In this document: positions 1 through 64,000 of the stretch, piece by piece | Position numbering within the stretch: the first letter of the stretch is position 1 | Layout of the letters: each line of letters begins with the position of its first letter | Sequence record: OQ718158.1 | Source: Escherichia phage vB_Ec-M-J | Length of the DNA stretch: 64,000 nt | Strand: one strand, 5' to 3' | Position numbers and translations under genes: made by a program | Notes under the pieces: model-generated | Told to the model about the DNA's origin: nothing | Seen by the model: the letters and a program-made list of their open reading frames with translations, nothing else | Databases searched by the model: none

Positions 1-2459
1 TAGATACATTTGGCTCACCAATTTTCCAAATGAACAATGGTTCAGTTGTTCAAGGTGACGAACTAAACGAATATGGTCTACATGCTGTATATTCTTATCT
101 AGGTATCACCAACCGTGCATATGTTATTCGTGCTGATATCGATTTGGCTCAACTATCACCAAGTGCAACTGCACCAACTGGCCCAGTACCAAATGGTACT
201 CTATGGTTTGATGCTGCTCAATCACAAATTGAAGCTTATGTTGCTAAGAAAGACAGCCCAAGCAGCTTCTATGACTGGCAATTGAAGCCTGTTACCATCG
301 TAAGTTCTGAAGAAGTTGACGATGTTAGCCTAGTTGGTCTAAACGTTGATGATCTAGTTCTACGTTATAAGCCAAGTAATGGTCAAATGCTTATGTACAA
401 ACGTGCAGCATCTGGTCTAGTACAGGTTGAAACTTATCTATCACCAATCAACAAAGTTCCAGTTGGTTCAACTGTTGAACAAGGTAACGTATGGATTCGT
501 GATGGTTATACTCAAAATGGTTCAAACTATTTTGGCACTCGCTTTGTTCTAAAACGTTATGCATCTCTAACTCAAGTTTGGAATATCGTTCCAGCATATA
601 CTGGTAATTCTTTCCAAGAAGTTGAAGCTAAGAGTGGTGTACTAAACAACAGTTATATTGCTTGCCGTTTTGATGACGATAGTAAGAGTTTCTCTTTCTA
701 TATTCAAAGTGCAAAACTATCAGCAATTAGTGCTCCAGCAGTACCACTAGGTGAAACTGTTATTGAGCAAGCTGGTGAAGATAGTTATTTGACTTTCGCT
801 TACCTAAACAAATCTGTTAAAGTACTTGCAGTACCACAAGGTGGCGTAATTAATACTCAAACTATCATCGATAATCTAAATGTTAGTGCTGATCTTATCA
901 ATGATGGATTCAAATTCAAACGTGAATCTAATGGCGGTTTGGTAGTTACAAACACCAAAGGTTATAGCTTTAAAGTTACCCAAAGCGGTGATGATATTTT
1001 TGCAGCGAATGAACTAGCTAAACTAACTGTAGATAGTAACAACTATTCTCTAGTTAACGTTAATAACTTACGTGTTAGCTCTTCTGTTCCACGTAGTATT
1101 GCTAAAGACGGTACTATTTGGTATGATTTCGGTAATTCCGATAACCTAACTGTTACCATGTACATTGCAGATGTTGCAAATGACGAATGGGATCTAGTAC
1201 AAGAAGATAACAAATATGTTCAAGTTGATGAACCTGCGGCAGACCGTCTAATTTGGGTACGCCCTCTATCTCAAGGCATTGATGGTTATGATTTCTATCG
1301 TAACGTTGATGGTGAGTGGGTTAAACTAGACAATACTGACCAAAGTACTCTAAACGGTATGATTTTCGCTGACTTTAACTTCCCTGAACAAGTTGCTTCT
1401 GCTGCTCTTTATCAGAATGGTATGCTTGCAATTGACCTCGGTAATACCGAAGGTGTTGTTAAGAAAATGGTTAATGGTCAATGGCAAGTTGTTAGTGGTG
1501 TTAGTCTTGATGGTGCAGGTCTATTCGGTCGTGCAGCACAACGCAAACTAATCGTTGAAGCACTAGCTGCTGTAATCATCGGTAATGATGATATCCGTTC
1601 TGAATTCATCAACTTTAACCTAATCTGTGTTCCTGGTTATGTAGAAACTCTAGATGAATGTATTACCCTAAACACTGATCGTAAAGAAACAGCGTTTATC
1701 GTAACTGATGTACCTGCTCGTTTGAACCCAACCGGAAACGGTAGTGCAGTTCAAGAATGGGCTACCAACGCAAACAACGCACCAAGTAATGGTTCAGTAG
1801 GCCGTACTTCTGCATATGATTATGCTGCTCAGTACATGGGCTGGTGTTTAAGTACTAACGTTGATGGTGAAGAAGTTGCAGTTCCAGGCAGTACTGTTGC
1901 AATGCGTACCTATGCGTACAGTGATAGTGTTAGTTATGTGTGGTATCCACCTGCTGGTACTACTCGTGGTGTTGTAACCAACGCTGCAAGTACTGGTTTC
2001 ATTAATAGTGAAGGTGAATATCAACCAGTAGTATACAACCAAGGTCAACGTGACGTGATGTATACCAACAACATTAACCCAATTGCAATGCGTCCTAACC
2101 GTGGCTTGCTAGTATATGGTGATAAAACACTATCTGCTAACCAAACCTCTGCACTAAGCCGTGTTAACGTTGCTCGTTTGGTTGTTTACATTCGTCGTCA
2201 ACTAGAAATCATCTCTGAACCATTCCTATTCCGTTTGAATACTCCAAGTACTCGTCAGGAATTCAGTGGTGTAGTGAATAGCTTCCTAGCTGAAATCGTT
2301 CAACAACAAGGTCTATATAACTTCGCAGTAGTTTGTGACGAAAGTAACAACACTTCTGAACGTATTGACCGTAACGAACTTTGGATGGATATTGCAATCC
2401 AACCTACCAAGTCTATCAACTTCATTTACGTACCTATTCGTATTGAAAAGACTCAATAA
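1..2459 (+). CDS. tail sheath protein (T4 gp18-like); 5' end probably outside the window
   Basis: Track ORF starts at ATG 30, but the frame stays open to position 1 and ATG 30 has no Shine-Dalgarno, unlike almost every other gene here. C-terminus ...FAVVCDESNNTSERIDRNELWMDIAIQPTKSINFIYV matches the conserved sheath C-terminal motif (T4 gp18 ...VCDTTNNTP..IDRNEF...IQPARSINYI, recalled from memory). Tube-like genes follow directly. Confidence 0.9.
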   Translation, partial: DTFGSPIFQMNNGSVVQGDELNEYGLHAVYSYLGITNRAYVIRADIDLAQLSPSATAPTGPVPNGTLWFDAAQSQIEAYVAKKDSPSSFYDWQLKPVTIVSSEEVDDVSLVGLNVDDLVLRYKPSNGQMLMYKRAASGLVQVETYLSPINKVPVGSTVEQGNVWIRDGYTQNGSNYFGTRFVLKRYASLTQVWNIVPAYTGNSFQEVEAKSGVLNNSYIACRFDDDSKSFSFYIQSAKLSAISAPAVPLGETVIEQAGEDSYLTFAYLNKSVKVLAVPQGGVINTQTIIDNLNVSADLINDGFKFKRESNGGLVVTNTKGYSFKVTQSGDDIFAANELAKLTVDSNNYSLVNVNNLRVSSSVPRSIAKDGTIWYDFGNSDNLTVTMYIADVANDEWDLVQEDNKYVQVDEPAADRLIWVRPLSQGIDGYDFYRNVDGEWVKLDNTDQSTLNGMIFADFNFPEQVASAALYQNGMLAIDLGNTEGVVKKMVNGQWQVVSGVSLDGAGLFGRAAQRKLIVEALAAVIIGNDDIRSEFINFNLICVPGYVETLDECITLNTDRKETAFIVTDVPARLNPTGNGSAVQEWATNANNAPSNGSVGRTSAYDYAAQYMGWCLSTNVDGEEVAVPGSTVAMRTYAYSDSVSYVWYPPAGTTRGVVTNAASTGFINSEGEYQPVVYNQGQRDVMYTNNINPIAMRPNRGLLVYGDKTLSANQTSALSRVNVARLVVYIRRQLEIISEPFLFRLNTPSTRQEFSGVVNSFLAEIVQQQGLYNFAVVCDESNNTSERIDRNELWMDIAIQPTKSINFIYVPIRIEKTQ

Positions 2460-2467
2460 AACACTAA

Positions 2468-2491
2468 GGGAACCTTTTGGTTCCCTTTTTT
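2468..2491 (+). terminator. rho-independent terminator after the sheath gene
   Basis: gggaacc-tttt-ggttccc hairpin followed by a T-run, just 3' of the stop at 2459. Confidence 0.7.
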
Positions 2492-2846
2492 ATTGTTTAA
2501 AATTAAATACGTTATGTTATTAATTCAACGATCAGGAATAATATGGAAGAAATACTTAAAAAAACATTACAAGATGTAAGTAAAACTGTAGCAACACAGG
2601 ACGATGCCGTAAAAATCCTTAAAGCTTTTATACAAAATTTGGAACATTGTCGGTATAATTCGAGAATACAATGTTTACACAAATGGTAAATGGTCGGTTG
2701 GTGTAAACTATACAGATCATAAACAAGAAAAAAAGTACTTGTATTGTGTGAATATAGATTGGTTTCCTGTTGATGAGATACTTCAATAAAAGTGTAAGTA
2801 ATAGATAAATAATATAAAGATGTCATTCCATAACAGGAGAATATAA

Positions 2847-3533
2847 ATGGCTACAATGCTTGATCGATATGGCGTTCCGCTCGCTGGCGGTGGTCGTATC
2901 TCTATGAAACAACCTAAAGCAAAATATAAATTCCGTGTTGTTTTCTTTGGCTTCGGTGCTAACGACGATGGCAATATGATTACTCTAGATACCAACACCG
3001 TTGGTGCTGTATCTGTATCACATGAAAACGTCACTGTGCATAGTTATAACAGTTCTGCTCACTATAAAGGTAAGTATACTTGGGATACTATTGATGTGGC
3101 TTTCCGTGATTCAGTTGGTAATGCTTCTGCTAAAGCTCTTTATAACCAAATGCGTAAAGAATTTAACTATTACAGTCAAGAATCTCGTATGACTGATTCC
3201 CAGTTCAAATTTGAAATGTGGATTCAAGAACTAGATGGTTCTAATAGTGAAAACACTTCTAACCTTTTTGAAGGTACTTTGAGTACTTGGGTATGTCAAG
3301 GCTGCTTTATTGAATCTAGTAACTTTGGTGACTGGGATTATTCCTCAAGTGAAGCACAAGTTATTTCTATGACAATTCAACCAGACGGCTGTGCAAAACT
3401 CGGTCCTAATGGTGAAGCGTTCGGTGATGAAATTACTGGTTTCGGTAACCCATCCACTGCTACCTCTATTAGTGGTGCACAAACCAACATTAGTAGTACT
3501 ACTCTACCAGATAGTAACTTCTACGAAAATTAA
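2847..3533 (+). CDS. putative tail tube protein, paralog A
   Basis: ATG with AGGAGA Shine-Dalgarno. Sits directly downstream of the sheath gene. N-terminus MATMLDRYGVPLAGGGRISMKQPKAKYKFRVVFFGFG is paralogous to the next ORF. Size (228 aa) fits a tube protein. Assignment is by position and size, not by recognised tube motifs. Confidence 0.6.
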   Translation: MATMLDRYGVPLAGGGRISMKQPKAKYKFRVVFFGFGANDDGNMITLDTNTVGAVSVSHENVTVHSYNSSAHYKGKYTWDTIDVAFRDSVGNASAKALYNQMRKEFNYYSQESRMTDSQFKFEMWIQELDGSNSENTSNLFEGTLSTWVCQGCFIESSNFGDWDYSSSEAQVISMTIQPDGCAKLGPNGEAFGDEITGFGNPSTATSISGAQTNISSTTLPDSNFYEN

Positions 3534-3551
3534 TTTTTCTTTTAAACGTAA

Positions 3552-3578
3552 GCCTCGAACTAGTTCGGGGCTTTTTTT
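3552..3578 (+). terminator. rho-independent terminator
   Basis: gcctcga-actagt-tcggggc hairpin (one G-U pair) followed by a run of seven T. Confidence 0.65.
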
Positions 3579-3582
3579 ATGC

Positions 3583-3597
3583 TAAATAAAGTATAAT
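3583..3597 (+). promoter_or_regulatory. late-promoter-like motif TAAATAaaGTATAAT
   Basis: TAAATA-N2-GTATA motif 26 nt upstream of ATG 3623; the same motif recurs upstream of the minus-strand fibre genes. Confidence 0.4.
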
Positions 3598-3622
3598 ACC
3601 TTATAAAATAAAAGAGGTTGCT

Positions 3623-4399
3623 ATGGCAAATAACATGATTAATAAATATGGCGTTCCTCTACCATCAGGACGTAACCGTTCAATGTTACAACCGAAAGCA
3701 AAATACAAATTTCGTGTTATTGTATATAATTTCGGTACTGATATAGATGAGCGTGATCACATTGCATTAGATGTTGATAAAGTTGATAGACCTACTGTTA
3801 CTTTCAGTACTCATAAACTATATCAATTTACAACAAATACATCTTACATTGGTAGTCACGATTGGGACCCAATTACTTTAACTATCCGTGATTCAGTTGG
3901 TAATGCATCAGCAAAAGCCTTGTCACGACAATTACAGAAACAATTAGATTTTCAACGAAGAATTACTTCCAGAACTGACCATGATTATGGTTCATATAAG
4001 TTCGGAGTTGTCATTCAGATGTTGAATGGTCGCAACTCTGATGATACACTAGAAGACTTGGGAAGAAACACATTAGTTAATGCAACAACTGCCGCTACCA
4101 ACAATACTGGATTAGTCAACGCTGTTGATCAGTTCATTGGTGGTTCATCATACAATAGTGCTGGCGTTATGGAGTACTTTGTACTAACAGGATGTGTTAT
4201 ACAAAATATATCATATGATTCACTTGACTATAGTTCAAGTTCTCCTGTTGAAATGGTTATTACAATAAAACCTGATAATTGTATCCAATTCGATAATATC
4301 GAAGAAATGTACAGTACTAGAATAAATTCACTTTTACCTGAAAACGTAAACCAAGGATTAGATATCATTGACCGTGTTTTCGGTAGCATTGGATTATAA
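3623..4399 (+). CDS. putative tail tube protein, paralog B
   Basis: ATG with AGAGG Shine-Dalgarno. N-terminus MANNMINKYGVPLPSGRNRSMLQPKAKYKFRVIVYNFG and the internal motif RDSVGNASAKAL are shared with ORF 2847-3533. Confidence 0.6.
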   Translation: MANNMINKYGVPLPSGRNRSMLQPKAKYKFRVIVYNFGTDIDERDHIALDVDKVDRPTVTFSTHKLYQFTTNTSYIGSHDWDPITLTIRDSVGNASAKALSRQLQKQLDFQRRITSRTDHDYGSYKFGVVIQMLNGRNSDDTLEDLGRNTLVNATTAATNNTGLVNAVDQFIGGSSYNSAGVMEYFVLTGCVIQNISYDSLDYSSSSPVEMVITIKPDNCIQFDNIEEMYSTRINSLLPENVNQGLDIIDRVFGSIGL

Positions 4400-4410
4400 G
4401 GAGATAACCC

Positions 4411-5505
4411 ATGAGTGATTTTTTTGATTCATTTGTCAGTACTGGGACTAGTATAGTTAATGGTGTTATTGATAATATCAACATCATTAGAGAACCAGCT
4501 TTTGAGAATTATAACGCTGCACAACGTGTGTTTGGTACAGCAGGTGAAATGGGTTTTTCATTCTATAATTTACCAAAATTTAAGAACAGTTTTATTATCG
4601 AATTCGTACTAACCCCGTTCGCAAAGAATTTTATTAAAACTCAACTCCCAGATACACATACTGATTTTGATGTTAATAATGTATCGTGCTTTGTAAAAGA
4701 TGTAACACTTCCTAGTTTTTCTTTTAGTGTTGAAACCGTAAACCAATACAACAAAAAACGTTTAGTTACTGGTGATATTGTTTATAAACCCAGTAATGTT
4801 GTTTTCTATGATACTGTTGATGGTGCTGGATATCTCCTAATGGATGCATATCGTAAGTTCTACTATGGTGACTTCTTTGACAAGAACCCACAATCTTACC
4901 GAAATGACGTACTCAGTACACCAGAAAATTTCAATGGTTTAGGTGGAAACTGGGGTCGTTCTGTAATGAACAATGGTAACTACGACAACCAGTACTTTTT
5001 CAAATCAATTAATATCTATGAAATTGATAATGAAACCTATACAGTTCATAACATGATAAATGTATTCATCGAAGATATACAATTAGAAACTAAATCTATG
5101 GAAAGTGAAGGTGACCCAGCACTATTATCTTTGACTATGCGTTATGAAGCGTGTAACAACTTTGGTCCTGAAGGGTACTTGAGTATTGGTGTCCCTACAA
5201 TGGAAATTGCACAACTCATCACCGATACTGAAGGTCTTGGTGTGAGTGGATTCTTTAAGTACTTTGGTGAACTTGATGACAAAACTAAAGGAATTTCGAC
5301 AGTTGGTAAAATTATCCGAGCAGGAACATCAGTTAGTGATATAATCAGTAGTGCTGGTGATATCCTTCGTGGTGACATTACTCCTGATACCATCCGAAAC
5401 ATAGGTTCCGCAGTGACAAGAGGTGCAAATGCTATTGGTTTAGGAAGCATCGTTTCTTCTGCAAGCTCAAAATTCGGATTAGGTAATATATTAGGAGATT
5501 TTTAA
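4411..5505 (+). CDS. hypothetical protein in the tail module (364 aa) with a Gly/Ser-rich C-terminal tail
   Basis: Strong Shine-Dalgarno (AAGGAGA); 4-nt gap to the next gene. No recognisable catalytic motif. Confidence 0.7.
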   Translation: MSDFFDSFVSTGTSIVNGVIDNINIIREPAFENYNAAQRVFGTAGEMGFSFYNLPKFKNSFIIEFVLTPFAKNFIKTQLPDTHTDFDVNNVSCFVKDVTLPSFSFSVETVNQYNKKRLVTGDIVYKPSNVVFYDTVDGAGYLLMDAYRKFYYGDFFDKNPQSYRNDVLSTPENFNGLGGNWGRSVMNNGNYDNQYFFKSINIYEIDNETYTVHNMINVFIEDIQLETKSMESEGDPALLSLTMRYEACNNFGPEGYLSIGVPTMEIAQLITDTEGLGVSGFFKYFGELDDKTKGISTVGKIIRAGTSVSDIISSAGDILRGDITPDTIRNIGSAVTRGANAIGLGSIVSSASSKFGLGNILGDF

Positions 5506-6522
<1,017 letters not shown>

Positions 6523-6549
6523 CTTAAACGACCTTATGGAGTTATTAAA

Positions 6550-7083
6550 ATGAATAGATTACAACAAATCCTAACGGATAAAAAACCAGTTTTTGAATAC
6601 CGAGTCAAGTTTGCAGTTGAACCTACCAATGAGCAACTAAGTAAAGTATCACAACGCCTAATGGATCGTTATGATGCATTTGATATTGGTGCACTAAAGA
6701 AAACTATTTTCATGGAAAGACCACTAGATTTTTATGAATTAGATTGTGGTGAAATTTGGATGTTTGATTTCAAATGCCACCGTGGTGTTCAATCAAACGT
6801 ACTAATGTATGAAATTGGCAACCTACTAAGTATGACTGAAGCTCTAATCCGTGTACGTAGTAAAGATGAACCACGTCAACAAGAAATGACCGAACTCGAA
6901 GATGATATTGACTTTGACGATTACGAACCAGTAATTGGTGTTGATTTTGGTAAACCAGAAGACAGCCACGATTTAGCTGGTGAAGAACGTGCTGTAACCG
7001 CAGTTAAAGATGCGATTGAAGCAGTAAAAAGTGACAATAAATACTCTCAATATATGAGTGCTGGTTTTGGTAAAAAGGATTGA
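6550..7083 (+). CDS. hypothetical protein
   Basis: 177-aa ORF with GGAG Shine-Dalgarno, tightly packed in the operon. Confidence 0.7.
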   Translation: MNRLQQILTDKKPVFEYRVKFAVEPTNEQLSKVSQRLMDRYDAFDIGALKKTIFMERPLDFYELDCGEIWMFDFKCHRGVQSNVLMYEIGNLLSMTEALIRVRSKDEPRQQEMTELEDDIDFDDYEPVIGVDFGKPEDSHDLAGEERAVTAVKDAIEAVKSDNKYSQYMSAGFGKKD

Positions 7084-7086
7084 GAC

Positions 7087-7632
7087 ATGAGTATACTTAA
7101 TGAAATGTTAGATTATAATGATGAAGAGCTAAATGAAGCTCGTCCATATAGTCGTTCACAAAGTGCAGTAGATAGTGCAAAAGGAAAAGTAAAAGGCTTT
7201 TTCGGTAGTGGTCAAGTAGAACAAGGTGCACAAGAAGTTGGTGCAGAAGCAAACCGTCTTTGGGCTGAATTTAAACGCTATGTTGGACGCAAATACGGTA
7301 AAGCACAGCCATCAGTACCATATGCTGATGTTGCACAATTCTTCAAAGGAAATAACCTTGATATAAAACATTTGGGCAATAACAGTCGTCGTACTTTTAC
7401 TCCTAAAGATGTTGGTTCTGCTCTATTGGCAGCAGCACGTGACTTGATGAATGATTATCGTGATGATGATAAAGGTGAAGAACAACAACGTCCTGCACCA
7501 CAAGCTCAACCTGACAATGCTCCACAATCAGCACCACAGGAACAGCCAAAAGCACAAGGTTCTAGTATCCCTGATGCTCTACAAAAATTAAGTCCAGAGC
7601 AGCGTGAACAACTTTTGCGTATGCTTTCTTAA
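7087..7632 (+). CDS. hypothetical protein with a Q/P-rich C-terminus
   Basis: 181-aa ORF with AGGA Shine-Dalgarno. Confidence 0.7.
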   Translation: MSILNEMLDYNDEELNEARPYSRSQSAVDSAKGKVKGFFGSGQVEQGAQEVGAEANRLWAEFKRYVGRKYGKAQPSVPYADVAQFFKGNNLDIKHLGNNSRRTFTPKDVGSALLAAARDLMNDYRDDDKGEEQQRPAPQAQPDNAPQSAPQEQPKAQGSSIPDALQKLSPEQREQLLRMLS

Positions 7633-7645
7633 GGAGAATCAACAC

Positions 7646-9157
7646 ATGGATAATTTTTTCAGTACTGAAACTACCACAGTACCTAATGGATATGTATATA
7701 CTTCTCACACTGGTGGCAAATATGTATTTCTAGAAGGTTTCTGGTTTAACGACAATAATATGTTAATGGTAGACCCTAAAAAATACCCATCCATGTACGC
7801 AAGTGCTCGACAACAGATTGTTGAGCACAATCTATCTTCTAGTGAATATAAAATTGGTAACAAATATATTCTTGAAGGTAAAGAGTGTACATTTCTTGGT
7901 GAAAATCGTTTCAATTCTAAAGATGGAATTCTACTAACTGAAAGTGAAATTATCACTGAACTAATGGCAGATGACCACCGTGTATATAATGTTTCAAAAG
8001 AAACTCTACAAAAAGAATGGAACTCCCTAAAATTCTATATCCTTCCACCATATGCTGATGATATTTCTATTCCAGCAGGTATGGAAGTTAGTGGATTTAA
8101 ATTCATCCCTAAAAATCACCGTTTTGTTGATGCAAAATCTGGACGTCCAGTTGACCCAGCAATGACACGTAAACTTTCCGATGAAGGTATGCGTATTGCT
8201 CGCCAATTAGCACCAAAAAACAAACTAATTCCAATTAAATCTACTTTAGTACAAGGTAATACTCGTTCCGAATGGAATGGTAAAGAATTTTGTGATAATG
8301 ATGGTAATGTTGTAATTCCAGAACAAAATGCACATGTAATCTTTAATGCATATCAGCAATTTGTTAAGGCTAACCCTGGTGATTTTCCTTCACTAACTGG
8401 TGATCATGAATCAGGTGAACAACGTTTTGGTTCAGGTGAAAAGCCAGAACAACCCAAACAACCAGTAAAACAGCCAGTATTCGCAACAAAAGAATCCATT
8501 AATGAAGCAGATGAAGAGATTGAAGAAACTGAATCTGTTGTGGTTCCACATGGTTACCGCATTACTTCAAATAAAGGTAAAACATACATTAAACAAAAAA
8601 ATGCATGGTTTGATGTAGAAACTAAAAAACAACTAAATTCTAGTGCTGCAAAAAGTGTTGAACGTGCTGCTCAACGTGATATAATTCGCCATAATAGTTC
8701 TGGTGCAATGAAAATCGGAACTAAAGTAAAATCTAAGAAAGGCACAGAGTATTCTTATATCGGTGGTAACCGCTTTATTAGTGCTGATGGTAAATTGATT
8801 CCAAAATCAACTGCTGATGACATTCTTGCTCGTTATGATGCAGAACGTGCTGATAAGAAAGAAGAAGAACCTGAAGATAAAGTAGATGCTGAAGTATCAA
8901 GTACTGATGTAGTTGAACCAAAAGCTGAACCTACTAAAGAACCAGAACCTGTATCAGAGCCAGAACCTGAAGTTCCTGCTCCTGGTGATGAAGTTCAATC
9001 ATTGGCTTCACGAATTAAAGAATCACCTTACGCTAAGAAAATTACAGTACTCTTAACGCGTGGTGATGAGGTTTCTCTAATTGCTGCTGACATTTTACTA
9101 TCTGGTAAAAAGGATGAAACAGTGCAAATTTTAAAATCATTAAATAAGAATGATTGA
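7646..9157 (+). CDS. hypothetical protein with an internal duplicated module and a Pro/Glu-rich linker
   Basis: Track start 7604 is GTG and overlaps the upstream gene; ATG 7646 has an AAGGAGA Shine-Dalgarno. Duplicated segments PNGYVYTSHTGGKYVF... / PHGYRITSNKGKTYIK... and KIGNKYILEGKECTFLGENRFNSKDG / KIGTKVKSKKGTEYSYIGGNRFISADG. Confidence 0.7.
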   Translation: MDNFFSTETTTVPNGYVYTSHTGGKYVFLEGFWFNDNNMLMVDPKKYPSMYASARQQIVEHNLSSSEYKIGNKYILEGKECTFLGENRFNSKDGILLTESEIITELMADDHRVYNVSKETLQKEWNSLKFYILPPYADDISIPAGMEVSGFKFIPKNHRFVDAKSGRPVDPAMTRKLSDEGMRIARQLAPKNKLIPIKSTLVQGNTRSEWNGKEFCDNDGNVVIPEQNAHVIFNAYQQFVKANPGDFPSLTGDHESGEQRFGSGEKPEQPKQPVKQPVFATKESINEADEEIEETESVVVPHGYRITSNKGKTYIKQKNAWFDVETKKQLNSSAAKSVERAAQRDIIRHNSSGAMKIGTKVKSKKGTEYSYIGGNRFISADGKLIPKSTADDILARYDAERADKKEEEPEDKVDAEVSSTDVVEPKAEPTKEPEPVSEPEPEVPAPGDEVQSLASRIKESPYAKKITVLLTRGDEVSLIAADILLSGKKDETVQILKSLNKND

Positions 9158-9179
9158 TAACTAAAAGGATTTATTTAAA

Positions 9180-10169
9180 ATGGCTAAAAAAATTAATGAA
9201 GCACAAGTTAAAATCGATATCGCAGGACTAGAATCTGAAGATCTAGAAACACTATCTCGTATGCTTGCACTAGCTGGTCAAGCCGAGCGTCAAGCTTCTC
9301 CTGTTGCTGCTCCAGTTCCTTCTATGGGGTCAATGACCCCTTCTCTACCACCAATCGCTCCACTCGATATGGATTCAATTGGTGCTGGTGCAGAAGAAGA
9401 AGTTGGTGGTTCAATGGATGGTGCAATTGATGCACCTGTTGAAGACCCATTAGAAGTTGCTGCTGACTCACTATCTGCTGAAGCTGGTGATTTTGGTGGT
9501 GATTCTGAAGAAGTAAGTATGGATGCAGAGTTCGAAGAGCCTGGTGTTGCAGATGAAGAAGAGTTTTCTTTAGATCTTTCCGGTCAACCTCAACTAGAAT
9601 CAGTTGAAGAAGAGGAAGAAGAAGAAATCATCGAAGAAGAATTCGATTTCAGTCGTATGCTATCTCTAGCTGGTCTTCAAGACGAACCAGAAGATGAATA
9701 TTCAGTAGAAGGTAACCCAGATACTGAAGTTAAAGTTGAAGAAAACACTTTCCTACCAGACCTAACCATCTCTGAAGATGAAGAACAAGGTGACAGTACT
9801 GATTTTGGACCTTACAACACTGAAGCTGATGCCGTTCGTGACGGTCAAGCTAAAACTAATGGTGTAGAAGGTGACCACTTTGTTGTTATTACCAAGGGTA
9901 ACAAGTTTTACTGGAGACGTGTCGTTGATGAAGATGTTGACAACCGTCCTGAACCAGAGTACTATGACAATGACGGTAACGAGAACCGTGTTCACAAATT
10001 TGAACCTAAGTTCCCAGGTACTGCTCTAGGTGACAACCCACTCAATGTTAATGAGAGTGATGAGTCCGTGGAAGGTAACGAAGAACTAGAAGATGAAAGC
10101 GATGAAGAAGTCGAAGACATTTTCGAAAGTCTCCAGAAGAAATATCAACAATTTCTAGGGGACAAATAA
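9180..10169 (+). CDS. highly acidic protein (Asp/Glu-rich; repeated SRMLxLAG motif)
   Basis: 329-aa ORF with AAAGGA Shine-Dalgarno; long E/D tracts (EEEEEEEIIEEEFDF); LSRMLALAGQ and FSRMLSLAGLQ both present. Confidence 0.7.
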   Translation: MAKKINEAQVKIDIAGLESEDLETLSRMLALAGQAERQASPVAAPVPSMGSMTPSLPPIAPLDMDSIGAGAEEEVGGSMDGAIDAPVEDPLEVAADSLSAEAGDFGGDSEEVSMDAEFEEPGVADEEEFSLDLSGQPQLESVEEEEEEEIIEEEFDFSRMLSLAGLQDEPEDEYSVEGNPDTEVKVEENTFLPDLTISEDEEQGDSTDFGPYNTEADAVRDGQAKTNGVEGDHFVVITKGNKFYWRRVVDEDVDNRPEPEYYDNDGNENRVHKFEPKFPGTALGDNPLNVNESDESVEGNEELEDESDEEVEDIFESLQKKYQQFLGDK

Positions 10170-10170
10170 G

Positions 10171-10563
10171 ATGGGATATAATTATCGTGAATTGGTTGAA
10201 GCATTAGATGAAATCACTTCTAGTGAAGAATCTACTGAAGAAGAAAGTTTTGCAGTTGAGACTCCTTCTGATGCTGTTGCCACCGATTTACTTAAAGATA
10301 TCACCGAATGCCTTATCCACATTGTGGATAAGGTTAAATCAGGTGAAGATCAAAAAGAAATCGTAGAAAAGCTTCAAAAAGCGTGTGACATTTTATCGGA
10401 TGTTCGATATAATGATGAAAGTACTGAAGAAGTTGATGAATCCACTGATTGCTGCTTCGGAACCAAAGATATGGGTCCGAAAATTGGTAAAGATGGTGTC
10501 CAAGACTATAAAGTTAAAGATGCTCCTTCATATGCAGCAAGACAGGGTTTCGTGGGGATGTAA
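10171..10563 (+). CDS. hypothetical acidic protein
   Basis: 130-aa ORF starting 2 nt after the previous stop, with GGGGA Shine-Dalgarno. Confidence 0.65.
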   Translation: MGYNYRELVEALDEITSSEESTEEESFAVETPSDAVATDLLKDITECLIHIVDKVKSGEDQKEIVEKLQKACDILSDVRYNDESTEEVDESTDCCFGTKDMGPKIGKDGVQDYKVKDAPSYAARQGFVGM

Positions 10564-10566
10564 TTT

Positions 10567-10944
10567 ATGATTCCTGAACCACACAACAGTACTGAATTTC
10601 AAAACGATGTACTTTTAAAAGTTAGAGAAGTACATGGATCAGACGCTGAATTAACAGACCGTATGCTTCTGATGTCAATTTTTGAAAATTTCAGAACTGG
10701 CGGTGGTTTAAGACTTAGCAAGTTTGGATATACAATTTGTAAAGAAAACATTCTTTATGAATTTACAAAAATCCCCTTGCAAAGAGAGTTCAAAAGTTCT
10801 ATAATCTTTACATCGCTTGATAGGATATGTACTTCACCCTACTATGTAGAAGGGCAGTACATATACCTCTCGGACGCAATGATAGTTACAGAGTTAACAT
10901 TGTGTGGTGATGATTTTAGAATGTTATTTTCGATGCACATGTAG
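10567..10944 (+). CDS. hypothetical protein
   Basis: 125-aa ORF, 4-nt gap after the previous stop, GGGGA Shine-Dalgarno. Confidence 0.6.
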   Translation: MIPEPHNSTEFQNDVLLKVREVHGSDAELTDRMLLMSIFENFRTGGGLRLSKFGYTICKENILYEFTKIPLQREFKSSIIFTSLDRICTSPYYVEGQYIYLSDAMIVTELTLCGDDFRMLFSMHM

Positions 10945-10969
10945 CTTCGAAAATAAAGAAAAAAAGATG

Positions 10970-10997
10970 TTGACAACGCCGAATGATGTGTTATAAT
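10970..10997 (+). promoter_or_regulatory. strong sigma70-type promoter P1 (TTGACA-N16-TGtTATAAT, A-rich upstream)
   Basis: Exact -35 TTGACA at 10970-10975 and exact -10 TATAAT at 10992-10997 with extended TGn; A-tract upstream. Confidence 0.75.
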
Positions 10998-11061
10998 GAC
11001 CATCACGAAGCAAGTTTTCAAAATCACAAGATGTGAGATTGAAAAAGAAATAAAAAAGTTG

Positions 11062-11089
11062 TTGACAAGCCTGAACGATGTGATATAAT
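11062..11089 (+). promoter_or_regulatory. strong sigma70-type promoter P2 (TTGACA-N16-TGaTATAAT), tandem copy of P1
   Basis: Exact -35 at 11062-11067 and -10 at 11084-11089. Flanking sequence is nearly identical to P1 (gatgtg.TATAATGACCA). Confidence 0.75.
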
Positions 11090-11150
11090 GACCACATCAA
11101 GACGGCAAAGAGAAATGCCTTTTTAAATACACGGATGATTCATGAAGTAA

Positions 11151-11194
11151 CAAAGGAACTGATAAGTTAAAAATTCTTTTAACACAGTTCCTTT
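11151..11194 (+). promoter_or_regulatory. leader hairpin (9-bp stem aaggaactg / cagttcctt, ~26-nt loop) in the 5' UTR of the ATPase gene
   Basis: Perfect inverted repeat between P2 and ATG 11261. Confidence 0.4.
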
Positions 11195-11260
11195 ACTTTT
11201 GCCCACGGATTGGCTATAATAGAAACCTAAACGATTTTATCCAACAAAAGGAAAATATAC

Positions 11261-12589
11261 ATGTCTACTCAAAACAACGATATCCTGAACGTAAAACTGA
11301 CTCCTAAGAAAGCTAAAGAAGCAATGGCACTGGCTGACATGATTCAAGATAGCCTGATGATTTGGGGTAGCCCTGGTATCGGTAAATCTGCTATCGCACG
11401 TCAATACGCTGATGAGAACTACCCACTGCGTAAAGATAACGTGGCAAAAATTGAGTTCATGAAACAACAAATCGAAGCTGATACTGAAAATGCTGATCAA
11501 CTTCGCCGTGAACTGGCAGCGTTTGAAGCCAAACTAATCGACCAAGACACTAACTTTATCGATTTCCGTTTGTCTCAGATTGAACCAAGTGACCTTCGCG
11601 GTATCCCAGTTCCAGAGAAAGTGTTCCTTGATATGGATGGTAAGCAACTGATTGAATCTGAACTGGCTAGTGCACAAGATTACATCGCTGAAACAGCAGT
11701 TGTGTGGGCAGCACCTAAAGTACTGAAGCTGTCTCCAGATTGGAAAGGTGTTATTCTGTTTGACGAAATCAACTCTGCAATGCCGATTGTACAGGCAGCG
11801 TCTTATCAGCTAATCCTCGACCGTTGTGTTGGTGAGATGAAGCTACCTAAGACTGCACTGATTCTCGCAGCAGGTAACCGTGAAACTGATGGCGGTGTAA
11901 CGTTCTCTCTAGCTACACCACTGCGTGACCGTATGACCCACATCGAAATGATTCCTTATCATCAAGATTGGATTAACGATTATGCGATTGGTAAGCGTTT
12001 GAACCCAGCAACTGTAGCGTTCATCAACAACACTGGTGCTAAACACTTCAACACCCTTAGCCCACAAGATCCTTCTCACTGTGGTGGTACTTCTCCACGT
12101 TCATGGGAAGCAGTAGCACGCTACGAAGATCTGAAGAAAGTTAAGAACATTGATAAAGAAGTGTTCCGTGCGATGATTGCAGGTCGTGTTGGTGAAGGCG
12201 TAGCAACTGAATACATCGAGTATGTTGATAACGTAGCTAAACTACCAGATACCATGTCCATCCTACAGGGTGAGATTAAAGAGATTGATGCTTCGCTTGA
12301 TATTTCCGCGAACTACTTCATCACTCTGAATCTGGTTTACAAAATTATCGACCTCTACAATGAGAAGCAAGAACAACGTCTACCAGTGGAAGATTGGGGT
12401 AAGCTGTGCAACAACTTCATCACCTTCCTAGACCATAACTTCTCTGCAACTCAAGCAGAACTGGCAGTACTGGCGATTCGTACCATCACGCTTCATAAAG
12501 TAGCGATTACGATTAAAGATGTACCAGCGTTTAAAGACTTCGTTATGAAGTACTCTGACCTAGTACGTAAAGCACGCTCTCTTGGTTAA
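11261..12589 (+). CDS. AAA+ ATPase, MoxR/CobS-like (AAA_5-type)
   Basis: Walker A GSPGIGKS and Walker B ILFDEIN; 442 aa; AAAGGA Shine-Dalgarno; immediately followed by a vWA-domain gene, the typical MoxR/CobS partner. Confidence 0.85.
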   Translation: MSTQNNDILNVKLTPKKAKEAMALADMIQDSLMIWGSPGIGKSAIARQYADENYPLRKDNVAKIEFMKQQIEADTENADQLRRELAAFEAKLIDQDTNFIDFRLSQIEPSDLRGIPVPEKVFLDMDGKQLIESELASAQDYIAETAVVWAAPKVLKLSPDWKGVILFDEINSAMPIVQAASYQLILDRCVGEMKLPKTALILAAGNRETDGGVTFSLATPLRDRMTHIEMIPYHQDWINDYAIGKRLNPATVAFINNTGAKHFNTLSPQDPSHCGGTSPRSWEAVARYEDLKKVKNIDKEVFRAMIAGRVGEGVATEYIEYVDNVAKLPDTMSILQGEIKEIDASLDISANYFITLNLVYKIIDLYNEKQEQRLPVEDWGKLCNNFITFLDHNFSATQAELAVLAIRTITLHKVAITIKDVPAFKDFVMKYSDLVRKARSLG

Positions 12590-12613
12590 TAATTAAAAAG
12601 AGTGTTGACAAGG

Positions 12614-12640
12614 AGGATACCACATGGTATCCTTCTTTTA
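12614..12640 (+). terminator. rho-independent terminator or attenuator between the ATPase and vWA genes
   Basis: aggatacc-acat-ggtatcct hairpin followed by tcttttatc. A TTGACA hexamer sits just upstream at 12605-12610. Confidence 0.5.
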
Positions 12641-12664
12641 TCTTAACTAAACGAGGAAATACAA

Positions 12665-14074
12665 ATGTCAGATAAACGTTTCAGTGATGTTACTCCGGCT
12701 CTCCAGAAAGAATGTCAAGATCGTCTGATCTTAGCTCGCACATCTTTAATGCTAACATTCCCATTCTTTGGTGTACTGGCTTCTCGTCTGCGTCCAGTTG
12801 CAAACAACACATGGTGTCGTACTTTGGCTGTAGATGGTAAGCATTTATTCTACAACGTAGAATTCATCATGGGTATTCAGGACCAATCCAAAAAGTCAGC
12901 ATACGAAGAAGCAATTCGTGAGAAACATCCTGAAGTAACTGAAGAACAACTTAAAGAAATGACAGAAGGTTTGACCGATGAAAACCTGATTGCAGTTATC
13001 TGTCATGAGATTCTTCACTGTGCATATGACCACTTCTTGCGTCGTGGTATGCGTGACCCGCAGCGTTATAACCGTGCTGCTGACTATGCAATTAACCAGA
13101 TTCTTGTTCGTGATAAAATTGGTAAAATCCAAAGCCAATGGCTGTACGATAAAAAGTACGATGGTATGACTGCTGAAGAGATTTATAACATTCTCGAAGA
13201 AGAAGATAAGCAGGATCAAGACGGAGAAGGTGAAGGAAATCCACAGGCTGGTAGTGGTGAGGGTGAAGGTAAATCACGCGGTACTTTTGGTGATATCAAA
13301 GATGGTAAAGGCAAAGGTACAACAATTGACCAGCATGACGTTCCACAAGAAGGTCAAGAGGGTGGTTCAAGTGAGAAACAAAAACGTGATTATATGGATG
13401 ATTTCAAAACAGCAATGATGAATGCTGCTCGTGCAGGTGGTACTCCTGCTGAAATCGCACGTATGATTAACAACTTCAAAGAACCTAAGATTGACTGGCG
13501 TTCCAAACTTCACCGCACACTGCGTAGCTGGTTGAAGTCTGATGCAACTTATCAAAATCCTAATCGTCGTTCATGGGGTGCTGGTTTTGGTAGTTCTGGT
13601 TCATTCTACGGGAATCCAATCTTCCCTGGTATGAAACCAGATGATGATATTGATATTGCAATTGCACTAGATGCATCCGGTTCTATCTCTGAAGATATGC
13701 TCCGTGATTTCATCAGTGAAGTACTGGGTATCACTAAGCAGTTTAAACAATTTAAAATCCGTATCATGACGTTCGATACTGAAGTTTATACTGTTAAAGA
13801 TTACAAAACTGGTGAAGAGAGTAAGATTCTCGAATATCCAGTGAAAGGTGGTGGTGGTACTGACTTTGAAGCAGTATGGGTTCATATGAAGCATGACAAC
13901 TATAAGCCTAAACAGCTTATTATGTTTACCGATGGTGAGCCGTGGCAGTCATGGGGTGATCCTGATTACTGTAAGACACTGTTTGTTATCCACAGTAATC
14001 CTAACAAACAAGCACCATTTGGCGAAACTGTACACTACGAATATGAAGCTGACAAAAAGCGTCAACGTAGCTAA
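12665..14074 (+). CDS. vWA-domain protein with N-terminal HExxH putative metallopeptidase (DUF2201/CobT-like)
   Basis: HEILH motif in the N-terminal half; C-terminal vWA MIDAS-like residues DASGSIS ... GGGTDF ... FTDGEP; Gly-rich acidic linker; GAGGAA Shine-Dalgarno. Confidence 0.8.
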   Translation: MSDKRFSDVTPALQKECQDRLILARTSLMLTFPFFGVLASRLRPVANNTWCRTLAVDGKHLFYNVEFIMGIQDQSKKSAYEEAIREKHPEVTEEQLKEMTEGLTDENLIAVICHEILHCAYDHFLRRGMRDPQRYNRAADYAINQILVRDKIGKIQSQWLYDKKYDGMTAEEIYNILEEEDKQDQDGEGEGNPQAGSGEGEGKSRGTFGDIKDGKGKGTTIDQHDVPQEGQEGGSSEKQKRDYMDDFKTAMMNAARAGGTPAEIARMINNFKEPKIDWRSKLHRTLRSWLKSDATYQNPNRRSWGAGFGSSGSFYGNPIFPGMKPDDDIDIAIALDASGSISEDMLRDFISEVLGITKQFKQFKIRIMTFDTEVYTVKDYKTGEESKILEYPVKGGGGTDFEAVWVHMKHDNYKPKQLIMFTDGEPWQSWGDPDYCKTLFVIHSNPNKQAPFGETVHYEYEADKKRQRS

Positions 14075-14086
14075 GTACTAAATAAT

Positions 14087-14117
14087 GAGAACGGAAAATT
14101 CCGTTCTCTACTTTTTT
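14087..14117 (+). terminator. rho-independent terminator
   Basis: gagaacgg-aaaatt-ccgttctc perfect hairpin followed by tacttttttc. Confidence 0.75.
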
Positions 14118-14121
14118 CAGC

Positions 14122-14149
14122 GGGACAGCTTGGAAAAAGGTGATATAAT
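14122..14149 (+). promoter_or_regulatory. sigma70-like promoter (GGGACA-N16-TGaTATAAT)
   Basis: Extended -10 TGATATAAT at 14141-14149 with a partial -35 GGGACA; the same architecture occurs at 63587-63628. Confidence 0.5.
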
Positions 14150-14183
14150 TATATTTGTAACAACATACATGGAGAGTATTAAA

Positions 14184-14414
14184 ATGGAACAAGAACCAGA
14201 AAAAATTCAACTAACACTAATCGACCTAATCAACGCTGCTAAAATCATGGAAGCTGCTGTGGCTCGTAATTCATTTAAAGTCGAAGAACTTGTTGATGTT
14301 GCTCCAGTCGTATCTAAGTTTGTTGAGTTTGCTAACTCTGCACTCGAAGATATCAAAGCACAAGAAGAAGCTGATGCTGCACAAGCTGCTGCTGAACAAA
14401 ATAAAGGAGAATAA
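14184..14414 (+). CDS. small hypothetical protein (76 aa, Ala/Glu-rich helical)
   Basis: ATG 14184 has a GGAGAG Shine-Dalgarno and lies downstream of the terminator and promoter; the longer track ORF from 14085 would read through the terminator. Confidence 0.6.
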   Translation: MEQEPEKIQLTLIDLINAAKIMEAAVARNSFKVEELVDVAPVVSKFVEFANSALEDIKAQEEADAAQAAAEQNKGE

Positions 14415-14416
14415 TA

Positions 14417-15070
14417 ATGGCTATTCGTCACGTTGGTGTAGTACGTAATACGGGTTCACGAGTATTTGTGGTATGGCGTTCACTCCCTGATGATCCAGAA
14501 CATTGTCTCATTGTTTATCGCGACTCACTTCCTGAAGCATATGCTCAATCTGTTGCAGATTTAGTAATGAATCAAGGTCAATCGAATGTGGATTTGTGGG
14601 AAGTTATGCATAAGATTGGTCATCTAGACGGTCGCAAAATGCTAGATGTTCTTCATAATCTACAACATTTGCGTCGTGCACGTACTTGTGATATTGATAT
14701 GCATGTTGGTGGAAACAGTAAGATTTCTCTTGATGTTCTAAACAACGCAATCAATGATAATGATGCTAAAAAACATGAAGATGGTAAAGTTAAAGAATAC
14801 AACCCATTCAAGCCACAAGAAGTTGATACTTCTGTTGAAGAAGCTACCATTGTTGAGCAACTACTTAAAGATGCACAACGTTATGAGCAGTTGGCTAAAG
14901 AGCACTTTGAACGTGCTTACAACTTAGAACCATCTCTACGTCCACAAGTTCAAGCAACACCTGGAGCACCTGATAGCAAAACTTTCTATATTGAAATCCC
15001 AGAAGGAATTTCACAAACCAAAGCAATTGAGAAAGTTAAACAGGCATTTGCAGAACGTAAAGCAAAATAA
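14417..15070 (+). CDS. hypothetical protein
   Basis: 217-aa ORF with AAAGGAGA Shine-Dalgarno. Confidence 0.7.
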   Translation: MAIRHVGVVRNTGSRVFVVWRSLPDDPEHCLIVYRDSLPEAYAQSVADLVMNQGQSNVDLWEVMHKIGHLDGRKMLDVLHNLQHLRRARTCDIDMHVGGNSKISLDVLNNAINDNDAKKHEDGKVKEYNPFKPQEVDTSVEEATIVEQLLKDAQRYEQLAKEHFERAYNLEPSLRPQVQATPGAPDSKTFYIEIPEGISQTKAIEKVKQAFAERKAK

Positions 15071-15075
15071 TATAA

Positions 15076-15672
15076 ATGAATAAAATAGAATTAGATGAAG
15101 CAATCAATGGTTTATCTAATGTATGTTTCAGTGGCGGGGCAGCAGGTGCTGACCGCCTTTTTTCTATCTATGCAAAAGACAATGGATTTGAAGTAATAAA
15201 TTTTTCATTCAAGGGTCACCAAAGCAGCGTAGATGAAAATACTATATTAGAAATTCCACCCAATATCCTTTGTGATAGTTCAATATTAAAACAATTAAAC
15301 ATTGCATGTTACTCTTTACGCCGTAAAGTTCCTAAGCCTGGTTCGTATGTATATAACTTACTTGCAAGGAATAGTTACCAGATACTTAATACAAAAAGAG
15401 TATATTGTATTGCAAATATTACATCACCTACGCAAGTTTCAGGTGGAACTGCATGGGCCGTACAGATGTATATGGATTCAGTTGACAATCCAGAAATATA
15501 TTGTTATGATATGAACACTCGCTCTGTATTTTATTATGATACAGTACTGAAAGAGTTTACTGAAACATTCTCAATACCAGCACCACACGGTAACTGGACT
15601 GGGATTGGTTCACGTAATGCTACACAAAAACACATGGAACACTTTATTACATTTTTCAAGGACGTAAAATGA
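15076..15672 (+). CDS. Rossmann-fold protein with a DprA/SLOG-like glycine motif (FSGGAAGAD)
   Basis: 198-aa ORF; N-terminal beta-strand plus SGGAxGxD loop resembling the DprA/YpsA/LOG (SLOG) nucleotide-binding signature. Weak Shine-Dalgarno. Overlaps the thymidylate synthase start by 4 nt. Confidence 0.45.
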   Translation: MNKIELDEAINGLSNVCFSGGAAGADRLFSIYAKDNGFEVINFSFKGHQSSVDENTILEIPPNILCDSSILKQLNIACYSLRRKVPKPGSYVYNLLARNSYQILNTKRVYCIANITSPTQVSGGTAWAVQMYMDSVDNPEIYCYDMNTRSVFYYDTVLKEFTETFSIPAPHGNWTGIGSRNATQKHMEHFITFFKDVK

Positions 15673-16598
15673 AACAACTACAAGAACTATATCAAAGAAT
15701 TCTGGATCAAGGTGTCGAAAGCGTTGATCGTACTGGTGTTGGCACTATCAAGCTAATCGGACAACAAATGCGTTTTGACCTAAAAGAAGGTTTCCCAGCA
15801 GTAACTACTAAACGTTTGGCTTGGAAAGCAATGACTTCAGAATTGTTATGGTTTATTGAAGGTTCTCACGATGAGCGTCGTCTGTGTGAAATTTTACACG
15901 GGACACGTGATGTAGAAAAGAAAACAATTTGGACAGACAACTACCTTAATCAAGGTGTAAGCCTTGGTTATTCTGATGGTGAGCTTGGCCCAGTTTATGG
16001 TAAACAATGGCGTGAATGGGAAGATTATAAATTCAGTTCCAGTACTGAAGAAATTCAAGAACTAAAAGATAAAGGGTATAAAGTTATTGATTATACTGGT
16101 TCACATGGTGTTATTATGCGTCGTGTAACTGACCAGCTAAAACAAGTTATTGAAGGTATCAATACTGATCCATACGGTCGTCGTCACATTCTAAGTGCAT
16201 GGAACGTTGGTGAGCTTGATGCTATGACTTTGCCACCCTGTCATAGCTTTGTGCAGTTTTGTGTTGTACAGGGTAAACTAAGTTGTATTCTTCATCAACG
16301 TAGTGCTGATCTATTCCTTGGTGTGCCATTTAATATTAGTAGTTACTCACTACTAACTCATATGATTGCACAAATTACAGGGTTAGATGTTGGTGAATTT
16401 ATTTGGAATGGTGGCGACTGCCATATCTACCAAAACCATATTGAACAAGTAAAAGAGCAACTCCAACGTGAACCACGTACATTACCAGAATTATGGCTAG
16501 ATCCTACTATTACTGATATTGAAGATTTCACTATGGATTCTTTCAAATTAGTTAATTACGATCCAATGCCAACAATCAAAGCACCAATGGCTGTATAA
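15669..16598 (+). CDS. thyA: thymidylate synthase
   Basis: Hallmark motifs TTKR, GPVYGKQWR, SAWNVGELD, LPPCHSF (catalytic Cys), QRSADLFLGVPFNI and GGDCHIYQNH; ~30-aa insertion relative to E. coli ThyA. Confidence 0.95.
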   Translation: MKQLQELYQRILDQGVESVDRTGVGTIKLIGQQMRFDLKEGFPAVTTKRLAWKAMTSELLWFIEGSHDERRLCEILHGTRDVEKKTIWTDNYLNQGVSLGYSDGELGPVYGKQWREWEDYKFSSSTEEIQELKDKGYKVIDYTGSHGVIMRRVTDQLKQVIEGINTDPYGRRHILSAWNVGELDAMTLPPCHSFVQFCVVQGKLSCILHQRSADLFLGVPFNISSYSLLTHMIAQITGLDVGEFIWNGGDCHIYQNHIEQVKEQLQREPRTLPELWLDPTITDIEDFTMDSFKLVNYDPMPTIKAPMAV

Positions 16599-16605
16599 AA
16601 GAAAA

Positions 16606-16629
16606 GGGAGACTTATGTCTCCCTTTTTT
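16606..16629. terminator. bidirectional rho-independent terminator between convergent genes
   Basis: gggagac-ttat-gtctccc hairpin flanked by an A-run and a T-run. Confidence 0.75.
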
Positions 16630-16630
16630 A

Positions 16631-18595
16631 TTATCTTAATGTAACCAGTGTACGTCCGGCAAATCTCACATCAGGAGTTGCAGGAATACTGAACACTACG
16701 CTTGTTCCATTGAATGTGACACTATCAACTTCAACACGAGTGTAAACACCAGTACTTACGAGTTCTTGAATTTCAGCAGTTACTATGTTACTAGCAGTTA
16801 CTGTTAATGTGTAATATGAGCCGTTTAAAACCCACGCTGACGCAGTAAACGGGTCAGTACGTACAGAACCAGAACCAATTGGAACCCATTGTCCTTGGAC
16901 CTTCTGCATCGATGTACGTTCGGTATTTGAGTATGCAATCATACCATCAACACCAACTGAGTTATCAATTGTAGCCAGTACTGGTAATTGAATACCATAT
17001 CGGTTGAAACGAGTACGAATAACACCGTTATCATATATACTTACATCAGCATAACTTCCCATAGTGAAACGTAAGTCTGCACCAAGTAGTTTTATATCAC
17101 TTTGGTTTGTAGTACTTTCTAATGTGAATACACCATTCTCTAGTAAGTTTATGTTTTTGAATTTGTTATTAGTTCCATTGAAATTAGTATTTGCATTATA
17201 AGTACTAACACCATTAACTGTAATAGTGTCACCAGTAGTGTCACCTAGTGTTGTATTACCTTTAACAACTAAATTCCCGCTGGCATTGATGTTACCTGCG
17301 TTTAAATCACCAGTTAGTGATGTTGAACCATCTACAATAATATTTCCATGAAAATGTGATTCACCATTTTTAAATTCAACTTGAACTTTATTCATTGAAC
17401 TTAAAGAAATAATATTACTACTTGCACTTATCCCTACGTTTGTGTTTGATGCATTATCAAAACGTATTACTGGCGTAGCTGCTGGTGTAGCGGTAGTTTG
17501 GAATAATGTTAATGTTCCATTATTAATTCTAACACGCTCAGTTCCGGCTGTTGTAAAACCAATTGCATCATCTGCTGGATGGAATATACCAGTATTAGCA
17601 TCGGACCACTTAGTTGGGTCATTACCTGGGTTGTTCGTTGGGTCAAACGGATTATTATTAAATGTCAATGCTGGTGCTGCTGCACTGCCATACACCACCC
17701 CAAAACGCCCAGAGCCGTCTGTTCCATCATTATACATGGAATCGCCAGTTCTACGTAAACACTCAATCACAACGTTATCTATGGATGTTTGAACGGTCCC
17801 TGCGTTTGTTCTAAATTGGCGATGATTTGCAATCATTACAGTATTGTCATATAATACTGAAGCAGCGGAAATGCTTGTTCTTGACTGACGAAGACGTATA
17901 TTCTTATCTTCAGTTATAATAATCCAATCACCATCTGAAAGTGCAGTTTGGTTCATTGGAACACCAGATGCAAATGGTTTGGTCAAGTCAGTATCTGTTG
18001 CTAAATTTTCAAGGCCATCATGTCCAGTACTGGGAATAGATGCAGTAATAATTCTAGCAAAAGCGTATGTTACTAGTTTAGCACCAGATATATTTGGATT
18101 AGAGTCAACATAATATAAAATTTCAATCCAATTACCTTGTCCAGTTGGATTTGTAGGTGTAAATGTAACAGGACTTGTTTGTGGATTATTTGCTTCATAA
18201 TGTGCTTGTGCTGCATCCATTATACCACGAACGACATAATAATCACCATTAAGCGATGGTGATGGTGCTGGTAGTGGAGTTTGTGCTAAAGGTGGATCGA
18301 TATCATCTGGGATGGGATTATATGTACCAACAAATTGTAAACCACTAGTTACTGAATCTGGTAATTGGGAAGTAAGAAGTTTACCGTTTGCATCTAGGTT
18401 TGCAAAACGTCGATATGCCATTGAACCATCTTCAAAGTCTAGTACACCTTCAAATGCTTTCCATCCTTTATTGTATCTAATCATCCCTGATCTAACCACA
18501 TCAGCGGTTTCTTTAGTCGGTGCTTTAGGTAATTCTAGAAATGCCTGACTATCTATAATTACACCACCATCACCTCTAATTCGATTTATACTCAT
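16631..18595 (-). CDS. tail fibre / receptor-binding protein
   Basis: 654-aa ORF with GAGGAA Shine-Dalgarno; Thr/Asn/Gly-rich beta-rich composition; last gene of the fibre block. Confidence 0.55.
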   Translation of the reverse strand: MSINRIRGDGGVIIDSQAFLELPKAPTKETADVVRSGMIRYNKGWKAFEGVLDFEDGSMAYRRFANLDANGKLLTSQLPDSVTSGLQFVGTYNPIPDDIDPPLAQTPLPAPSPSLNGDYYVVRGIMDAAQAHYEANNPQTSPVTFTPTNPTGQGNWIEILYYVDSNPNISGAKLVTYAFARIITASIPSTGHDGLENLATDTDLTKPFASGVPMNQTALSDGDWIIITEDKNIRLRQSRTSISAASVLYDNTVMIANHRQFRTNAGTVQTSIDNVVIECLRRTGDSMYNDGTDGSGRFGVVYGSAAAPALTFNNNPFDPTNNPGNDPTKWSDANTGIFHPADDAIGFTTAGTERVRINNGTLTLFQTTATPAATPVIRFDNASNTNVGISASSNIISLSSMNKVQVEFKNGESHFHGNIIVDGSTSLTGDLNAGNINASGNLVVKGNTTLGDTTGDTITVNGVSTYNANTNFNGTNNKFKNINLLENGVFTLESTTNQSDIKLLGADLRFTMGSYADVSIYDNGVIRTRFNRYGIQLPVLATIDNSVGVDGMIAYSNTERTSMQKVQGQWVPIGSGSVRTDPFTASAWVLNGSYYTLTVTASNIVTAEIQELVSTGVYTRVEVDSVTFNGTSVVFSIPATPDVRFAGRTLVTLR

Positions 18596-18651
18596 TTAAA
18601 TATTTCCTCAGAATAGATTATATATTAAGTATTTATTTTAGATAAAAGAAA

Positions 18652-18676
18652 AGGCCAACCATAGTTGACCTTTAAA
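18652..18676 (-). terminator. rho-independent terminator (minus strand)
   Basis: Hairpin aaaggccaac / gttgaccttt (one mismatch) followed on the minus strand by ttttctttt. Confidence 0.5.
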
Positions 18677-18685
18677 AAATATAAA

Positions 18686-19465
18686 TTAACGAGTACGCTC
18701 AGGAATATCAATACCTTCATATACCCAAATTGCAGCTTGTTGTGCTTTATAAATTGCATCAGGATCTAAATCATCAACTGCATCAATGTCAGCACATTGC
18801 TTATTACACTCTGCAAATAGAGATTCAACCATAGCAAATGCTTCAGTGTATAGTTGAGTCATTTCAGCAGCAGATAGTTTTACAATTGCGTCATCAAGGA
18901 AAATCGAAACGCTATCAGAACCGGAAGTTACTTGTGTATAATAATTAAGAAGCATTTGACGACCAGCTAGATCAGTACTATAACGATGACCGTTAAACAT
19001 ATAACCAGCATTAATACGATCACTACGAGATGATACTGTGCGTGCTTTCAGATCAGATTTAACTGCTGCAATGTCCATATCAACATAATTATAAGTTTTC
19101 AGTACTGTTAACTCTTTATATTCACCTTCTGCTTCTTCTAAGAATGTGATGACTGGTTGATTACTATCTTGTAGTTTAATATATTCCAAATTCTCATTAA
19201 TTGCGTTCACATTACCAACATTCTTATATTCCAACCACCAGAAACCCTCTTCTTTACGAACAGCGTTATTAGGTTCAATTTCAGAACCATCTTTACTTGA
19301 AATACCATAAAGTGCACGAATATCGCTGTACAAATAACGATATGTTTGTTCATCATCAGGAGTTGCCCCAGGGCGTTCTTTTAAACCCTTAACACCAACT
19401 GGGTTGGAGATGATGTTACCCAATTCATAATTTTCTTTAGAACTACCTTTTACATATGTAAACAT
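18686..19465 (-). CDS. hypothetical protein (possible tail-fibre assembly/accessory protein)
   Basis: 259-aa ORF with GAGG Shine-Dalgarno, immediately downstream of the giant fibre gene. Confidence 0.6.
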   Translation of the reverse strand: MFTYVKGSSKENYELGNIISNPVGVKGLKERPGATPDDEQTYRYLYSDIRALYGISSKDGSEIEPNNAVRKEEGFWWLEYKNVGNVNAINENLEYIKLQDSNQPVITFLEEAEGEYKELTVLKTYNYVDMDIAAVKSDLKARTVSSRSDRINAGYMFNGHRYSTDLAGRQMLLNYYTQVTSGSDSVSIFLDDAIVKLSAAEMTQLYTEAFAMVESLFAECNKQCADIDAVDDLDPDAIYKAQQAAIWVYEGIDIPERTR

Positions 19466-19530
19466 ATAACTACCTCACTTGTTAAGATGGTGTCACCATA
19501 ATTGATGACACCGTTTTTTTATTATAATTA

Positions 19531-22500
19531 TTAAGCAGTACGTTGTGCAATGAACAAATCAGTAACTGGACTTACACCATCATAAATTACTTGGTAAATG
19601 GTCACGCTACCAGCAGTTTTGTTTAGTTCACCATCAACAACAGCATAAGTACCATCAGTTGTAAAGTTTCTGTTACCAGTTGCATCTTGTTTAACATAGA
19701 TGTATACTGATGCAGCTTTACCGCCACCAATTAGGCCAGTAATTGGAGCCAACGTGGTATCTTGGTCTAGAGTGATGAAGTATACGTTACTTGTACCATC
19801 TGGAGTCCATGTTCCGGTTGGAGCAATTACTGATGATGTAACTTGAGTTGGGATTACATCATACTTTTTGGTAGTTACTGTTGTAGTAGTTAAGTTAGCA
19901 TTAGTAGTGGTTAGTTCACCAGTCACTGTTACTGCCTTATCAAACACAGCATTTTCTTTAAATGATGAAGTTGCATTAACGGTTAGAACGTCAGCCGCTG
20001 CGTCACCTAATGTTACGTTACCATTCACAGTTAGTGCTCCACCTACTGTTGCGTTACCAGTAATGGATGCACTTGCAAGTGTAGCCAAACCTGATGTTGT
20101 AATTGTAGAAACGGTTGTTGCAGCGAATCCAGCAGTACCAGTTGCAGTGATATTGCCACCCACTGTTATGTTACCCGCAGTGGTCACTGCACCAGTGATA
20201 TTTGCACCACTTGACATAGTTACTAAACCACCAAATGAACCAGTAGTAGTAACTTCTAAAGTATTACCTTTAAGTAATCCAGTTGCAGTGATGGAAGTAC
20301 CAGCAGTAATTGCAGTACCTGCACTTAATGTGGTTCCAGCAGCTACGTTGTTAGCTGCAGTCAAAGACTTAACAGCTACATCGGAATCTGCTTGGTTCAA
20401 TTGTGCATTTAGTACGCCAGTAACAGTGAAGTTACCGTTGTTTACAACGTTACCATTAACGATTAGGTTGTTGTTTTGTGAACCGACTTCACCAATGGTT
20501 GCAGCCTTGGATATAAGTGATGCACCAGATGTAATATCACTTGCTGCCTGTATTGTTTGTTCGGCAACAATTGCATATGGTTCAATTGTTTGACCACTAA
20601 CATCAATATCAGCATTTATACCACCGTCAACACGCAAGGAACCTGCGATGAACGTATTTGGAAAAATCTGTACTGTTTCTGGGTTTTCACCAGTTTGTGT
20701 ACCAATTACAACATTTGCTCCAGTTTTCACTGCACCAGCAGTTGTGATAGAACCGAGTGTAGTAGCACCAGTTACTGATAGTGTTCCACCTATGGTTGCA
20801 TTGTTTGTTACTATTAAGCCAGTACCTGTACCATTAAAGGTAGACGATGGTGCTGAAATTGCACCAGTAACACCAAGAGAACCACCAACAGTTGCATTAC
20901 CATCTGAATGAATGGTTGTTGCGACAGAAATACTATTTGCAACAACATCAGTACTGGAAAGATCCAAACTACCAGGAGTTAATGTACCAGCAACAGTTAC
21001 ATCATCACTGAATGTAGCTGCACCAGTTACACCTAGTGTAGTACTAAAGTTACCGGATGTTGATGTAATACCAGATGTTACAATAGATCCCGCAGTTGCA
21101 GTTCCAGTTACATCAAGTGTTCCACCTATGGTTGCATTATTAGTAACAGATAGAGCAGTTCCTGAACCATTTAGTGTTACAGATGGAGCAGATACTACAC
21201 CAGTTACACCCAAATCGCCACCAACAGTTGTGTTACCGTCGGAATGCATGGTTGTTGCTACAGAAATACTATTTGCAGTAATATCAGATGATGCTAAATT
21301 CAAACCACCAGCAGGTGTAAATGTACCATTTACGGTTACATCCCCAGTAAAGGTTGAATCTCCTGACACATCAACTGTTGTTGTCGAAACACCACCATTT
21401 AAGTTTGTTAAACCAGTGACACTTAGTGTTCCACCAACCGTTGCGTTGTTGTTAACAGTTAAGCCAACACCTGGTCCAGTTAAGGACGCAGAAGGACTTG
21501 TTATTGCCCCACCAAAAGATGCAGTTCCAACAGAACTTATAGTTGTGGAAGATGATAATGATTTAACTTCAACATCAGATGCTGATAAATCAACACCACC
21601 ACTTGCAGTAAGTAATCCATCAACTTGTAAGGTTCCACCAAGTGTTGCTGCACCAGTACTAGATAGTGTATTTGTACTTACTGATGTTGCAGACAAACTA
21701 CCAGTATTAACAGTACCTAGTGTTGTTATGCCAGTTACGTTTAATGTACCATTTAAAACAGACGCCTTTGTAACAGACAAACTATCAATTGTAGCTGGAC
21801 CAGAAACATCGATAGTTTCTGCATCTAAACTACTTAATGTTGATGCACCAATTACATTAAGTGTTGTTGCAGCTTCTACACTGTTTACCACAAGATCAGC
21901 ACCAGCAAGATTCAAACCACCTTCTGGTATAAATTCACCTTTAACAGTTAATTTCTGAACAGTACTGTCACCTGAAATATCCAACGCAGATGCTGCTACG
22001 CCACCATTAAATGTACTTTGACCAGTAACTGCTAAAGTTGTTCCAACTGTTGCACTGTTTAGTGCTGCATTACCACTTATTGATGCGGCAGGTGCGGTTA
22101 TTGTACCTTCATCCAACTGCAACCCACCAGAAACAACTTGAACACCACCAGTTGCTACTGTAACTTTACCAGCGGTATTAACAGTACCAGATGTGGATAC
22201 TGCACCGACAAGAGTTGAAGTACCATTAACTGTCAAATTACCAGAAATTTCAGGACTACCAGTAACAATACCAGTTGTTAGAACCAAATCTCCACCAACA
22301 GTTGTTGAACCAGTACTTGCTAGTGTTGAAGCTGTGATATCAGCGGAACTTAGATCAATAGATCCATCAACACTAATATCCCCACCAACATGCACGTTTC
22401 CTAATGAATCTAACGATTTAACGGTCACATCAGTTGTGCTTAAGTCAATTATACCAGCAGTTAGTGTGCCAGATACAGCCAAATCACCAGTGATTGCAGT

Positions 22501-25497
22501 GCTTTTTGCAATTTCGATAGTATCATCAGCAGTTGTAATACTACCCACAGTTAGTGTACCGTTTATCGTTGCATTATTATCAACAACCAAACCTTCACCA
22601 ATAGCATTTAACGCAATACTAGTAGCAGTTACTTGAGTAGCTGATACACTCTGTAGTGTGCTATTTCCAGTTGCTTCAATGGTTGCTGCTCTAACCGAAC
22701 CAATTGTTGCATCTGTACTAATTAGTTTTGGTAAAGTACTTGAATTTACTGAATCACTTACTGTGATTACACCAGTACTATTAATGGTTTCAGCACTTGT
22801 TAGTGATTTAACAGTTACGTCAGCAGAACTAAGGTCAACTGTTCCTGATACAACTAAATCACCACCAATATTTGCACCTTCAGTTGTGGTAATTGATTTA
22901 GCATTAATATCAGTTGTTGCTAAGTCAATTGAACCAGGAGTTAAAACACCACTAACAGTTAGGTTACCTGTAATTGTTGTATCATTACTAATTTCAACAC
23001 CACCAGCATTAAAAATAACTGGCGTTTCAACAGAAATAGATTTCACATTACCACTTGCGACGACAGATGCTAATGAAGATGCTCCTGTAATATTTAAAGC
23101 AACACTGTTTGTTGTTGTAGCAGTTATAGTTCCAATACTTGCTTCAGTACTTGATAATTTAGGTAGAACACTAGTACCATTTAGATCATTACTAACGACT
23201 GGACCAGTACTTGTTAGTGATTTAACAGTTACATCTGCCGCACTAAGGTCAACTGTTCCTGATACAACTAAATCACCACCAATATTTGCACCCTCGGATG
23301 TGGCAATTGATTTAGCAGAAACGTCAGTTGTGCTTAGGTCAATTGAACCAGGAGTTACCGAACCACTTACTGTCAAGTTTCCATCAATTAAAGTATTATT
23401 TGTAATAGATACACCTGCTGGGTTAGAAATACTATCAGCTTGAACTACAACAGCAGTAACTTTACCAGAAGAATTTAAGTTAACAACACTAGAATTACCA
23501 CTAACTGTCAAATCTGTAATGGTTGCATCACTAACAGTTGCGTTTGTTGCAGTTAAATCAGTACTTGATAATTTAGGTAGAACACTAGTACCAGTTAGAT
23601 CATTACTAACGACTGGACCAGTACTGGTTAATGATTTAACAGTTACGTCTGCTGCACTCAAATCAACCACACCATCAACAGTTAAGTTACCATTAACAGT
23701 TACACCCTCTGTTACAGTTACAGACTTAGCAGCAACGTCAGTTGTGCTTAGGTCAATTGAACTAGGAGTTAGCGTTCCTTGAATAACAACATCATTTTCA
23801 AATGTGGTATTACCGGAAATTGTTGGCGAAGTTAATGTAGTTGTTGAAATTGAATCTGCACTTACGGAATCTGCACTTATTTCACCCGTTGATGTGATTT
23901 TTGGTGAAGTAATTTCAGTTGATGCTGAAATTGTTGGTGCTGAAACTAAAGTTGTTGCAGATACTGAATTTGAGTTAATAGTATTGGTATTTAGTACATT
24001 ACTAAGAACCATCGAACTACCATTAATTTCACCAGTTACACCAAGAGTTCCACCGATTGACGCATTACCAGTGCTTTCTAAGGTCACTGCTTTCACCAAT
24101 GTTGATGCATTAATCGAATTAGGAGTTAGGTCTTGACCACTTACATCAACAGTTAGGCCAGTTACTACACCAGTAAAGTCAACATCGTTTAAAATAGTCT
24201 TACCACCAACTCTTAGTTGTGGTGTGTTTGGGTCTTGTACCGCATTACCAGTAATTGTTAGGTAATCTAGTTTGTTTAGACCATTACCTGTGATACCGTA
24301 AGTAGCCAAAGATGCGTTACCAAAAGTTGCTGTTTTTAGAACATTTAATGTCGCTGGAGAAACAACTTCAGATTGTATTTCGTTTTGTAGTATTACTGTT
24401 GGACGTAAACCAGTACCAGTATATGCAAACGAAATTCTAGCAGCCGGATCTGCTACGTTTTGTCCTAAACTTACTGCTTTAAGTGTCGCAGTACTATTAA
24501 AACCAGTAATGTTACCACCTAAAGATACAGCACCACCTAATGAAGATGTACCAGAAACATTTAATGTTAGTGCGTTCAAATCATCCAATTGGAATGTACC
24601 ACCTAATGTTCCAGCGATATTAATATCATTAAAGTTTGCAGTACCTGAACTTTCGATATTAGGAATGGTTGCAGTTCCAGTTACTTCAAAATCATGAACT
24701 TTAGTTTTTCCAGATTTTACCTCCAACAATGGTGTTGTTGGGTCTTGAACAGCATTACCTGAAACTGTCAAGTAATCTAGTTTGTTTAGACCATTACCAG
24801 TGATACCATATGTTGAAAGTGATGCGTTACCAAATGATGCAGTAGAAAGAACTGTCAATTTTGCTGGTGACATCAACTCTGATTGAATTTCGTTTTGTAA
24901 TAGTACAGTTGGTCTTTGACCAGGAACAGTATAGCCAAAGTTAAGTCTATACGCTTGACCTGCCGCATCCGGTCCAATACGAACATCACGGAAGTTTGCA
25001 GTACTGTTTATACCAGTAATGTTTGCACCCAACGTAACTGCACCTTGTAGACCAGTAGTCCCAGACACATTAAGTGTTGTAGCATTAATATCAGAAAGAT
25101 TAAAAGTACCACCAAGTGTACCAGAAATGTTTACATCTTTAAAAGTTGCTGTGCCAGTTGAAGTAATATCAGTTGATTCAACAGAATCAAATGATCCTGA
25201 ATTAGCTTCTAAGTTATCAAATTTTGCAGTTGTTCCGACAGCAGCAGTAATGTTTCCTGCAAATGTCGCAGCACCTGAAACATCAGCACCAGCGGATAAG
25301 GTTGCCTTACCAGCAACATCCAATGTACCTGTGACATTCACAGTACCAGCGGTAATTGCAGTGAATACTGCGTTAGCAAAAGACACTTCCCCATTAACCG
25401 TTAGGTCATTACTGAATACTGCATTACCTTTGACCAAAAGATCCTTACCTACCGTGGAATTACCAGATACGTCAAGATCCGTTTTAATCGAGTACAT
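19531..25497 (-). CDS. giant repetitive tail fibre protein (1988 aa)
   Basis: ATG with AGGAGGGG Shine-Dalgarno; T/G/S/V/N-rich with multiple internal tandem repeat modules; paralogous to ORFs 27418-30567 and 25647-27395. Confidence 0.8.
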   Translation of the reverse strand: MYSIKTDLDVSGNSTVGKDLLVKGNAVFSNDLTVNGEVSFANAVFTAITAGTVNVTGTLDVAGKATLSAGADVSGAATFAGNITAAVGTTAKFDNLEANSGSFDSVESTDITSTGTATFKDVNISGTLGGTFNLSDINATTLNVSGTTGLQGAVTLGANITGINSTANFRDVRIGPDAAGQAYRLNFGYTVPGQRPTVLLQNEIQSELMSPAKLTVLSTASFGNASLSTYGITGNGLNKLDYLTVSGNAVQDPTTPLLEVKSGKTKVHDFEVTGTATIPNIESSGTANFNDINIAGTLGGTFQLDDLNALTLNVSGTSSLGGAVSLGGNITGFNSTATLKAVSLGQNVADPAARISFAYTGTGLRPTVILQNEIQSEVVSPATLNVLKTATFGNASLATYGITGNGLNKLDYLTITGNAVQDPNTPQLRVGGKTILNDVDFTGVVTGLTVDVSGQDLTPNSINASTLVKAVTLESTGNASIGGTLGVTGEINGSSMVLSNVLNTNTINSNSVSATTLVSAPTISASTEITSPKITSTGEISADSVSADSISTTTLTSPTISGNTTFENDVVIQGTLTPSSIDLSTTDVAAKSVTVTEGVTVNGNLTVDGVVDLSAADVTVKSLTSTGPVVSNDLTGTSVLPKLSSTDLTATNATVSDATITDLTVSGNSSVVNLNSSGKVTAVVVQADSISNPAGVSITNNTLIDGNLTVSGSVTPGSIDLSTTDVSAKSIATSEGANIGGDLVVSGTVDLSAADVTVKSLTSTGPVVSNDLNGTSVLPKLSSTEASIGTITATTTNSVALNITGASSLASVVASGNVKSISVETPVIFNAGGVEISNDTTITGNLTVSGVLTPGSIDLATTDINAKSITTTEGANIGGDLVVSGTVDLSSADVTVKSLTSAETINSTGVITVSDSVNSSTLPKLISTDATIGSVRAATIEATGNSTLQSVSATQVTATSIALNAIGEGLVVDNNATINGTLTVGSITTADDTIEIAKSTAITGDLAVSGTLTAGIIDLSTTDVTVKSLDSLGNVHVGGDISVDGSIDLSSADITASTLASTGSTTVGGDLVLTTGIVTGSPEISGNLTVNGTSTLVGAVSTSGTVNTAGKVTVATGGVQVVSGGLQLDEGTITAPAASISGNAALNSATVGTTLAVTGQSTFNGGVAASALDISGDSTVQKLTVKGEFIPEGGLNLAGADLVVNSVEAATTLNVIGASTLSSLDAETIDVSGPATIDSLSVTKASVLNGTLNVTGITTLGTVNTGSLSATSVSTNTLSSTGAATLGGTLQVDGLLTASGGVDLSASDVEVKSLSSSTTISSVGTASFGGAITSPSASLTGPGVGLTVNNNATVGGTLSVTGLTNLNGGVSTTTVDVSGDSTFTGDVTVNGTFTPAGGLNLASSDITANSISVATTMHSDGNTTVGGDLGVTGVVSAPSVTLNGSGTALSVTNNATIGGTLDVTGTATAGSIVTSGITSTSGNFSTTLGVTGAATFSDDVTVAGTLTPGSLDLSSTDVVANSISVATTIHSDGNATVGGSLGVTGAISAPSSTFNGTGTGLIVTNNATIGGTLSVTGATTLGSITTAGAVKTGANVVIGTQTGENPETVQIFPNTFIAGSLRVDGGINADIDVSGQTIEPYAIVAEQTIQAASDITSGASLISKAATIGEVGSQNNNLIVNGNVVNNGNFTVTGVLNAQLNQADSDVAVKSLTAANNVAAGTTLSAGTAITAGTSITATGLLKGNTLEVTTTGSFGGLVTMSSGANITGAVTTAGNITVGGNITATGTAGFAATTVSTITTSGLATLASASITGNATVGGALTVNGNVTLGDAAADVLTVNATSSFKENAVFDKAVTVTGELTTTNANLTTTTVTTKKYDVIPTQVTSSVIAPTGTWTPDGTSNVYFITLDQDTTLAPITGLIGGGKAASVYIYVKQDATGNRNFTTDGTYAVVDGELNKTAGSVTIYQVIYDGVSPVTDLFIAQRTA
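22380..23790 (-). repeat. in-frame tandem repeats (~420-nt unit, about three copies) inside the giant fibre gene
   Basis: Near-identical nucleotide blocks around 22800-22940, 23220-23360 and 23630-23770, encoding ...TPSSIDLSTTDV...VDLSAADVTVKSLTS... modules. Confidence 0.7.
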
Positions 25498-25544
25498 AGA
25501 GTCCCCTCCTATAACGATGAACTATATATTCATAACCCATCTTT

Positions 25545-25568
25545 TGTTAATATACTTATATTTAGTTT
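25545..25568 (-). promoter_or_regulatory. late-promoter-like motif AACTAAATATAAGTATATTAACAA (minus strand)
   Basis: 48 nt upstream of ATG 25497; nearly identical 24-mer upstream of ATG 30567. Confidence 0.45.
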
Positions 25569-25597
25569 AATTCACAAAAACACTATTATCTAATACA

Positions 25598-25628
25598 AAA
25601 GAAAAAGCCAACTAAAAAAGTTGGCTTT
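25598..25628 (-). terminator. rho-independent terminator (minus strand) after ORF 25647-27395
   Basis: aaagccaac-taaaaaa-gttggcttt hairpin followed on the minus strand by a T-rich run. Confidence 0.65.
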
Positions 25629-25646
25629 AATTATTAATTTAAAATG

Positions 25647-27395
25647 TTATACACGTTGTGCAACGAAGGTATCAAACACAGTACTGAAACCATCATAGAT
25701 TACTTGGATAATACTTGTTTGACCAACTACAGCACTTACTGTACCAGAAACTACAGAGTATGCACCACCGAAGGTGAAAGTAGTATCAGCAACAGTTGGA
25801 GTTACATAGATATACACTGAACATGCTTGACCACTACCAATTAGACCCGCGATGGAATCCATTGTAACACTTTGGTCAAGAGTTAAGCGATATACGTTAG
25901 TAGTACCATCTGGTGTCCAAGTACCACCTACAGCAGCAGTAGAAGCAGTAACACTAGCAGGGATAACAGAATATTTCTTAGTTACCATGTTGTTTGTAGT
26001 GAAGTTTGCAGTGGTGGTGTTAATAGAACCAGTCACTGTTAGGTTCTTATCAAATGTTGCGTTCTCTTTAAATGTAGATGTTGCATTTACAGTTAAAGTA
26101 TCAGCAGCAGCATCACCAATCACAGTGTTACCATTTGCAGTTAATGTACCACCTACAGTTAGAGCACCAGTTACAGATGCACTTGCAAGGGTAGCTAAAC
26201 CTGATGTTGTAATGGTAGAAACGGTTGTTGCACCGAATCCAGCAGTACCAGTTGCAGAGATATTACCACCTACTGTTAGGTCACCAGCAGTGATACCAAC
26301 AGTACCAGTGATGTTTGCACCACTTGACATAGTTACTGCACCACCAAATGAACCAGTAGTGGTGACTTCTAACGAATTACCTTTTAGTAAGCCTGATGCA
26401 GTGATGGATGTTCCAGCAGTGATTGAAGTACCAGCCGCAACGTTATTAGTTGCAGTTAAAGATTTAACAGCTACATCGGAATCTGCTTGGTTCAATTGTG
26501 CATTTAGTACACCAGTAACGGTGAAGTCACCATTAGTTACTACGTTACCATTAACAGTTAGGTTGTTGTTTTGTGAACCAACATCACCAATTGTTGCAGC
26601 TTTAGAAACGATGGTTGCACCAGAAGTAATGTTACCAACAGCAGATAGTGTTGCAGCAGCTTCAATTGCATATGGTTCTAGTGTTTGACCACTTACGTCG
26701 ATTTCAGCGTTAATACCACCGATTACACGCAATTTACCAGCAATATAAGTATCTGGAATGATCTGTACAGTTTCAGGTTGTTCACCAACTGGAGTACCAA
26801 CAGTTAGGGTTGTACCAGTTTTCACTGCACCAGTAGCTGTTAGTGAAGATACAGTAGTTGCACCAGTAACACCTAGAGTTCCAGTTACACCCAAATTACC
26901 ACCAACTGATGCGTTTGCAGTAGAAGTTAAACTTCCAACAGTTGCTAGACCAGATGCAGTCACAGTAGAAGTACTAACACCACCACTTAGAGTACTTAGG
27001 CCAGTTGCATTGATAGTTGTCGCAGTAGTTAGACTATTAGCAGTAATGTCTGCACCGCTTAGGTCAAGACCACCTTGTGGGATCAATTCACCTTGGACAG
27101 TTAGTTTCTGAACAGTACTGTCACCAGAAACTGTTAGTGATGTCGCAGATACACCTGCTAGAGTAGAAGCACCAGTTACACCTAAAGTTCCAGTAATGGA
27201 AGTTCCTGCTAGAGTAGAAGCACCAGAAACGTTAATTGTGTTAGTATTGATACCACCATCAACTACCTGAATACCACCAGTACTCACTGTTACTTTCTTA
27301 CCGATATTAACAATATCAGTTAGGTTAACAGCACCAGTTACACCAAGAGTTCCACCGATTGTTGTATTACCAGAGATAGCTGGGCTACCAGTCAC
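25647..27395 (-). CDS. C-terminal part of the second tail-fibre paralog (frameshift-split)
   Basis: Track start is GTG without a Shine-Dalgarno. The frame is open upstream to a TAG at 27435-27437 and encodes QVVGTDLVLTTGVVTGSPAISG, collinear with the middle of the 1988-aa fibre. The whole 582 aa aligns with the C-terminal ~580 aa of that fibre. Confidence 0.7.
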   Translation of the reverse strand: MTGSPAISGNTTIGGTLGVTGAVNLTDIVNIGKKVTVSTGGIQVVDGGINTNTINVSGASTLAGTSITGTLGVTGASTLAGVSATSLTVSGDSTVQKLTVQGELIPQGGLDLSGADITANSLTTATTINATGLSTLSGGVSTSTVTASGLATVGSLTSTANASVGGNLGVTGTLGVTGATTVSSLTATGAVKTGTTLTVGTPVGEQPETVQIIPDTYIAGKLRVIGGINAEIDVSGQTLEPYAIEAAATLSAVGNITSGATIVSKAATIGDVGSQNNNLTVNGNVVTNGDFTVTGVLNAQLNQADSDVAVKSLTATNNVAAGTSITAGTSITASGLLKGNSLEVTTTGSFGGAVTMSSGANITGTVGITAGDLTVGGNISATGTAGFGATTVSTITTSGLATLASASVTGALTVGGTLTANGNTVIGDAAADTLTVNATSTFKENATFDKNLTVTGSINTTTANFTTNNMVTKKYSVIPASVTASTAAVGGTWTPDGTTNVYRLTLDQSVTMDSIAGLIGSGQACSVYIYVTPTVADTTFTFGGAYSVVSGTVSAVVGQTSIIQVIYDGFSTVFDTFVAQRV

Positions 27396-27417
27396 AACAC
27401 CAGTTGTTAGTACTAGA

Positions 27418-30400
27418 TCAGTACCAACAACTTGCTAGACTTGCAGCTACAAGGTTAGTTGCACTTAAGTCGAATGCACCATCTACAGTTAGGTTACCAG
27501 CAATGTGTGCGTTACCTAGTGAATCAAGAGATTTAACGGTTACATCAGTATTGCTTAGGTCGATTGAACCAGCAGTTAGTGTGCCAGATACAGCTAAATC
27601 ACCAGTGATTGCAGTATTTTTTGCAATATTAAGAGAAGCAGCAGTTGTTGTTAAAGAACCAACAGTTGCAATGCCACCAACAGATAATGCACCACCAACG
27701 TTTGCATCATTATCAACTTGAAGACCAAGGCCACCACCAGAAAATTCAGCACTATTAGCAGTTACTTGAGTAGCTGATACACTTTGTAGTACACTGTTGC
27801 CAGTTGCATTAATAGTACCTGCATTTACTGTAAAGAGTGTTGCATCAGTTGAAGTAATTTTAGGTAACGAACTAGTATTGGTTGAATCGGTAACGGTAAT
27901 AACACCAGCACTTGTAATTGTCTCTGCACTTGCAAGAGATTTCACAGACACATCAGCAGCACTTAGGTCAAAAGTACCATCAACTACTAAGTTTCCACCA
28001 ACATTAACATCAGCAGTAGTAGTTAGTGAGTTTGCAGTAATATCAACAGTTGTTAGATCAAGACCACCTTCAGGTTTGAATACACCAGTGACAGTTAGAT
28101 CTTTTGCCGCGACAACATTACTTGCTAGATTTAGTGTACCAGCACCAGCAGCTTCAGCTTGTAAAGTTGGAACTGTTACAGAAGTTGTGATTGTTGCAGT
28201 ACCAGAAGACAAACGCGAACCAGATACTACACCAGTACTAGTTAGTGTTCCTACTTTCGCTGCACCAGTAGTAGTTAGTGTGCCACCTGAAACGTCACCA
28301 GTTGCGGCAACAGAAGATGCATTAATTACACCAAATGTACTTGGGTTAGTTGCACTAACTGATTTTGTTACTACATCAGCAGCAGACAAATCAATAGCAC
28401 CAGTTACTGCAAGAGAACCACCAACAGTTACGTTACCAGTAGTTGTTAAAGAAGCAGCACTTACATCAGTAGTGCTTAAATCTATACTACTCGGAGTTAG
28501 TGTTCCAGTAATAGTTACGTTATTAGCAAAAGTAGTGTCACCAGTAATACTTGGAACAGTTAGTGAAGCCATAGAGCCAGCACCAGTTACTGCAAGAGAA
28601 CCACCAGATAGTGCACCAGCCGCAGTTACTGTATTACCAGATACAGACGCACCAGTAACATCACCAGTACTGGTTACTGAACTAGCAGTTAGGCCAGCTA
28701 AAGTAGTGTCCCCAGCAACAGATAGTGTTGTTGTAACATCAACTTTATTTGGGGCGATATCAAGACCATCAACATCAGCTTGGGCAGTTACACCAGTAGT
28801 TGTACCAGTTACTACTAAATCACGTACAGTTACAGTTTGACCAGTAACGCTAACATCACCACTGAAAGTACCTTTAGCAGCACTTACATCACCAGTGAAG
28901 GTAGCAGCAGTACCAGTTAGTGCACCAACAACATTAGCAGTTCCACCAACTTGTAGGTTAGTTCCTACTGTGGTTTGACCAACTGATTCAAGGGTTTGAC
29001 CTTTGATTGCTTCAGCAGCATCTACTGATTTAGGAGTTAGATCTTGTCCACTCACATCAACAGTTAGACCAGTTACAGTACCAGTGAATTCAACATCATT
29101 TAGTACTGATTTACCAGCAACTTGTAGTTGTGGGGTAGCTGGACTTTGTGTACCATTACCAGTAATAGATAGATAATCTAGTTTGTTTAGACCGTTACCT
29201 GTGATACCATAGGTTGCAAGAGATGCATCACCAAAGGTTGCAGTTTTTTGTACATTAAGTACTGCTGGAGATACTAGCTCAGACTGAATTTCATTTTGTA
29301 GAATTACAGTTGGACGTGCACCAGGGGCAGAATAAGCAAAACCATACTTAACGTTAGCATCGGCGGCGTTTTGTCCTAAACTTACTGCTTTAAAATTAGC
29401 AGTACTATTAGCACCGGAAATATCAGCACCTAAAGTTACACCACCAACAAGGCTAGTTAAACCGGATACAGTTAGTGTGTTTGCTTCAATATCATCAAGA
29501 CTGAAAGTACCACCGAGTGTACCAGATACGTTGATGTTATTAAAATTAGCAGTACCAGTACTTTCAATGTTAGGAATAGTTGCAGTTCCTGTTACTTCGA
29601 AATCATGAACTTTAGTTTTACCTGAAGTTACTTGTAATAGTGGAGTTGTTGGATCTTGAACAGAGTTACCAGATACTGTTAGGTAATCTAGTTTGTTTAG
29701 ACCATTACCAGTAATACCAAAAGTGGATAGTGACGAATCACCAAAAGATGCAGTTTTCAATACACTTAGGGTAGCTGGAGACATCAATTCTGATTGGATT
29801 TCGTTCTGTAGAATTACAGTTGGACGAAGACTTGGAGCAGAATAGTTAAAGCTCAAACGGTAGTTAGTGTTTGCAGCATTGGAACCAATTTTAATATCAC
29901 GGAAGTTTGCACTACTATTCACACCAGTAATGTTGGAACCTAATGTAACACCACCTTGTAGACTGGTTAAACCAGAAACAGTTAGAGTTGTTGCATTAAC
30001 ATCAGATAGACTAAATGTTCCACCTAGTGTACCGGAAATATTCACATCTTTAAAGTTTGCAGTTCCAGTTGATGTGATATCAGTAGTTGCAGTGTTTGTG
30101 AATGTTGCATCAGTTGCAGTTATTTTGTCAAATGCTGCGGTAGTGCCAGTTTCAGCAGTAATATTACCTTTAAATGAAGAAGTTCCAAGAACATCCATTG
30201 ATGCCACTTGGGTATCTTTTAGTACAGCAGTGCCAGCGGTTTGTGTTAGGTTACCTGCCATTGATACTGGGCTTTGGAATTGTGCATTAGAATTAATCGT
30301 TGCAGTATCAGAACCAACAGGCAAATTACCAATTACGGAATTACCATGAACTTCAATTCCACCATTCAATGATGCTTTACCAGCAACATCTAGTGTAGAT

Positions 30401-30567
30401 GAAATGTCTACAGTTTCTGCTTCAATTGCAGTGAATACAGCGTCAGCAAAAGTTACAGTTCCATTAACTGTTAGATTTTTATTGAATACTGCATCACCTT
30501 TCACAAGAAGATCTTTAGCAACCGTTGCACCACCAGTTATATCGAGATCTGTTTTAATCGAGTACAT
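27418..30567 (-). CDS. N-terminal part of the second tail-fibre paralog (1049 aa)
   Basis: ATG with GGAGGG Shine-Dalgarno; N-terminus MYSIKTDLD... matches the 1988-aa fibre. Ends ...SLASCWY* exactly where the homolog continues ...LASTGSTTVGG... Confidence 0.8.
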   Translation of the reverse strand: MYSIKTDLDITGGATVAKDLLVKGDAVFNKNLTVNGTVTFADAVFTAIEAETVDISSTLDVAGKASLNGGIEVHGNSVIGNLPVGSDTATINSNAQFQSPVSMAGNLTQTAGTAVLKDTQVASMDVLGTSSFKGNITAETGTTAAFDKITATDATFTNTATTDITSTGTANFKDVNISGTLGGTFSLSDVNATTLTVSGLTSLQGGVTLGSNITGVNSSANFRDIKIGSNAANTNYRLSFNYSAPSLRPTVILQNEIQSELMSPATLSVLKTASFGDSSLSTFGITGNGLNKLDYLTVSGNSVQDPTTPLLQVTSGKTKVHDFEVTGTATIPNIESTGTANFNNINVSGTLGGTFSLDDIEANTLTVSGLTSLVGGVTLGADISGANSTANFKAVSLGQNAADANVKYGFAYSAPGARPTVILQNEIQSELVSPAVLNVQKTATFGDASLATYGITGNGLNKLDYLSITGNGTQSPATPQLQVAGKSVLNDVEFTGTVTGLTVDVSGQDLTPKSVDAAEAIKGQTLESVGQTTVGTNLQVGGTANVVGALTGTAATFTGDVSAAKGTFSGDVSVTGQTVTVRDLVVTGTTTGVTAQADVDGLDIAPNKVDVTTTLSVAGDTTLAGLTASSVTSTGDVTGASVSGNTVTAAGALSGGSLAVTGAGSMASLTVPSITGDTTFANNVTITGTLTPSSIDLSTTDVSAASLTTTGNVTVGGSLAVTGAIDLSAADVVTKSVSATNPSTFGVINASSVAATGDVSGGTLTTTGAAKVGTLTSTGVVSGSRLSSGTATITTSVTVPTLQAEAAGAGTLNLASNVVAAKDLTVTGVFKPEGGLDLTTVDITANSLTTTADVNVGGNLVVDGTFDLSAADVSVKSLASAETITSAGVITVTDSTNTSSLPKITSTDATLFTVNAGTINATGNSVLQSVSATQVTANSAEFSGGGLGLQVDNDANVGGALSVGGIATVGSLTTTAASLNIAKNTAITGDLAVSGTLTAGSIDLSNTDVTVKSLDSLGNAHIAGNLTVDGAFDLSATNLVAASLASCWY

Positions 30568-30611
30568 TTAGTTCCCTCCAAATAGGCAAAAAGCATAAAA
30601 TACATTTGACC

Positions 30612-30635
30612 TTGTTAATATACATATATTTAGTT
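30612..30635 (-). promoter_or_regulatory. late-promoter-like motif AACTAAATATATGTATATTAACAA (minus strand)
   Basis: 45 nt upstream of ATG 30567. Confidence 0.45.
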
Positions 30636-30649
30636 ATTGATATAAAAAA

Positions 30650-30676
30650 TCCAGACTAGATGAATCATAGTCTGGA
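30650..30676. terminator. rho-independent terminator, bidirectional by sequence
   Basis: tccagacta-gatgaatca-tagtctgga hairpin flanked by an A-run and a T-run; lies just after the stop of ORF 30686-31585. Confidence 0.7.
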
Positions 30677-30685
30677 CTATTTTTT

Positions 30686-31585
30686 TTATTTACCGGAAAT
30701 TACTATTTTACCACTAAACGCTTCGTCAGAAGTGAATGTAACATTACCACTTGCATCAATTTGAGTTTCGGTTATTACCAGTTCAAATGGTGATGCTGCT
30801 GTACTGCCTGGTGTTTTATTTGAATATATAGAAATATACAAATTGTCAGGTGTTTGGTTATGTTCTGACGCTGGAACAGTAATGGTGTAATCATCACCAG
30901 ATGCTACCCAATCTGCTATATTAATTAATTTACTATAAGGTACTGTCATTGTTGTTGCTCCTATGATGTTGACTTTGACACTTGTGTATTCAGTGATTTG
31001 ACCAATAACATCAATCGTAATGTCACCAATACCACTCACAGTGACGTTAGTTTGGAATACAGTGTCAAGTGGGATGTTACCAGGATCACCCTGTAGCTGA
31101 ACCATAATATCTGGACCACGACCATGTACTGATTCAGGTAAAGAATAAGTATATTGATCTGTTGTTCCAGGAACTAATGTAAATGCCGATACAGGAACGA
31201 TTTCAGTAGTAACGTAAGAACTATCAGTACCTGGAGTTGTGCTTTGGAGAGGCTTCCAAACACCAAGGTCTTTAATATAGATCTGAATAATATTAGTACT
31301 GTCAACTAAGAAGTAAGCGTCACCATCTACACCGATTGATTCAGATGGTGCAATAGTTCCACGTAAAATACCGGAACCACCACCACCACCGCTATGTGTA
31401 TTCAAATAACCCAATGTAACCAAGTGTGTATTTGCGATTGGGTCACCTGCTGAAACAGGAAGAAGTTGTGTACCCGTGTAGTTCTGGATTTGAACAACAT
31501 TACCATTAGTGGCAATTTGTGCACCATTTTTACCAAGTATGAAGGTCTTCTTCATGGTTCCTTCTAAATTAGAAAAAACTGCCAT
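30686..31585 (-). CDS. receptor-binding protein with shared N-terminal anchor (MAVFSNLEGTM...)
   Basis: 299-aa ORF with AGGAGA Shine-Dalgarno; first ~60 aa paralogous to ORF 32660-33742; poly-Gly linker HSGGGGGSG. Confidence 0.7.
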   Translation of the reverse strand: MAVFSNLEGTMKKTFILGKNGAQIATNGNVVQIQNYTGTQLLPVSAGDPIANTHLVTLGYLNTHSGGGGGSGILRGTIAPSESIGVDGDAYFLVDSTNIIQIYIKDLGVWKPLQSTTPGTDSSYVTTEIVPVSAFTLVPGTTDQYTYSLPESVHGRGPDIMVQLQGDPGNIPLDTVFQTNVTVSGIGDITIDVIGQITEYTSVKVNIIGATTMTVPYSKLINIADWVASGDDYTITVPASEHNQTPDNLYISIYSNKTPGSTAASPFELVITETQIDASGNVTFTSDEAFSGKIVISGK

Positions 31586-31599
31586 TTTTATAATCTCCT

Positions 31600-32655
31600 T
31601 TAAGATAGGGTGATATATGTTATTGGTTGAGCAGCTTTCAATAATGCCCCTGCTGCGGTAGCAGTAACAATCGGATCGGCAATATCGATACGATACGCAT
31701 TATTAACAACATAAACTGCTCTAGTGATATATGTTTTTAAATCTTCGCCATTTTCCCCTGCTCCTGTGATTAGGATTTCGGTTCCAGCAGCTTTAGCATA
31801 TTGATTATCACCCCATGATACACCCAATGCTTCGATATAAGTTTGTCCTGCAACTGTTTGTCTAATTGTGTCATATCGACCAAAGAAAGAACCACCTACT
31901 GTAACAATAAATTTTCCACCTGATTGTTTATGGATAATTGTTCCTGCTGGGAAATATCTCCCACCAGGAAAAACATCATAAGGCACGTAATACTGTTCAA
32001 CTACAGGTATTACTACAGGTCCACGATGACCCGTTCCATCAATTGCAGTGGTTACTTTAAAGTTATTAGATGATTGGTCAATACGGTCAACATACATTCT
32101 TGAGAAACTATATTTTGATATGTTACAATCATCTTGAACAACACAATTAGTCCAGTTGGTATATGTATATTTAGAGCGAGTATATAAGCCCCCTCCTTCA
32201 CCTTCAGTTGCAAGGTGTTGTCCAATAACATCAAGTTCTTTAGTACTGATATTATTAAACTTGGAAGATGACGGCAATCCACGCCATTGAATTCTACTAC
32301 ATGTAATATTAGAAAGTTCAGTAGTATTTAGCCAATTATCAGAGCCTGAAGTATACACAATAATAGACGACTCAGGAATGTGGAGATTACATAATTTAAA
32401 GTTTCGTGGAGGACCAGCAAATTTACCAGATGTTACGCCCCAGTTAATAGAAACCATACGGTTAGTTACTGATGGATCATTTAATAGATGCCCAGATAGG
32501 CCATCAATAATAAAATCAACAGAACCATAAGTAATTACACCAGCGGTTGTCAAACCAGTACCAATTGATACCAACGTTGATGGATAAACTTCATTATTGA
32601 GAATTTTAAAGTCTTTACCCAACTCAACGTGAATACATTGACGGACATTGTACAA
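31600..32655 (-). CDS. probable C-terminal continuation of the tailspike/depolymerase (frameshift-split at an A8 run)
   Basis: Track start is TTG without a Shine-Dalgarno; frame open upstream into the A8 run (plus-strand T8 at 32677-32684); beta-rich composition. Confidence 0.6.
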   Translation of the reverse strand: MYNVRQCIHVELGKDFKILNNEVYPSTLVSIGTGLTTAGVITYGSVDFIIDGLSGHLLNDPSVTNRMVSINWGVTSGKFAGPPRNFKLCNLHIPESSIIVYTSGSDNWLNTTELSNITCSRIQWRGLPSSSKFNNISTKELDVIGQHLATEGEGGGLYTRSKYTYTNWTNCVVQDDCNISKYSFSRMYVDRIDQSSNNFKVTTAIDGTGHRGPVVIPVVEQYYVPYDVFPGGRYFPAGTIIHKQSGGKFIVTVGGSFFGRYDTIRQTVAGQTYIEALGVSWGDNQYAKAAGTEILITGAGENGEDLKTYITRAVYVVNNAYRIDIADPIVTATAAGALLKAAQPITYITLS

Positions 32656-32659
32656 GCGG

Positions 32660-33742
32660 TTATTTTTTATAACGAATTTTTTTTACATATTGTGAATCAT
32701 CAGCATTCACATCATAAGGACCAGAACCTGCAACACCGATACCAATACCCCAGTTTGAAAGAGGAATTGGTGCATTTGTACCATCTACGTTTTCAATCAA
32801 GTTACCTTCTATTACAAATCCGTCTGGGTAATGTGAGTTGACTACGTTCAATTCAATTGCATCACCATATATATCATGGATGTGGTTGTATGAATAACGC
32901 CCAACGGTCATTTTCTCACCAGTGCCTTGCTGAAGAACACCGTACTTACATTGTGTCATTTCATTAAAGCAGAAGTCGATAGTACCTGATTCAGTCATAC
33001 CTTGCATTAGAAATGCAGCAGTACTTGTAATATTAATAAATTTATTAAAATAAAATTTACCATTACCACCAAAGAATTTTAAATAACATCCTGTTAATGT
33101 TGCTTGTTGGATTGTACTATTCAGTACCGATACCATTGTGCCACCGTTACCAGTGATTGTACCACCAAACCATTGAATATCATTCAAATAAACAGCAGTT
33201 CTGATACGATAATTACCACCAGCTTGAATTTGGATTTTGTGTTCTTTAGCATAAACTGCACATGCGTTAACCGCCGCCGTGTCATCAGTGATGCCATCAC
33301 CTTTTGCACCAAACTCTTCTGGAGTTATGTAAAACTGTGCCTGTTGAAGTGTTCCTCCAGTAATAAGTCCGATATAATCAGCACCGTTAACACTGGAAAG
33401 GACATTTTTATTAATGTATAATGATTTTACCCAAACATCATTTGTTTTTGCAAAGATATCAACAATACCCTCAGAATCAACTTGAAAATAAGTGTTGTTA
33501 TTTTTACCAATGTCATTTGTTGGTGGAAGTACGCCAAATAAAGCATTTGGGTTATCTTCAAGATACCTAACGTTTACTGCGGAATCATCGTCATTAGGAG
33601 TTCCCACCTTAACAGGTAGGAACGTTTCGCCTAAAAAGTCTTTGATTGCGACAGAATCGTTTACAAAATTAATAGAAGCACCACGTTTACCCAACTTGAA
33701 TGTTGGCATCATGGTCCCTTCTAAATTGGAAAAAACTGCCAT
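32660..33742 (-). CDS. tailspike N-terminal part: shared anchor plus pectate-lyase-superfamily depolymerase motif
   Basis: ATG with AGAGGG Shine-Dalgarno; N-terminus MAVFSNLEGTMMPTF... shared with ORF 30686-31585; EEFGAKGDGITDDTAAVNA is the signature start of right-handed beta-helix pectate-lyase-type depolymerases; ends in the A-run ...YVKKIRYKK*. Confidence 0.75.
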   Translation of the reverse strand: MAVFSNLEGTMMPTFKLGKRGASINFVNDSVAIKDFLGETFLPVKVGTPNDDDSAVNVRYLEDNPNALFGVLPPTNDIGKNNNTYFQVDSEGIVDIFAKTNDVWVKSLYINKNVLSSVNGADYIGLITGGTLQQAQFYITPEEFGAKGDGITDDTAAVNACAVYAKEHKIQIQAGGNYRIRTAVYLNDIQWFGGTITGNGGTMVSVLNSTIQQATLTGCYLKFFGGNGKFYFNKFINITSTAAFLMQGMTESGTIDFCFNEMTQCKYGVLQQGTGEKMTVGRYSYNHIHDIYGDAIELNVVNSHYPDGFVIEGNLIENVDGTNAPIPLSNWGIGIGVAGSGPYDVNADDSQYVKKIRYKK

Positions 33743-33756
33743 TTATCAACCCTCTT

Positions 33757-34884
33757 TTAAATGTTATCTTGAATAGGCTGAATAGGTGCTTGCCATGATA
33801 AAGTACAAACGATCTTCATTTCACCAAATGAACTGTTGTTTACGGAATCATTGAATACACAAGAAATGATTTCATCTTTACTTGATACTTCGTGGTTGGT
33901 TTCGTTAACAATGTAACGCATTTTGCGGTTGATATCGAAATAATCAACAGGTGCAATTACAGTACCACCAATATCTTCTTGTGCTTCACCACCGAAACGT
34001 ACAAACATTTCATTTACTGGTTCATCATATGCTTGGTTAATATCAACTTCGATATTAGTTACTAGGTATCCAGCAGGGCATGTACCAATAACTAACAATG
34101 CGTTAGTCCATGAATGATCAATAGTGTTGATGATAACAACTGTATCTTTACCTGGTTCACCCTGAATACCTTGTTCACCTTGCTTACCTTCTTCACCGTC
34201 TTTTCCACGGAATAAGATACCAGCACTCCACTCTTTAGTTGGGGTTGATGATGTAGTTACGATATCGACATAATACAAATTACCATCTGTCGTGTTATAG
34301 AAGCAATAATCTTGTGGTAGATTATCAATGCTTGGGAATTGACTACCAGTACTATCAATATGGAAACGACCACGTAGACCTTGTTCACCACGGAAAGGAA
34401 TACCATCACTCCATGTTGCAGTTACGCTTTGATAGAAATATAATTTACCATCTTCAGTATTATAGAATGTGTAATTATTGAAAAGACCAGTTGTTGGAAA
34501 CACCGTACCAGAACTGTCAATGTGGAATGGTTTACCAGTTTCACCAGTATCGCCTTTACCAAACTCTACACGGTTCCAAGTACTAATTGCTTCTTGTGCA
34601 TCGTTTGATTTAAAATATAAAGTACTAGTGCCATTTGCAAGACTAAGATAACACCACCCTAGTTCTTCACCAACACGGAAGAGTTCATTAGGAACTTCAA
34701 AACCTATCTCATTTGGATAAAAGTTTCTACCGTTAGCACCATTTTGTCCAACCACTAGACCTAGGTCTTGGATTGTATTGTCGGAATAGGTTACAATTAA
34801 ATGTCCAGCAGCGTTAATAACTAAACTTTTGATGCCAGAATTATTACATGAACCACCTGACCCATTGTTGAATGAAATTGTCAT
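33757..34884 (-). CDS. tail fibre-like protein with a short collagen-like Gly-X-Y segment
   Basis: Track start 34920 is TTG and would cover the promoter-like motif; ATG 34884 has an AAGGGA Shine-Dalgarno. Contains GKDGEEGKQGEQGIQGEPGKD and duplicated ...LYFYQSV...W..GI.FRG.QG modules. Confidence 0.65.
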   Translation of the reverse strand: MTISFNNGSGGSCNNSGIKSLVINAAGHLIVTYSDNTIQDLGLVVGQNGANGRNFYPNEIGFEVPNELFRVGEELGWCYLSLANGTSTLYFKSNDAQEAISTWNRVEFGKGDTGETGKPFHIDSSGTVFPTTGLFNNYTFYNTEDGKLYFYQSVTATWSDGIPFRGEQGLRGRFHIDSTGSQFPSIDNLPQDYCFYNTTDGNLYYVDIVTTSSTPTKEWSAGILFRGKDGEEGKQGEQGIQGEPGKDTVVIINTIDHSWTNALLVIGTCPAGYLVTNIEVDINQAYDEPVNEMFVRFGGEAQEDIGGTVIAPVDYFDINRKMRYIVNETNHEVSSKDEIISCVFNDSVNNSSFGEMKIVCTLSWQAPIQPIQDNI

Positions 34885-34907
34885 AATATTTCCCTTGTAT
34901 GAGTTAA

Positions 34908-34930
34908 TGTCATATACCAATATTTATCAG
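34908..34930 (-). promoter_or_regulatory. late-promoter-like motif TAAATATtgGTATATGAC (minus strand)
   Basis: About 24 nt upstream of ATG 34884. Confidence 0.35.
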
Positions 34931-34993
34931 TACAAAATACATTTCGTTGCCATTAATAAATAAATGAAAGTTCACTACTAAAAGGGCTTAACA

Positions 34994-35491
34994 ATGGCAT
35001 TAAGATCAAAAGACTTCCTCTTCAAAAGAAAAACTAAAGATGGTTCATGGCAAGAATTTCCTGAATCAGATAGCTGGTATCCTGCTAACTTAGATTATCA
35101 TTGGAACGAACAAACATTACCATTAGCTAGTGGCGGCTATTATGGTAGTACTACAGGATTACATACAATATCCTTTACCCTACGTAACTTCATTGGTAGA
35201 ATTTACGTACTCGCTACACTGGCAAGTAATCCATCTGACGATGATTGGTTCCCAATTAAATTTACCGAAAGCTGCAACTTCTATCTTGAATTTACTGATA
35301 ATGTCATTCTTAACCCAAATGGCGGCGACCTTATTAGAGAACAAGGTACAACTGGTACATTCGCTGAAACCTTAACCGGAAACTTTACCTATCTGAAAGT
35401 TGGTATTGACCGTGATTACATTAGCAAGTATCCATCTGATGTACAAAAAAGTTTAGCTGGTAAGTTAGAACAAATTTTAATTAACTACTAA
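34994..35491 (+). CDS. hypothetical protein
   Basis: 165-aa ORF with AAGGG Shine-Dalgarno; first gene of a three-gene plus-strand operon. Confidence 0.65.
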   Translation: MALRSKDFLFKRKTKDGSWQEFPESDSWYPANLDYHWNEQTLPLASGGYYGSTTGLHTISFTLRNFIGRIYVLATLASNPSDDDWFPIKFTESCNFYLEFTDNVILNPNGGDLIREQGTTGTFAETLTGNFTYLKVGIDRDYISKYPSDVQKSLAGKLEQILINY

Positions 35492-35500
35492 GGATTAGAA

Positions 35501-36109
35501 ATGAAATTAGAAACAGAACAACCAAAACTATTTGTTAAGGGTCATGTACTAATTACTGACGTTACTGATCCATCTAACCAAAAAATCGTTTTGGATAAAT
35601 CAAACGCAATTCACCCTGAAAATATGAGTACTGCTATTGCTAATGCGTTGGCTTATAATCAAGATAGTACTGGTATTCCTATTGGATCTATTAGTGAGAT
35701 GCGTTTTGGTAATGGTGGAACAGTAGTTTTGAGTACTGGTCGTATCACATATAAGAAACCACGCGTGACTTCTTTCGGTGGGCTATACTCTCAGACTTAT
35801 CTGAAAAAAATCAACCCACGTATCTCTGCTGGCATTGATTCACAATATAACAACATTACAACTGTTCACATTCCAGGCCAAGCGTACACTGATATCGTCT
35901 GTATTTGTACATTAGGTTTAGGTGAGCCATCTGACCAAGGTGTTAGCTCTGGTACTAGCATGGATGGGACATATGTATTTGACGAATTGGGTTTATATAC
36001 AAATGGTGATAGCGGTATTCCACTTACCCATATTATTTTTCACCCAGTTGAGAAAAGTGCTAACCGTGTTTTGCAAATCAAATACACAGTTCGTGTCCAA
36101 CTACAATAA
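35501..36109 (+). CDS. hypothetical protein
   Basis: 202-aa ORF with AGGA Shine-Dalgarno. Confidence 0.65.
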   Translation: MKLETEQPKLFVKGHVLITDVTDPSNQKIVLDKSNAIHPENMSTAIANALAYNQDSTGIPIGSISEMRFGNGGTVVLSTGRITYKKPRVTSFGGLYSQTYLKKINPRISAGIDSQYNNITTVHIPGQAYTDIVCICTLGLGEPSDQGVSSGTSMDGTYVFDELGLYTNGDSGIPLTHIIFHPVEKSANRVLQIKYTVRVQLQ

Positions 36110-36121
36110 TAAGGTGATGAT

Positions 36122-37222
36122 ATGAGTGTAAGTTATACAATTTATAGAAGTAATGGTAGCGTTTATGCTACCATTCCAAATAACGTAATATTAGGACCAA
36201 ACCAACCTGGTAGTAACCCAGTACCGTTAAACTTTGCAGGTCGAAATAAAGTTGGTTACGGTCAAGCATGGAACGAAAACTTCCTCCACTTGGTTGAGAA
36301 CTTCAGTGGAGCTACTGCACCTCGTGGTAACGTTAATGGTCAGATTTGGTACAGAAATACTGGCAACACTGGCGAACTACTTCTTGCATTAGTTGATAAT
36401 GCTCGTCAGCCAGTAGATACTACATCTGAAGCTGACTGGGCATCTATCCCAATGATTTCAATTTTCAACACAGTACCAGATGGTGAAAATAGTATTATGG
36501 GTCGTATGGTTCTTACCAGTAATGGTGATTCCCTTCGTGTCCTAATGAAAAATAAAGAATGGCGTGAAATTCAAACATCTCGTCCAGAAAATAAAGAGTA
36601 CTCCACACTACTTGATATCAACTATGATACAGGTAAGAAATATATTGAATTTACACAAAGTAACAGTACTAAGCCATTAGCGTACTTCAATATGGGTGGT
36701 ACTTCACAGGTTGATTCAAATAACTGGACAACATTCACAAATGGTACTGGTGTGTTTGAATTTGGTAGTAACTATTTTTATGAATTGAAAATTATGATTC
36801 GTGAAGTTAGTGATTCATCAGGTGAAATTGTTTCTCTTCCGTATAATTCAAAAACATTTTTCATTAAAGGTCAGTTCTATGTTGATAACCAAGGTACATT
36901 TGTTCCTGGTTCAATTGGTGCAAGTCAGATTCCAGACCCACGTCGCATTACACAACTAGAATCAATCAAGGATGTAATTACAAGTAGTCGCCCTAATTGG
37001 GATGTATCTATGGTAATTAATGGTGTTGACCCAACTCTCCCAAATCCGAATGGTATTACAAAAGCGGATTACGAAAACTGGGTGGTTAACTCTCTTAACT
37101 CTAATAAAAACTTAGGGTTCCGCGTCGATGGTATAGTAAACAACCTTTCGGCAGGTGAGTCAGTTAAGCTTCAAGCATCTGTTCTACTTAATATAACAGG
37201 TATCCCACTAATTGGGGTATAA
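36122..37222 (+). CDS. hypothetical protein
   Basis: 366-aa ORF with AGGTGA Shine-Dalgarno. Confidence 0.7.
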   Translation: MSVSYTIYRSNGSVYATIPNNVILGPNQPGSNPVPLNFAGRNKVGYGQAWNENFLHLVENFSGATAPRGNVNGQIWYRNTGNTGELLLALVDNARQPVDTTSEADWASIPMISIFNTVPDGENSIMGRMVLTSNGDSLRVLMKNKEWREIQTSRPENKEYSTLLDINYDTGKKYIEFTQSNSTKPLAYFNMGGTSQVDSNNWTTFTNGTGVFEFGSNYFYELKIMIREVSDSSGEIVSLPYNSKTFFIKGQFYVDNQGTFVPGSIGASQIPDPRRITQLESIKDVITSSRPNWDVSMVINGVDPTLPNPNGITKADYENWVVNSLNSNKNLGFRVDGIVNNLSAGESVKLQASVLLNITGIPLIGV

Positions 37223-37232
37223 AAAGAAAAAA

Positions 37233-37254
37233 GGAGCCATTGGCTCCTTTTTTA
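37233..37254. terminator. bidirectional rho-independent terminator
   Basis: ggagcc-att-ggctcc hairpin flanked by an A-run and a T-run, between convergent genes. Confidence 0.75.
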
Positions 37255-37719
37255 TTAATATCGATATGGTAAGCTGTTGACAAACTGTGTACCTTGTCGT
37301 ATACTTTCCCACAATGAATAGAAATCCTTCATTAAATTTGTGTTGAGTAATGTGTTTTTTGCACCAGGATGTAATGGTTTGGGCCATGAGCCAATCTTAA
37401 CCCATGCATAACCAGAACTCTCATGATTTAAAGTAGGTACGAATTCATTTTCAACTACAATGACAAATGAATAATATTTAAATTTACCATTCTTCGTACA
37501 AAATACATCAAATGGTATAATATCTATTATCGTTGGAATAGAATCACCTAGCTCTTCTTTAATCTCACGCATAAGACCCTGTAACGGAGTTTCATTATAC
37601 TCAAGCTTCCCACCAACAAATGCCCAGTTGTTAGAATACGTACTTCTTTCTGATCTCAAGTTTAACATCATGTGTCCAGTACTTTTAGATAAAAATATAG
37701 CACCTACTGCTTCATTCAT
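37255..37719 (-). CDS. Nudix hydrolase
   Basis: Canonical Nudix box GGKLEYNETPLQGLMREIKEELG (Gx5Ex7REUxEExGU); strong AGGAGGTG Shine-Dalgarno. Confidence 0.85.
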   Translation of the reverse strand: MNEAVGAIFLSKSTGHMMLNLRSERSTYSNNWAFVGGKLEYNETPLQGLMREIKEELGDSIPTIIDIIPFDVFCTKNGKFKYYSFVIVVENEFVPTLNHESSGYAWVKIGSWPKPLHPGAKNTLLNTNLMKDFYSLWESIRQGTQFVNSLPYRY

Positions 37720-37731
37720 AACAACACCTCC

Positions 37732-39075
37732 TTATTTGTCAGTGAAAGTTATTTTCCAATATCCCTGACGATATACTGACATAATACTCTTATGCCATTT
37801 GAATTTGTCATTATATCTATAATATCCACTATCTTCCATATTATAAACATAGTTGTGTACTCGCGATGGCTCAATAAGTTCTGCTCCATCATTGGTAATT
37901 TTAAACAAATAGTTCGCTGGGATTTCAGTCTCTTTGTAAATGATGTTATGTATGCTATTATTTACATAATATTGTTCAGGTAGTGCGTTATATAACAAAG
38001 AGTCTTTACTAATGAATCCATGTATTGTATAATCAACAGTATAATTACTATTATCAAGCTGAACTACAATCTTGTTAGAATCAGCCCCTTCCCCAAATGA
38101 AGAGATATGTCCTTTTAGTGGGTTATCCTCTTCTATAGCTTGTTGGAATTTAATACCTACAGTCTTGTCTTCATATTCTGGGTCCAAGTACTTAAGGTAT
38201 TTTTCCCATGAATAAATCCCACCATTTGGTGATGTTTCCGATAGTGATTGACTAACAAGAGTGAGTTGGTAAGTATCTGGAATATTAAGTTCAGAGTTTG
38301 TTATTTCATCAACTTTAATACATAAGTTCTTTGGTGTGAATACATCAGTAATGATATCCGAGTAATTACCAATTTCAAAATCAAGTTCATCACGAGCACC
38401 TTTAATATTGGTGGTGATTTGTTGGATAAGTTTTGGTTTCTCAACAATAGCTGGCAAAGAGAACCAAATTGTGGTTTCAAATGTCAATACCATTATATCC
38501 AAATCACTATCGGTTCCTTGTGGGAAACCACGAGTAGTAAATTGACAGTCAATCAACTCCACATCACTCAATGATGTCCAATCCAATGGGTTCTCGGAGA
38601 GTTGTAGTTGAATACTAGGAGCAAACAATGTTGAAATTTGCTCAAATAGTTCCATTTTAGTTTGTGTTTGTGTAACCCAAATATTAACATCAAACGTAAA
38701 TGTCCAAGGTACTGGGTTATGACGAGTTACTTTATACTGTTTATCTAAGTCTTTAGTATATTCGTTAATTCCAGGGGACTTGTTAGTCCCCATAACTAAT
38801 GTTTCATTTGCGTTTGAACGAACTGACTTGCGATCTAGTTTAAGTTGGTTTACACTAATGGTCATGATTGGTGCTGTTGGAAGCACGTTCTCACTGTTAC
38901 CATTAATAATTGCGGCTGCCATACGTGAAATATCTGCATAGCGGCAAGGAACTTTCTTATATTTTGGTTTTCCGTCAGCATCAACACCATTTTGTACTTG
39001 AAATTCACCAAACACTCTGATAAGATGTTTCAGTACTCGACGAAATTGACCATCATAATAATAATCTATTTTCAT
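37732..39075 (-). CDS. hypothetical protein (447 aa)
   Basis: AAGGA Shine-Dalgarno; start overlaps the upstream stop (ATGA), suggesting translational coupling. Confidence 0.7.
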   Translation of the reverse strand: MKIDYYYDGQFRRVLKHLIRVFGEFQVQNGVDADGKPKYKKVPCRYADISRMAAAIINGNSENVLPTAPIMTISVNQLKLDRKSVRSNANETLVMGTNKSPGINEYTKDLDKQYKVTRHNPVPWTFTFDVNIWVTQTQTKMELFEQISTLFAPSIQLQLSENPLDWTSLSDVELIDCQFTTRGFPQGTDSDLDIMVLTFETTIWFSLPAIVEKPKLIQQITTNIKGARDELDFEIGNYSDIITDVFTPKNLCIKVDEITNSELNIPDTYQLTLVSQSLSETSPNGGIYSWEKYLKYLDPEYEDKTVGIKFQQAIEEDNPLKGHISSFGEGADSNKIVVQLDNSNYTVDYTIHGFISKDSLLYNALPEQYYVNNSIHNIIYKETEIPANYLFKITNDGAELIEPSRVHNYVYNMEDSGYYRYNDKFKWHKSIMSVYRQGYWKITFTDK

Positions 39076-40568
39076 TCTGAATCCTTATGTATACGATACG
39101 CTGTATTAGGTTTAACTGCATCATGTAATGGTACACGGTTCGGGCTATTAACAAATTCTGTTAGAGCAAGATCTGCACCTTCCCACGGTTTTCTACCACC
39201 GTAATCGAAAATCACCCAAGAATTCTTGGACGCACTGTATTCCCATAGGGTTACTGGTGTATAATCGGTACGATAGTAGTAATCACCATCAACTGCATCA
39301 CTTGGGAACATATTACCTTCAGGAACTGTACCTCGTGCTGGAGGAATCTTAGGACGATAATCTTGTTGTGAATCGATATTTCCATAAACACTATTAGAAG
39401 TGAATGGGTCATTAACGTAAGTTACTTCTGGTTCTCCCCATTTACCATTTAAGTACTGATAAATGTGTGGTTCTTTGTATTCAATATAAAAATCATCAAC
39501 CCCTTGTGGTGGTGTGCTTTCTGTAGTATACTCAACATCACAATTTAGCCACTTTTTGGCAGATTTATCGTATTGATACAATGAGAAGCCAGTGACATCA
39601 GCCTCGTTTTCTTTAAAGAAGAAGTCACCATCCATCGGTTTGCGAGGAAAGATTGTTCCACGCTTGACTTCTACAGAAATCCATGTATCATTAGATAGTT
39701 CTTTCAGTACTGGGTAAGTTTTCTTGAGGAAATACATTTTATTTGCTGGTTCCTCTGGTAATTCGTATCCATTTAGCATATACTTAGACAAATCAACAGT
39801 ATCTGGTCTGTCATCGAACAAGTGTTCGTTAGTAAAATGAATGTATGGTACTTCATCATCAGCTTGCATAATGATACGGTTCATAATATCCATTTCATTA
39901 CCATAGCTGCTGTTCTCTGAAGAGCCATCATCAGTATTACCATTGCCGTTGTTTGGATCATCTGGGTCATCAGGGTAGTTATTGTTACCTAGAAGGTCAG
40001 AGTACTCTGGTGAATCAGTAAGAGGTTTAACACGGAGTTTGTAAATGTGATGTTGCCATGTAACTGAGTAACCTTCTGACGTTCTAAACCCATCTTGTAC
40101 TACATAGAAGCGGTTTAAACCAGAATCTTTACCAAGTACATCAAAATCACGTAAGTTAGGAAGTTCGATTACGTCACCTGGCATAATTTTTCTTCCCAAA
40201 CGCTGAATCATTGTGTTATAATGAATTGTGATGTCCATAGTGTTAAAGTTGAAGAACAATCCTGGGATTTTCAAGTCAGGAGTTGCTTCTTGGACTTGGT
40301 AGACGCAACTTAAGGTGATAGCTTCGAGATTATAGTTACGACTTGGAGTGTCACCAAAAATTAAATCACCAATGCTTGACACAACGGTACTATCTGATCC
40401 ATAATAATCACCGCCGTATGATAAATCAGTGTTATCAGCGACTTGTTTTGGTCCGACATAGGCATAAAGCCACATGTCAACACCACCGATGTTGTATTGT
40501 TCTGCTATGGCAGAGTCAATGAACTTGTAATCATTGGTTCTACCTTTTTTCCACATTCTATATGCCAT
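39072..40568 (-). CDS. hypothetical protein (498 aa) with a D/N/G-rich low-complexity insert
   Basis: Track start 40580 is TTG; ATG 40568 has a GGAGA Shine-Dalgarno (MAYRMWKKG...). Confidence 0.7.
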   Translation of the reverse strand: MAYRMWKKGRTNDYKFIDSAIAEQYNIGGVDMWLYAYVGPKQVADNTDLSYGGDYYGSDSTVVSSIGDLIFGDTPSRNYNLEAITLSCVYQVQEATPDLKIPGLFFNFNTMDITIHYNTMIQRLGRKIMPGDVIELPNLRDFDVLGKDSGLNRFYVVQDGFRTSEGYSVTWQHHIYKLRVKPLTDSPEYSDLLGNNNYPDDPDDPNNGNGNTDDGSSENSSYGNEMDIMNRIIMQADDEVPYIHFTNEHLFDDRPDTVDLSKYMLNGYELPEEPANKMYFLKKTYPVLKELSNDTWISVEVKRGTIFPRKPMDGDFFFKENEADVTGFSLYQYDKSAKKWLNCDVEYTTESTPPQGVDDFYIEYKEPHIYQYLNGKWGEPEVTYVNDPFTSNSVYGNIDSQQDYRPKIPPARGTVPEGNMFPSDAVDGDYYYRTDYTPVTLWEYSASKNSWVIFDYGGRKPWEGADLALTEFVNSPNRVPLHDAVKPNTAYRIHKDSE

Positions 40569-40610
40569 GTTTGTCTCCAAAATAAATCGGGTATATCTTT
40601 ATTTACCTTG

Positions 40611-40638
40611 TTGACAAACGCAAAGAATGTGATATAAT
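40611..40638 (+). promoter_or_regulatory. strong sigma70-type promoter (TTGACA-N16-TGaTATAAT), third copy of the P1/P2 family
   Basis: Exact -35 at 40611-40616 and -10 at 40633-40638 with conserved gaatgtgaTATAATG context. Confidence 0.75.
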
Positions 40639-40676
40639 GTTTATTAATTAGAGTGACTACTCATTTAGGAGAATAC

Positions 40677-42965
40677 ATGAATCTTACCCAATTATTCAAA
40701 AAAAGCGACGAACTGGCAACTTCTCTGGGTCATACCTTCTTGACTATTGACCATCTAAGTGCTACAGTACTGACAATCGATAGCATCAAAGCAGTATTTG
40801 AAGATATGAACATCGATGCAGACAACCTACACGGTCGTTTGATTGCATATCTGAAGAATACAACATTCCCACATGCACCTAAAAGTGCTGATGGTGATGA
40901 AGCGAACCGCACATCACTTCTCGTGAACCGTGTAGTTCAGGAACTTTCTAAGAAATCAGTAATTGAGCAACTTAAACGTGATGATTTCTCAATTGATGCT
41001 TATTTTGTACTGTTTGAGTGTTTGTCCTTCCCAAATACTGCACTAGAAGCAGCATTGCGTGAAGAGGGTATCACTTGTACTGAAGCAGCACGAACTCTAC
41101 AGAAGCACGTAGAAGCAATCGACAACGGAATCAACCTTCAAAGCATTAGTGATGAGCCAACTGGGGAGAAAAAAGTGGCACAACAGCAACCATCGTCCAA
41201 ACAAAAAGGTTTAGAAGATTACACCACTAACCTAACCGCACTTGCAAAAGAAGGTAAACTTGACCCAATGATTGGTCGCCAGAAAGAGCTTTCTGCACTG
41301 ATTGAAACTCTGGCCCGTAAGACTAAGAAGAATGCCATCCTGACTGGTGAAGCTGGTGTTGGTAAAACTCAAATCATTGATGGTCTAGCACAGGCAATCG
41401 CTGATGGTGAAGTACCAGAGCATCTTAAAGATGTTGAAATTCTGTCTCTGAACGTAGGTGCACTGACGGCTGGTACTAAGTACCGTGGTGAGTTCGAAGA
41501 ACGTATCGATAACCTACTAAAAGAACTGAAGAAACGTGAAAACACTATTGTGTTCATCGATGAAATCCATATTATGGTTGGTGCTGGTTCAGCAAGCAAC
41601 GGTTCTATGGATATGAGCAACATGCTCAAACCTGCACTATCTCGTGGTGAGATTCGTGTAATCGGTGCAACAACTTACGATGAATATCGTAAAAACATCG
41701 AAAAAGATAGTGCACTAACTCGCCGTTTCATGAAAATTGATGTAGTTGAGCCAACAATTGATGAAACCCGTGCGATTGTGAATGGTTTGAAATCTACTTA
41801 TGAAACTTTCCATAACGTAGAGTTCAGTACTGAAGCAATGGATGCAGTTATTACACTAAGTGATAAGTTCCTGAAGAACAAACACTTCCCTGACAAAGCA
41901 ATCGACCTAATGGATGCGGCAGCAGCGAAAGTACGTTCTCGTGAAACTGATGATAACATCATCACTGTTGCACTGATTCAAGAAGTTGTTGCAGGTATCG
42001 CAAACCTAGATATTAACGTGGTTGCTTGCACTGAAAGTGAACGTATGCGTAATCTACCAGATGCACTGCGTTCTCGTGTATACGGTCAAGAAGAAGCAGT
42101 ACAGAAACTGGTTGATAACGTGATGGTAGCTCGTGCTGGTCTGCGTGATAAATCAAGTGTTCAAGGTGCATTCATGTTTGTTGGTCCATCTGGTACTGGT
42201 AAAACTGAAATTACCAAAGCACTGGCTGATGCAACTGGTTCTGAACTGATTCGTTTCGATATGTCCGAGTTTTCACAGGAACATACTGTTGCTAAACTGA
42301 TTGGTTCACCTCCAGGCTATGTTGGTCACGATTCTGGTAACGGTCTGCTACTCGACAAGATTGAGCAGTTCCCGAATGCAGTACTGTTGCTTGATGAAAT
42401 CGAAAAAGCTGATCGTAAAGTACTACTAACCTTCCTACAGGTTCTGGACGAAGGACGTTTGACTGGTTCACAAGGTAAAACTGTTTACTTCAATAACGTA
42501 ACTGTTATTATGACGACTAACCTTGGTGCAGCAGATTCAACCAAGCGTAGTATTGGGATGAGCGGTAGTGATACAGCACAAGATAAAGCTATTAAAGCAT
42601 TCTTGCCACCTGAATTCATCAACCGTATCGATAGTATTGTGACATTCAAAGACCTAAGCAGCGAAGCGATTGACAGCATCATTGATAAGTTCATGGGTAG
42701 TCTGAATGAACAAATCAAAGACCGCAAAGTTAAAGTTTCCCTGACTAAAGCGGCACGTGAGTGGTTGGCAACAAATGGTGTTAAAGTTGGGATGGGTGCA
42801 CGTCCAATGAAACGCACTATTGAGCAAAACATCCGTGTTCCACTAGCTAAAGAGATGTTGTGTGGTTCTCTAGTTAATGGTGGTAACGTGACGTTTGATG
42901 TGATTGATGGTAAATTGGCTATCAAACCTAAACGCACTAAAGCAGTAGAAAAAGTTATTGCGTAA
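40677..42965 (+). CDS. ClpA/ClpB-like AAA+ unfoldase (two nucleotide-binding domains)
   Basis: Track start 40653 is GTG; ATG 40677 has an AGGAGA Shine-Dalgarno. NBD1 Walker A GEAGVGKT and Walker B VFIDEIH; NBD2 Walker A GPSGTGKT and Walker B LLLDEIEKA; Clp-N-like N-terminal repeats. Confidence 0.9.
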   Translation: MNLTQLFKKSDELATSLGHTFLTIDHLSATVLTIDSIKAVFEDMNIDADNLHGRLIAYLKNTTFPHAPKSADGDEANRTSLLVNRVVQELSKKSVIEQLKRDDFSIDAYFVLFECLSFPNTALEAALREEGITCTEAARTLQKHVEAIDNGINLQSISDEPTGEKKVAQQQPSSKQKGLEDYTTNLTALAKEGKLDPMIGRQKELSALIETLARKTKKNAILTGEAGVGKTQIIDGLAQAIADGEVPEHLKDVEILSLNVGALTAGTKYRGEFEERIDNLLKELKKRENTIVFIDEIHIMVGAGSASNGSMDMSNMLKPALSRGEIRVIGATTYDEYRKNIEKDSALTRRFMKIDVVEPTIDETRAIVNGLKSTYETFHNVEFSTEAMDAVITLSDKFLKNKHFPDKAIDLMDAAAAKVRSRETDDNIITVALIQEVVAGIANLDINVVACTESERMRNLPDALRSRVYGQEEAVQKLVDNVMVARAGLRDKSSVQGAFMFVGPSGTGKTEITKALADATGSELIRFDMSEFSQEHTVAKLIGSPPGYVGHDSGNGLLLDKIEQFPNAVLLLDEIEKADRKVLLTFLQVLDEGRLTGSQGKTVYFNNVTVIMTTNLGAADSTKRSIGMSGSDTAQDKAIKAFLPPEFINRIDSIVTFKDLSSEAIDSIIDKFMGSLNEQIKDRKVKVSLTKAAREWLATNGVKVGMGARPMKRTIEQNIRVPLAKEMLCGSLVNGGNVTFDVIDGKLAIKPKRTKAVEKVIA

Positions 42966-42974
42966 AAAAGAAAA

Positions 42975-42997
42975 GGAGAGCATTTGCTCTCCTTTTT
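42975..42997. terminator. bidirectional rho-independent terminator
   Basis: ggagagc-attt-gctctcc hairpin flanked by an A-run and a T-run, between convergent genes. Confidence 0.75.
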
Positions 42998-42998
42998 G

Positions 42999-45900
42999 TT
43001 ATTTAACTTCTAATAGATTTTTAATGTCAGTACCACTTATTTGCAAACTATCGGAGTAAACAGATAGTTCGATTGGATAACTGTTAACACTATAACGTTT
43101 TAGTAAATTAACTTTACCTAAGTTCAAGCCATTAAATGAATATGTCACATTCTCTTTAAAGTCGTGTTCTGCACTATACATTACCCCACAGAGTAAGTTA
43201 TTTGCAAAACGTACTTCAACTTTTTCAAAACCAAGAGAAATAATATCATTCATACTTGCACCAGCACCAGATAGAACATTATTAGTAACACTATATGGAC
43301 TAACTGAATCTGGTTGTGAAACATAAGTAGTATTTTCTTCACTGATAGCAGTAATGTTAGTTACTGTTCCACCAACTACACCAATATATGTATCACTAAC
43401 TAGTGGATATGCATATTCCCATACCCCTTCAGCATTCAGTACTGGTTGAATAATACCAACATCATACTCGAACACGTTAATTTCCACACTATCAGTCATT
43501 TTGGTTCTCACTAACTCACTAAGAACACCTGCACCAGTAATTGGTAAGTTATATCCGTTATCAATGGTAACACCATCAACTTCAAATATCTCGTTAGACA
43601 CTACCCAAACATCAACGTCATCTGGTGTAATTCCATCATTATAAGAACCACCATATAGTGTTGTGTCGTAGAATACTTCATAGTTCATTGCGTCGATAGC
43701 ATAGTTTCTATTTGTTTCATACAACTTAACACCATCAACCAAGAATTCTGGATCAGAAAAGGTTCTAATACGAACGATGTTCAATGCTAGAGGTATTGCT
43801 GGTTCATTCTGTTGTTGTTTAGTGATGTTATCATAACGAAGTACAACTCCAGTACTATCTAGTAGTTCTACAGTTCCGTTCGCAGTGTTTCTTACTGTGT
43901 ACAAGGTTGGTGTGGTGTCAGTTTTGATTTTTGATACACTCAAGATGGTTTCCCATGCATTGTTTTGGTATCTCACGTAATCTTCACCATCAGTTGTGAA
44001 TATCATAACCTTATCACCATCAGATAGGGTATTGTCAATTACTTCAGCTTCTGTATCACTAACAATTGATTTTATTTTATAGAAGTATTTTTCATCATAC
44101 TTACTGTATGATTTACTAATATCATTTTCAATCTTAGCGTAAGAAGGAATACTAACAATTGCTTCTGTTGTTTTATAAGGGTTGATGATAACCATACCTT
44201 CAGTTTTATATCTACTATTGTCTCTCAATTGAACTAGTGAAACACTATTGAATCCATAACCATCAACTGTGAAGCGAATCTGACCAATCTTTCTTCCTGA
44301 TGGGTTAATATCAGAAATGTCGATTATGTACGGATCTACTTCGTCACCTTCAACTTCCCATTTTAACTCGGAAGTTTGTGATTCAAGTGCTAGGTTATCA
44401 AATGCATTCATATCATCGTAGTACTTAGCATCGGTGATGCTATCTAGGATGTGCTGATAATCACTGTACATTGGGTTATTTCTATCAAGAGGTAAGTCAT
44501 CAAGATTTATTTCTGCCAATTGAACTAGTTGACCGTCAGTTATGAATTTGTCTTCCATGAAATCATCAATGCTTTGGTCATCTGGGATACTCTCGTATAC
44601 ACCATTAACATTAACATAAACATATTTTCGTGGCATCATAGTAAATGCATGAATATCAATAGGCATTCTACTTAATATTTCTTCAGCCTTTTCATAATGG
44701 TCGGTAGCATCTTTGTCATACAAACCACGCATACCAGACAATACATGAATTGCGTCATTGTAGAATCGTTGATTTCCATCTTCATCTACATGGCGATATG
44801 AATAAACACCATATTCAACTTCAAGTATAATTCTAACTTCATCATCAGTTGCAGTAGTATTGTTTTCTTTAATTAAAGAAACATACTTTTTATACAACTC
44901 ACTACTAACTTCAAAGTAACCAAAGTTATAATCAGTACTGGATGCATAACCAAACGGTAGTCTGGTACTTGGATTATCATCATAGGTTAACCCACTAAAT
45001 CCACATCCAACCTCATCATGAATTACTTCATCATCTGCACCTGTGTACAATTTCAAACGGTTAGAGAGTGTGTTATACTGAACATAATGATTTACGTCAT
45101 TAAACATTTCATTTTGTGTTGATTCTTTATATACACGATTCAACGTTTCTGTGAATTCTGCGGTTGCTACCAAATCATCTGCATGGTCTGCATACCATTG
45201 GTTAACACCGTAAGCAATCCCTAGAGTTACGTTCAATTCTGGGTAATACAATTGCATCTGATAAGCAACCAATAGGTCGAAATCTTCATCACTGTATTCT
45301 GGGAATGTATATTTGTAACGTTGTAATTCAAAATTACTAACAACATCTTGTGCATTAGATTGATATTTCTTATTCACTTCTTCCAATACATCAACACTTG
45401 CCAAATTATCATTTGGTTTACATTGAGTGTTGTCGTAGTGCATGATAACATCAATTTCTTGGAAACGGCGATTAGGTGTTACGAAATCACTTGGCAATTC
45501 ACCAACTTGCTCCCAACGTTGAGTTACCTCATTGAATTGAGCATATTCATAATCCCAAATGTCTTTTTCCGTTTTAACCCAAGTCCCATCTGCAAATATA
45601 TAGCCATTAGGATCTAAATCATTACACAAACCTTTAATTAAATCATCATCTGAAGTTTTCTGTTCAATCTGGGAACGAATCTTAGTTCTATATGGTTTAA
45701 CTTCTTCAAAGTACTCAACGATTTGATTAATCAAGTTGTCGTTGGAATAGTTCTGTACTAATGATTGTTCTAAACCTACAATATAAATGTAAGATGTTTT
45801 GAATACCCAATCAACAACGCTTTGTTCTACGTGAACATACTTAACCATATCAAACACAATTTCACTCTGATGTAAGTCGAATGAGTTCTTCAATAAAGCT

Positions 45901-48900
45901 AGTGCTTTACGAACGTTAATCTCACGATTACTCAACGAACCATTAGCATCACGAACTGTATAGTCAGCGTATAACATATCATTCAATTCAACTGTACTAT
46001 TTTCACGACCAATTGCTTTCCAGTAAACTGAATCACGTGATTGTGCTTTAATGTACAATGTCCAGATGCCATCAACATCTGTAATTCTGATAATGTCACC
46101 AACTTGATAGTTCTTAGTGTTTGCATCTTCTAGGCTGGATTCTTGTGTATATGCAGTATTTTTATCGTAGCCAATATCATACCAATCTGCTAGTGACCAG
46201 TACTGGGTCATGTCCAATGAAGTTCCTAGTGCTTCAACATAGTCTGATTGTTTAATCATTTTCTGTTGACCTTCACCACGGTTTTCCAATGTAATGGTAA
46301 CCACACTACCAGCACTTGATGGACTATTCATTAGATGAATATAACCATTAGCATCAATATGCACAAAATATACAGAGCTAGTTGATAGTGGGTTAGGTAA
46401 TACACCACTAGTACTTACTAGTACTGCGTCGTTTTCTTTGAACTTGTCACTTTCAGGTGCAATGACTAATTCACTATTGTAAGTTAGTACACGATATGAT
46501 ACTTCATTCGGGTTAACTTCAGTAGTTTTAACATTAAACACTTCGTCCATTAGAACAGTGTTAGTTGTTATATTCTGTGAGCGATAATAGTTATTTGCAC
46601 TTTCTACAAAGTTTCTACGAGCTTCAATTACATCTTGGAACCAAGTCTTATTAGAACCTAAACCGTTTGGTACTAAAGGATATAGTAAATCAATAACAGT
46701 TCCTGATTCAGTAGTTTCTTGACCAATCATAGAATTCCACATAGAAGTCCAGATTGATGGATTGAAGTTATAGCTATCACCTTCTTTACATAATTGATAC
46801 TGGTCATGTTTAATAACTTCAGTATTATCCATGTAATAAGAAACAGTTAAAATACTTGTGTCATCGTTGACTTCAAATTGCATATTACTTAGAATGAACG
46901 AGCTTTCATTGATTGGTGCAAACCAAGGAATGTTAAGCTGTGCTGGTTCTTTAATAATACGAGCAATATCAGTACAAGATTTAGTTCTGGAATGCAATGG
47001 TGGTACATAGATTGTATCACGAACCCAGAAATAGTATTTTGTAACATAAGTATCAGTTGTGCTATCATATTCTAAGAACGTACTATAATTATCTTCCAAT
47101 GCGGTTCCGCTTGGTAGGTACATAGTGTTGTTTTTATTTTTGTTAGCAACGTCTTTGCAGTATTTGTCCCAGTTATATGGTTCAACTGGTGAACATACCC
47201 ATTCAAGAACATCAACAGTACTGTGCGGTAGCAATCTGCCCCAGTTATAACGTTTATATTCATTTGTTGCATCAACATCCACATTACCATCAGCATCATA
47301 GATTGCACGAGTGTAATCTAAGTAGAAAGCAGTGCTGGTGTTCCACCAAACCTGACCAACTTTATCAGCACCCCATGCTTGAATCAATTCACCATTGCTG
47401 TTGTATTGTGCTGGGTCAACTGGAGATGTGTAGGTAACGTTCTGCATCGCTGCACCAGGAATAACACCGTTGATTGGGTCAAACACGTTTAGGTACAACG
47501 CAGTAATGTTAGTACGCTCATCATATGTGGTTGGGCGGTCAAACAAAGTACTTTGTGGAGCTTTAAAACTATATTTTCTGTCAATGTATTCCTGACGCAT
47601 CTCTTCAGTACTGAATCGTGAAACATAACGATACAAGCGTGGGCGAGTATCAGGATCAGTGAAGTCAATAGTGATTGAAGTGTCAAACGGAACTACCATA
47701 ACTCTAGGGTCATTACCCGCAGTATAATATTGACTTTCTATAGTCAATGTATCTGGCATAAAGTTAGTTTCATCAACAAAGTAATAATAATCACCATCAT
47801 TTAGTGGGATATCATCACTTAGAGTTACTTTACAGAATTGTTCTGCATATACATCGGTATTTTCAATTGGAACGATAGAGAGCATCTCAACTTCAGTGTC
47901 TACTAGTTCGAAAATATTCCACAAATCATTACCATCTTTAAACATCCATACAGAATCTGGGATTTCACCACTGTTATTCATATAATTGATACGATCATTA
48001 TATGCAGTACTGAAATCTTTAGTAACGTATGAAATTTCATCTAGTGTTACAGGACCAATGTCTGGAAGTTGGATATTCTCACTTCTTCCACTACGCATTG
48101 GGAATGAAAACTTACCATTTGGACGAGTAATCCAGCGTGAGTCAACCCCTTGTTCACCGTAATAAACAATACCATTACCAGTACCATTTGATGTAGCATT
48201 AACATCAAACGAAACCATCTGTGGTTGTTGTTTAAATTGGTCATTGATTAGTTTAAATTGTAGATTTTTCTTACCATTGATATTACCATAAGTACCAATC
48301 TTAAATGCCCATTCCTGAAGTGCTTTATATTCATCAGTGTCGTAAGATTTAGAAACGCGTAGTACTTTTTCCATTACTTGGTTAGTACCTTTGTCATGAA
48401 TGAATCCTTTATAGAAATCAACACGACTAACATCACTACTAATCATACGTTGTAGATAATCACGAGTTTGATAGCCAATCAAGTGATTTGATAACTCTTG
48501 AAGCTGAACATCACTCACAGGAGTTTCACTATTATAATATAATTCAAAATCAGTTACTAATTTTTCAAATGATGGTAAAGTTCCTGCTTCTAGGATAATG
48601 AAACCAGGTGCTTGTAGGCGACCAGTCCATGACCCAGTAATGTAACCATACATTTTAATCAATTCTTGAATAGCACCATAAGTTGGTTGGTAAATGTAAT
48701 CACCAAAGATAGTTTTATCATCAAAAACAACTGCGTGTTCATATGAACTTAGGCTCAAACGAATCAACGCCATACGTTTTTGTGATTCAGTTGTAGTTCT
48801 CACTGTGAATACGTTACCGATACGCGAAGTTTCGATTTCATATTGACGGATACCTTGGTTTTCATCATCGAGTAGTGACCAAACACCACCACTATTCTGT

Positions 48901-51900
48901 GTAACAGATTGAACTGAACCAAAATCCGCACCAAATTTAGCATTAGCTGCACTTGGAGTACAGGAGATGAACTCACCAGTACTTAAATTATTCTGACTCC
49001 AAATAACAAAGTCTTTAGCAATAGTTGTCCAGTCTTGTTGAGTACCACTATCATTTACATCTTCAAAAATCCAGCCATGTTCTTTTAGATATTCACCATA
49101 TCCACAAATGAAAGTATAAACTTCTTGGTATGTATTGAATATTTTACCATATTCTAATGTACCTTCAGATTTCCATTCATTGTAATGAACAACAGTTCTG
49201 TCTTCCAATTTAAGAGTTACTTTTCTTCCATTTTTAACTGGAATTTTATATTTAAATTTAGCACCAACTAAATCATAACCATCAATTTGATATGCACTAC
49301 CATTCCAAGTAATTTTTACTGCACTCATTTGCTCATCGCGAATGTTATTAGAACGAACTAGACCGATAGTTTGGTTTTCTTGTGAAATCAAACCGAAAGA
49401 TTTAGCAGTGAATGTCAATTGGTCTGCTTTAGTAAAGCCACCAATTTTGTGAGCGACATTGACATAAGAAGAACGAACAACGTCACCGTATTTGGTGGTA
49501 ATGTTCTTATTCTGATACATCAAATAGTCACTAACAAACATTTGATAACCGATAGTACGGGTGTTTTTCTCACCATGTACTAATGTAGTACTGTCAAAGT
49601 TTAGACGCTTACGGGTTTCACCATAAAGGAACTGTGAACCATCAGTATAAACTGGTTTAAGGTTATCATTACGGGTATCCCAGTAATAGTTTGCAAACTG
49701 TGCTGGTTTTGCTTTGTATAGAAGAAGCATTTGGTCATAAGCAAACATCGCAGTGTTCATGTAAGTGAATTCCATGTCACCCATGTCACCATAAGACCAC
49801 GGTTCTGCACGATGATCTAAATTACCACTAACAAGACCTAAAACTTCAGGTGCAATATACTCAACTTCACAAATATCAATACCAGTACTGGTTTTCTCGC
49901 CAGTCTTAGTGATTTTAAATGGCTGTACACCGAAACGCTTGTATTTGTCATATTGACCACGGCGTTCACCTGACAAAATAGTACCAGTACTGCTATCACC
50001 GATAGTACCATCAATATCCCACAATCCACTTGGGACCAAATCACCATTTTCATTCATTACTAGTGCTTCATACACATAAACAACATCACCCTCACGTTCA
50101 CCAACTTGAACTGCGGTTGGTTCGTATTCTTGGTTCCACCAAGTAGGACGTTGAGAGAAGCCCATCATTTCCCACGGATGGGTTGCTGGACGATATGTGC
50201 CATATTGGTCAGTATAGATTGCACGCCATGAACCACGAGCAGGAATTTCAGTACGTTGACCATCAACAACATAATAACTACCAGTATAGTTCCAAGTTCT
50301 CCAGTTATTTGCATCATAATCATGAGTACTGTTACTAATGCCATTGGTTGCTGTGAAGTTAATGTAACCACGTAGTAATAGAGTTTTCTTTTCTTCTGCA
50401 CTATAATCAGTACCAGTGAAATATGGAGTTGGGAATAGGTCTTCACTGTTTAGTACTGGTTTATAATCAATATCCTTGAAAGTAAGATCAATACTATTAA
50501 AGATACGATTTTCCAATTCAAAAACTACGTCATCCATTTTATCAACACCATTGATAACACGGTATGCTTTTGAAATAATACCAGTATGACTGATATTATA
50601 ACAGCTAGATTTACTACCAGCAGTTAAGAATGTTGCTTTTTGTGGTGTATAAGCTTGCAAAATACCCAAGAACTGTGGAGTTGGTGGGACAAATGCACGA
50701 ATAAACCCAGCAGTGCTTGCAACGTTGTCATAGTAGAATGGGAATGTACTATCACGTCCCATATTAATAGCTGTTAGAATCGCATCTACGATGTTTGATG
50801 CACTATTACCAAGAAAAGCACTTGGGTCTTCTTCATACAAACGAAGCATTTGAGTGTTGAACTTGTTAATGAAGCGGAAGTATTCTGCTTGCATAAACAT
50901 GATTGATTCAAACAAATCAATATCTTCATTAGCGGTATGTGCCATTAGTGGTAACATGGACGCTTCGTTTTGAATAATTTTAGTGCCTACACCATTATTA
51001 ACCAAACCAGCAGCCAAACGTTCTTCGTAATTGTTAAAGTCATCAGCAGAACCAGATGTAATATTCTTTTGAATAATATCTTGGAAGTGCAGGGTGTAAT
51101 CACCTTGGTTGATGTATTCAATGTTTGAATTATATGGGTTATTTTGTAGATTAATTGGAACTTCATATGCACCCAACTCTTTATTAGGAGTGATAGTGCT
51201 ACTATAAGTTCTGATTTGTACAACAGAATCTTCATCCAAATCAACAGAGCTATCAATTGTAATACTTTGTACTTGATTATTAACTACAGTTTTTGTGTAT
51301 TCTTTTATTTCCACACCATCAACAACTAGTTCGATAATATCATCAGAATTATCTAGTACTTTTTGTGCCAATTCAAATGTATGATTGTACTTAACGCTTT
51401 GTACCCCATCACCAACGATAACATGCCAATCAAGATATGTTTCACGTTCTGCTTTGTAATATTGATAAGTTCTGTCAACTTCAATTACATAAGCATACAT
51501 TCCTTCAACTGGGTCTTTGAAACTTTCCATGTCATAAACAGTACTGAACACGCGGAACATTACTGTACGTTCAACCTGTGGAGTTTGTTTAACATATTGT
51601 TTGGAGTATTCAGTACTACGAACCCAATCAGTTTCTAGGTTCATTGTATTACCTTCACCAATTACGTTATAGTAATATAGTCCATCAATTTCAACTTCCA
51701 CACCCAAATGCTCGTAAGTATAACGAGTTGATTGTAGGAAATTCTCATATGTGTAATAATTGTAATCACCTAGTTCAATGTTATAACCATAAACGCTATC
51801 AGTTGCATAATTATAGTTAATTTTAAAACCAAATAGTGAAGAACCAGTAAAAGTACTTGATGGATAGGTAGTAGTGTTGTTTAGTTTAACACCATTACGG

Positions 51901-53000
51901 TCATACAATTGGAATTGTGGAAATACGTTCACAGAAGTTTTAGACTGTGCTTGAATCCAATGAGAACCGTCCCAATACATGGAACTGTTACCAAATTCAT
52001 TACCTTTGATAATAAGAACTACGTCACCATCTTGTGGTTCACCACTCGGACGGCTTTCAGATTCTTCGTCTGGGTCTAATGCTAGACCATACACACGTGT
52101 TCCATCTTGCATACGTTTAACATATACTTTATAAATTCGGTTGTTTTCACCATTGTTACCAATACTGGTGAAAAGAATACGCATACCATCTTGTGGAATA
52201 ATACCATCAATACGTATACCGCTGTTAATATCTTTTTGTACGATATCTTCAGGTTTAATAATATCAGAGAACAAATCAACTGTCCCACGGAATTTAGTAC
52301 CGTAGTTCATTAGTTCGATATTTTTATTGTATTCGATAATTGGTGCACGAGCACGAACAAAACGGGAATCTTGCATTAGTTCTTCAGTTAGGATAGTACC
52401 ATCTTCTAAAGTTTCACCTAATGTGTACCAGAAGTTTTGTAGTGACCAAGTGTTACCATTTTCTGCACCACGTTCCATTACAATATAATCTGGAGTTGTG
52501 ATATTATAGCTATTCTTGGAATCCCATAGGTATGAACTGTAGTTGTTCATTTTATTTGGGTTAATTGGTGGGGTCCATGAATAGAACTTACCATTAAACA
52601 AACGGCTTTCATTTTCGGTTAGTGCACCGTAATGATTCATATAGCCAACTAGATCATCATAAAATTGAATTGAACGAATGCTGGAGTTATCATTTCTTGA
52701 GACATACGCAGTGGACAACTGATATAGTTGACGTGCGACTGTTGACTCGTGTAAGAAGATGTTCCCTGCTGCTGCCGGAGAACCCATGTCACCAATGTAG
52801 CCGTCAACTAATTCGTTTTCAGCCGGATTAAACCATTGTTGGATAACATCATCACTGACTTTCTGAATATCTTCTAAGCCTTGCATCCACTCAGGCAATC
52901 TTTTTATGAAAAGCTTCTTCTGTACTGCTTCAGCCATCTGTGTAGGTTGAAACTTAAAATTATTAGTCATTTTTGGACTCCATATAATTCGTTCATTCAT
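42999..53000 (-). CDS. giant virion protein (3333 aa); probable baseplate/fibre protein in the gp7 position
   Basis: Uninterrupted 10-kb ORF directly downstream of gp25-like and gp6-like genes; Y/N/W/T-rich beta-type composition. ATG 53000 lacks a Shine-Dalgarno; in-frame ATG 52970 has GGAG. Confidence 0.75.
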   Translation of the reverse strand: MNERIIWSPKMTNNFKFQPTQMAEAVQKKLFIKRLPEWMQGLEDIQKVSDDVIQQWFNPAENELVDGYIGDMGSPAAAGNIFLHESTVARQLYQLSTAYVSRNDNSSIRSIQFYDDLVGYMNHYGALTENESRLFNGKFYSWTPPINPNKMNNYSSYLWDSKNSYNITTPDYIVMERGAENGNTWSLQNFWYTLGETLEDGTILTEELMQDSRFVRARAPIIEYNKNIELMNYGTKFRGTVDLFSDIIKPEDIVQKDINSGIRIDGIIPQDGMRILFTSIGNNGENNRIYKVYVKRMQDGTRVYGLALDPDEESESRPSGEPQDGDVVLIIKGNEFGNSSMYWDGSHWIQAQSKTSVNVFPQFQLYDRNGVKLNNTTTYPSSTFTGSSLFGFKINYNYATDSVYGYNIELGDYNYYTYENFLQSTRYTYEHLGVEVEIDGLYYYNVIGEGNTMNLETDWVRSTEYSKQYVKQTPQVERTVMFRVFSTVYDMESFKDPVEGMYAYVIEVDRTYQYYKAERETYLDWHVIVGDGVQSVKYNHTFELAQKVLDNSDDIIELVVDGVEIKEYTKTVVNNQVQSITIDSSVDLDEDSVVQIRTYSSTITPNKELGAYEVPINLQNNPYNSNIEYINQGDYTLHFQDIIQKNITSGSADDFNNYEERLAAGLVNNGVGTKIIQNEASMLPLMAHTANEDIDLFESIMFMQAEYFRFINKFNTQMLRLYEEDPSAFLGNSASNIVDAILTAINMGRDSTFPFYYDNVASTAGFIRAFVPPTPQFLGILQAYTPQKATFLTAGSKSSCYNISHTGIISKAYRVINGVDKMDDVVFELENRIFNSIDLTFKDIDYKPVLNSEDLFPTPYFTGTDYSAEEKKTLLLRGYINFTATNGISNSTHDYDANNWRTWNYTGSYYVVDGQRTEIPARGSWRAIYTDQYGTYRPATHPWEMMGFSQRPTWWNQEYEPTAVQVGEREGDVVYVYEALVMNENGDLVPSGLWDIDGTIGDSSTGTILSGERRGQYDKYKRFGVQPFKITKTGEKTSTGIDICEVEYIAPEVLGLVSGNLDHRAEPWSYGDMGDMEFTYMNTAMFAYDQMLLLYKAKPAQFANYYWDTRNDNLKPVYTDGSQFLYGETRKRLNFDSTTLVHGEKNTRTIGYQMFVSDYLMYQNKNITTKYGDVVRSSYVNVAHKIGGFTKADQLTFTAKSFGLISQENQTIGLVRSNNIRDEQMSAVKITWNGSAYQIDGYDLVGAKFKYKIPVKNGRKVTLKLEDRTVVHYNEWKSEGTLEYGKIFNTYQEVYTFICGYGEYLKEHGWIFEDVNDSGTQQDWTTIAKDFVIWSQNNLSTGEFISCTPSAANAKFGADFGSVQSVTQNSGGVWSLLDDENQGIRQYEIETSRIGNVFTVRTTTESQKRMALIRLSLSSYEHAVVFDDKTIFGDYIYQPTYGAIQELIKMYGYITGSWTGRLQAPGFIILEAGTLPSFEKLVTDFELYYNSETPVSDVQLQELSNHLIGYQTRDYLQRMISSDVSRVDFYKGFIHDKGTNQVMEKVLRVSKSYDTDEYKALQEWAFKIGTYGNINGKKNLQFKLINDQFKQQPQMVSFDVNATSNGTGNGIVYYGEQGVDSRWITRPNGKFSFPMRSGRSENIQLPDIGPVTLDEISYVTKDFSTAYNDRINYMNNSGEIPDSVWMFKDGNDLWNIFELVDTEVEMLSIVPIENTDVYAEQFCKVTLSDDIPLNDGDYYYFVDETNFMPDTLTIESQYYTAGNDPRVMVVPFDTSITIDFTDPDTRPRLYRYVSRFSTEEMRQEYIDRKYSFKAPQSTLFDRPTTYDERTNITALYLNVFDPINGVIPGAAMQNVTYTSPVDPAQYNSNGELIQAWGADKVGQVWWNTSTAFYLDYTRAIYDADGNVDVDATNEYKRYNWGRLLPHSTVDVLEWVCSPVEPYNWDKYCKDVANKNKNNTMYLPSGTALEDNYSTFLEYDSTTDTYVTKYYFWVRDTIYVPPLHSRTKSCTDIARIIKEPAQLNIPWFAPINESSFILSNMQFEVNDDTSILTVSYYMDNTEVIKHDQYQLCKEGDSYNFNPSIWTSMWNSMIGQETTESGTVIDLLYPLVPNGLGSNKTWFQDVIEARRNFVESANNYYRSQNITTNTVLMDEVFNVKTTEVNPNEVSYRVLTYNSELVIAPESDKFKENDAVLVSTSGVLPNPLSTSSVYFVHIDANGYIHLMNSPSSAGSVVTITLENRGEGQQKMIKQSDYVEALGTSLDMTQYWSLADWYDIGYDKNTAYTQESSLEDANTKNYQVGDIIRITDVDGIWTLYIKAQSRDSVYWKAIGRENSTVELNDMLYADYTVRDANGSLSNREINVRKALALLKNSFDLHQSEIVFDMVKYVHVEQSVVDWVFKTSYIYIVGLEQSLVQNYSNDNLINQIVEYFEEVKPYRTKIRSQIEQKTSDDDLIKGLCNDLDPNGYIFADGTWVKTEKDIWDYEYAQFNEVTQRWEQVGELPSDFVTPNRRFQEIDVIMHYDNTQCKPNDNLASVDVLEEVNKKYQSNAQDVVSNFELQRYKYTFPEYSDEDFDLLVAYQMQLYYPELNVTLGIAYGVNQWYADHADDLVATAEFTETLNRVYKESTQNEMFNDVNHYVQYNTLSNRLKLYTGADDEVIHDEVGCGFSGLTYDDNPSTRLPFGYASSTDYNFGYFEVSSELYKKYVSLIKENNTTATDDEVRIILEVEYGVYSYRHVDEDGNQRFYNDAIHVLSGMRGLYDKDATDHYEKAEEILSRMPIDIHAFTMMPRKYVYVNVNGVYESIPDDQSIDDFMEDKFITDGQLVQLAEINLDDLPLDRNNPMYSDYQHILDSITDAKYYDDMNAFDNLALESQTSELKWEVEGDEVDPYIIDISDINPSGRKIGQIRFTVDGYGFNSVSLVQLRDNSRYKTEGMVIINPYKTTEAIVSIPSYAKIENDISKSYSKYDEKYFYKIKSIVSDTEAEVIDNTLSDGDKVMIFTTDGEDYVRYQNNAWETILSVSKIKTDTTPTLYTVRNTANGTVELLDSTGVVLRYDNITKQQQNEPAIPLALNIVRIRTFSDPEFLVDGVKLYETNRNYAIDAMNYEVFYDTTLYGGSYNDGITPDDVDVWVVSNEIFEVDGVTIDNGYNLPITGAGVLSELVRTKMTDSVEINVFEYDVGIIQPVLNAEGVWEYAYPLVSDTYIGVVGGTVTNITAISEENTTYVSQPDSVSPYSVTNNVLSGAGASMNDIISLGFEKVEVRFANNLLCGVMYSAEHDFKENVTYSFNGLNLGKVNLLKRYSVNSYPIELSVYSDSLQISGTDIKNLLEVK

Positions 53001-53017
53001 TTGATTTATTTATGATA

Positions 53018-53042
53018 TAAAAAAGACGTTCCGAAGAACGCC
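53018..53042 (-). terminator. rho-independent terminator with UUCG tetraloop (minus strand)
   Basis: Minus-strand ggcgttc-ttcg-gaacgtc followed by tttttt, between the gp6-like stop and the giant gene start. Confidence 0.65.
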
Positions 53043-53050
53043 TTAATGTG

Positions 53051-56000
53051 TTATGAACCAATGTTAATGTTACTCTTAGCCAAGGAATTGACTATCTGTA
53101 CGTTATCAACTGATGCAGTACTTAAGAAAATCTGGTCAGAACGTGAAGGGATTTCAAATAGTGAGCCAAATTTAGAGTTAGGGTTTTGAGCTACGATAAC
53201 AATAGTACTAATATGTCGTCCTAATTGGGAGTGAATGTATGTACACAAGTCTGTGTAATAGAAACTTTCACCAAAATCCCAGTTGTCAACATTAAAATAC
53301 TCGTTAGTTAGTGCTACGACATTTTGACGAATTTCATCATCACTCATTGTACTGTTAGGCAATTTGACGACTTTAAAATCTGCTTTATAATCTTCAGCAG
53401 CACTCGCACCAAATAATGGTAGATATTCTGCACTATGCCAAATAATACTGTCACTGATGACTATTTTTTGTTCAACTTCTTTAAAAATGTCTTTCAATTC
53501 AACAGATGTTGGCGGTTTAGGCATATTACCTTGTGTTCCATTCTTCAACCATACATCAACTTCAGTTTTGTATGAATTGGTTAATACATACATGTCAATC
53601 AAGTTTGTTCTACTTGGGTCAATGCGATTATCATCTGGTGCATAATGTTTCCAGTGGAAATCAATACCAGTTCTTGCATTCGTTTTTACGGTATATTGTG
53701 AAGTTACATCTTTATAACCATAATAATCTAACTTTTGGTTAACATCAGCATTAGTACCGATATTAACAATAGCACGATAAAACGCAAGTTCAGGAGTTGC
53801 AGCAGTTGTATCATCAGAATAGGTCAAGTTCTCAATTAATTGGTTTAAACGGTCATTATTATTACCAACAGTTTGTTCAATGAAGTAATATTTACCATCA
53901 TAGTTAAAGCCAACTATAAAGCCTGAACCTTTACTATAGATACCACTCAATGTTGTTGAGCGAATAGCATTGTTGCGAACAAATTCACTTCTCTTATACG
54001 CATTAGTTTCTGCAAGTGCCTGATCCATTGTATAAGCCCATGAAGAATCAAGAATAGTGAAAGTATCATTCGGTAATGACAGTACTGATATAGTGAAATC
54101 ATCGTTTTCTTGGAAAACCAATATACCACCATATTTAACTGAATCTTCACCAGTCCAATTTGGTACAATTTCTCTGAATTGATTAGGTTCTAGTGGGATT
54201 CCATTACTATCAACGTTTTCAGAGGTGATAACCACACGAGAACCATCAAGATACCCGTTTTCTTGTTGAATTGTGTCATAAATTTGGAAATCTATGTTAC
54301 TTGTCAACCCAGCATTACTATTGCTTGTGGTATTTGATGATAAAATTTCAATTTTGTCACTTTGAACACTACCAGTACTAATATCAGTTATCTTTTTAGA
54401 AGAAACGAAGTAAAAACGAACTTTATCACCACCAACGAACACATATTCAACGCCATTCGCATCAAATTCCCAGGTTTCAGCAGTATATTTGATGTTAATC
54501 ATAACAAGAACTTCATTTCCATTATAAGAAATAGTATCTTCATCAGTACTGATTTCTAATGGAATCCAAGAAGTTGTTTCTTTATCATGAATAATAACAA
54601 AATCTGTCTTTTTATCAAGCATTGCAGCGATTGCTTGCACTTCGACACTATTAAAACGTGTTCTGTATTGTAAAATGTACTCTTGTGCTTGCATATTTGA
54701 TGAAACTGAAGTACTTAGAACGTAATATCCATTATCAAGAACACTAACAATACTAGCCCACACAGTAGTTCCGGCATTTGAAAACTTAATCAACGTACCA
54801 ACTTGATAATTTCCGAATACGTTACCTGTTGCCCCCATAATACGACCATACGTATTAGTTGCGTAATTAGAATTGTATTCAGGTGTCCATTTTTGTTGAA
54901 TTTCAATACCAATTGTATTCGGTGGATATGCTTGATAACGTTGGATTACAGCATTCTCACCAATCAATGGCTGAATATTATCAATTACAATACTAGCATT
55001 TGTTTTGGTAGTTGGTAATTGTAAAGATTTATTAAATTGTGTGTTTTCTTGATACATTGAACCATCATCACTAAACACATCAGTGTTTTGATACTTACCA
55101 GTTGGATCATTAATATCAATGAATCGTGACTGTCCACTATATAAACGGTTAATTGCTTTAGATTTAAGAACTGTGTTACCCAAACTCAACGGAGCAATGT
55201 TATAGTCTTCACCGTTAACAAAACGGTTTTGAGTGTAATACATTTGTGGAGCACGAGCCTTAATTTGTTCAATTGTTTCTGCACTTTGTGCACGATCTGA
55301 TTCATATTGCAATGTGAAACGAATATCCAAAGTACTGGATTCATAGCTTGATTGTGTTTTGGTTCTATAGGTGTATTTTACACTTTTGTTCTGGATTTCA
55401 GACGTTTTAATGTTGTATGTTTCACCATTACTAACACGATACCATACACGATACGTCCCACGAGGAACAACACCACTACGAGAATCAGGATACTTAATAG
55501 TAATCTGGTCTTTATCACGAGTTGTGACAGCAAAGATTGTTTTTAGTTGACGGTTAACAGTATTGTATGCGATACTTTCCATAGATGGAACTTTGGTCCA
55601 TTTAGTACGTACAATACCATCTTCGTTGATTTCCTGAACCCAAACATCAGTTTCGTTGATATTATCTACGTTGATGTCTTGGATACGGTTTTCTTCACGA
55701 ATATTATATTGGTAATCTTGGTATGTCAATGTCCCTTGAACAAAATAAACGAAGAAACCAGTATTTGGTGAACTAAATCCGTTACCATCATTCTGATAAA
55801 CGATATATTTTTGCTCTTGTGGTTCAGGGTGACGCTCTTCAACACCAACTGCTGTAATATCAGGGTTGACAACTTCAAATGTCATCGATTCACCATTAAC
55901 TGTAGCTGTGAATGGAAGACTTGGTGCTGACATTGGAATTGTATTCATACGATATAGCTGACGAGAAACACCATTGATATCGATACGTTTAACCGGATTA

Positions 56001-56512
56001 CCAAACTGGTTAGTACTGACAAATGAACTGTTCATAACTAGAATGAAGTTCTCATACCAGTTTGTGTCCATTGGGTCATTCCAACGAATGATTTTATCCT
56101 TAAGTGATTCGTTAAAACTATTACGAACGTCTTGGTTGGTTTTTATTTCTGTTAATTTAGCAACTGCACGACCTGGATATGAACGGCGTGGAGAGTAAGA
56201 AATCATTTTTGCGAGTTTCAGTACTGATGCACGACGAGTAGCAGTATCTAGGAAGTTCTCACGAGTGTTTAAATCCATACGGAATGCTAAGTTCTGTCCT
56301 AGCATAGAAATGGTATCTAGAATAAAGATGAACTGGTCGTTTTCGATCCAGTCGTTGAAAGAATCTGGGTACGTAGCACGTAGATAGTCAATCATACTTT
56401 GACGGATTGTATCAAAGTCATAAGCTGTTAGATTGATCTTATAAAAGCTTTCATATACTTGAGTCCAATCTTCACCAGCGTATAAATTTGATTGCCTTTT
56501 TTGTTGTGACAT
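53051..56512 (-). CDS. baseplate wedge protein (T4 gp6 / P2 gpJ-like), 1153 aa
   Basis: AAGGAA Shine-Dalgarno. N-terminal region NLTAYDFDTIRQSMIDYLRATYP... resembles the gp6/gpJ N-terminal domain (T4 gp6 ...FLDYDFEGSRLNVLCDLLAYNT..., recalled from memory). Sits directly downstream of the gp25-like gene. Confidence 0.7.
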   Translation of the reverse strand: MSQQKRQSNLYAGEDWTQVYESFYKINLTAYDFDTIRQSMIDYLRATYPDSFNDWIENDQFIFILDTISMLGQNLAFRMDLNTRENFLDTATRRASVLKLAKMISYSPRRSYPGRAVAKLTEIKTNQDVRNSFNESLKDKIIRWNDPMDTNWYENFILVMNSSFVSTNQFGNPVKRIDINGVSRQLYRMNTIPMSAPSLPFTATVNGESMTFEVVNPDITAVGVEERHPEPQEQKYIVYQNDGNGFSSPNTGFFVYFVQGTLTYQDYQYNIREENRIQDINVDNINETDVWVQEINEDGIVRTKWTKVPSMESIAYNTVNRQLKTIFAVTTRDKDQITIKYPDSRSGVVPRGTYRVWYRVSNGETYNIKTSEIQNKSVKYTYRTKTQSSYESSTLDIRFTLQYESDRAQSAETIEQIKARAPQMYYTQNRFVNGEDYNIAPLSLGNTVLKSKAINRLYSGQSRFIDINDPTGKYQNTDVFSDDGSMYQENTQFNKSLQLPTTKTNASIVIDNIQPLIGENAVIQRYQAYPPNTIGIEIQQKWTPEYNSNYATNTYGRIMGATGNVFGNYQVGTLIKFSNAGTTVWASIVSVLDNGYYVLSTSVSSNMQAQEYILQYRTRFNSVEVQAIAAMLDKKTDFVIIHDKETTSWIPLEISTDEDTISYNGNEVLVMINIKYTAETWEFDANGVEYVFVGGDKVRFYFVSSKKITDISTGSVQSDKIEILSSNTTSNSNAGLTSNIDFQIYDTIQQENGYLDGSRVVITSENVDSNGIPLEPNQFREIVPNWTGEDSVKYGGILVFQENDDFTISVLSLPNDTFTILDSSWAYTMDQALAETNAYKRSEFVRNNAIRSTTLSGIYSKGSGFIVGFNYDGKYYFIEQTVGNNNDRLNQLIENLTYSDDTTAATPELAFYRAIVNIGTNADVNQKLDYYGYKDVTSQYTVKTNARTGIDFHWKHYAPDDNRIDPSRTNLIDMYVLTNSYKTEVDVWLKNGTQGNMPKPPTSVELKDIFKEVEQKIVISDSIIWHSAEYLPLFGASAAEDYKADFKVVKLPNSTMSDDEIRQNVVALTNEYFNVDNWDFGESFYYTDLCTYIHSQLGRHISTIVIVAQNPNSKFGSLFEIPSRSDQIFLSTASVDNVQIVNSLAKSNINIGS

Positions 56513-56583
56513 AATTTATTCCTTTAAATCAGTAAAGTACTAGTTCAGTACTGGGAATTATATATAGAAATATTTATCCAAAA

Positions 56584-56610
56584 AGAAAAGCACCCCGAAG
56601 AGTGCTTTTA
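56584..56610 (-). terminator. hairpin with flanking A/T runs (putative terminator or attenuator)
   Basis: agcac-cccgaaga-gtgct stem-loop followed on the minus strand by ttttcttttt. Confidence 0.45.
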
Positions 56611-56614
56611 TAAT

Positions 56615-57010
56615 TTACAAAGATGATACAGAATAGGTAGCCATTCTGTTGTTACTTCTTGCATCAAAAACTATAGTTAATTCTTCAAGAGTATTGAGAA
56701 CAACATATTCAAGTACTATATCCATCTGATAACCGTACTCAATTCTTGATATTTGAAGTTTCTTTAAGCTTAAACGTGGGTCCAAGCTAATAATTCTACG
56801 GGCATCTGCTTCCAAAAGGTTGATTGTATTATAACCATCCAATTCAAATAGCAAATCCCACGCAATGAACCCATAATCAGCATCAAATGCACGTTCACCT
56901 TTTTTTGTATTGAAATGATTCATTAAATCCTGACGAACCAATTCACTGTCATACAATGTTTCAGTTCTTCCAACTACTGGAGTTGAAAAACCTTTAAAAA
57001 CAATTGCCAT
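56615..57010 (-). CDS. baseplate wedge protein (T4 gp25 / P2 gpW-like)
   Basis: 131 aa with AAGGAA Shine-Dalgarno; size and position fit gp25/gpW; ...GERAFDADYGF... resembles the gp25 ...GSRPFDPEFGC... core. Confidence 0.7.
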   Translation of the reverse strand: MAIVFKGFSTPVVGRTETLYDSELVRQDLMNHFNTKKGERAFDADYGFIAWDLLFELDGYNTINLLEADARRIISLDPRLSLKKLQISRIEYGYQMDIVLEYVVLNTLEELTIVFDARSNNRMATYSVSSL

Positions 57011-57025
57011 TATGTATTTCCTTTA

Positions 57026-57514
57026 TTATACGGATTCGACGATGCGAGCCATCTTCTCCGCTCTGGATGTGGTTTGTTTGTACCACGAACTATCACGCAT
57101 TTCTTTACCAGCAGTTTTATAATCACCACGACCGAGAGCAGCCATCGCTTTTTTGAAATTTAAAACTTTTGATTTACCCATTTGGAACACCATAAACCAC
57201 AATACACGCTGAACCTGTACTGGAGCAGTCATTCCAAATTGATCATAGATTGATTTTGCGTCATTGTAAGCGGTCTGAGCATCTTTTATAAGGAGAGCAT
57301 CAGCTTCTGCTTCAGTGAGTCCATTTTTGAAACTTTCACCCTTAAGTACAAGGTGACCGTAACCAATGGTATCAAGACCTAGACTGTCTTTATATACCCA
57401 AAACTTATCATTTTTAAAATAACCAAGTTTTTTCTGATACGCAATAGTACCTTCAAATTCTTTAATTTCTTTAAAAAATTGTTCGTCGGTATTTTTGATT
57501 TCCCATTTACTCAT
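57026..57514 (-). CDS. endolysin, T4-lysozyme-type (GH24)
   Basis: 162 aa; EFEGT...KD..G..TIGYGH catalytic region and C-terminal ...MVFQMG...W..QT..RA... as in T4 lysozyme; GAGGAA Shine-Dalgarno. Confidence 0.85.
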   Translation of the reverse strand: MSKWEIKNTDEQFFKEIKEFEGTIAYQKKLGYFKNDKFWVYKDSLGLDTIGYGHLVLKGESFKNGLTEAEADALLIKDAQTAYNDAKSIYDQFGMTAPVQVQRVLWFMVFQMGKSKVLNFKKAMAALGRGDYKTAGKEMRDSSWYKQTTSRAEKMARIVESV

Positions 57515-57551
57515 AAAGATTTCCTCATTATTATTTATAGTACTGAAATAT

Positions 57552-60215
57552 TTATTGACATGCCTCTAATCTACGTGCCATTAATTCAGCACGGCGTGTA
57601 GTTTGACGATACCAAGCTGAATTTCGAATTTGAGCAGCAGCTTGCTTGTAGTTACCTTTAGCCATTTCAGATAGCATTGACTTAAATTTCATTACACCAC
57701 CTTTACCCATCTGGAATACCATTTGACATAGAACTTGTTGTGCCATGTAAGGTGTTTTCATCTTATAAGAAGCGTAAATGGATTTTGCGTCATATATAGC
57801 CTTACTACTATCACGCACCAACATATCATTGGCTTCCTGTTCGGTAATCCCACCAGAGAAGTTTTCACCACCAACAATCAAGTGACCGTAACCAATAGTT
57901 GGGAATCCACGACTATCCAAATATCTCCAAAATTTGCCATTACGGTAATATCCTTTAGCTTGTTGATACGCCATTGTTCCTTCATATTCTTTCAATTCAG
58001 AAATAAATTGTGAATCACCCGGAACAACTTTCCAATCAATTGCAGTCTTATCAACATTACCCACATTGTATGATTCTTGTGCAGTAGGTACTGGAGTACC
58101 ACCTGAACGTTGTGTTCTTCTACGACGAGGGACATGACGAGAACCACGTTGAGAATACCCAGTACCGATAGTTTTAATTTTAGTTGTTACAACTAATTCA
58201 TCACTATCAACAGAAGGTTGAACAACAGCTTTCGGTGCTGCTTGGTTCGTTGCTTGTCCTGCAATTAATGTTTTATTTCCCGCTTCAGAACCTGTACCAG
58301 TCTGGGATGCATAGAATAATCCAGGGTCAACTGAACCACTAAATCCTAGTACGTTGGCAGAGGTAACTCTTATTTCAAATTGAATAACACCATTAGCTTT
58401 ACCGATAACTTGACCTTTTTGAACAACGTCTTTATTGAGCAAATCTGATTGAATATTATAAAATACAGATTTATATCCAGACTTATGTTGAACCAATAAA
58501 GCACCATTAGTGATAACAACTACACCGCCATCTGGAGCTACAACATCACCCTTGCACTGTATTTCCCAGCCACTTCTATCAGCTTTACCACCACCACTAG
58601 TCGGGACACCTTTCCCCCAATAACCGTATTGGCGAATGGTTCCACTACACGGCATGAACATATGAAGACCTTCATATGTAATGCTATAACCAGTCATACC
58701 AGGATCAGAAGTCATTAAATCTTGTGTTTGAACTTGTTCTGTTTCTGTTGTATAATTTACATATTGAATTGCTTCAGTGTCCTGTACTGGAGCTAAAGTT
58801 GGAGCTACATCATTAGCAGGTTCAGGTTGAACTGGGGATTCACTATTCCCACTACCACCACCTTGACGTGGAGGTTCAACAGTACTGCCGTGATTCTCAG
58901 CATCAACCCAAGCCGATATATCATGTATATGATCATTCAAGCCAGCAGATGGGGTGCGGAAGTTTGGTGCATTAAATTCAGCAGTACCACTATTACCACC
59001 ACTGTTAACAGTAAGAGTTTGACCACCACCACTAATAATAGCTGATGAAGAACCAATAAGATTAGCACTGGTAGCAGCAGAGATTGACGCATTAGAACCA
59101 GCAGTTATATCAGTACTGCTACCACTTTGCATACGTAATGAAGCTGCTGTTACTAAACGTAAATCTGCTCCAGCGTTAATAACAACCTGACCACCAACTT
59201 TAGCATCCAATGCACCAACCAAATCTAGTTTAGTGTTTGCACCAACACGAGCATTGAAGTCTGCTCCACTTTCAATATTATATGAGCGTCCAGCAACCAT
59301 GTTAATATCTTGACCTGCACGAATGTTAATATTCTTATCACAGTGCATTTCAATATCACCTTCACCAGTGAATTTAATACGTGCAGTACCATCACGGTTA
59401 ATTAAAAGAACATCACCAGAGGCTTCAGATAACAACAACTGTGCACCACTACGTGTTTTAATTACAACGCCTTCATTTTTACGAGAACCAACACGAGTAT
59501 CGTTCACTGGGTTATTGAATTGGGTATCCTGATAACCATCTGGATCTTGATCCCAAGTAGGTGCTGTTAATTCTTCTTCTGTGTAACCATCATCAATAAT
59601 AAAACTGTTACCACGAGGTGAGGAAAGACCATAAACAGTACTGGTGGTCTGGCGAGTACTACTACGGTTAGCAACACCCGCTTCCTCATCATAAAGTAAG
59701 TTTTGTTTTTTCAGACCTGCAATAATTGGAACGTTTGCATATTTGTCTTGAGTACTGGTAGAAATTGTATTACGGTCATAATCAGTTACGGGTAATGGCA
59801 TATCAGTACCTGCATAATTGCTTATTTCAGTAGCCATCCCAGGAACCATCGTATTCATACGTTGGTCATAAACACAACCAATCCAATACGCTTGGAATGT
59901 TCTTGCTTGTGCAAATATAACAACAACAGTACATCCGACATCAGGTGGAACCGCCCAAAAACCATATCCCTTTGGATATTGACCATAAGCATCAGCACTT
60001 GGTATCCCTGGAGTTTTACCAGCGAATGGAGACATGTATGATGCTTCAATCCATGACTCTTTTGAATTTTTATCACTTTGTGAACCTTGAATCCACACTT
60101 TTAGCTTACCGGATTTAGTTGGGTCACGGTTATCCATCACGGTTGCTAGTTGTGGATACGAAGGGTCAAAACGACCCAACTGTTGTTGGGCATATTTCTT
60201 ACTTGTATCTGCCAT
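57552..60215 (-). CDS. baseplate central spike / tail-associated lysin (gp5-like) with C-terminal GH24 lysozyme domain
   Basis: N-terminal OB-fold region ...VMDNRDPTKSGKLKVWIQG...FWAVPPDVGCTVVVIF... resembles the gp5/VgrG N-domain; central Gly/Ala/Ser-rich beta-helix-like repeats; C-terminal ~160 aa paralogous to endolysin 57026-57514. Confidence 0.8.
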   Translation of the reverse strand: MADTSKKYAQQQLGRFDPSYPQLATVMDNRDPTKSGKLKVWIQGSQSDKNSKESWIEASYMSPFAGKTPGIPSADAYGQYPKGYGFWAVPPDVGCTVVVIFAQARTFQAYWIGCVYDQRMNTMVPGMATEISNYAGTDMPLPVTDYDRNTISTSTQDKYANVPIIAGLKKQNLLYDEEAGVANRSSTRQTTSTVYGLSSPRGNSFIIDDGYTEEELTAPTWDQDPDGYQDTQFNNPVNDTRVGSRKNEGVVIKTRSGAQLLLSEASGDVLLINRDGTARIKFTGEGDIEMHCDKNINIRAGQDINMVAGRSYNIESGADFNARVGANTKLDLVGALDAKVGGQVVINAGADLRLVTAASLRMQSGSSTDITAGSNASISAATSANLIGSSSAIISGGGQTLTVNSGGNSGTAEFNAPNFRTPSAGLNDHIHDISAWVDAENHGSTVEPPRQGGGSGNSESPVQPEPANDVAPTLAPVQDTEAIQYVNYTTETEQVQTQDLMTSDPGMTGYSITYEGLHMFMPCSGTIRQYGYWGKGVPTSGGGKADRSGWEIQCKGDVVAPDGGVVVITNGALLVQHKSGYKSVFYNIQSDLLNKDVVQKGQVIGKANGVIQFEIRVTSANVLGFSGSVDPGLFYASQTGTGSEAGNKTLIAGQATNQAAPKAVVQPSVDSDELVVTTKIKTIGTGYSQRGSRHVPRRRRTQRSGGTPVPTAQESYNVGNVDKTAIDWKVVPGDSQFISELKEYEGTMAYQQAKGYYRNGKFWRYLDSRGFPTIGYGHLIVGGENFSGGITEQEANDMLVRDSSKAIYDAKSIYASYKMKTPYMAQQVLCQMVFQMGKGGVMKFKSMLSEMAKGNYKQAAAQIRNSAWYRQTTRRAELMARRLEACQ

Positions 60216-60228
60216 CTTAAATTATTCC

Positions 60229-62484
60229 TTATTCAATTATACTATCGTGACGTTTGAGTGCACGAATTACAATTGCAGCCTGAATTTGTTGTGTAAATGA
60301 ACCACCTGCACCAAAATCATGAACAATTTTGTTAACACGATATACAGTTTGGTTAAATGTAGTTGGTGTATTAATATCAAGAACACCAGTATTATCATTT
60401 ATAGAAACCACAGGTTGTAATTTCAATAAAAGATATGCTTCAGATGTAATATAGTTAGCAACATGGTAATCTTCGGGATTAATTTCCATATCTTCCCCAT
60501 TAATTACCTGTTCAAGATATTGGATATATGAATAATCACTCCAACCCAACCAGAATGGGTCACCAACAACACGCATATCCAATTTACACAAGAATGGACG
60601 ATTGTAATAGTTGTCACGAATTTTACGGCGATCCATTTCATATGTGCTACTGTTATCGTTCAATGATGCAGACAATGTTGTTTCATTATTTGTTGCTTCA
60701 GTCGGCATTGTAAACACTTCACCATATCGATGACCAATTCCATCGGTTCCACCGTCATTTTCTTCATATGTGGTTACATAATCTTCAATATACTGTGGTA
60801 GAACGTTTACTTGATAGTTATTATAACGATCCTGTTCTTCAGCATTACCAACTTGCATTTGTTCTTTTGCTAAAGTTTCAACTTGATTGAGTAGTTGTTC
60901 CTGTGCCTGTGTTAACATACCACCAAGATCACGGGTGACGCGTAAATCACTTGTTTTTGCCCATGCATCTGGTATACTGTTGTACTGAACCCCTTGGATA
61001 TTCAATTCTTGGGAGGTGTGAGTACCAGAGTGGTTAGCAACATCCTGTATCGGTCCAGGGTTACGAGTTGTAGCTACAAAGAATTGCTGATCAAACTTCA
61101 AATCAAGGTCTAGAATCTCACTATTGAGTCCACTAAACTGATAATTGTAAGTTTTCATGTTAATCTTTGGTTTTTGGTCATTTGGGTCTACATATTTCTC
61201 GGCATTTTCAAAGAAATACTCAAATGTAAAGTTTTCTGGCTGTAAATCTGATTCATGAACAATATCACCAATTTTAAAACGAACAATATAGAAAACAACT
61301 TTATAAACTGATGTATTTCTGTAATTATCAAATCCAACATATTGTTTAAGCGGGATTATATTAACAAATTGACGAACACTAGTACTATCATCAGCCTGTA
61401 CAGTACAGGTATCTATTACGTCATCGATAATTCGAGAAATTGGAGTACTTGGATTCCATGAAAAGTTTTTAGAACCCTGTGCACCACTTTTTGTAGCTCC
61501 AGCTTCTGCCATCTGTTTAGAATCATAGTTTATAAACAAATCCTGTAAATCTGGGGCAACTTTAAATTCAAAGAACTTCCCTTCTGCTAACTCACCAAAT
61601 TTATAACGCAAATAACCATATTGCTGGTCTGCCATTTGATTCAATTTATCTTCCAAATCAAAACAAAAATCACCAAAGTTTTCTGCTGTGCAGTTAAATG
61701 GTTCTTTAAGAGTCCATTCCACATTATCCACTAGAGCCGCACGGTTATGAACAAGACTCATAGAATACATCATAGTACTACCACTTTGTGATGCACTAGC
61801 GGTAACACTGTTAATCTTCACGGACCATCTACGAGTTGTTTCTGGTATAGTTTCAGGTACACCATTAGTATTGAATCCAATAAATTTCAATTCTAATATC
61901 AAAGGTAAGTCCATGAACTTATGATACCTTAGTTTATTACTTAAAGAAATTAGTTCATCATATAAACTCATACTATTATTTTCTGAAAGGTTCAGTACTG
62001 CTGTGTTGAAGCAATAGTTGGTTGTCATCCCTGGAGTTGAAGGACCAGCTTGCGTCATCTGAACACTTGTGATATTATACTTTCCAGTTACACCACTTTC
62101 AGAGATGACATGACGTTGAACTTCAGCATCTGGGTAAAGCCAGAAGTTTTTGAAATCATCCTTGTCTAATGCGAAAAGGGAAAAGTGCCAAGTTGGATTG
62201 TCATACTTTAACAATTTATTGTCATAAGGAATAACAAACTCACTTAGATCCAAGTCTTCATACACTTGGTCAACGCTTGCACTTTGCTTTGGTAAAGACT
62301 GTACGTTACTAACCTTAGCTTTAAAATTGTTTTTTACTTTTTCAAGATCATTTTGCAAAGTATTAGCAGTGGCTTTTAAGCTTTCAATAGTACTTGTTGC
62401 AGTTTCTTTTGCTGCCTTTGCAGAACTTGTGATGTTTGAAATATCATTTTTAAAATTATCAACAGAACTTTGTAAATCTGCCAT
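60229..62484 (-). CDS. hypothetical baseplate-module protein (751 aa) with N-terminal coiled coil
   Basis: GGAG Shine-Dalgarno; immediately upstream of the gp5-like gene. Confidence 0.65.
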   Translation of the reverse strand: MADLQSSVDNFKNDISNITSSAKAAKETATSTIESLKATANTLQNDLEKVKNNFKAKVSNVQSLPKQSASVDQVYEDLDLSEFVIPYDNKLLKYDNPTWHFSLFALDKDDFKNFWLYPDAEVQRHVISESGVTGKYNITSVQMTQAGPSTPGMTTNYCFNTAVLNLSENNSMSLYDELISLSNKLRYHKFMDLPLILELKFIGFNTNGVPETIPETTRRWSVKINSVTASASQSGSTMMYSMSLVHNRAALVDNVEWTLKEPFNCTAENFGDFCFDLEDKLNQMADQQYGYLRYKFGELAEGKFFEFKVAPDLQDLFINYDSKQMAEAGATKSGAQGSKNFSWNPSTPISRIIDDVIDTCTVQADDSTSVRQFVNIIPLKQYVGFDNYRNTSVYKVVFYIVRFKIGDIVHESDLQPENFTFEYFFENAEKYVDPNDQKPKINMKTYNYQFSGLNSEILDLDLKFDQQFFVATTRNPGPIQDVANHSGTHTSQELNIQGVQYNSIPDAWAKTSDLRVTRDLGGMLTQAQEQLLNQVETLAKEQMQVGNAEEQDRYNNYQVNVLPQYIEDYVTTYEENDGGTDGIGHRYGEVFTMPTEATNNETTLSASLNDNSSTYEMDRRKIRDNYYNRPFLCKLDMRVVGDPFWLGWSDYSYIQYLEQVINGEDMEINPEDYHVANYITSEAYLLLKLQPVVSINDNTGVLDINTPTTFNQTVYRVNKIVHDFGAGGSFTQQIQAAIVIRALKRHDSIIE

Positions 62485-62495
62485 ACTTTACTCCA

Positions 62496-62810
62496 TTAAC
62501 CTATGTTACGAGTACCGTTCAAATAGTTTTGCACTCGTTGATTTGAGGGAACACGAATTGTGATACCACTATTAAAATTGTATATTGGGTCTTCTCCTAA
62601 TATATCAGGATTCAATAGGGCAAATACATAATACAGACGTTCATTACCATACATTTCGTATGCTAAACGCCAAGGTTGATGCTCATACTTCAATGGAATT
62701 ACATAGAAGTCGTCAGTATCAGCAGGAACCATATCACGTGGTAAATTGTAACCAAGATACCACGTTTGTTTAACCTTTGCATAAGGAGAGTATTGACTAT
62801 AATTGGACAT
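62496..62810 (-). CDS. hypothetical protein (104 aa)
   Basis: GGAGG Shine-Dalgarno; start overlaps the upstream stop by 1 nt. Confidence 0.6.
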   Translation of the reverse strand: MSNYSQYSPYAKVKQTWYLGYNLPRDMVPADTDDFYVIPLKYEHQPWRLAYEMYGNERLYYVFALLNPDILGEDPIYNFNSGITIRVPSNQRVQNYLNGTRNIG

Positions 62811-63541
62811 TAGATAAATCCTCCATTACGTAATAGTTCACCACGCTTAAATGCATTTAGGTTGAACTTTTTAGTCATGTAATCAGATGTTGGTTGTTCT
62901 TCAAGTTGAAGCGTTACCGATATTTTCTGTGGAACCCATACCTCATCTTGTGGATTCATATATCCAGTACTTCTAAGCTGTTCGAAGAATTTACGACTAT
63001 CCATATCAGATAAATTAAAAGTACTATCACTACTATTCAATGGAACCTGAATGTAAGAAACATCATTTGGATATGTAAAATTATATGCTTTCAAAATAAC
63101 AGGAATATCATTATATGTATAACGACCATACCCACTTAATAGTAAAATTGGCGGTGGTGCACCTGCAATTGCTAGTTCGGGATTATTAGCAGATGCTGCT
63201 TGACGACCAAAGTCCATTAAGGACACGGAACGAATAAAATGAACACAAGCCAATGCATACATTGCTTCAGCAGCAGTGTTTGCATAAAACTCACCTTGGA
63301 TAGTGAAAATTGTGTTTGTTGTATTCTTGTAGTTGTTGTAGTTACTGTTAGTATGTATAGGGGACTGTGTTTCATATTGAACCGACCTTTGTTCAGTTAC
63401 AGTTGGGGTTACAGTCCAAACCAAACCATTTGTTGGACGCAGAAACGATAGCAATGTTGGCTCTGAACTGTTGCCAAAATCACCATACACATAGTTAGCA
63501 CCTGCGGTTTTAGGTCTTAATCGGATTCTACGATCAATCAT
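62810..63541 (-). CDS. hypothetical baseplate-module protein
   Basis: Track start 63631 is TTG; ATG 63541 has a GGAGA Shine-Dalgarno at 8-nt spacing. Confidence 0.6.
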   Translation of the reverse strand: MIDRRIRLRPKTAGANYVYGDFGNSSEPTLLSFLRPTNGLVWTVTPTVTEQRSVQYETQSPIHTNSNYNNYKNTTNTIFTIQGEFYANTAAEAMYALACVHFIRSVSLMDFGRQAASANNPELAIAGAPPPILLLSGYGRYTYNDIPVILKAYNFTYPNDVSYIQVPLNSSDSTFNLSDMDSRKFFEQLRSTGYMNPQDEVWVPQKISVTLQLEEQPTSDYMTKKFNLNAFKRGELLRNGGFI

Positions 63542-63586
63542 CTTTTTGATTCTCCATAAGAAGGGAACATTTGATGTATTTATACG

Positions 63587-63628
63587 TGGGACAAAGACGT
63601 TTTTGGTGCTATAATAACATTGATGGTA
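63587..63628 (+). promoter_or_regulatory. sigma70-like promoter (GGGACA-N16-TGcTATAAT)
   Basis: Same architecture as the promoter at 14122-14149. Confidence 0.45.
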
Positions 63629-63672
63629 CAAGGAATGTACCTATTGGATTTAAAACATGGAGAGTTGAAATA

Positions 63673-64000
63673 ATGACAAATAGGCCGAAGCGTAAAAAGT
63701 ATCTTAACAATGCTGATTTACTTCGTGAGATACAAAAAAGTAAAATCTCATATTGCTGGTTACTTGATAAGTGCTACAGTATGTACGATTATATCGTTTT
63801 TGATGAATCCGAAATCACAGCAGAACTTTTAGATAAAGCTAAAGCAGCACGTATTAAACGTCTCAACAATGAAATGCTTGATGCAATTCGTGAAAAAGAA
63901 GGTATGAGTGCGAAGAAAGCGAAGGAATACGCAGATGAGCACAATTTAGTACTAACTGATGTACCTATCGATGAGGTGGTTATTCGTGTAATTACCGATG
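63673..64000 (+). CDS. possible late sigma factor (T4 gp55-like); 3' end outside the window
   Basis: ATG 63673 with GGAGA Shine-Dalgarno; open to the window end. N-terminus MTNRPKRKKYLNNADLLREIQ resembles the gp55 N-terminus (...KPKYNYVNNKELLQAII..., recalled from memory). Confidence 0.4.
   Translation, partial: MTNRPKRKKYLNNADLLREIQKSKISYCWLLDKCYSMYDYIVFDESEITAELLDKAKAARIKRLNNEMLDAIREKEGMSAKKAKEYADEHNLVLTDVPIDEVVIRVITD

Follow-up and report, generated by a model that had tools for sequence, protein, structure and literature searches.

Two neighbouring ORFs in the window, the 64,000-nt stretch of Escherichia phage vB_Ec-M-J DNA analysed here, begin with similar sequences and end with different ones, raising the question of whether one N-terminal element mounts different receptor-binding cargo on the same virion. 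A first-pass annotation had given correct coordinates for both ORFs (30686-31585 and 32660-33742, which lie on the minus strand) and had read them as interchangeable receptor-binding cassettes. The phage belongs to Asteriusvirus (PBECO4/121Q-like jumbo coliphages), and across the module region the phage Ecwhy_1 is 99.9% identical to the window. The locus forms one co-oriented unit of three genes, encoding a 375-aa tail protein, then a 713-aa tailspike and then the 299-aa ORF299, with a terminator-like hairpin at its end. Its features are listed here.

33757..34884, minus strand: tail protein, 375 aa (phrog_13565, E=8e-213), with a short collagen-like stretch
31600..33742, minus strand: putative colanidase tailspike gene, 713 aa after removal of one base; phrog_6117 spans both ORF halves
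33419..33742, minus strand: tailspike N-terminal module, aa 1-108 (BLASTP against ORF299)
33551-33742, minus strand: tailspike N-domain, aa 1-64 (profile search)
33422-33544, minus strand: single 38-aa beta-hairpin repeat of the tailspike, aa 67-107 (repeat HMM, E=4.6e-15)
32670..32677, minus strand: frameshift site, A8 on the coding strand (T8 on the plus strand); Ecwhy_1 has T7/A7
30686..31585, minus strand: ORF299 (phrog_10468, E=8e-92)
31250-31585, minus strand: ORF299 module, aa 1-112 (homology with the tailspike module)
30644..30678, minus strand: intrinsic-terminator-like hairpin and U6 run, directly past the ORF299 stop codon (RNA fold)
25647..30567, minus strand: giant fibre gene, immediately downstream of ORF299; 1644 aa in Ecwhy_1, where it is the single CDS Ecwhy1_207

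The hairpin at 30644-30678 folds with a predicted energy of -16 kcal/mol (z=-5.35), and none of 200 shuffled sequences folded as well. It was missed by the consensus terminator scan; its loop, 9 nt as read by eye, exceeds the 8-nt limit of that scan. We predict that this terminator-like structure closes the transcription unit comprising the tail protein, tailspike and ORF299 genes.

Two adjacent genes begin with a homologous module

The first-pass annotation described an almost identical module of about 60 aa and proposed a pairwise alignment of the N-termini as a check. The alignment established that the N-termini of ORF299 and the tailspike are homologous (BLASTP E=6e-20, 45/110 identities), and the first 11 aa (MAVFSNLEGTM) are the same in both, but identity is 41% across ~108 aa, far from near-identity. 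Similarly, the two coding sequences agree at 31 of their 33 opening nt, as had been noted for the first ~30 nt, but the Shine-Dalgarno context, which had been included in that description, matches at 12 of 20 positions. Past about aa 110, BLASTP detected no similarity between the two proteins, bearing out the view that their C-terminal parts are unrelated. One N-terminal element on two proteins of the same genome, with unrelated C-termini, is the arrangement of modular receptor-binding proteins (RBPs). Each Asteriusvirus genome has two copies of the module, and there is no third in the 64-kb window (next-best phmmer E-value 0.18).

The same stretch of 33 nt opens the ORF299 orthologues of Cronobacter, Pectobacterium, Serratia and Yersinia phages, where it likewise matches the tailspike gene at 31/33 positions. 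Across genera, ORF299 orthologues are 57-64% identical, compared with 41% between the two co-resident modules, which therefore are not freshly interchangeable copies; nor does an identity of 41% imply that they use one common site. The tailspike modules form a separate clade in the tree.

One extra base splits the tailspike gene

The ORF at 32660-33742, previously taken as a whole gene, is the 5´ fragment of the 713-aa gene at 31600-33742. As sequenced, the tailspike is represented by ORF360 (32660-33742, 360 aa) and ORF351 (31600-32655), the frame being shifted at the A8 tract with a stop after aa 360 and the remainder in the +1 frame. Deletion of one base yields a protein 100% identical to Ecwhy1_205. 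The gene is a single 2142-nt CDS (713 aa) in Ecwhy_1, EC.P1, WPEC3, WPEC5, fEgEco12 and PBECO4, and the Turkey5 ORF is likewise intact at 2142 nt; A7 was read at the frameshift site in Ecwhy_1, and the other relatives were judged by their intact ORF. We considered and rejected ORF351 as an independent gene, given its TTG start, the lack of a Shine-Dalgarno sequence seen by eye and its contiguity with ORF360 in relatives. Nor does the layout have the conservation expected of a programmed frameshift, with a single intact ORF in all seven named relatives.

The extra A is the sole indel relative to Ecwhy_1 within 30400-35000, and the entire window has just one other indel that shifts a coding frame; both fall in adsorption genes. 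The other is a 14-nt deletion near 27429 that, by alignment, divides the giant fibre gene into ORFs of 1049 and 582 aa; at this point all nine relatives compared (9/9) are 14 nt longer than the window. Three further homopolymer length differences from Ecwhy_1 are present in the window. An independent frameshift is found in phage JNE01, where an inserted C at nt 361 cuts the tailspike gene to a 141-aa anchor stub; gene calls on 28 contigs give exactly the JNE01 product, and those on 7 further contigs give four variants of it.

Either the split tailspike is an allele that has truly lost its function, or the homopolymer was miscalled in sequencing. That the extra A arose in sequencing or assembly, and that the phage truly encodes an intact 713-aa tailspike, is quite possible though short of probable. 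The change is a single base within an 8-base homopolymer, its removal gives complete identity to Ecwhy1_205, and homopolymer lengths differ at three other places in the window. Those three differences, however, are all intergenic, and what breaks the coding frame of the giant fibre gene is a clean deletion of 14 nt outside any homopolymer, which argues for real mutations in the adsorption genes. The JNE01 lineage also has a frameshifted tailspike allele in natural circulation.

The tailspike body resembles the phi92 colanidase

Residues 96-712 of the repaired tailspike match chain residues 11-623 of phi92 gp150 (PDB 6E0V; phmmer E=4.3e-233), and the body is 57% identical across 617 aa to the phi92-type gp150 of Paula. 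The homology starts at about aa 96-108, placing the breakpoint near aa 108, at the end of the module. Phi92 gp150 (PDB 6E0V/6E0W) and its Justusliebigvirus orthologues (such as Paula_0167, 'colanidase tailspike') align end to end with the tailspike body but differ from the window gene in three respects: in these phi92-like phages the body follows an N-terminal attachment region of ~190 aa unrelated to the 108-aa Asteriusvirus module, the virion is that of a 148-kb phage rather than a 350-kb jumbo phage, and the frame is uninterrupted across the body. The colanidase body is found in 254 phage records from many genera. Anchor and body recombine independently, the body occurring with other N-termini and the N-domain of the module occurring with Beta_helix, S74 or BNR bodies or alone. 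The earlier description of cassettes is supported by this variation of module and body combinations across phages; the two co-resident modules, with their 41% identity, are not fresh copies of each other.

According to a 2025 study as cited in PMC13450770, phi92 gp150 hydrolyses colanic acid, and homology to gp150 suggests that the tailspike body is a colanic acid hydrolase as well. The earlier label was a pectate-lyase-type depolymerase. A pectate-lyase-like beta-helix fold is implied by the match to 6E0V, but PF12708 scored 22.3 bits on the tailspike, against a cut-off of 27 bits, and the phi92 relative is reported as a hydrolase.

The tailspike also bears a partial likeness to the E. coli colanic acid biosynthesis beta-helix protein WcaM (~200 aa of beta-helix, E=3e-27), which is the source of 'colanic acid biosynthesis protein' annotations. 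WcaM orthology was rejected, the tailspike scoring 95.5 bits against the 808-bit NCBIfam equivalog cut-off.

ORF299 and the RaK2-group locus

ORF299 comprises the module, a GGGGGSG linker and a pair of beta-sandwich domains at approximately aa 120-208 and 212-299. In the single-chain AF2 model, the C-terminal domains have pLDDT values of 80-96, and prediction is poor for the N-terminal part modelled as a monomer. A precomputed Pfam match was absent from all 66 homologues (284-309 aa) that we found, and Foldseek of the ORF299 model against the PDB returned nothing below E=0.03. The 'virion structural protein' family of GAP32_221, CBB_227, RaK2 ORF061 and K64-1 gp067 (phrog_10468) represents ORF299 orthologues (37-64% identity) in the same syntenic slot, with the tail protein on one side and the giant fibre on the other. 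Unlike ORF299, the RaK2 and K64-1 members have shrunk to the 115-aa module alone. CBB_227 was detected by MS in purified virions (5 peptides, 32% coverage), and ORF299, by orthology, is likely a conserved RaK2-group virion protein.

The RaK2-group gene order is tail protein, module protein and giant fibre, with the giant fibre gene missing from that position in RaK2. The additional tailspike, and with it the second copy of the module, is found in Asteriusvirus only, across the viral loci compared. The 375-aa tail protein is encoded directly upstream of the module gene or genes in 17 of the 19 viral loci fetched (RaK2-group), and is a candidate docking partner of the module; the giant fibre is a second candidate. 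In virion MS of phAPEC6, gp253, the orthologue of the 375-aa tail protein, had 65.6% coverage, and among the proteins listed gp253 and gp256 were present and gp254 and gp255 absent. The latter two, the tailspike and the ORF299 orthologue, are missing from the phAPEC6 GenBank record and so may have been outside the MS search database.

Anatomy and distribution of the module

Within the module, a 62-aa N-domain is followed by a single 38-aa beta-hairpin repeat, and the profile search resolves the two as positions 1-65 and 63-106. The N-domain opens with the near-invariant peptide MA[VI]FSN[LF]xGTM and contains the motif P-x4-[DH]-[AL]-V-[TN]-x-x-Y. As a single chain, the tailspike module was modelled by AF2 with a pLDDT of 83. 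Elsewhere, collagen-like fibre proteins contain the 38-aa repeat in tandem copies, interspersed with GXY collagen repeats; in the window, the repeat HMM gave no match in the upstream 375-aa tail protein and a non-significant match in a 502-aa protein.

Neither Pfam nor NCBIfam had a match on ORF299 or the module. Against the PDB, the N-domain profile gave just a non-significant match to the motif DPxxxxDAxTKxYVD of the phage hyaluronidase HylP, and a BFVD search returned family members and weak collagen-like matches only. PF27114 ('Phage_tail_beta') is listed on two N-domain-bearing spikes; this entry is absent from the Pfam copy and from the literature searched. Our literature search found nothing describing a shared module in Asteriusvirus.

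A word-indexed protein search with the 109-aa module returned one protein only and was too insensitive, and an exhaustive profile search was used instead. In other phages, the N-domain precedes varied C-termini, including Beta_helix, Peptidase_S74 and BNR/sortilin proteins, and is also found on two-domain proteins of ~290 aa and on stand-alone proteins of 113-115 aa, such as the 115-aa module proteins of RaK2 and K64-1. Two spikes encoded on one 120-kb contig both carry it.

Possible roles of the module

These comparisons lend good support to the reading of the locus as cassettes, in which one N-terminal module would carry different distal cargo. We consider it probable that the shared module mounts a colanidase spike in one case and the ORF299 domains in the other, with the evolutionary course and frameshift state set out here. 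The module would be the virion-proximal part, holding the distal cargo on the tail, and probably also aids trimerisation. The tailspike cargo would be a beta-helix colanic-acid hydrolase that clears E. coli exopolysaccharide so that the phage reaches its receptor, and the ORF299 cargo would be the two small beta-sandwich domains. Probably, all RaK2-group phages inherited the ORF299-type gene from their common ancestor; the tailspike would have arisen in Asteriusvirus only, when a horizontally mobile colanidase body, a relative of phi92 gp150, was joined to a module copy that was already old and diverged. The product as sequenced would be a 360-aa stub in which the anchor is followed by the N-terminal 250 or so of the ~600 body residues.

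The module could instead be mainly an N-terminal folding 'neck' that nucleates trimers, with attachment left to another part of the protein or to a separate adaptor, a role that we regard as unlikely to be the main one. The weak matches of the module are to trimerisation units, which could point to oligomerisation rather than docking: the BFVD matches outside the family are collagen-like proteins, the HylP motif is the sole sequence hint in the PDB, the 38-aa repeat alternates with GXY repeats in other proteins, and the N-terminal part of ORF299 is poorly predicted as a monomer. However, the 115-aa protein of RaK2 and K64-1 has no cargo to trimerise, and conservation is highest in the extreme N-terminal 11 residues, down to the nucleotides across genera, as expected of an interface with a partner. 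One role does not preclude the other.

A bolder extension of the mounting role, which we judge rather improbable, is that the N-domain is an undescribed, widely used 'plug' for one conserved baseplate socket in the RaK2 group and other large myophages. The anchor-only stubs (115 aa in RaK2 and K64-1, 141 aa in JNE01 and 360 aa here) would be selected socket caps, and recurrent frameshifts would switch colanidase display at the population level while leaving tail assembly undisturbed.

A homopolymer such as the A8 run could in principle permit slippage. Still less plausible, in our view, is that the division into ORF360 and ORF351 is itself functional, either as a phase-variable or slippage switch at the A-tract or as a deliberate two-ORF design, such that a stub with the anchor is made, either alone or alongside some full-length spike, and virions differ in colanidase display. 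Besides the A8 tract as a possible slippage site, this would fit the confinement of the two frameshifting coding indels in 64 kb to adsorption genes, the recurrence of truncation in JNE01 (28 contigs, and 7 with variants) and the retention of an anchor-only 115-aa gene in RaK2 and K64-1. However, the five inspected close relatives, PBECO4 and Turkey5 all have the intact 2142-nt ORF, the two-ORF arrangement is not conserved, ORF351 starts with TTG without a recognisable Shine-Dalgarno sequence upstream (by eye), and restoring the frame takes a +1/-2 shift or an RNA deletion rather than a classic -1 shift.

Finally, that the N-terminal similarity is a mere residue of recent tandem duplication or gene conversion, devoid of functional meaning, is hardly credible: the genes are adjacent, co-oriented and alike at 31 of their first 33 nt, but the same 33 nt are kept in distant genera, the co-resident modules are less alike than ORF299 orthologues across genera, the tailspike modules have their own clade (the tree and the 33-nt conservation together contradicting recent conversion), and the N-domain is conserved on unrelated proteins of unrelated phages.

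Discussion

As an example of modular phage receptor-binding proteins, the locus is clear but unexceptional. Latka et al., 2019 (PMC6872550) set out an anchor and conserved-peptide model of modular RBPs for Klebsiella phages and reviewed G7C, CBA120 and K1-5/SP6. As in those systems, RBPs of the same genome share a conserved N-terminal element and differ in their enzymatic or binding bodies, these bodies undergo horizontal exchange, and truncated anchor-only remnants persist. The difference lies in the putative Asteriusvirus anchor, which is another domain, without a Pfam or PDB match, and is present on two proteins only. A T4 gp10-like branching domain of the CBA120/G7C type was not detected here. 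The first-pass annotation had suggested a branched adsorption apparatus, which is not borne out by EM of the relatives phAPEC6, CBB and fEgEco12, where six short baseplate fibres and hair-like whiskers, and no branched RaK2-type apparatus, are described. Its count of at least six fibre or spike genes draws in part on a giant fibre gene whose frame is broken into two ORFs in the window.

Since the modular-RBP principle is well established, the conceptual gain is small. In the annotation, a single 713-aa tailspike, marked as a pseudogene or entered as a corrected gene, should stand in place of two unrelated proteins, and the same concern extends to the giant fibre gene. The module is a small conserved domain that matched nothing in the Pfam copy and PDB sequences searched, and future cryo-EM maps of the baseplate should be examined for its position. 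If it is an attachment handle, the junction near aa 108 would be a graft point for foreign depolymerase or binding bodies, and such grafts could retarget Asteriusvirus or RaK2-group jumbo phages.

A shared N-terminal module in two adjacent tail genes

The phage, an Asteriusvirus, is a jumbo coliphage of PBECO4/121Q type within the RaK2 supergroup. Over 30500-34950 it shares 99.9% identity with Escherichia phage Ecwhy_1, 98-99.6% with eight others and ~80% with the PBECO4 group. The surrounding genes encode tail, baseplate and fibre proteins, among them a baseplate wedge, a hub/lysozyme, a sheath-completion protein and a structural protein of 3333 aa. Along the minus strand, the 375-aa tail protein comes first, followed by the tailspike, ORF299, both giant fibres (first, then second) and proteins of 259 aa and 654 aa. 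ORF299 is followed by a strong hairpin and U6 run (-16 kcal/mol, z=-5.35), so tail protein, tailspike and ORF299 look like a single transcription unit. The features considered are:

19531-25497, minus strand, second giant fibre gene
25647-30567, minus strand, first giant fibre gene
30686-31585, minus strand, ORF299 (299 aa)
31600-33742, minus strand, tailspike gene, split into the two following ORFs
31600-32655, minus strand, ORF351 (351 aa)
32660-33742, minus strand, ORF360 (360 aa)

The N-termini of ORF299 and ORF360, both on the minus strand, are homologous (BLASTP E=6e-20, 45/110 identities, first 11 residues the same), and no similarity was found by BLASTP beyond this shared part, as the first-pass annotation had proposed. 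The near-identity over 60 aa that it described was not observed; the measured value is 41% over ~108 aa. When all stop-to-stop ORFs of the window down to a length of 50 aa were scanned with phmmer, the module was confined to these two (next best E-value 0.18).

The gene starts had likewise been called near-identical, Shine-Dalgarno context included. This holds for the coding sequence, with 31/33 nt alike (31553-31585 for ORF299, 33710-33742 for the tailspike), and fails for the 20 nt upstream, only 12/20 of which are alike. Local gene conversion was rejected as the source of this identity because the first 33 nt of ORF299 are identical in the orthologues of Cronobacter GAP32, Pectobacterium CBB, Serratia BF and Yersinia fHe-Yen9-04 (7001-7033 of comparison loci L026, L029, L020 and L023). 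The first 33 nt of module genes are kept at synonymous sites across genera while the proteins are only ~50% identical, which may reflect selection acting on the nucleotides around the translation start, or very strong codon bias.

As sequenced, a frameshift splits the tailspike gene

ORF360 had been taken for a whole gene; it is instead a fragment of a 713-aa tailspike gene. The 711 positions of PHROG 6117 ('colanic acid degradation') span both ORFs, positions 93-353 falling on ORF360 and 360-709 on ORF351, and the two form one 2142-nt CDS in Ecwhy_1, PBECO4, WPEC5, EC.P1, fEgEco12 and WPEC3. The sole indel between the window and Ecwhy_1 within 30400-35000 is one additional T in the run at 32670-32677, without which the protein is 713 aa long and 100% identical to Ecwhy1_205. 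ORF351 has a TTG start codon, and no Shine-Dalgarno sequence was seen upstream of it on inspection by eye.

This extra A in the tailspike coding sequence may be a homopolymer sequencing error. Three further homopolymer length differences from Ecwhy_1 in the window are all intergenic. Only two frameshifting coding indels relative to Ecwhy_1 were found in the entire 64 kb, the extra A and a 14-nt deletion in the first giant fibre gene, both in adsorption genes. The tailspike disruption may also be a real allele, given a second frameshift of the same gene. Relative to Turkey5 (L039), Escherichia phage vB_EcoM_JNE01 (L038 3501-5643) has an independent +C at nt 361 that cuts the tailspike at the module/body junction. 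What remains is an anchor stub of 141 aa and a TTG-initiated ORF of 588 aa. Exactly this stub is a called product on 28 contigs, and 7 others have four variants of it, indicating a circulating allele rather than a one-off error; from these gene calls, anchor-only stubs seem to recur.

In the first giant fibre gene, the clean 14-nt deletion (GTAGTAGAACCAGT in Ecwhy_1) and one substitution, within 27380-27470, convert a 1644-aa gene into 1049-aa and 582-aa ORFs; the site is 14 nt longer in 9/9 close relatives. The second giant fibre gene encodes 1988 aa in the window versus 1899 aa in Ecwhy_1. Within 20700-24600, ~3.4 kb of it has no megablast alignment to Ecwhy_1 and the flanks are mosaic. This pattern suggests repeat-mediated exchange within the fibre shaft.

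The two module proteins carry different cargo

Residues 96-712 of the repaired tailspike match the crystallised phi92 gp150 (PDB 6E0V/6E0W, E=4e-233), and over 617 aa the repaired protein is 57% identical to its full-length phi92-type counterpart in phage Paula. A 2026 paper on the phi92 structure describes gp150 as degrading colanic acid by hydrolysis of the Glc-Fuc beta-1,4 linkage (PMC13450770, citing a 2025 biochemical study). The earlier label was pectate-lyase-type depolymerase; the pectate-lyase Pfam match is sub-threshold. WcaM was rejected as an identity for the body, the similarity being partial and far under the cut-off. The gp150 homology begins at about residue 96-108, exactly where similarity to ORF299 ends, whereas phi92-type gp150 has its own N-terminus of ~190 aa, unrelated to the module. 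Among the 254 phage records with the colanidase body are small podophages and rV5-like, PVP-SE1-like and T7-like phages; 'tailspike colanidase' is the annotation in several.

In ORF299 the module is followed by a Gly-rich linker and then by two beta-sandwich domains, which AF2 predicts with confidence. A structure search with the model gave no significant fold neighbour, and none of the 66 homologues found has a Pfam annotation. One of the two module-bearing protein families is present in virions: published MS of purified CBB virions detected CBB_227, the orthologue of ORF299 (5 peptides, 32% coverage). The phAPEC6 virion MS matches, as listed, include gp253 and gp256 from either side and omit gp254 (tailspike) and gp255 (ORF299 orthologue). 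The GenBank record (MK817115.1; L005 5986-9193) has no CDS for either and its numbering skips both. They may therefore have been left out of the search database, and the phAPEC6 matches as listed are uninformative either way.

The module combines an N-terminal domain with a hairpin repeat

An exhaustive profile search with the module against 1.8 billion representative proteins gave 123 matches in two classes: profile positions 1-65 matched only at protein N-termini, and positions 63-106 matched internally, often 4-10 times per protein. The first part is an N-domain of 62-64 aa (consensus MA[IV][FY]SN[LF]xGT[MF]...[LI]GKxG...P[VI]..[AG].P....[DH]A[VT]..Y) heading proteins of 101 to 1366 aa. Its carriers include:

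stand-alone 113-115-aa proteins (RaK2, K64-1)
proteins of ~290 aa in the ORF299 family
a beta-helix spike of 780 aa that also has a Peptidase_S74 chaperone
a Beta_helix spike of 705 aa
~1200-aa fibres with a BNR/sortilin propeller

One 120-kb contig of an unrelated smaller phage (Logan SRR18476386; L033 1-1773 and 8001-10118) encodes both the 780-aa and the 705-aa spike, so that phage too has two N-domain-bearing spikes. Both are tagged Pfam PF27114 'Phage_tail_beta', a family missing from our local Pfam copy. Against that copy the N-domain had no match, and among PDB sequences nothing reached significance, the phage hyaluronidase HylP matching just at the level of a motif.

The second part, one copy of a 38-aa beta-hairpin repeat ('[WI]L.G.G.P....G..GD.Y.D..TG..Y.K..G.W'), occurs elsewhere in long tandem arrays, in some of which it alternates with collagen GXY repeats. 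AF2 models the module (pLDDT 83) as a small beta-sheet, a short helix where the conserved motif lies, and a subdomain formed by a beta-hairpin; a BFVD search with the module returned family members and collagen-like proteins. The conserved neighbouring 502-aa virion protein (39072-40580) gave weak, non-significant matches to the repeat, such as DGDYYYRTDYTPVTLWEYSASKNSW (sequence E=0.27), and may contain a degenerate 'GD.Y.D...W' copy.

Asteriusviruses carry a second, old module copy

Gene order in the block hardly varies among 19 additional viral loci: a 502-aa protein, a gp15-like protein and NUDIX; proteins of 366, 202 and 165 aa, encoded on the opposite strand; a tail protein of ~370 aa; a module protein of ~286 aa; and a giant fibre. 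Only in Asteriusvirus (121Q and the window) is there an additional tailspike, between the tail and module proteins, and each Asteriusvirus has exactly two module copies versus one in other genera. In the Klebsiella jumbo phages RaK2 and K64-1, by contrast, the ORF299-type gene is cut down to a 115-aa module-only protein (RaK2 ORF061, L007 3501-3848; K64-1 gp067, L003 7001-7348), and a 510-aa structural protein takes the giant fibre's place; no giant fibre was found at the fetched RaK2 locus. Tailspike modules form a separate clade in a neighbour-joining tree, and the ORF299 module is 57-64% identical to its other-genus orthologues versus only 41% to the co-resident tailspike module; the module duplication or acquisition is therefore old.

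A modular arrangement with a probable lineage-specific handle

The proposal of modular receptor-binding cassettes is supported, since the module and the colanidase body are each found with other partners; as judged from these sequences, the two recombine independently in nature. We infer that the module would act as a virion-proximal handle and probably contributes to trimerisation. Candidate docking partners are the tail protein, which is always its neighbour, the giant fibre and the baseplate periphery. The colanidase cargo would strip exopolysaccharide, and the beta-sandwich cargo of ORF299 would bind a ligand. The branched multi-receptor apparatus also suggested remains conjecture: in published EM, relatives have six short baseplate fibres together with hair-like whiskers, and no branched apparatus. 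The ORF299/tailspike pair is a well-supported instance of an already known principle, in which modular receptor-binding proteins have an N-terminal handle specific to their lineage; what is uncharacterised is the handle domain family itself.

Follow-up and report, generated by a model that had tools for sequence, protein, structure and literature searches.

The tailspike gp150 of phage phi92 (PDB 6E0V and 6E0W) is reported to act on colanic acid as a hydrolase, cleaving its beta-1,4 Glc-Fuc linkage (PMC13450770, citing Xu et al. 2025). Orthologues annotated as 'colanic acid-degrading protein' are found in Asteriusvirus genomes (Ecwhy1_205, 121Q gp573, PBECO4, BF17 QXN76294 and Turkey3, the last as 'tailspike protein'). 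The gene is well known in jumbo phages, and neither a new mechanism nor a new family is involved here. Poly-G switches occur in receptor-binding genes of Campylobacter phages. A preprint (PMC12633550) describes homopolymers of at least six bases that serve T-even and other phages as contingency loci, T2 agt and T4 rIIA among them, with reversible ±1 frameshifts at ~1e-4 to 1e-3 of reads.

The window, a 64,000-nt stretch of Escherichia phage vB_Ec-M-J (OQ718158.1), belongs to an Asteriusvirus (a 121Q/PBECO4-like E. coli jumbo phage). Its tailspike gene shares locus, neighbours and the 713-aa length with the Asteriusvirus orthologues, and the protein is 87% identical in amino acids to that of 121Q. 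The gene is intact in phi92 (gp150) and frameshifted in the window, where the colanic acid activity of its product is predicted from sequence.

One tailspike gene with a private +1A

The features of the locus that bear on the frame break are as follows.

31600..33742, minus strand: one colanidase tailspike gene, frameshifted into 360-aa and 351-aa ORFs; orthologue of Ecwhy1_205, 121Q gp573 and phi92 gp150
32677..32684, minus strand: A8 homopolymer (plus-strand T8, 32677-32684), the lesion, one A above the A7 of all close relatives
32660..32676, minus strand: out-of-frame tail due to the extra A, from the final base of ATT, the first codon read out of frame, through R Y K K to the TAA
32653..32655, minus strand: TTG listed as the start of the second ORF, an internal Leu codon (..NNR L YNVRQC..) that aligns to V in gp150 'GNRVYNCRQC'

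The minus strand at the junction reads ...CAA TAT GTA AAA AAA ATT CGT TAT AAA AAA TAA (Q Y V K K I R Y K K, stop). The upstream ORF (33742..32660; 360 aa, including EEFGAKGDGITDDTAAVNA) accordingly ends at a premature TAA (32662..32660) 3' of the A8 run (32684..32677), and the sequence-level statements of the first-pass annotation are all confirmed. The downstream ORF (32655..31600; 351 aa) begins with TTG, and its frame is open back to 32682, where it is bounded by a TAA at 32685..32683. When one A was deleted from the window sequence, a single ORF of 713 aa was obtained, against the ~710 aa that had been claimed, which is a normal size for a tailspike. The repaired frame reads SQYVKKFVIKNNR across the junction in place of the out-of-frame tail YVKKIRYKK, and bases 32660..32676 in this other frame encode F V I K N N, conserved with F S I V G N of gp150. 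Loss of one base at any position from 32682 to 32660, a stretch that also holds the A6 at 32668..32663, would equally fuse the two frames; the A8 was identified as the altered site because of the comparison with relatives described below. The A6 was considered as the altered site and rejected, as all intact relatives have A6 there.

We aligned residues 96-712 of the repaired protein with residues 11-623 of the gp150 chain (PDB 6E0V) at an E-value of 4e-233 and 57% identity, with no interruption at the junction. Leaving aside the last five matches listed (P0045-P0049), which are weak, short or partial, the 49 homologous database proteins likewise align as single polypeptides; their alignments cover over half of the repaired protein, in most cases 80-100%. 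Because full-length homology spans the junction, the locus is a real gene with a 1-nt indel, and the question of whether the arrangement exceeds chance hardly applies. The reading of the two ORFs as one tailspike gene split at the A-run is thus upheld, both by this unbroken homology and by the relatives with A7. By sequence comparison, the protein is related to the colanidase gp150 of phi92 at the level of an orthologue and is predicted to degrade colanic acid.

PF27800 is present in the precomputed annotation of the top 45 homologues and was unmatched in our local Pfam scan of the window protein. That scan returned only sub-threshold matches, to PF12708 and PF12218; against a PF12708 cut-off of 27 bits, the N-terminal ORF scored 22.3 and the repaired protein 17, and the match spans only profile positions 6-90 of 213. 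Because these matches are below threshold, the family is assigned from the match to the PDB sequence and from the fold. The earlier label 'pectate-lyase-type' therefore holds for the fold and for the resemblance of the N-terminal cap, and fails for family membership (22.3 versus 27 bits for PF12708).

Two structural parts of the protein were delimited.

33413..33742, minus strand: N-terminal module of ~110 aa, presumed to serve in virion attachment; the gp150 alignment starts only at residue 96
32209..33310, minus strand: right-handed parallel beta-helix, ~aa 145-510 of the repaired protein, from the AlphaFold model of the BF17 orthologue

The N-terminal module of ~95-110 aa is Asteriusvirus-specific in comparison with gp150, is outside the gp150 crystal construct, and is shared with the neighbouring 299-aa gene at 31585..30686 (32% identity, E = 1e-19). 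The AlphaFold model of the BF17 orthologue (99% identical) has a mean pLDDT of 82, with values >90 across the helix, and its best Foldseek match was 6e0v_A (E = 3e-62; TM 0.65/0.76); the window protein and gp150 both combine a beta-helix with a C-terminal domain. The frame break falls at aa 354/355, inside the beta-helix, where the model has strands at 333-338, 356-359 and 362-366 and pLDDT values of 90-97 in the blocks flanking residue 355. Instead of an uninterrupted frame for the complete enzyme, the window has a TAA after 360 aa.

With 360 and 351 aa, the two adjacent ORFs are both long, as would be expected if they were two genuine genes whose N- and C-terminal fragments were made separately and assembled into a functional two-chain spike. 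Nevertheless, the second ORF has only a TTG start, and no Shine-Dalgarno sequence was found in the 30 nt upstream of it (TAAAAAAAATTCGTTATAAAAAATAACCGC), whereas the neighbouring ATG-start genes that we checked have motifs of the AAGAGG, AAGGAG, GGAGG, AGGAGG or GAGGA type. The sequence thus bears out the previous description of this ORF, including its frame open into the A-run. A scan for promoters and terminators around the junction gave nothing above the shuffled expectation, with no terminator on the coding strand. Moreover, the stretch from the run to the TTG, read in the other frame, gives F V I K N N R, which is conserved with gp150, the cut falls between consecutive rungs of one beta-helix, and none of the homologues has the split form. 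Separate genes are therefore extremely improbable, and the appropriate annotation of the locus is a single colanidase tailspike gene with a frameshift (a pseudogene or a sequencing error), neither two proteins nor a recoding site.

The A-run in Asteriusvirus and beyond

The eight close relatives with which we compared the gene come from seven countries or sources and are 98.7-100% identical; in all of them the run is A7 and the 2142-nt CDS intact. In 121Q too, the tailspike gene is a single CDS. Without the extra A, the window gene is identical to that of Ecwhy_1 at 2142 of 2142 nt, with 0 other differences. The A7 tract of the relatives is GTA AAA AAA TTC (V-K-K-F), whereas the 121Q clade has GTC AGA AAC TTT (V-R-N-F) at this site and thus no run, and gp150 of phi92 likewise has V-R-N-F. 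A8 therefore occurs in the window only, A7 in the eight close relatives and no run in the 121Q clade; judged from these alignments, the A-run is not ancestral, as it is missing from both the 121Q clade and phi92. In further support of a single gene, codons 1-354 have a dN/dS against 121Q of 0.095, and codons 355-713 one of 0.05, with both parts read in the single repaired frame.

The exact truncated 360-aa product has no record in an index of 153 billion genes. Exact-pattern scans left both the A8 and the A7 allele unmatched in IMG/VR, and either allele unmatched in JGI metagenomes; these scans do not count as negative evidence. A literature search combining Asteriusvirus, tailspike and frameshift returned nothing relevant.

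Recoding and phase variation

We considered the possibility that the A8 is native and serves programmed recoding, in which +1 frameshifting or transcriptional slippage would yield a 40-kDa anchor fragment and a 78-kDa spike in a fixed ratio. An A8 run would let tRNA-Lys re-pair in the +1 frame (AAA to AAA), and RNA polymerases can slip on A/T runs (PMC1088944, PMC6260861). However, according to the latter source, E. coli RNA polymerase slips noticeably only on runs of 7 T or more, and runs of A have to be longer still. In addition, the shift that rejoins the two halves is +1 (or –2) and not the canonical –1, which from the A8 gives K K N S L and a stop, a dead end after 5 codons; the A-site codon AUU is ordinary, being neither rare nor a stop. 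The two-frame architecture was seen in none of the eight A7 relatives, 121Q and the 49 database proteins, and the slippery run is missing from the more distant orthologues (121Q clade, phi92). The 92 nt downstream of the run were no more structured than shuffled sequence (z = –0.48), and an Rfam search of the downstream sequence gave no match. The locus thus presents neither a conserved two-frame architecture, nor a conserved slippery sequence, nor a stimulatory element with a productive shifted frame. These results contradict the suggestion of programmed ribosomal slippage made in the first-pass annotation, which is effectively excluded; recoding of either kind at a native A8 is very improbable.

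Another suggestion was a phase-variable switch, that is, a contingency locus at which an A7/A8 tract is selected as a reversible on/off control of the colanidase spike, by which phage populations would hedge between virions with and without it, the sequenced stock being in the OFF state. The tract sits within the coding sequence of a receptor-binding enzyme, where a change of ±1 toggles the frame, and A7 is kept in 8/8 members of the subclade; the contingency loci of T-even and other phages and the poly-G switches of Campylobacter phages mentioned above provide precedents. As in T2 agt and T4 rIIA, a coding run with ±1 replication slippage would give a reversible null allele, although the window case comes from one consensus sequence, and the tailspike tract, unlike those contingency loci, is conserved in one subclade only. 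The tract is young, with no run in the 121Q clade or in phi92 gp150, and AAA-AAA is the expected coding of K-K in a genome of 37% G+C. Eight of the nine sampled genomes are ON, with no other length variant among them. Furthermore, the window contains 37 coding A/T runs of at least 6 bases (8 of at least 7 bases, one of them in the tailspike gene), so that nothing singles this tract out. The repeat is thus neither conserved or over-represented nor length-polymorphic among close isolates. With A7 in all eight relatives and a tract that is recent and non-conserved, the switch gained no positive support, and we regard it as unlikely.

In its fullest form, the switch would mean that the subclade recently gained a K-K (AAA AAA) run that works as an A7/A8 switch, with cycling between spike-plus and spike-minus states and the neighbouring fibre gene, described below, silenced independently. 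This is a long shot; if true, it would represent rapid, frameshift-toggled remodelling of the multi-fibre adsorption apparatus of a jumbo phage.

Origin of the extra A and the neighbouring fibre gene

The private +1A is either an ordinary frameshift mutation or a base-calling error, and a second broken gene lies close by.

25647..30567, minus strand: gene for a 1644-aa 'long tail fiber proximal subunit', also broken, by a private 14-nt deletion and one substitution at ~27423-27430

Two ORFs result from the lesion, 30567..27418 (1049 aa) and 27395..25647 (582 aa). Only the 299-aa gene lies between the fibre and tailspike genes, both of which encode receptor-binding proteins. A paralogous fibre was considered as the source of the 14-nt lesion, by gene conversion or by misassembly, and set aside, as no short-form template was present in the window or the fetched loci. 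Exact look-ups of the 1049-aa fibre fragment and of a 1988-aa fibre in a large gene index gave no record; like the look-up of the 360-aa product, they yielded no twin assembly in which to compare the length of the A-run.

Homopolymer miscalls are the commonest assembly error, and the eighth A could have been introduced by base-calling or polishing, in which case the phage DNA would be A7 and the gene intact. A +1 in an A7 run is a classic error of this kind; apart from the extra A, the gene matches an intact orthologue at all 2142 positions, 8/8 relatives have A7, and the A8 allele is in no other assembly among the gene index, IMG/VR and the JGI metagenomes, where the pattern scans left A7 unmatched as well. 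The exact same site carries homopolymer errors in Escherichia phage CMSTMSU (MH494197, UNVERIFIED_ORG), in which A6 and A5 stand in place of the A7 and A6 of its relatives; its copy of the gene, annotated in fragments, is the only other split one found. A second private run-length change, in an intergenic run at 19521 (T7 in the window versus T8 in six relatives), is possibly another small homopolymer error. However, the tailspike gene has just one of the eight coding A/T runs of at least 7 bases, so that a random homopolymer error would strike it only about once in eight times. CMSTMSU, moreover, is damaged throughout, with 7 CDS fragments overlapping the stretch fetched around the tailspike gene, whereas the window has a single coding run-length change in 64 kb: none of the other 36 coding A/T runs of at least 6 bases (7 of them at least 7) has a frameshift, and the Ecwhy_1 genes that fall fully within the window are all intact apart from the tailspike and the neighbouring fibre. 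Run-length changes also appear to be often real in this clade, since intergenic runs vary naturally: over ~60 kb, the window and Ecwhy_1 differ in homopolymer length at only 4 sites, of which the 3 outside the tailspike gene are intergenic, two of them polymorphic across the clade. Finally, the fibre lesion is hard to blame on base-calling. We consider an artefact a substantial possibility, at somewhat less than an even chance. That the gene shows no further decay at all is equally compatible with an artefact and with a very recent mutation.

Because the adjacent fibre gene carries a private, non-homopolymer, frameshifting 14-nt deletion, a real allele is slightly favoured, although this argument is circumstantial. 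We judge it most likely, at about an even chance, that the A8 is a real null ('off') allele that arose by replication slippage and became fixed in the sequenced stock. If so, the A7 tract (V-K-K-F), which belongs to a class of runs known to be hypermutable, would have gained one A by +1 slippage very recently and privately in the window genome, and the null allele may have become fixed, for example, through plaque purification or by propagation on a host for which the spike is dispensable. Translation would then leave the frame inside the beta-helix and halt 5 codons later, giving a 360-aa fragment that keeps the attachment module and only about half of the enzyme, whereas the downstream 351 codons, having no ribosome-binding site, would be essentially untranslated. 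The sequence comparisons show a single gene, a private +1A, a break within the folded domain and a tract that is not conserved; from these we infer that the extra A is present in the phage DNA and not just in the assembly, and that the truncated product is non-functional. Expression from the A8 allele might be leaky, with at most trace amounts of full-length protein arising by RNA-polymerase or ribosome slippage on the run, and the A8 should readily revert to A7.

If the extra A and the 14-nt fibre deletion are both real, the isolate would be without two of its several receptor-binding proteins and colanic acid capsules would not be degraded, which would be relevant to host-range work or therapy; the locus would then illustrate, on a small scale and in nature, the ease with which jumbo phages with several spikes lose those they can do without. 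A spontaneous recent frameshift (null) mutation is the simplest biological option for the extra A, and it is missing from the three explanations offered in the first-pass annotation.

The interrupted reading frame and its conserved counterpart

On re-reading the sequence and the ORF list, we found the two ORFs divided at an A8 homopolymer, with their stop and TTG positions, to be as accurately placed as the first-pass annotation had them:

33742..32660, minus strand: upstream ORF, 360 aa (ORF list)
32684..32677, minus strand: A8 homopolymer, plus-strand T8 (sequence)
32662..32660, minus strand: premature stop codon TAA (sequence)
32655..31600, minus strand: downstream ORF, 351 aa, TTG start (ORF list)

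The minus strand at the break reads ...GAT GAT TCA CAA TAT GTA AAA AAA ATT CGT TAT AAA AAA TAA CCGC TTG TAC AAT.... As had been claimed, the frame of the downstream ORF is open into the A run (as far as 32682, where a TAA at 32685..32683 closes it) and no Shine-Dalgarno sequence was found upstream of its TTG; the neighbouring ATG-start genes checked carry a strong one 6-9 nt before the ATG. The frames rejoin by a +1 (or -2) shift, the canonical -1 frame giving K-K-N-S-L and then a stop, and deletion of one A does yield the predicted fusion of normal tailspike length, an uninterrupted ORF of 713 aa.

The phage is an Asteriusvirus, one of the ~350-kb jumbo phages that infect E. coli and make up the 121Q/PBECO4 group. 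Eight close relatives and 121Q each carry a single 2142-nt CDS here, flanked by the same genes as in the window; its annotation in relatives is either 'tailspike protein' or 'colanic acid-degrading protein'. We compared the repaired 713-aa protein with gp150, the colanidase tailspike of phage phi92 (PDB 6E0V/6E0W), and found that its residues 96-712 align with gp150 chain residues 11-623 in one unbroken stretch (E = 4e-233), continuous across the junction (DSQYVKKFVIKNNRLYNVRQCIHVE in the window vs DSQYVRNFSIVGNRVYNCRQCLHVE in gp150). Accordingly, the stretch from the A run to the TTG encodes conserved residues in the downstream frame, and the TTG itself specifies an internal leucine; the I-R-Y-K-K with which the upstream ORF ends is out-of-frame read-through. 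AlphaFold's model of the BF17 orthologue (99% identical) has 6e0v_A as its top structural hit (E 3e-62) and places a beta-helix at approximately residues 145 to 510, with pLDDT 90-97 either side of residue 355; thus, the frame break cuts one folded domain between consecutive rungs. Both sequence and fold assign the gene to the gp150 family at orthologue level, although the window's copy is frameshifted. PMC13450770, citing Xu et al. 2025, reports that gp150 hydrolyses colanic acid at its beta-1,4 Glc-Fuc bond, so the earlier label 'pectate-lyase-type' is right only for the fold class; as a family it does not stand, the Pfam pectate-lyase-like model PF12708 scoring 22.3 bits against a threshold of 27.

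The first ~110 residues form a separate module, starting MAVFSNLEGTM, that sequence comparison also located in a downstream 299-aa gene (32% identity, E 1e-19):

33413-33742, minus strand: module in the tailspike
31256-31585, minus strand: module in the 299-aa structural gene

This module is presumably the virion-attachment domain of the tailspike, and probably serves both genes as a shared adaptor or attachment domain that carries different distal receptor-binding parts.

Age of the A run and the programmed readings

We compared the window with eight relatives, 98.7-100% identical to it and isolated in at least six countries. GTAAAAAAATTC (A7) was present in 8/8 (Ecwhy_1, fEgEco12, EC.P1, WPEC5, WPEC3, TH47, BF17 and Turkey3), and A8 only in the window among the nine genomes. 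With one A removed, the window gene matched Ecwhy_1 at 2142/2142 positions; by this comparison, no further decay has accumulated in it. In the single repaired frame, dN/dS values against 121Q (0.095 for codons 1-354, 0.05 for codons 355-713) point to strong purifying selection on both halves. At the A-run site, the 121Q clade has GTC AGA AAC TTT and gp150 has V-R-N-F; these alignments indicate a young run, A7 having arisen in the Ecwhy_1 subclade by R-to-K and N-to-K changes. The G+C content of the genome is 37%. Judged from the sequences compared, the lesion is confined to the window, arose recently and is no programmed site; it belongs to the known class of homopolymer +/-1 frameshifts and is mechanistically nothing new.

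The first-pass annotation had offered programmed ribosomal slippage and a phase-variable switch among its explanations. A programmed frameshift or slippage site fails in every defining feature tested, since the run is young and lacking in the 121Q clade and gp150, the architecture is split in 0/49 database homologues, and the sequence downstream of the run showed neither RNA structure above the shuffled expectation (z = -0.48) nor an Rfam match, promoter or terminator signal. The same comparative and downstream results deprive an evolved A7/A8 on/off switch of the receptor-binding enzyme of its main support; we now consider such a switch highly improbable.

The one other 'split' copy, in CMSTMSU (MH494197, an UNVERIFIED_ORG record; positions 251-1938 of the fetched locus), was rejected: it has A6 and A5 where relatives have A7 and A6, and the gene lies in many pieces. 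The record lists the colanidase gene as a series of small 'hypothetical proteins' and calls the fibres 'flagellar hook-length control protein'; this homopolymer-error-laden assembly pollutes databases with fragment proteins.

Origin of the extra A and the neighbouring fibre genes

A lone +1 in an A7 run of an otherwise unchanged gene has the exact look of an assembly error, and an artefact is a serious possibility, to which we assign somewhat over a third of the probability. However, the assembly is not noisy: against Ecwhy_1 it shows four homopolymer-length differences in ~60 kb at 99% identity, three of them intergenic:

18680: intergenic A run, A6, A7 or A8 across the clade
37254: intergenic T run, T6, T7 or T8 across the clade
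19521 (19514-19521): intergenic T run, T7 private to the window

Moreover, the ~40 Ecwhy_1 genes fully inside the window are intact except for the tailspike and a 1644-aa fibre gene, and the tailspike holds only 1 of the window's 8 coding A/T runs of at least 7 bases, giving a random homopolymer error roughly a one-in-eight chance of falling in this gene. A run at 30680 was grouped with those at 18680, 19514-19521 and 37254 among intergenic A/T runs; of the 13 A/T runs that reach at least 7 bases, 5 sit in the non-coding ~3% of the window.

The broken fibre gene is the next large gene downstream of the tailspike:

25647-30567, minus strand: broken orthologue of Ecwhy1_207 ('long tail fiber proximal subunit', 1644 aa)

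A 14-nt deletion together with a single substitution at ~27418-27438 (...GCAAGT ACTGGTTCTACTAC TGTTGGAACT... in Ecwhy_1, ...GCAAGT TGTTGGTACT... in the window) divides it into ORFs of 1049 aa and 582 aa and changes LASTGSTTVGTDLVL to LASCWY*. This lesion is private to the window (site intact in 6/6 relatives checked), and a search for a paralogous template of the short form turned up none. A homopolymer miscall was rejected as its cause, the changes lying outside any homopolymer. Such a lesion in a neighbouring receptor-binding gene makes a biological cause of both more likely, and we give a real slippage mutation about an even chance of being the source of the extra A. Phage homopolymers of 6 or more bases are reported to undergo reversible +/-1 frameshifts in ~1e-4 to 1e-3 of reads, reverting ~1000-fold faster than point mutants (PMC12633550, preprint). 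Dispensable spikes might be lost by relaxed or positive selection during propagation, and plaque-purification bottlenecks could fix such lesions.

In the 1988-aa fibre gene (19531-25497, minus strand), the distal and central part at 20745-24119 is without a close Ecwhy_1 match, and fEgEco12 matches (five joined pieces, 86% of the query) reach further into the gene. The segment looks like a mosaic that would fit receptor-binding module exchange within the clade; an exact look-up found this protein nowhere else on record.

Consequences of a real insertion and minor observations

If the extra A is real, the 360-aa product would comprise the attachment module and half of the beta-helix without the C-terminal domain, and its folding into an active trimeric spike would be very unlikely; no ribosome-binding site would serve the 351 codons beyond the break. 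RNA-polymerase slippage (A8 to A7) or +1 re-pairing of tRNA-Lys could supply trace full-length protein. According to PMC6260861, E. coli RNA polymerase slips noticeably only on T runs of 7 or longer, and A runs have to be longer still; counter-selection of slippery runs typically becomes visible at ~9 nt (PMC1088944). The A8 allele should revert readily to A7. The practical upshot is an annotation correction, and two receptor-binding proteins may be missing from the vB_Ec-M-J isolate.

In a structural gene (9174-10166), a GAA repeat at ~9627 (plus strand) has four units in the window vs five in Ecwhy_1, an in-frame 3-nt trinucleotide-repeat length polymorphism within a virion protein gene. The gene at 33757-34920 (minus strand) begins in the mechanical ORF list with a TTG at 34920 (387 aa); its true start is probably the ATG at 34884, because the orthologue has 375 aa and a ribosome-binding site, AAGGGAAA, lies just upstream of that ATG.

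Follow-up and report, generated by a model that had tools for sequence, protein, structure and literature searches.

A ClpA-like family of the Rak2-like jumbo phages has been noted previously (PMC6102473, PMC7824862), and its members, which include RaK2_00069, GAP32_229, 121Q gp581, phAPEC6 gp246c, and Ecwhy1_197 and belong to the phage "ATP-dependent protease" ATPase family phrog_4871, are already annotated as ClpA-like or as ATP-dependent Clp protease subunit. Literature searches on the phage ClpA/ClpP family returned genome-paper mentions only, phrase searches of the searchable literature yielded no functional study of a phage-encoded ClpA or ClpP, and the papers on phAPEC6 and fEgEco12 do not mention the gene. 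Another described system is the Pseudomonas jumbo phage PA5oct, which carries ClpX, ClpS, ClpP, and ClpA in four genes within ~26 kb. Its ClpA is 41% identical to the protein considered here and is likewise accompanied by ClpP and ClpS homologues, and the PA5oct clpA gene lies next to structural and tail genes; the differences are a canonical I-G-F loop tip instead of I-G-M, a ClpP that is nearer to the bacterial form (46% identity to E. coli) and has no C-terminal tail, the additional ClpX, a DnaJ homologue next to clpA, and the arrangement of the four genes within ~26 kb.

Among the bacterial relatives ClpX has only one AAA+ module, preceded by a zinc-binding domain at the N-terminus, and carries an IGF loop, and ClpB and other ClpP-independent relatives have no ClpP-docking loop. 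The closest bacterial counterpart is E. coli ClpA (PDB 1KSF/1R6B, 6W1Z, 7UIV), with which the phage protein has in common the domain order of N-domain, linker, D1, D2 with a helix-loop-helix, and D2-small, the Walker, pore-loop (KYR, GYVG), arginine-finger, and sensor motifs, and the lack of a middle domain. The two differ little in length (762 versus 758 aa) and are 44% identical overall; the phage gene, however, is phage-borne and does not adjoin clpS. The phage proteins form a separate clade with 54–100% identity inside it, followed by a gap down to ~40–45% for bacterial ClpA.

The DNA analysed here (the window) is a stretch of 64,000 nucleotides from Escherichia phage vB_Ec-M-J (OQ718158.1), an Asteriusvirus (Rak2-like) jumbo coliphage, and, judged from its sequence, it contains an intact gene for a ClpA-type protein-unfolding ATPase. 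Homology and motif searches place the coding sequence of 762 aa on the plus strand at positions 40677–42965 including the stop codon, and its start is likely the ATG at 40677, which is preceded at a distance of 5 nt by a directly readable ribosome-binding site AGGAG (40667–40671, plus strand). Counted from an upstream GTG the open reading frame spans 40653–42965 on the same strand; this GTG was dropped as a start, since the ATG has the ribosome-binding site and the public annotation (an identical start in Ecwhy_1) and is suitably spaced from where transcription is predicted to begin. The interval 40611–42965 of the original prediction therefore runs from the promoter through the stop codon, the coding sequence itself beginning at 40677.

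The encoded protein is 100% identical to the "ClpA-like protein" of Ecwhy_1 (QAY00476.1) and to cluster P0001, 92.8% identical to its relative in phAPEC6, 75% to that in RaK2, and 61% to that in GAP32. It matches the phrog_4871 profile over the full length (residues 2–756 on profile positions 11–761 of 764; E = 0, 1019.9 bits). With this identity and family membership the gene is to be regarded as already known: it belongs to the same family as the Rak2-like proteins, its product being identical to that of Ecwhy_1, agrees with them in neighbours and orientation, and as an ordinary member differs from them in nothing material.

The gene is preceded by a sigma-70-type promoter (40611–40638, plus strand), in which a −35 element TTGACA (40611–40616) and an extended −10 element TGTGATATAAT, with TG at 40630–40631 and TATAAT at 40633–40638, are separated by a 16-nt spacer and agree with the consensus at 12 of 12 hexamer positions. 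The window contains three exact sites of this kind, the expectation derived from shuffled sequence being 0.21 (a count of three was attained by 1 of 100 shuffles), and the promoter, predicted at the outset to be one of the strongest in the window, is indeed among its three strongest sigma-70 consensus matches. The extended −10 is conserved in position before the orthologues of phAPEC6, GAP32, and Kae01, and the RaK2 orthologue has TTGACA-18-TATAAT. Behind the gene a bidirectional intrinsic terminator hairpin (42970–42997) with a 12-pair stem and T runs on both strands sits between clpA (plus strand) and the convergent gene of a 3333-aa virion protein (minus strand). The clpA gene forms a monocistronic unit of its own, which unmodified host sigma-70 RNA polymerase would read from a consensus early-type promoter, which ends at the bidirectional hairpin, and whose direction is opposite to that of the tail and baseplate genes around it. 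Early expression is suggested only by the promoter type; the main text of the PA5oct RNA-seq study gives no gene-level timing. Two tail-lysozyme/baseplate-region genes on the strand opposite to clpA have late-type (T4-like) TATAAATA motifs upstream.

In the protein the Pfam domains AAA (D1), AAA_lid_9, AAA_2 (D2), and ClpB_D2-small follow one another in this order, behind an N-terminal domain of divergent Clp_N type (approximately residues 1–150; 40677–41126, plus strand) that was delimited by Pfam, by alignment to ClpA, and by a structural model. This N-domain reaches the Pfam Clp_N cut-off only barely, in a weak match that covers the first repeat (residues 11–59, E 3.3e-4, 21.2 bits versus 20.7); its phmmer alignment with the N-domain of E. 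coli ClpA begins at residue 17 and shows 29% identity, and the AlphaFold2 model has helices within residues 3–148. The D1 module (41211–42017; Pfam AAA and AAA_lid_9), 51% identical to D1 of E. coli ClpA, carries in the motif table the Walker A sequence GEAGVGKT (41346–41369), the KYR pore loop (41472–41492), the Walker B sequence IVFIDEIH (41547–41570), and the RR (arginine) fingers (41715–41729). The D2 module with D2-small (42018–42926; AAA_2, E 3.4e-49; ClpB_D2-small, E 1.3e-21), 45% identical to its E. coli counterpart, carries Walker A GPSGTGKT (42183–42206), the GYVG pore loop (42309–42329), Walker B VLLLDEIE (42381–42404), the Arg finger (42615–42632), and the GARP sensor-2 (42792–42809), all these features lying on the plus strand. 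The Pfam domains and the two Walker A/B pairs agree with the original prediction of a phage-encoded full two-domain Clp/Hsp100 ATPase, and with all ATPase, pore-loop, arginine-finger, and sensor motifs intact the protein is predicted to be a catalytically complete double-ring AAA+ unfoldase. The AlphaFold2 model (mean pLDDT 79) has ClpA chains as its top PDB matches when these are ranked by sequence identity (46–48%, TM ≤0.84 on target), so that structure prediction and fold search only confirm a fold of the ClpA/ClpC type.

The assignment to the ClpA type rather than to other Hsp100 proteins is supported by alignment continuity. E. coli ClpA aligns in a single continuous stretch (query 17–741 to ClpA 20–734, E 5.6e-178, 44% identity), and the TIGR02639 ClpA model is covered end to end; its score of 752 bits is under the cut-off of 993.15, as is that of NF008263 (648.7 versus 1350), and the protein is therefore called ClpA-like and not an equivalog. 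With ClpB/Hsp104 and ClpC it has in common the class-I two-ring Hsp100 fold, the N-domain type, and D2-small, and a ClpB/Hsp104-type disaggregase engaged in DnaK-assisted rescue of aggregates without a peptidase could be imagined from the strong matches to NCBIfam ClpB and to PDB ClpB chains and from one record (CMSTMSU) that names a fragment "ClpB protein". However, ClpB, ClpC, and Hsp104 align in two separate stretches only, which in the case of ClpB flank its middle domain, whereas the D1–D2 spacing of the phage protein is that of ClpA with a mere 2-residue gap. Profile and protein alignments revealed no coiled-coil middle domain between D1 and D2, and a docking loop of ClpA type, which ClpB lacks, is present. 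The combination that, according to the original prediction, would have argued for a disaggregase, i.e., a ClpB middle domain and no ClpP loop, is thus the reverse of what was found, and this explanation was discarded as extremely improbable. Nor does the protein belong to ClpX, since it has two AAA+ modules and ClpX matches D2 only, and weakly (E 6.7e-11; tblastn 3e-6).

The equivalent of the ClpP-docking IGL loop of ClpA is a helix-loop-helix at 42519–42608 (plus strand), aligned to residues 606–637 of E. coli ClpA, with the tip I626-G627-M628 at 42552–42560 (plus strand). The canonical docking tripeptide is (L/I/V)-G-(F/L) (PMC8745299); the loop sought by alignment is kept, with similar length, but its canonical tip is not, the third residue being outside the tripeptide. 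The continued tip reads I-G-M-S-G-S in the phage protein and I-G-L-I-H-Q in E. coli. Low pLDDT (<50) at residues 624–630 is expected for a flexible loop. Among 111 clade representatives (relatives of 54–100% identity) the loop length is 24–25 residues in 103, a canonical tip is found in only 19, and the glycine is missing in 19 (MNM, MSM, and similar), while some read IGG. A hydrophobic residue occupies position 1 of the tip in 97% and position 3 in 85% of the representatives, compared with ≤4% in most flanking columns, yet few columns of D2 vary as much within the clade as those of the tripeptide. This variability could equally mean a relaxed docking constraint.

Local tblastn detected no ClpP or ClpS homologue within the 64-kb window, as had been predicted for a ClpP-like peptidase. 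In fEgEco12 and Ecwhy_1, whose identity to the window at clpA is 99–100%, a ClpP is encoded ~87 kb from clpA; the clpP and clpS-like genes being outside the window, their presence in this phage is inferred from these near-identical genomes. The phage ClpP (Pfam CLP_protease, E 1.3e-41) has a 100% identical sequence in Ecwhy_1 and fEgEco12, retains the Ser-His-Asp triad in each of the 8 Rak2-like lineages compared as well as in PA5oct, and is 66–70% identical across genera, which indicates purifying selection. The ClpS-like protein GAP32_314 matches Pfam ClpS (E 9.4e-11); its Asteriusvirus counterpart has no Pfam ClpS match itself and is linked through homology to GAP32_314 (E 3e-31), and residues of the N-degron pocket are partly replaced, e.g., H66N and M40A. 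For ClpP and for the ClpS-like protein 71 phage records each were found, with a taxon make-up that matches full-length ClpA. Altogether, the three genes are found in ~71 Rak2-like records under similar sigma-70 promoters (TAGACA-16-TGTGATATAAT for clpP of fEgEco12, TTGACA-17-TATAAT for the IF3-clpS pair), dispersed and not in one operon. An intact-triad ClpP and a ClpS-domain protein accordingly accompany ClpA in near-identical genomes, as is appropriate to the gene set of a phage ClpAP(S). A ClpX-type ATPase was considered as alternative partner of the phage ClpP and dropped, none being found at E ≤1e-12 in Rak2-like enterobacterial phages, so that no Clp/Hsp100-type partner other than ClpA is at hand for it among the proteins found.

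From what is directly observed (the gene with its motifs and architecture, its promoter, and the fact that the three genes occur together), clpA most likely encodes the ATPase of a phage-encoded ClpAP(S) protease, which would dock the phage ClpP and be expressed early; we put the probability of this reading at roughly 0.55. The protein would assemble as a hexamer and dock by the D2 helix-loop-helix with the I-G-M tip onto a phage ClpP tetradecamer, with the ClpS-like protein as a possible adaptor, and in the infected cell the complex may unfold and degrade a selection of proteins of the host or the phage. The Kae01 orthologue (70% identity) was detected by LC-MS/MS with 17 spectra in a >300-kDa retentate, and this retention fits an assembled oligomer.

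The redirection of host proteolysis by docking of the phage ClpA to E. coli ClpP, as suggested in the original prediction, is not the simplest reading, because the phage has its own ClpP and ClpS-like protein outside the window. The I-G-M tip is still hydrophobic-Gly-hydrophobic and near to I-G-L of E. coli ClpA, an early expressed protein would meet abundant host ClpP, and mixed use of both peptidases is conceivable; against this, a conserved ClpP of the phage makes dependence on the host unnecessary. Beyond the tripeptide, the loop residues of E. coli ClpA that contact its ClpP are I620 (to the pocket), H621 (to R192), and Q622/R614 (to E26), and the phage protein has Ser, Gly, and Ser in place of I620, H621, and Q622. 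The residues of the host ClpP pocket are presumably conserved among enterobacteria, whereas the tips vary (IGV, IGG, MNM, LGH) among phages of similar enterobacterial hosts. In view of these data docking to host ClpP appears improbable.

A function without any peptidase, in which the hexamer remodels or unfolds proteins, e.g., in the folding, assembly, or quality control of the tail, the baseplate, or the 3333-aa virion protein, is in keeping with the location of clpA between the same tail and baseplate neighbours in five Rak2-like lineages and with the above-mentioned neighbours of clpA in PA5oct (structural and tail genes and the DnaJ homologue). Conserved position alone says little, because these phage genomes are broadly syntenic. 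Translocase or virion-assembly roles were suggested by Iyer et al. 2021 (PMC7824862), and the non-canonical, highly variable tripeptide with its glycine losses points in the same direction; on the other hand, the loop keeps its length and its hydrophobic tip in a polar context, the promoter is of sigma-70 early type, unlike the late-type motifs of the two tail-lysozyme/baseplate-region genes, and a conserved intact ClpP would be left without a partner, no other Clp/Hsp100-type ATPase having been found in the genome. The Kae01 orthologue co-purifies with particles in the >300-kDa fraction, a crude retentate which, according to the authors of that study, cannot assign proteins to the virion, and the virion proteomes of phAPEC6 (62 proteins), CBB, and PA5oct do not include the protein. 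The protein is therefore unlikely to be a virion component, the virion-assembly role named in the original prediction gains little support, and ClpP-independent action as a whole is an unlikely alternative to the phage-encoded ClpAP(S) protease.

Within the reading as a ClpAP(S) protease the docking interface deserves separate consideration. Compared with the list of E. coli ClpP residues that bind the IGL loop (bioRxiv 10.1101/820209), the phage ClpP has the pocket changes F82S, Y60T, L114G, F49W, and R192P and a clade-specific C-terminal tail of ~19 residues that begins at the pocket strand; on the ClpA side the residues that contact this pocket differ as well, by the above-mentioned Ser, Gly, and Ser. 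In 8 lineages the mean pairwise identity is 52% at the pocket residues versus 67% overall. A tentative extension, possible but speculative, is that of a private protease insulated from the host, in which the ClpA tip (hydrophobic-Gly-Met and its derivatives) would have co-diverged with the rebuilt, tailed ClpP pocket, so that each pairs only with its phage partner and not with host ClpP, ClpA, or ClpX, and the ClpS-like protein with its altered N-degron pocket would provide a phage-specific degradation code.

As an ordinary and already annotated family member the gene itself adds little, and its value is that of a lead. In a whole clade of jumbo phages purifying selection maintains ClpA, ClpP, and a ClpS-like protein, and the docking interface of this set is unusual. 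If the host-insulated protease were true, it would represent a new kind of phage takeover tool, possibly for the selective breakdown of host or defence proteins or for the recycling of amino acids into very large virions, and it would offer synthetic biology a ready-made orthogonal degradation module.

Tip–pocket pairs such as IGV with the bulkier Y82/F112 (K64-1) and IGG with Y189 (EJP2) were noted among only 8 Rak2-like lineages, which are too few to tell ClpA–ClpP co-evolution from joint drift. The pocket changes cited in connection with a private protease comprise F82S/N/C/Y, Y60T/S/V, L114G, and F49W/Y.

The best-supported reading of the clpA gene is that its product, a ClpA-like unfoldase with two AAA+ modules (D1 and D2), supplies the ATPase of a ClpAP(S) protease that the phage encodes and makes early in infection. 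The gene is the single long ORF of its region. Its longest reading runs from a GTG (40653–42965, plus strand), and the probable start is the ATG at 40677, which yields 762 aa, is preceded at 5 nt by an AGGAG ribosome-binding site (40667–40671, plus strand) and is also the start annotated in the near-identical public genome Ecwhy_1. The promoter (TTGACA 40611–40616, 16-nt spacer, TATAAT 40633–40638, plus strand), with TG before the -10 element, matches the sigma-70 consensus at 12 of 12 positions. A 12-bp terminator hairpin (42970–42997, both strands) with T runs on either side separates clpA from a convergent 3333-aa ORF (42999–53000, minus strand), the orthologues of which were seen by mass spectrometry in phAPEC6 (gp245, 381.9 kDa) and Kae01 (CDS_265) and the EJP2 counterpart of which is annotated as D-alanyl-D-alanine carboxypeptidase. 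Since the ORF, promoter and hairpin were all confirmed, the observation in the original prediction, a ClpA-like unfoldase under an early promoter, was right in every checkable detail.

Exact TTGACA-N16-18-TATAAT promoters occur three times in the window versus 0.21 expected from shuffles (three sites were reached in 1 of 100 shuffles), and all three have the 16-nt spacing and an ATGTG(A/T)TATAAT element. The other two, at 10970 and 11062 (plus strand), stand in tandem upstream of a 442-aa AAA-type ATPase gene (11261–12589, plus strand; phrog_1297, E 2.9e-105), which is followed by a DUF2201 putative metallopeptidase with a VWA-like domain (12665–14074, plus strand); the stretch 10970–14074 is then a MoxR-like ATPase and VWA/metallopeptidase pair with the same early-type promoter as clpA.

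Identity over the 2.7 kb surrounding clpA is 99.8% to Escherichia phage Ecwhy_1, 99.1–99.5% to WPEC3, Turkey3, EC.P1, fEgEco12 and others, and about 85% to the PBECO4, 121Q and phAPEC6 group; all of these belong to Asteriusvirus, a genus of Rak2-like jumbo myoviruses whose genomes span about 350 kb. Ecwhy_1 QAY00476.1, which carries the annotation 'ClpA-like protein', has 100% identity to the clpA product, which also falls in a 90% cluster of 69 member sequences and aligns along its whole length with phrog_4871 'ATP-dependent protease'. ClpA was described as highly conserved across most Rak2-like phages (Attai et al. 2018, PMC6102473), and ClpA, ClpX, ClpP, and ClpS were listed among jumbo-phage genes with suggested translocase or assembly roles (Iyer et al. 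2021, PMC7824862). Because databases and papers contain the gene, its family and its conservation among Rak2-like phages, the finding as stated was already known; a literature search found no functional study of the phage family. What is added here is that the docking loop is kept with a non-canonical tip, and that ClpA is part of a dispersed three-gene Clp set with a docking interface unlike that of the host.

The protein contains Pfam domains AAA, AAA_lid_9, AAA_2, and ClpB_D2-small and spans the NCBIfam ClpA model end to end (residues 10–749 on 4–733 of 734), with a score of 752 bits that falls short of the 993-bit equivalog cut-off, while the ClpB, ClpV, ClpK, and ClpG models are each matched in two stretches only. 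Among solved structures the best match is E. coli ClpA in a single stretch (E 5.6e-178, query 17–741 on ClpA 20–734), and alignments to ClpB, ClpC, and Hsp104 structures break around their middle domains. All catalytic and substrate-gripping motifs are intact: each AAA+ module has a Walker A/B pair, the pore loops read KYR in D1 and GYVG in D2, and the RR fingers (D1), the R finger (D2) and the GARP sensor-2 are present. Motifs and continuous alignment are shared with E. coli ClpA at 44% overall identity (D1 51%, D2 45%), the N-domain being weakest at 29% with a marginal Pfam Clp_N match (E 3.3e-4). The AlphaFold2 model has mean pLDDT 79, with low confidence confined to the linker, the D1 pore-2 loop, the docking-loop tip and the C-terminus; in a PDB comparison the model lies closest to chains of ClpC/ClpA type, and the top sequence identities, 46–48%, are to ClpA chains. 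The single-stretch alignment to ClpA, the split alignments to the other classes, the intact motifs and the fold matches establish that the protein is an unfoldase of the ClpA type, not a disaggregase of the ClpB type, and its identity as an active enzyme of this type is close to certain. A ClpB-like disaggregase is excluded because the middle domain, looked for by alignment as had been proposed, is missing.

The docking helix-loop-helix (residues 615–644; 42519–42608, plus strand) aligns with the I617-G618-L619 loop of E. coli ClpA, but the tip reads R-S-I-G-M-S-G-S instead of K-S-I-G-L-I-H-Q. Met in third place departs from the accepted consensus, (L/I/V)-G-(F/L) (PMC8745299), and makes the tip non-canonical; the loop, whose retention the original prediction left undecided, is kept with this altered tip. 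In the cryo-EM study of ClpAP the pocket also takes up I620, and R192 and E26 of ClpP form polar contacts with H621, Q622, and R614 (bioRxiv 10.1101/820209), whereas the phage protein has Ser, Gly, Ser, and Lys in place of I620, H621, Q622, and R614, respectively. Across the phage clade, 111 cluster representatives with 54–100% identity to the query were surveyed for the loop, a clear gap separating this clade (at least 54%) from bacterial ClpA (about 40–45%). The commonest tips are MGM, IGM, IGV, LGM, IGA, LGL, MSM, IGG, MNM, and VGF; the consensus is fitted in only 19 of 111, and the glycine is absent in 19 of 111. By column entropy within D2, the three tip columns rank at percentiles 87, 61, and 93, with position 1 hydrophobic in 97% and position 3 in 85% of representatives, most neighbouring loop columns being hydrophobic in at most 4%, and loop length is 24–25 residues in 103/111. 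A polar flexible loop that keeps its length and hydrophobic tip looks like a docking element still in use, with relaxed or altered specificity.

Neither ClpP nor ClpS was found within the 64-kb window, as had been noted for ClpP; the earlier interpretation is partly right, standing for the ClpA-type ATPase but not for the missing partner, since near-identical genomes encode a ClpP outside the stretch that corresponds to the window. Searches by tblastn with E. coli ClpP matched dozens of Escherichia, Klebsiella, Salmonella, and Erwinia jumbo phages, and phage clpP is present in 71 phage records, in the same genera as full-length ClpA. In the near-identical relative fEgEco12 it is g207 (231 aa; Pfam CLP_protease, E 1.3e-41) among nucleotide-metabolism genes, at positions 4944–5639 of the segment PP777464.1 75600–86169, and the Ecwhy_1 copy (228682–229374, strand not given) is 100% identical to it and about 87 kb from clpA. 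The triad Ser97-His122-Asp171 is kept in 8 of 8 Rak2-like lineages examined and in the Pseudomonas jumbo phage PA5oct. These phages also encode a T4-type prohead protease (phAPEC6 gp227c), which is a different protein from this ClpP. Within 5 kb of fEgEco12 clpP lie g216, an HslV-family peptidase (phrog_1040, E 2.6e-22), g214, a 202-aa protease with an N-terminal hydrophobic segment and weak CLP_protease match, and g200, a 75-aa DnaJ-type zinc-finger protein; the apparent Kae01 counterpart of g216, CDS_137, paired by length and annotation only, is abundant (81 spectra).

A ClpS-like protein of 177–181 aa is found in 71 records, with several N-degron-pocket residues substituted. The GAP32 copy has a Pfam ClpS match (E 9.4e-11), and the Asteriusvirus copy, with no Pfam match by itself, is tied to ClpS solely via homology to that of GAP32 (E 3e-31). 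A phage IF3 homologue (Pfam IF3_N, IF3_C) lies directly 5' of the ClpS-like gene in fEgEco12 (segment PP777464.1 249307–254837) and GAP32. The more distant PA5oct has ClpX, ClpS, ClpP, and ClpA, whereas no ClpX-type ATPase was found at E≤1e-12 in Rak2-like enterobacterial jumbo phages; the ClpA-like protein would then be the only Clp/Hsp100-type partner found for the conserved, by its triad catalytically intact, Asteriusvirus ClpP.

Phage ClpP is altered at most of the 14 positions through which E. coli ClpP contacts the IGL loop (bioRxiv 10.1101/820209), non-conservatively in F82S, Y60T, L114G, F49W, and R192P. All Rak2-like ClpPs are lengthened at the C-terminus by a conserved tail of about 19 residues (e.g., GPRNEEGKYLVKRRGGVEEWV; pattern G..N..G..V.RR......WV), which extends from the strand forming one wall of the docking pocket and is missing from E. 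coli and PA5oct ClpP. The predicted interface is changed on both sides, ClpA and ClpP. In PA5oct the pocket is more bacterial and the ClpA tip is canonical I-G-F, which suggests that the canonical state is probably ancestral and that the Rak2-like enterobacterial clade drifted. Pocket residues in this clade change faster than the full ClpP sequence (mean pairwise identity 52% versus 67%), and some combinations look compensatory, for instance those of K64-1 (tip IGV, pocket Y82/F112) and EJP2 (tip IGG, pocket Y189); this pattern of tip-pocket co-evolution is suggestive only, since eight lineages cannot part it from parallel relaxation. Pairing of the ClpA-like protein with phage ClpP is given a probability of about 0.55, and use of host ClpP is considered improbable. 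A host-insulated phage protease may be regarded as a testable lead.

In phAPEC6, GAP32, and Kae01 clpA is likewise preceded, at the same place, by a promoter of sigma-70 type with this extended -10, and RaK2 has TTGACA-18-TATAAT; phage clpP has TAGACA-16-TGTGATATAAT, and the IF3-clpS pair in fEgEco12 a perfect upstream TTGACA-17-TATAAT. On the minus strand the exact octamer of a T4-like late promoter, TATAAATA, is found at 57539 and 63584, 5' of two tail-lysozyme/baseplate-region genes, the former site 25 nt upstream of ATG 57514, and a TAAATA-containing motif (40569–40610, minus strand; GTATTTA on the plus strand), conserved in five genera, lies upstream of the divergent structural gene beside clpA; Rak2-like phages may use T4-type late promoters. 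With sigma-70 promoters on clpA, clpP, and IF3-clpS versus T4-like motifs at tail genes, it is reasonable to infer early expression of clpA by unmodified host polymerase; a literature search found no time-resolved expression data for it.

clpA is the sole plus-strand gene within a block of minus-strand tail/baseplate genes, with identical placement and orientation in Ecwhy_1, phAPEC6, RaK2, GAP32, and Kae01. This conserved place, together with the variable docking tip, speaks for a ClpP-independent chaperone role, which is held to be unlikely, if a little less so than recruitment of host ClpP. ClpA is absent among the virion proteins of phAPEC6 and CBB, and the ClpA entry of PA5oct (NC_071039.1) bears no ESI-MS/MS note. 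The Kae01 orthologue (70% identity) gave 17 spectra in the lysate fraction retained by a 300-kDa filter, a retentate that, according to the authors of that study, cannot assign proteins to the virion. PA5oct ClpP bears an 'ESI-MS/MS' (virion-associated) note with ClpA undetected there, and in a CBB virion preparation ClpP was detected by one peptide and ClpA was undetected (PMC5259590). In PA5oct, clpA comes immediately after a full DnaJ homologue. In the record of Escherichia phage CMSTMSU (MH494197.1) the annotation splits each of the clpA and clpP orthologues into at least two fragments, e.g., 'ClpA (x2)' and 'ClpB protein', for which sequencing frameshifts seem more likely than true gene decay.

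What the first reader, a model, noticed from the sequence alone, without database searches (positions are those of the whole stretch)
42999..53000. Uninterrupted 10-kb ORF encoding a 3333-aa virion protein
A single 3333-aa ORF follows the gp25-like and gp6-like genes, the position occupied by gp7 or gpI in T4- and P2-type baseplates, but it is roughly three times longer than T4 gp7. It may be a fusion of a baseplate wedge protein with a fibre or enzymatic decoration. The start is ambiguous (ATG 53000 without a Shine-Dalgarno versus ATG 52970 with GGAG). An ATAAATA late-promoter-like element lies just upstream, after a strong terminator.
Basis: partly seen in the sequence, partly recalled or inferred. 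Interest (0 to 1): 0.5.

Follow-up and report, generated by a model that had tools for sequence, protein, structure and literature searches.

The report
Giant baseplate protein of jumbo coliphage
The 10-kb gene is real and encodes the largest virion protein of a Rak2-like (Asteriusvirus) jumbo coliphage. It is a roughly 3,300-residue baseplate protein sitting where ordinary contractile-tail phages encode the much smaller gp7/gpI wedge protein, it is conserved at giant size in many uncultivated jumbo phages, and it resembles no solved protein.

Summary
In detail: one ORF on the minus strand, 42999..53000, 3333 codons (chance about 1e-102).

The window is 99.8% identical to Escherichia phage Ecwhy_1 (Asteriusvirus). 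The orthologues phAPEC6 gp245 and CBB_236 were detected in virions by mass spectrometry.

The gene follows gp53-like, gp5-like hub, lysozyme, gp25-like and gp6-like genes. This order holds in four fetched relatives (RaK2, GAP32, PBECO4, WPEC3) and in three distant metagenomic contigs. In two of those contigs tail-fibre genes come next.

The true start is very probably ATG 52970 (3323 aa). In RaK2 and GAP32 the upstream ATG is followed by an early stop codon.

The family is large: 1,620 clusters at 50% identity. Nearly all members are 3,000-6,300 aa and share a collinear core (residues 11 to about 2460). The C-terminal 870 aa evolve faster.

Best reading: it fills the gp7 role in the wedge and forms most of the baseplate periphery as one chain. 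The "recent fusion with a fibre or enzyme" idea found no support. The gene is already known; the role assignment is an inference.

The parts
42999..53000 (-).
42999..52970 (-). Preferred coding sequence, 3323 aa, starting at ATG 52970 (protein begins MTNNFKFQP).
   Evidence: The PHROG 10938 profile starts at residue 11. Independent homologues start at query residue 11. In RaK2 and GAP32 the upstream ATG runs into a stop codon after 2 and 10 codons, while MAN(D/E)FKF follows GGAG.
52978..52981 (-). Shine-Dalgarno GGAG, 7 nt upstream of ATG 52970.
   Evidence: The same GGAG-spacer-ATG layout is seen in RaK2 and GAP32.
53007..53013 (-). ATAAATA late-promoter-like motif (CATAAATA). It lies 36 nt before ATG 52970 and 6 nt before ATG 53000.
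   Evidence: Published as the putative late promoter in CBB and GAP32 (PMC5259590). Present at the same place in RaK2 and GAP32.
53023..53044 (-). Intrinsic-terminator-like hairpin (9 pairs, TTCG loop, T run) between the gp6-like gene and the giant gene.
   Evidence: RaK2 and GAP32 carry a hairpin of different sequence at the same position.
42970..42997 (.). Bidirectional terminator-like hairpin (11-12 pairs) between the giant gene's stop and the convergent AAA+ protease gene.
52524..52925 (-). Residues 26-159: the first conserved block, followed by an insertion hot spot in distant homologues. Predicted helices at residues 19-57 have low monomer confidence. Candidate gp6-binding (core-bundle-type) segment; this role is inferred.
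   Evidence: Comparison: the N-terminal 107 residues of A-1(L) gp32 form the wedge helical bundle (PMC10966104).
45621..52970 (-). Residues 11-2460: the collinear conserved core shared by all giant homologues. It is predicted to consist largely of beta-rich domains with helical linkers.
48102..48704 (-). Residues 1433-1633: among the most conserved stretches of the family (EH..FD..TIF.D.IY.P, FYKGFI..KGT, EEWAF), yet predicted as low-confidence helices (pLDDT 27-50). Candidate inter-subunit interface; this role is inferred.
43002..45620 (-). Residues 2461-3333: the faster-evolving C-terminal region. It is collinear within Rak2-like phages and not alignable in distant homologues. It was not modelled.
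53051..56512 (-). gp6-like baseplate wedge protein, 1153 aa, the presumed partner.
   Evidence: The orthologous neighbours in distant contigs carry PF27647 (DUF8360).
56615..57010 (-). gp25-like sheath-initiator / wedge protein, 131 aa.
   Evidence: PF04965

Best explanation
The gene encodes the giant baseplate protein of Rak2-like jumbo phages. It is transcribed late from its own ATAAATA promoter and translated from ATG 52970 (3323 aa, about 380 kDa).

Inferred mechanism. Its N-terminal segment of about 150 residues joins two copies of the 1153-aa gp6-like protein in each of the six wedges. That is the role played by gp7 in T4, gpI in P2 and gp32 in A-1(L). The remaining roughly 3,100 residues are a chain of mostly beta-rich domains with helical linkers. 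They form most of the baseplate periphery as a single polypeptide, where T4 uses gp7 plus gp8-gp11.

The faster-evolving C-terminal 870 residues probably face outwards. I propose they provide the lineage-specific docking surface for the tail-fibre network.

Shown: the gene is real, is conserved at giant size, and lies next to the gp25-like and gp6-like genes; its orthologues are in virions; no enzyme domain or fibre repeat was detected.
Inferred: the gp6 contact, six copies per virion, and fibre docking.
For: - Virion presence. Orthologues were detected in purified virions: phAPEC6 gp245 (381.9 kDa, 17 peptides; PMC7247149) and CBB_236 (21 peptides, next to the CBB_237 wedge protein; PMC5259590).
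- Gene order. On the minus strand the order is gp53-like, 751-aa protein, gp5-like hub with lysozyme, lysozyme, gp25-like, gp6-like, giant gene.
- Conservation of that order. WPEC3 shows the full order. PBECO4, RaK2 and GAP32 show at least gp25-like, gp6-like, giant. Two metagenomic contigs whose giant protein is only 24-28% identical keep the whole module and continue with tail-fibre genes: Gp34_trimer/Peptidase_S74 in one, Collar in the other. A third keeps gp25-like, gp6-like, giant up to the contig end.
- Elimination. The module has named counterparts for the hub (gp5), gp25, gp6 and gp53, but none for gp7. The giant gene is the one unassigned gene at the wedge position. The 243-aa and 751-aa genes of the module also have no assigned role.
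- N-terminal block. In canonical wedges the peripheral subunit contributes its N-terminal ~100 residues to the helical bundle (A-1(L) gp32 residues 1-107; PMC10966104). The first conserved block here is residues 26-159, with predicted N-terminal helices of low monomer confidence.
- Precedent. The gp7-like part of wedge proteins is described as a hotspot of re-engineering that binds fibres (PMC8894135).
- Surface exposure. Two distant homologues scanned carry CBM5/12 and FG-GAP hits; in P0096 these fall in stretches that have no counterpart in this protein. This fits a surface-exposed protein.
- Own promoter. A terminator followed by ATAAATA precedes the gene in three genera.
Against: - The N-terminal 130 residues, where a core-bundle helix would be, are modelled with low confidence. 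Their fold is therefore untested.
- The gp6 contact, the copy number and the location within the baseplate were not measured in any relative.
- The C-terminal 870 and residues 2094-2460 were not modelled, so an unrecognised activity there cannot be excluded.
Confidence: 0.6

Rival explanations
1. It is an accessory scaffold of the outer baseplate or fibre network and not the wedge subunit. It would be bolted onto a wedge made by the gp6-like protein alone, or with another small unrecognised gp7-like protein, and would serve mainly as a platform for the branched fibres.
For: No gp7-type homology was found at sequence or fold level. [quoted passage not shown] It might therefore carry the gp7 function itself. 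Weak domain hits are to fibre or tailspike adaptor domains.
Against: Strict adjacency to the gp6-like gene is kept in very distant lineages, with overlapping gene boundaries in one of them. The N-terminal block is always at the extreme N-terminus. No other candidate wedge partner lies at the wedge position of the module.
Confidence: 0.22
2. One reading: a wedge protein recently fused to a fibre or to an enzymatic (depolymerase or lysin) decoration.
For: Its size is three times that of gp7. The C-terminal region is more variable. Distant homologues carry CBM5/12, FG-GAP and Laminin_G_3-type inserts.
Against: The whole core of about 2,450 residues is collinear in all the giant relatives examined, and all 120 listed hits of the first search are 2,780-5,638 aa. 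The short proteins in the representative search that I checked are cut or frameshifted genes on short contigs. The C-terminal 864 aa are found at only one place per genome, inside this gene, in 71 phages of 9 host genera. No Pfam or NCBIfam family matched the protein or its segments significantly (the only Pfam hit at E <= 1 was PAS_9, E 0.11), and PHROGs matched only its own family. There are no internal repeats, and no convincing enzyme or beta-helix match among the fold hits for residues 11-2093.
Confidence: 0.1
3. It is a tail-internal protein: a tape measure or an ejected giant protein.
For: It is very long and is present in virions at low peptide coverage.
Against: It is predicted as beta-rich globular domains with many invariant Trp, Gly and Pro residues, not a long helix. 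It lies after gp6 rather than before the hub. The 751-aa protein just upstream of the hub gene is a possible tape measure by its position alone. Carbohydrate-binding inserts in homologues argue for external exposure.
Confidence: 0.04

Closest known systems
Orthologous 'largest ORF' / virion structural protein of Rak2-like jumbo phages (PHROG 10938; PBECO4 YP_009150852, phAPEC6 gp245, CBB_236, GAP32_230, RaK2 ORF070)
   Same: Full-length match to PHROG 10938 (E = 0, profile positions 1-3324). Nucleotide identity is 82-99.8% within Asteriusvirus. The C-terminal region is 37-49% identical at protein level in other genera. The genomic slot is the same. Two members were detected in virions by MS.
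   Different: Nothing of substance: this is the same gene. In the records and papers examined here the products are called hypothetical, structural or virion structural proteins, with no assigned role.
T4 gp7 (baseplate wedge subunit, 1032 aa) and its small counterparts (P2 gpI, A-1(L) gp32, T6SS TssG)
   Same: The gene lies directly after the gp25-like and gp6-like genes. The product is a virion protein. An N-terminal conserved block with predicted helices sits where gp7-type proteins have their bundle-forming segment. The gp7-like part is known to be the variable, fibre-binding periphery of the wedge (PMC8894135).
   Different: It is 3.2 times longer than T4 gp7. There is no detectable sequence, profile or fold similarity. 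In T4 the periphery is built from six further proteins (gp7 to gp12 together total 3002 aa). No homologue of those appears in the CBB authors' table of T4 core homologues, and the giant family's profile matches none of them.
CBA120 TSP4 N-terminal region, described as an anchor domain plus T4 gp10-like XD docking domains
   Different: Only one small domain matches and the scores are weak. TSP4 is a trimeric tailspike with an enzymatic beta-helix. No such fold appeared among the fold hits for residues 11-2093, and residues 2094-3333 were not modelled.
Baseplates of chimalliviruses (phiKZ, Goslar)
   Different: There the wedge and periphery are assembled from many separate proteins (seven wedge proteins plus gp32/gp220 spokes). 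Here a single giant chain appears to provide most of that mass.

Membership tests
gp7-type wedge subunit (T4 gp7 / P2 gpI / A-1(L) gp32 / TssG) | Gene lies immediately downstream of the gp25-like and gp6-like genes in the baseplate module | tested here: met
   Window order. The same adjacency holds in WPEC3, PBECO4, RaK2 and GAP32 and in three distant metagenomic contigs.
gp7-type wedge subunit (T4 gp7 / P2 gpI / A-1(L) gp32 / TssG) | Detectable sequence or profile homology to a known gp7-type protein or family | tested here: not met
   Pfam, NCBIfam: no significant family. PDB sequences with phmmer and with a 23-sequence profile: 0 hits at E <= 10. hmmsearch --max against T4 gp7: E 0.18 in an 11-protein database. 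hhalign against T4 gp7: probability 0.8%.
gp7-type wedge subunit (T4 gp7 / P2 gpI / A-1(L) gp32 / TssG) | Fold similarity to a solved gp7-type chain | tested here: inconclusive
gp7-type wedge subunit (T4 gp7 / P2 gpI / A-1(L) gp32 / TssG) | N-terminal segment forms the helical core bundle / trifurcation unit with two gp6-type subunits; one copy per wedge, six per virion | not testable with these tools
   This needs multimer modelling, cryo-EM or quantitative MS. The only support is indirect: predicted N-terminal helices at residues 19-57 and the conserved block 26-159.
gp7-type wedge subunit (T4 gp7 / P2 gpI / A-1(L) gp32 / TssG) | Structural component of the mature virion | not testable with these tools
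   Not tested for this phage. Orthologues were found by MS in phAPEC6 and CBB virions (PMC7247149; PMC5259590).
Rak2-like giant virion structural protein (PHROG 10938) | Full-length profile match | tested here: met
   E = 0, 5472 bits, protein residues 11-3330 against profile positions 1-3324 of 3324.
Tail fibre / tailspike (depolymerase) proteins | Fibre repeats, a trimerisation or chaperone module, or an enzymatic beta-helix domain | tested here: not met
Tape measure protein | Predominantly alpha-helical, and encoded upstream of the hub genes | tested here: not met
   Both models are largely beta-strand domains with some helical stretches. The gene lies downstream of the gp6-like gene.

The most novel reading that the evidence does not exclude
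A single roughly 3,300-residue chain, six copies per virion, replaces the multi-protein peripheral baseplate of T4 (gp7 through gp11) using domains with no solved structural relative. This giant wedge protein would then be a hallmark of a very large, mostly uncultivated clade of T4-related jumbo phages (1,620 clusters at 50% identity, proteins up to 6,281 aa). The highly conserved but low-confidence helical segment (residues 1433-1633) would be a new kind of inter-wedge or gp6 interface.
Probability: 0.3. Interest if true: 0.55.

Novelty: new variant of a known kind. Interest (0 to 1): 0.38.

Why it matters
Baseplates decide when a contractile tail fires and where the fibres attach. All well-understood ones build their periphery from several modest proteins around a conserved (gp6)2-gp7 core.

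If this giant chain is the gp7 equivalent, it is an extreme case of the known plasticity of that subunit. It would also give a functional name to a gene left as 'hypothetical' or 'structural protein' in the Rak2-like genome records examined here, and to more than a thousand metagenomic protein clusters.

Practically, it marks the likely docking partner for the branched, depolymerase-bearing fibre systems of Rak2-like phages. It also fixes the start codon annotation.

It is not a surprise at the level of principle. The gene is already in the databases, its product is known to be in virions, and giant structural proteins are expected in jumbo phages.

Tried and rejected
1. Direct homology to T4 baseplate proteins. 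hmmsearch --max with the family profile against T4 gp5-gp15 and hhalign against each T4 protein gave only noise.

2. PDB by sequence, with the single protein and with a 23-sequence profile: no hits even at E 10.

3. Pfam on the whole protein and on six segments at E <= 1, and NCBIfam: nothing apart from a chance PAS_9 hit at E 0.11.

5. The search for homologous proteins with the C-terminal 864 aa alone returned nothing, not even the query's own cluster. I treat this as a failure of that search. tblastn against phage genomes was used instead.

6. Looking for natural split versions. Two of the short proteins from the representative search, P0124 and P0237, lie on 7-9 kb contigs. One has an overlapping downstream ORF and the other runs to the contig end. 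They are probably fragments, not gene fissions.

7. Alignments with 50 and 90 full-length homologues were too large for the tools, so 22 were used.

8. The PBECO4 upstream region is identical to the window's and therefore said nothing about the start codon. RaK2 and GAP32 were informative.

9. Tape-measure and whisker-fibre readings were rejected on predicted secondary structure and gene position.
Full report
**Observation**

With the window's composition (about 37% G+C; stop-codon frequency 0.068 per codon on that strand), an open frame of this length has a chance probability of about 1e-102. Opposite-strand and alternative-frame ORFs inside it are all shorter than 94 aa. A self-BLAST finds no internal repeats.

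**Origin of the window**

The 10-kb gene is 99.8% identical to Escherichia phage Ecwhy_1 and 99.0-99.7% identical to eight other coliphages (BF17, Turkey3, WPEC3/5, fEgEco12, EC.P1, CMSTMSU, TH47). It is about 82% identical to PBECO4, 121Q, phAPEC6 and Sharanji, and lower in Salmonella, Yersinia, Cronobacter, Serratia, Klebsiella and Xanthomonas jumbo phages.

These are the Rak2-like jumbo myoviruses. Ecwhy_1 and fEgEco12 form a species of the genus Asteriusvirus (PMC13070987). The deposited annotations call the product 'hypothetical protein', 'structural protein' or 'virion structural protein'. The CBB paper uses 'the largest ORF' only as a landmark for aligning genomes (PMC5259590).

**Is it a virion protein?**

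Yes, in relatives. phAPEC6 gp245 (381.88 kDa, 17 unique peptides, 7.6% coverage) is listed directly after gp244 'baseplate wedge' (131 kDa) in the virion proteome (PMC7247149). CBB_236 (21 peptides, 7.7% coverage) is listed next to CBB_237 'baseplate wedge' (PMC5259590).

**Genomic context**

In the direction of transcription the module reads:
- 243-aa virion protein
- 104-aa gp53-like protein (PF11246, weak; PHROG 7145 'baseplate wedge subunit')
- 751-aa virion protein
- 887-aa gp5-like hub (Phage_base_V, DUF2345, Phage_lysozyme)
- 162-aa lysozyme
- 131-aa gp25-like protein (PF04965)
- 1153-aa gp6-like protein (PHROG 219/10646)
- the giant gene

A convergent AAA+ 'ATP-dependent protease' gene follows on the other strand. 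Then come a 502-aa virion protein and a gp15-like tail completion protein (PF16724).

Fetched relatives keep this arrangement. WPEC3 shows the full order. PBECO4, RaK2 and GAP32 show at least gp25-like, gp6-like, giant, protease.

More tellingly, two metagenomic contigs whose giant protein is only 24-28% identical (P0080, 3826 aa; P0096, 4559 aa) have the same series: about 257 aa, about 100 aa, 750-894 aa, hub, gp25, gp6-like (about 1130-1150 aa, PF27647 DUF8360), giant. The giant gene there is followed directly by tail-fibre genes (Gp34_trimer and Peptidase_S74; Collar). A third contig repeats gp25, gp6-like, giant. In P0080's contig the gp6-like and giant genes overlap by 8 nt.

This is the position of gp7 in T4 (6-7-8-...-12) and of gpI in the P2-type order V-W-J-I (the P2 order is from general knowledge). 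The CBB authors' table of T4 core homologues lists gp4, gp6, gp13, gp15, gp17, gp18, gp20, gp21, gp23, gp25 and gp53 among morphogenesis genes, with no gp7 to gp12. The giant gene is thus the one unassigned gene at the wedge position of the module. The 243-aa and 751-aa genes of the module are also without an assigned role.

**The family**

A word-indexed search found 236 clusters. All 120 listed are 2,780-5,638 aa. An exhaustive profile search with residues 11-460 found 1,620 representatives (50% clusters) at E <= 1e-3 and 780 at E <= 1e-30. Most of the listed ones are 3,000-6,281 aa, and in most the match starts within the first ~20 residues. Two of the shorter proteins were checked. Both lie on 7-9 kb contigs: one runs to the contig end and the other has an overlapping downstream ORF, so they look like fragments.

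BLAST and MAFFT maps show a collinear conserved core from residue 11 to about 2460. Variable linkers or insertion sites lie near residues 159, 450-590, 950-1040, 1700-1825 and 2200-2250. The C-terminal ~870 residues do not align in distant members.

Distant members carry extra carbohydrate-binding or adhesion-type modules. In the two scanned, CBM5/12 and FG-GAP hits were found, and in P0096 they fall in stretches with no counterpart in this protein. Precomputed Pfam lists also include Laminin_G_3.

Within Rak2-like phages the C-terminal region is collinear but diverges roughly 1.5 to 2 times faster than the core. By tblastn it is found once per genome, always inside this gene, in 71 phages infecting nine host genera.

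The giant size is therefore ancestral and maintained, not a recent fusion. The C-terminus is not a swappable receptor-binding cassette.

**Homology and fold tests**

- Pfam and NCBIfam found nothing significant for the whole protein or six segments, and PHROGs matched only its own family.
- phmmer and a 3,163-position family profile against all PDB sequences found nothing at E <= 10.
- The family HMM and hhalign against T4 gp5, 6, 7, 8, 9, 10, 11, 12, wac, 15 and 53 gave only noise (best E 0.037 in an 11-protein database; hhalign probabilities below 1%).

AlphaFold2 with a 23-sequence alignment gave usable models.

Residues 11-960 (mean pLDDT 76):
- 11 to ~140: weakly predicted helical or mixed N-terminus
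- ~140-610: confident, largely beta-strand region (pLDDT about 75-95)
- 632-745: helical
- the end of the model is poorly predicted

Residues 894-2093 (mean pLDDT 71):
- 894-1063, 1223-1423 and 1633-2053: confident domains
- 1433-1633: a poorly predicted helical stretch (pLDDT 27-50), even though it contains some of the most conserved columns of the family

**Start codon and regulation**

After the gp6-like stop (53051) comes a hairpin with a T run (53044-53023). Then comes CATAAATA (53014-53007), then 6 nt, then ATG 53000. Then come 30 nt containing GGAG (52981-52978), a 7-nt spacer, and ATG 52970.

ATAAATA occurs only 12 times in the window against 25 expected, and TATAAATA twice against 7 expected. 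Most copies lie between genes, roughly 20-60 nt upstream of a Shine-Dalgarno sequence plus ATG on the same strand. The same motif was published as the putative late promoter of structural genes in CBB and GAP32. These phages encode a gp55-like late sigma factor (PMC5259590; WPEC3 annotation).

The evidence for ATG 52970:
- ATG 53000 would lie at or next to the expected transcript start.
- The PHROG profile and many independent homologues begin at residue 11.
- In RaK2 the equivalent upstream ATG reads ATG-ATA-TAA. In GAP32 it opens a 10-codon mini-ORF ending in TAATG. In both, the conserved protein (MAN(D/E)FKF...) begins after GGAG.

ATG 52970 (3323 aa) is therefore the start, with high confidence. 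PBECO4 is identical over this stretch and uninformative.

The hairpins in RaK2 (GGCGTCCAC/GTGGACGCC) and GAP32 (GGGCATC/GATGCCC) differ in sequence from the window's (GGCGTTC/GAACGTC) but keep the stem. This supports a functional terminator. A terminator followed by an own late promoter between the gp6-like and giant genes may set their expression ratio (inference). A bidirectional hairpin (42970-42997) closes the gene against the convergent protease gene.

**Interpretation**

The best-supported account is that this is the gp7-slot subunit of the wedge, hugely enlarged. In solved wedges the peripheral subunit inserts its N-terminal ~100 residues into a helical bundle with two gp6-type chains (A-1(L) gp32 residues 1-107; PMC10966104). 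The rest of that subunit is the exposed, fibre-binding, evolutionarily plastic part (PMC8894135).

Here the first conserved block (residues 26-159) contains predicted helices that a monomer model cannot place. This is as expected for a segment that folds in a hetero-oligomer, but it is not proof.

The remaining ~3,100 residues would form the periphery. For scale, T4's gp7 to gp12 total 3002 aa. Rak2-like phages lack detectable homologues of those proteins, so one chain may do the structural work of several (inference). The variable C-terminus and the carbohydrate-binding inserts in relatives fit an outward-facing surface. Docking of the fibre network (for example the RaK2 gp528 anchor, whose baseplate partner is unknown; PMC10253068) is a reasonable but untested role.

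Two candidate interfaces deserve testing: the N-terminal helices and the conserved low-confidence helical segment 1433-1633.

Membership in the gp7 family is not established. Position is met, sequence homology is not met, the fold test is inconclusive, and the interaction and copy number are untestable here.

**Verdict**

This is a real, already catalogued gene with an improved start-site call and a positional, by-elimination functional assignment. Its 'fusion with a fibre or enzyme' suggestion found no support. Interest is moderate. The size, the breadth of the family and the absence of any structural relative make it a good cryo-EM target, but nothing here overturns expectations for jumbo-phage baseplates.

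Noticed in passing
window 31600-33742 (-), frameshift near 32684: The tailspike-like 'colanic acid degradation' gene (PHROG 6117) is one 713-aa CDS in phage WPEC3. In the window it is split into two ORFs (360 aa at 32660..33742 and 351 aa at 31600..32655) by a single extra base at gene position ~1059, next to a run of A. This is either a homopolymer sequencing error or a genuine inactivation or frameshift of a depolymerase-type fibre protein.
   Followed up: partly
window 40653-42965 (+): A 770-aa AAA+ 'ATP-dependent protease' (ClpA-like in the RaK2 and GAP32 annotations; PHROG 4871) is encoded convergently, immediately after the giant gene. The same placement is seen in WPEC3, PBECO4, RaK2 and GAP32. 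It is absent at that place in two distant relatives, where fibre genes follow. It could be a dedicated unfoldase or chaperone for the 380-kDa protein; this is pure speculation.
   Followed up: no
window 57026-57514 (-) and 57552-60215 (-): The 162-aa stand-alone lysozyme gene just after the hub gene matches positions 727-885 of the same PHROG profile (13211) that the 887-aa gp5-like hub protein matches in full. It looks like a duplicated copy of the hub's lysozyme domain. It has its own TATAAATA 18 nt upstream.
   Followed up: no
window 53000, 63570; L008 ~10535; L009 ~10590: An ATG sits 6-7 nt after the ATAAATA motif upstream of the giant gene in the window, RaK2 and GAP32. It also sits upstream of the 243-aa structural gene (motif starting at 63583). 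In RaK2 and GAP32 it opens only a 2- or 10-codon mini-ORF. It may mark the late transcript start or a tiny leader ORF.
   Followed up: partly
window-wide: ATAAATA and TATAAATA are about two- to three-fold depleted relative to shuffled sequence (12 against 25; 2 against 7) and lie mostly between genes upstream of structural genes. This is consistent with selection against spurious late promoters inside genes.
   Followed up: partly
window 19531-30567 (-): Three large paralogous tail-fibre genes (1988, 582 and 1049 aa) all match PHROG 4549, in several stretches each. They are candidate components of the fibre network that the giant protein might anchor.
   Followed up: no
window 53051-56512 (-); L004, L005, L007: The gp6-like partner is itself enlarged (1153 aa against 660 aa in T4). 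Its distant orthologues (1127-1229 aa) carry PF27647 (DUF8360), and one has a faint CBM5/12 hit. The Pfam copy used here did not report that family for the window's protein.
   Followed up: no
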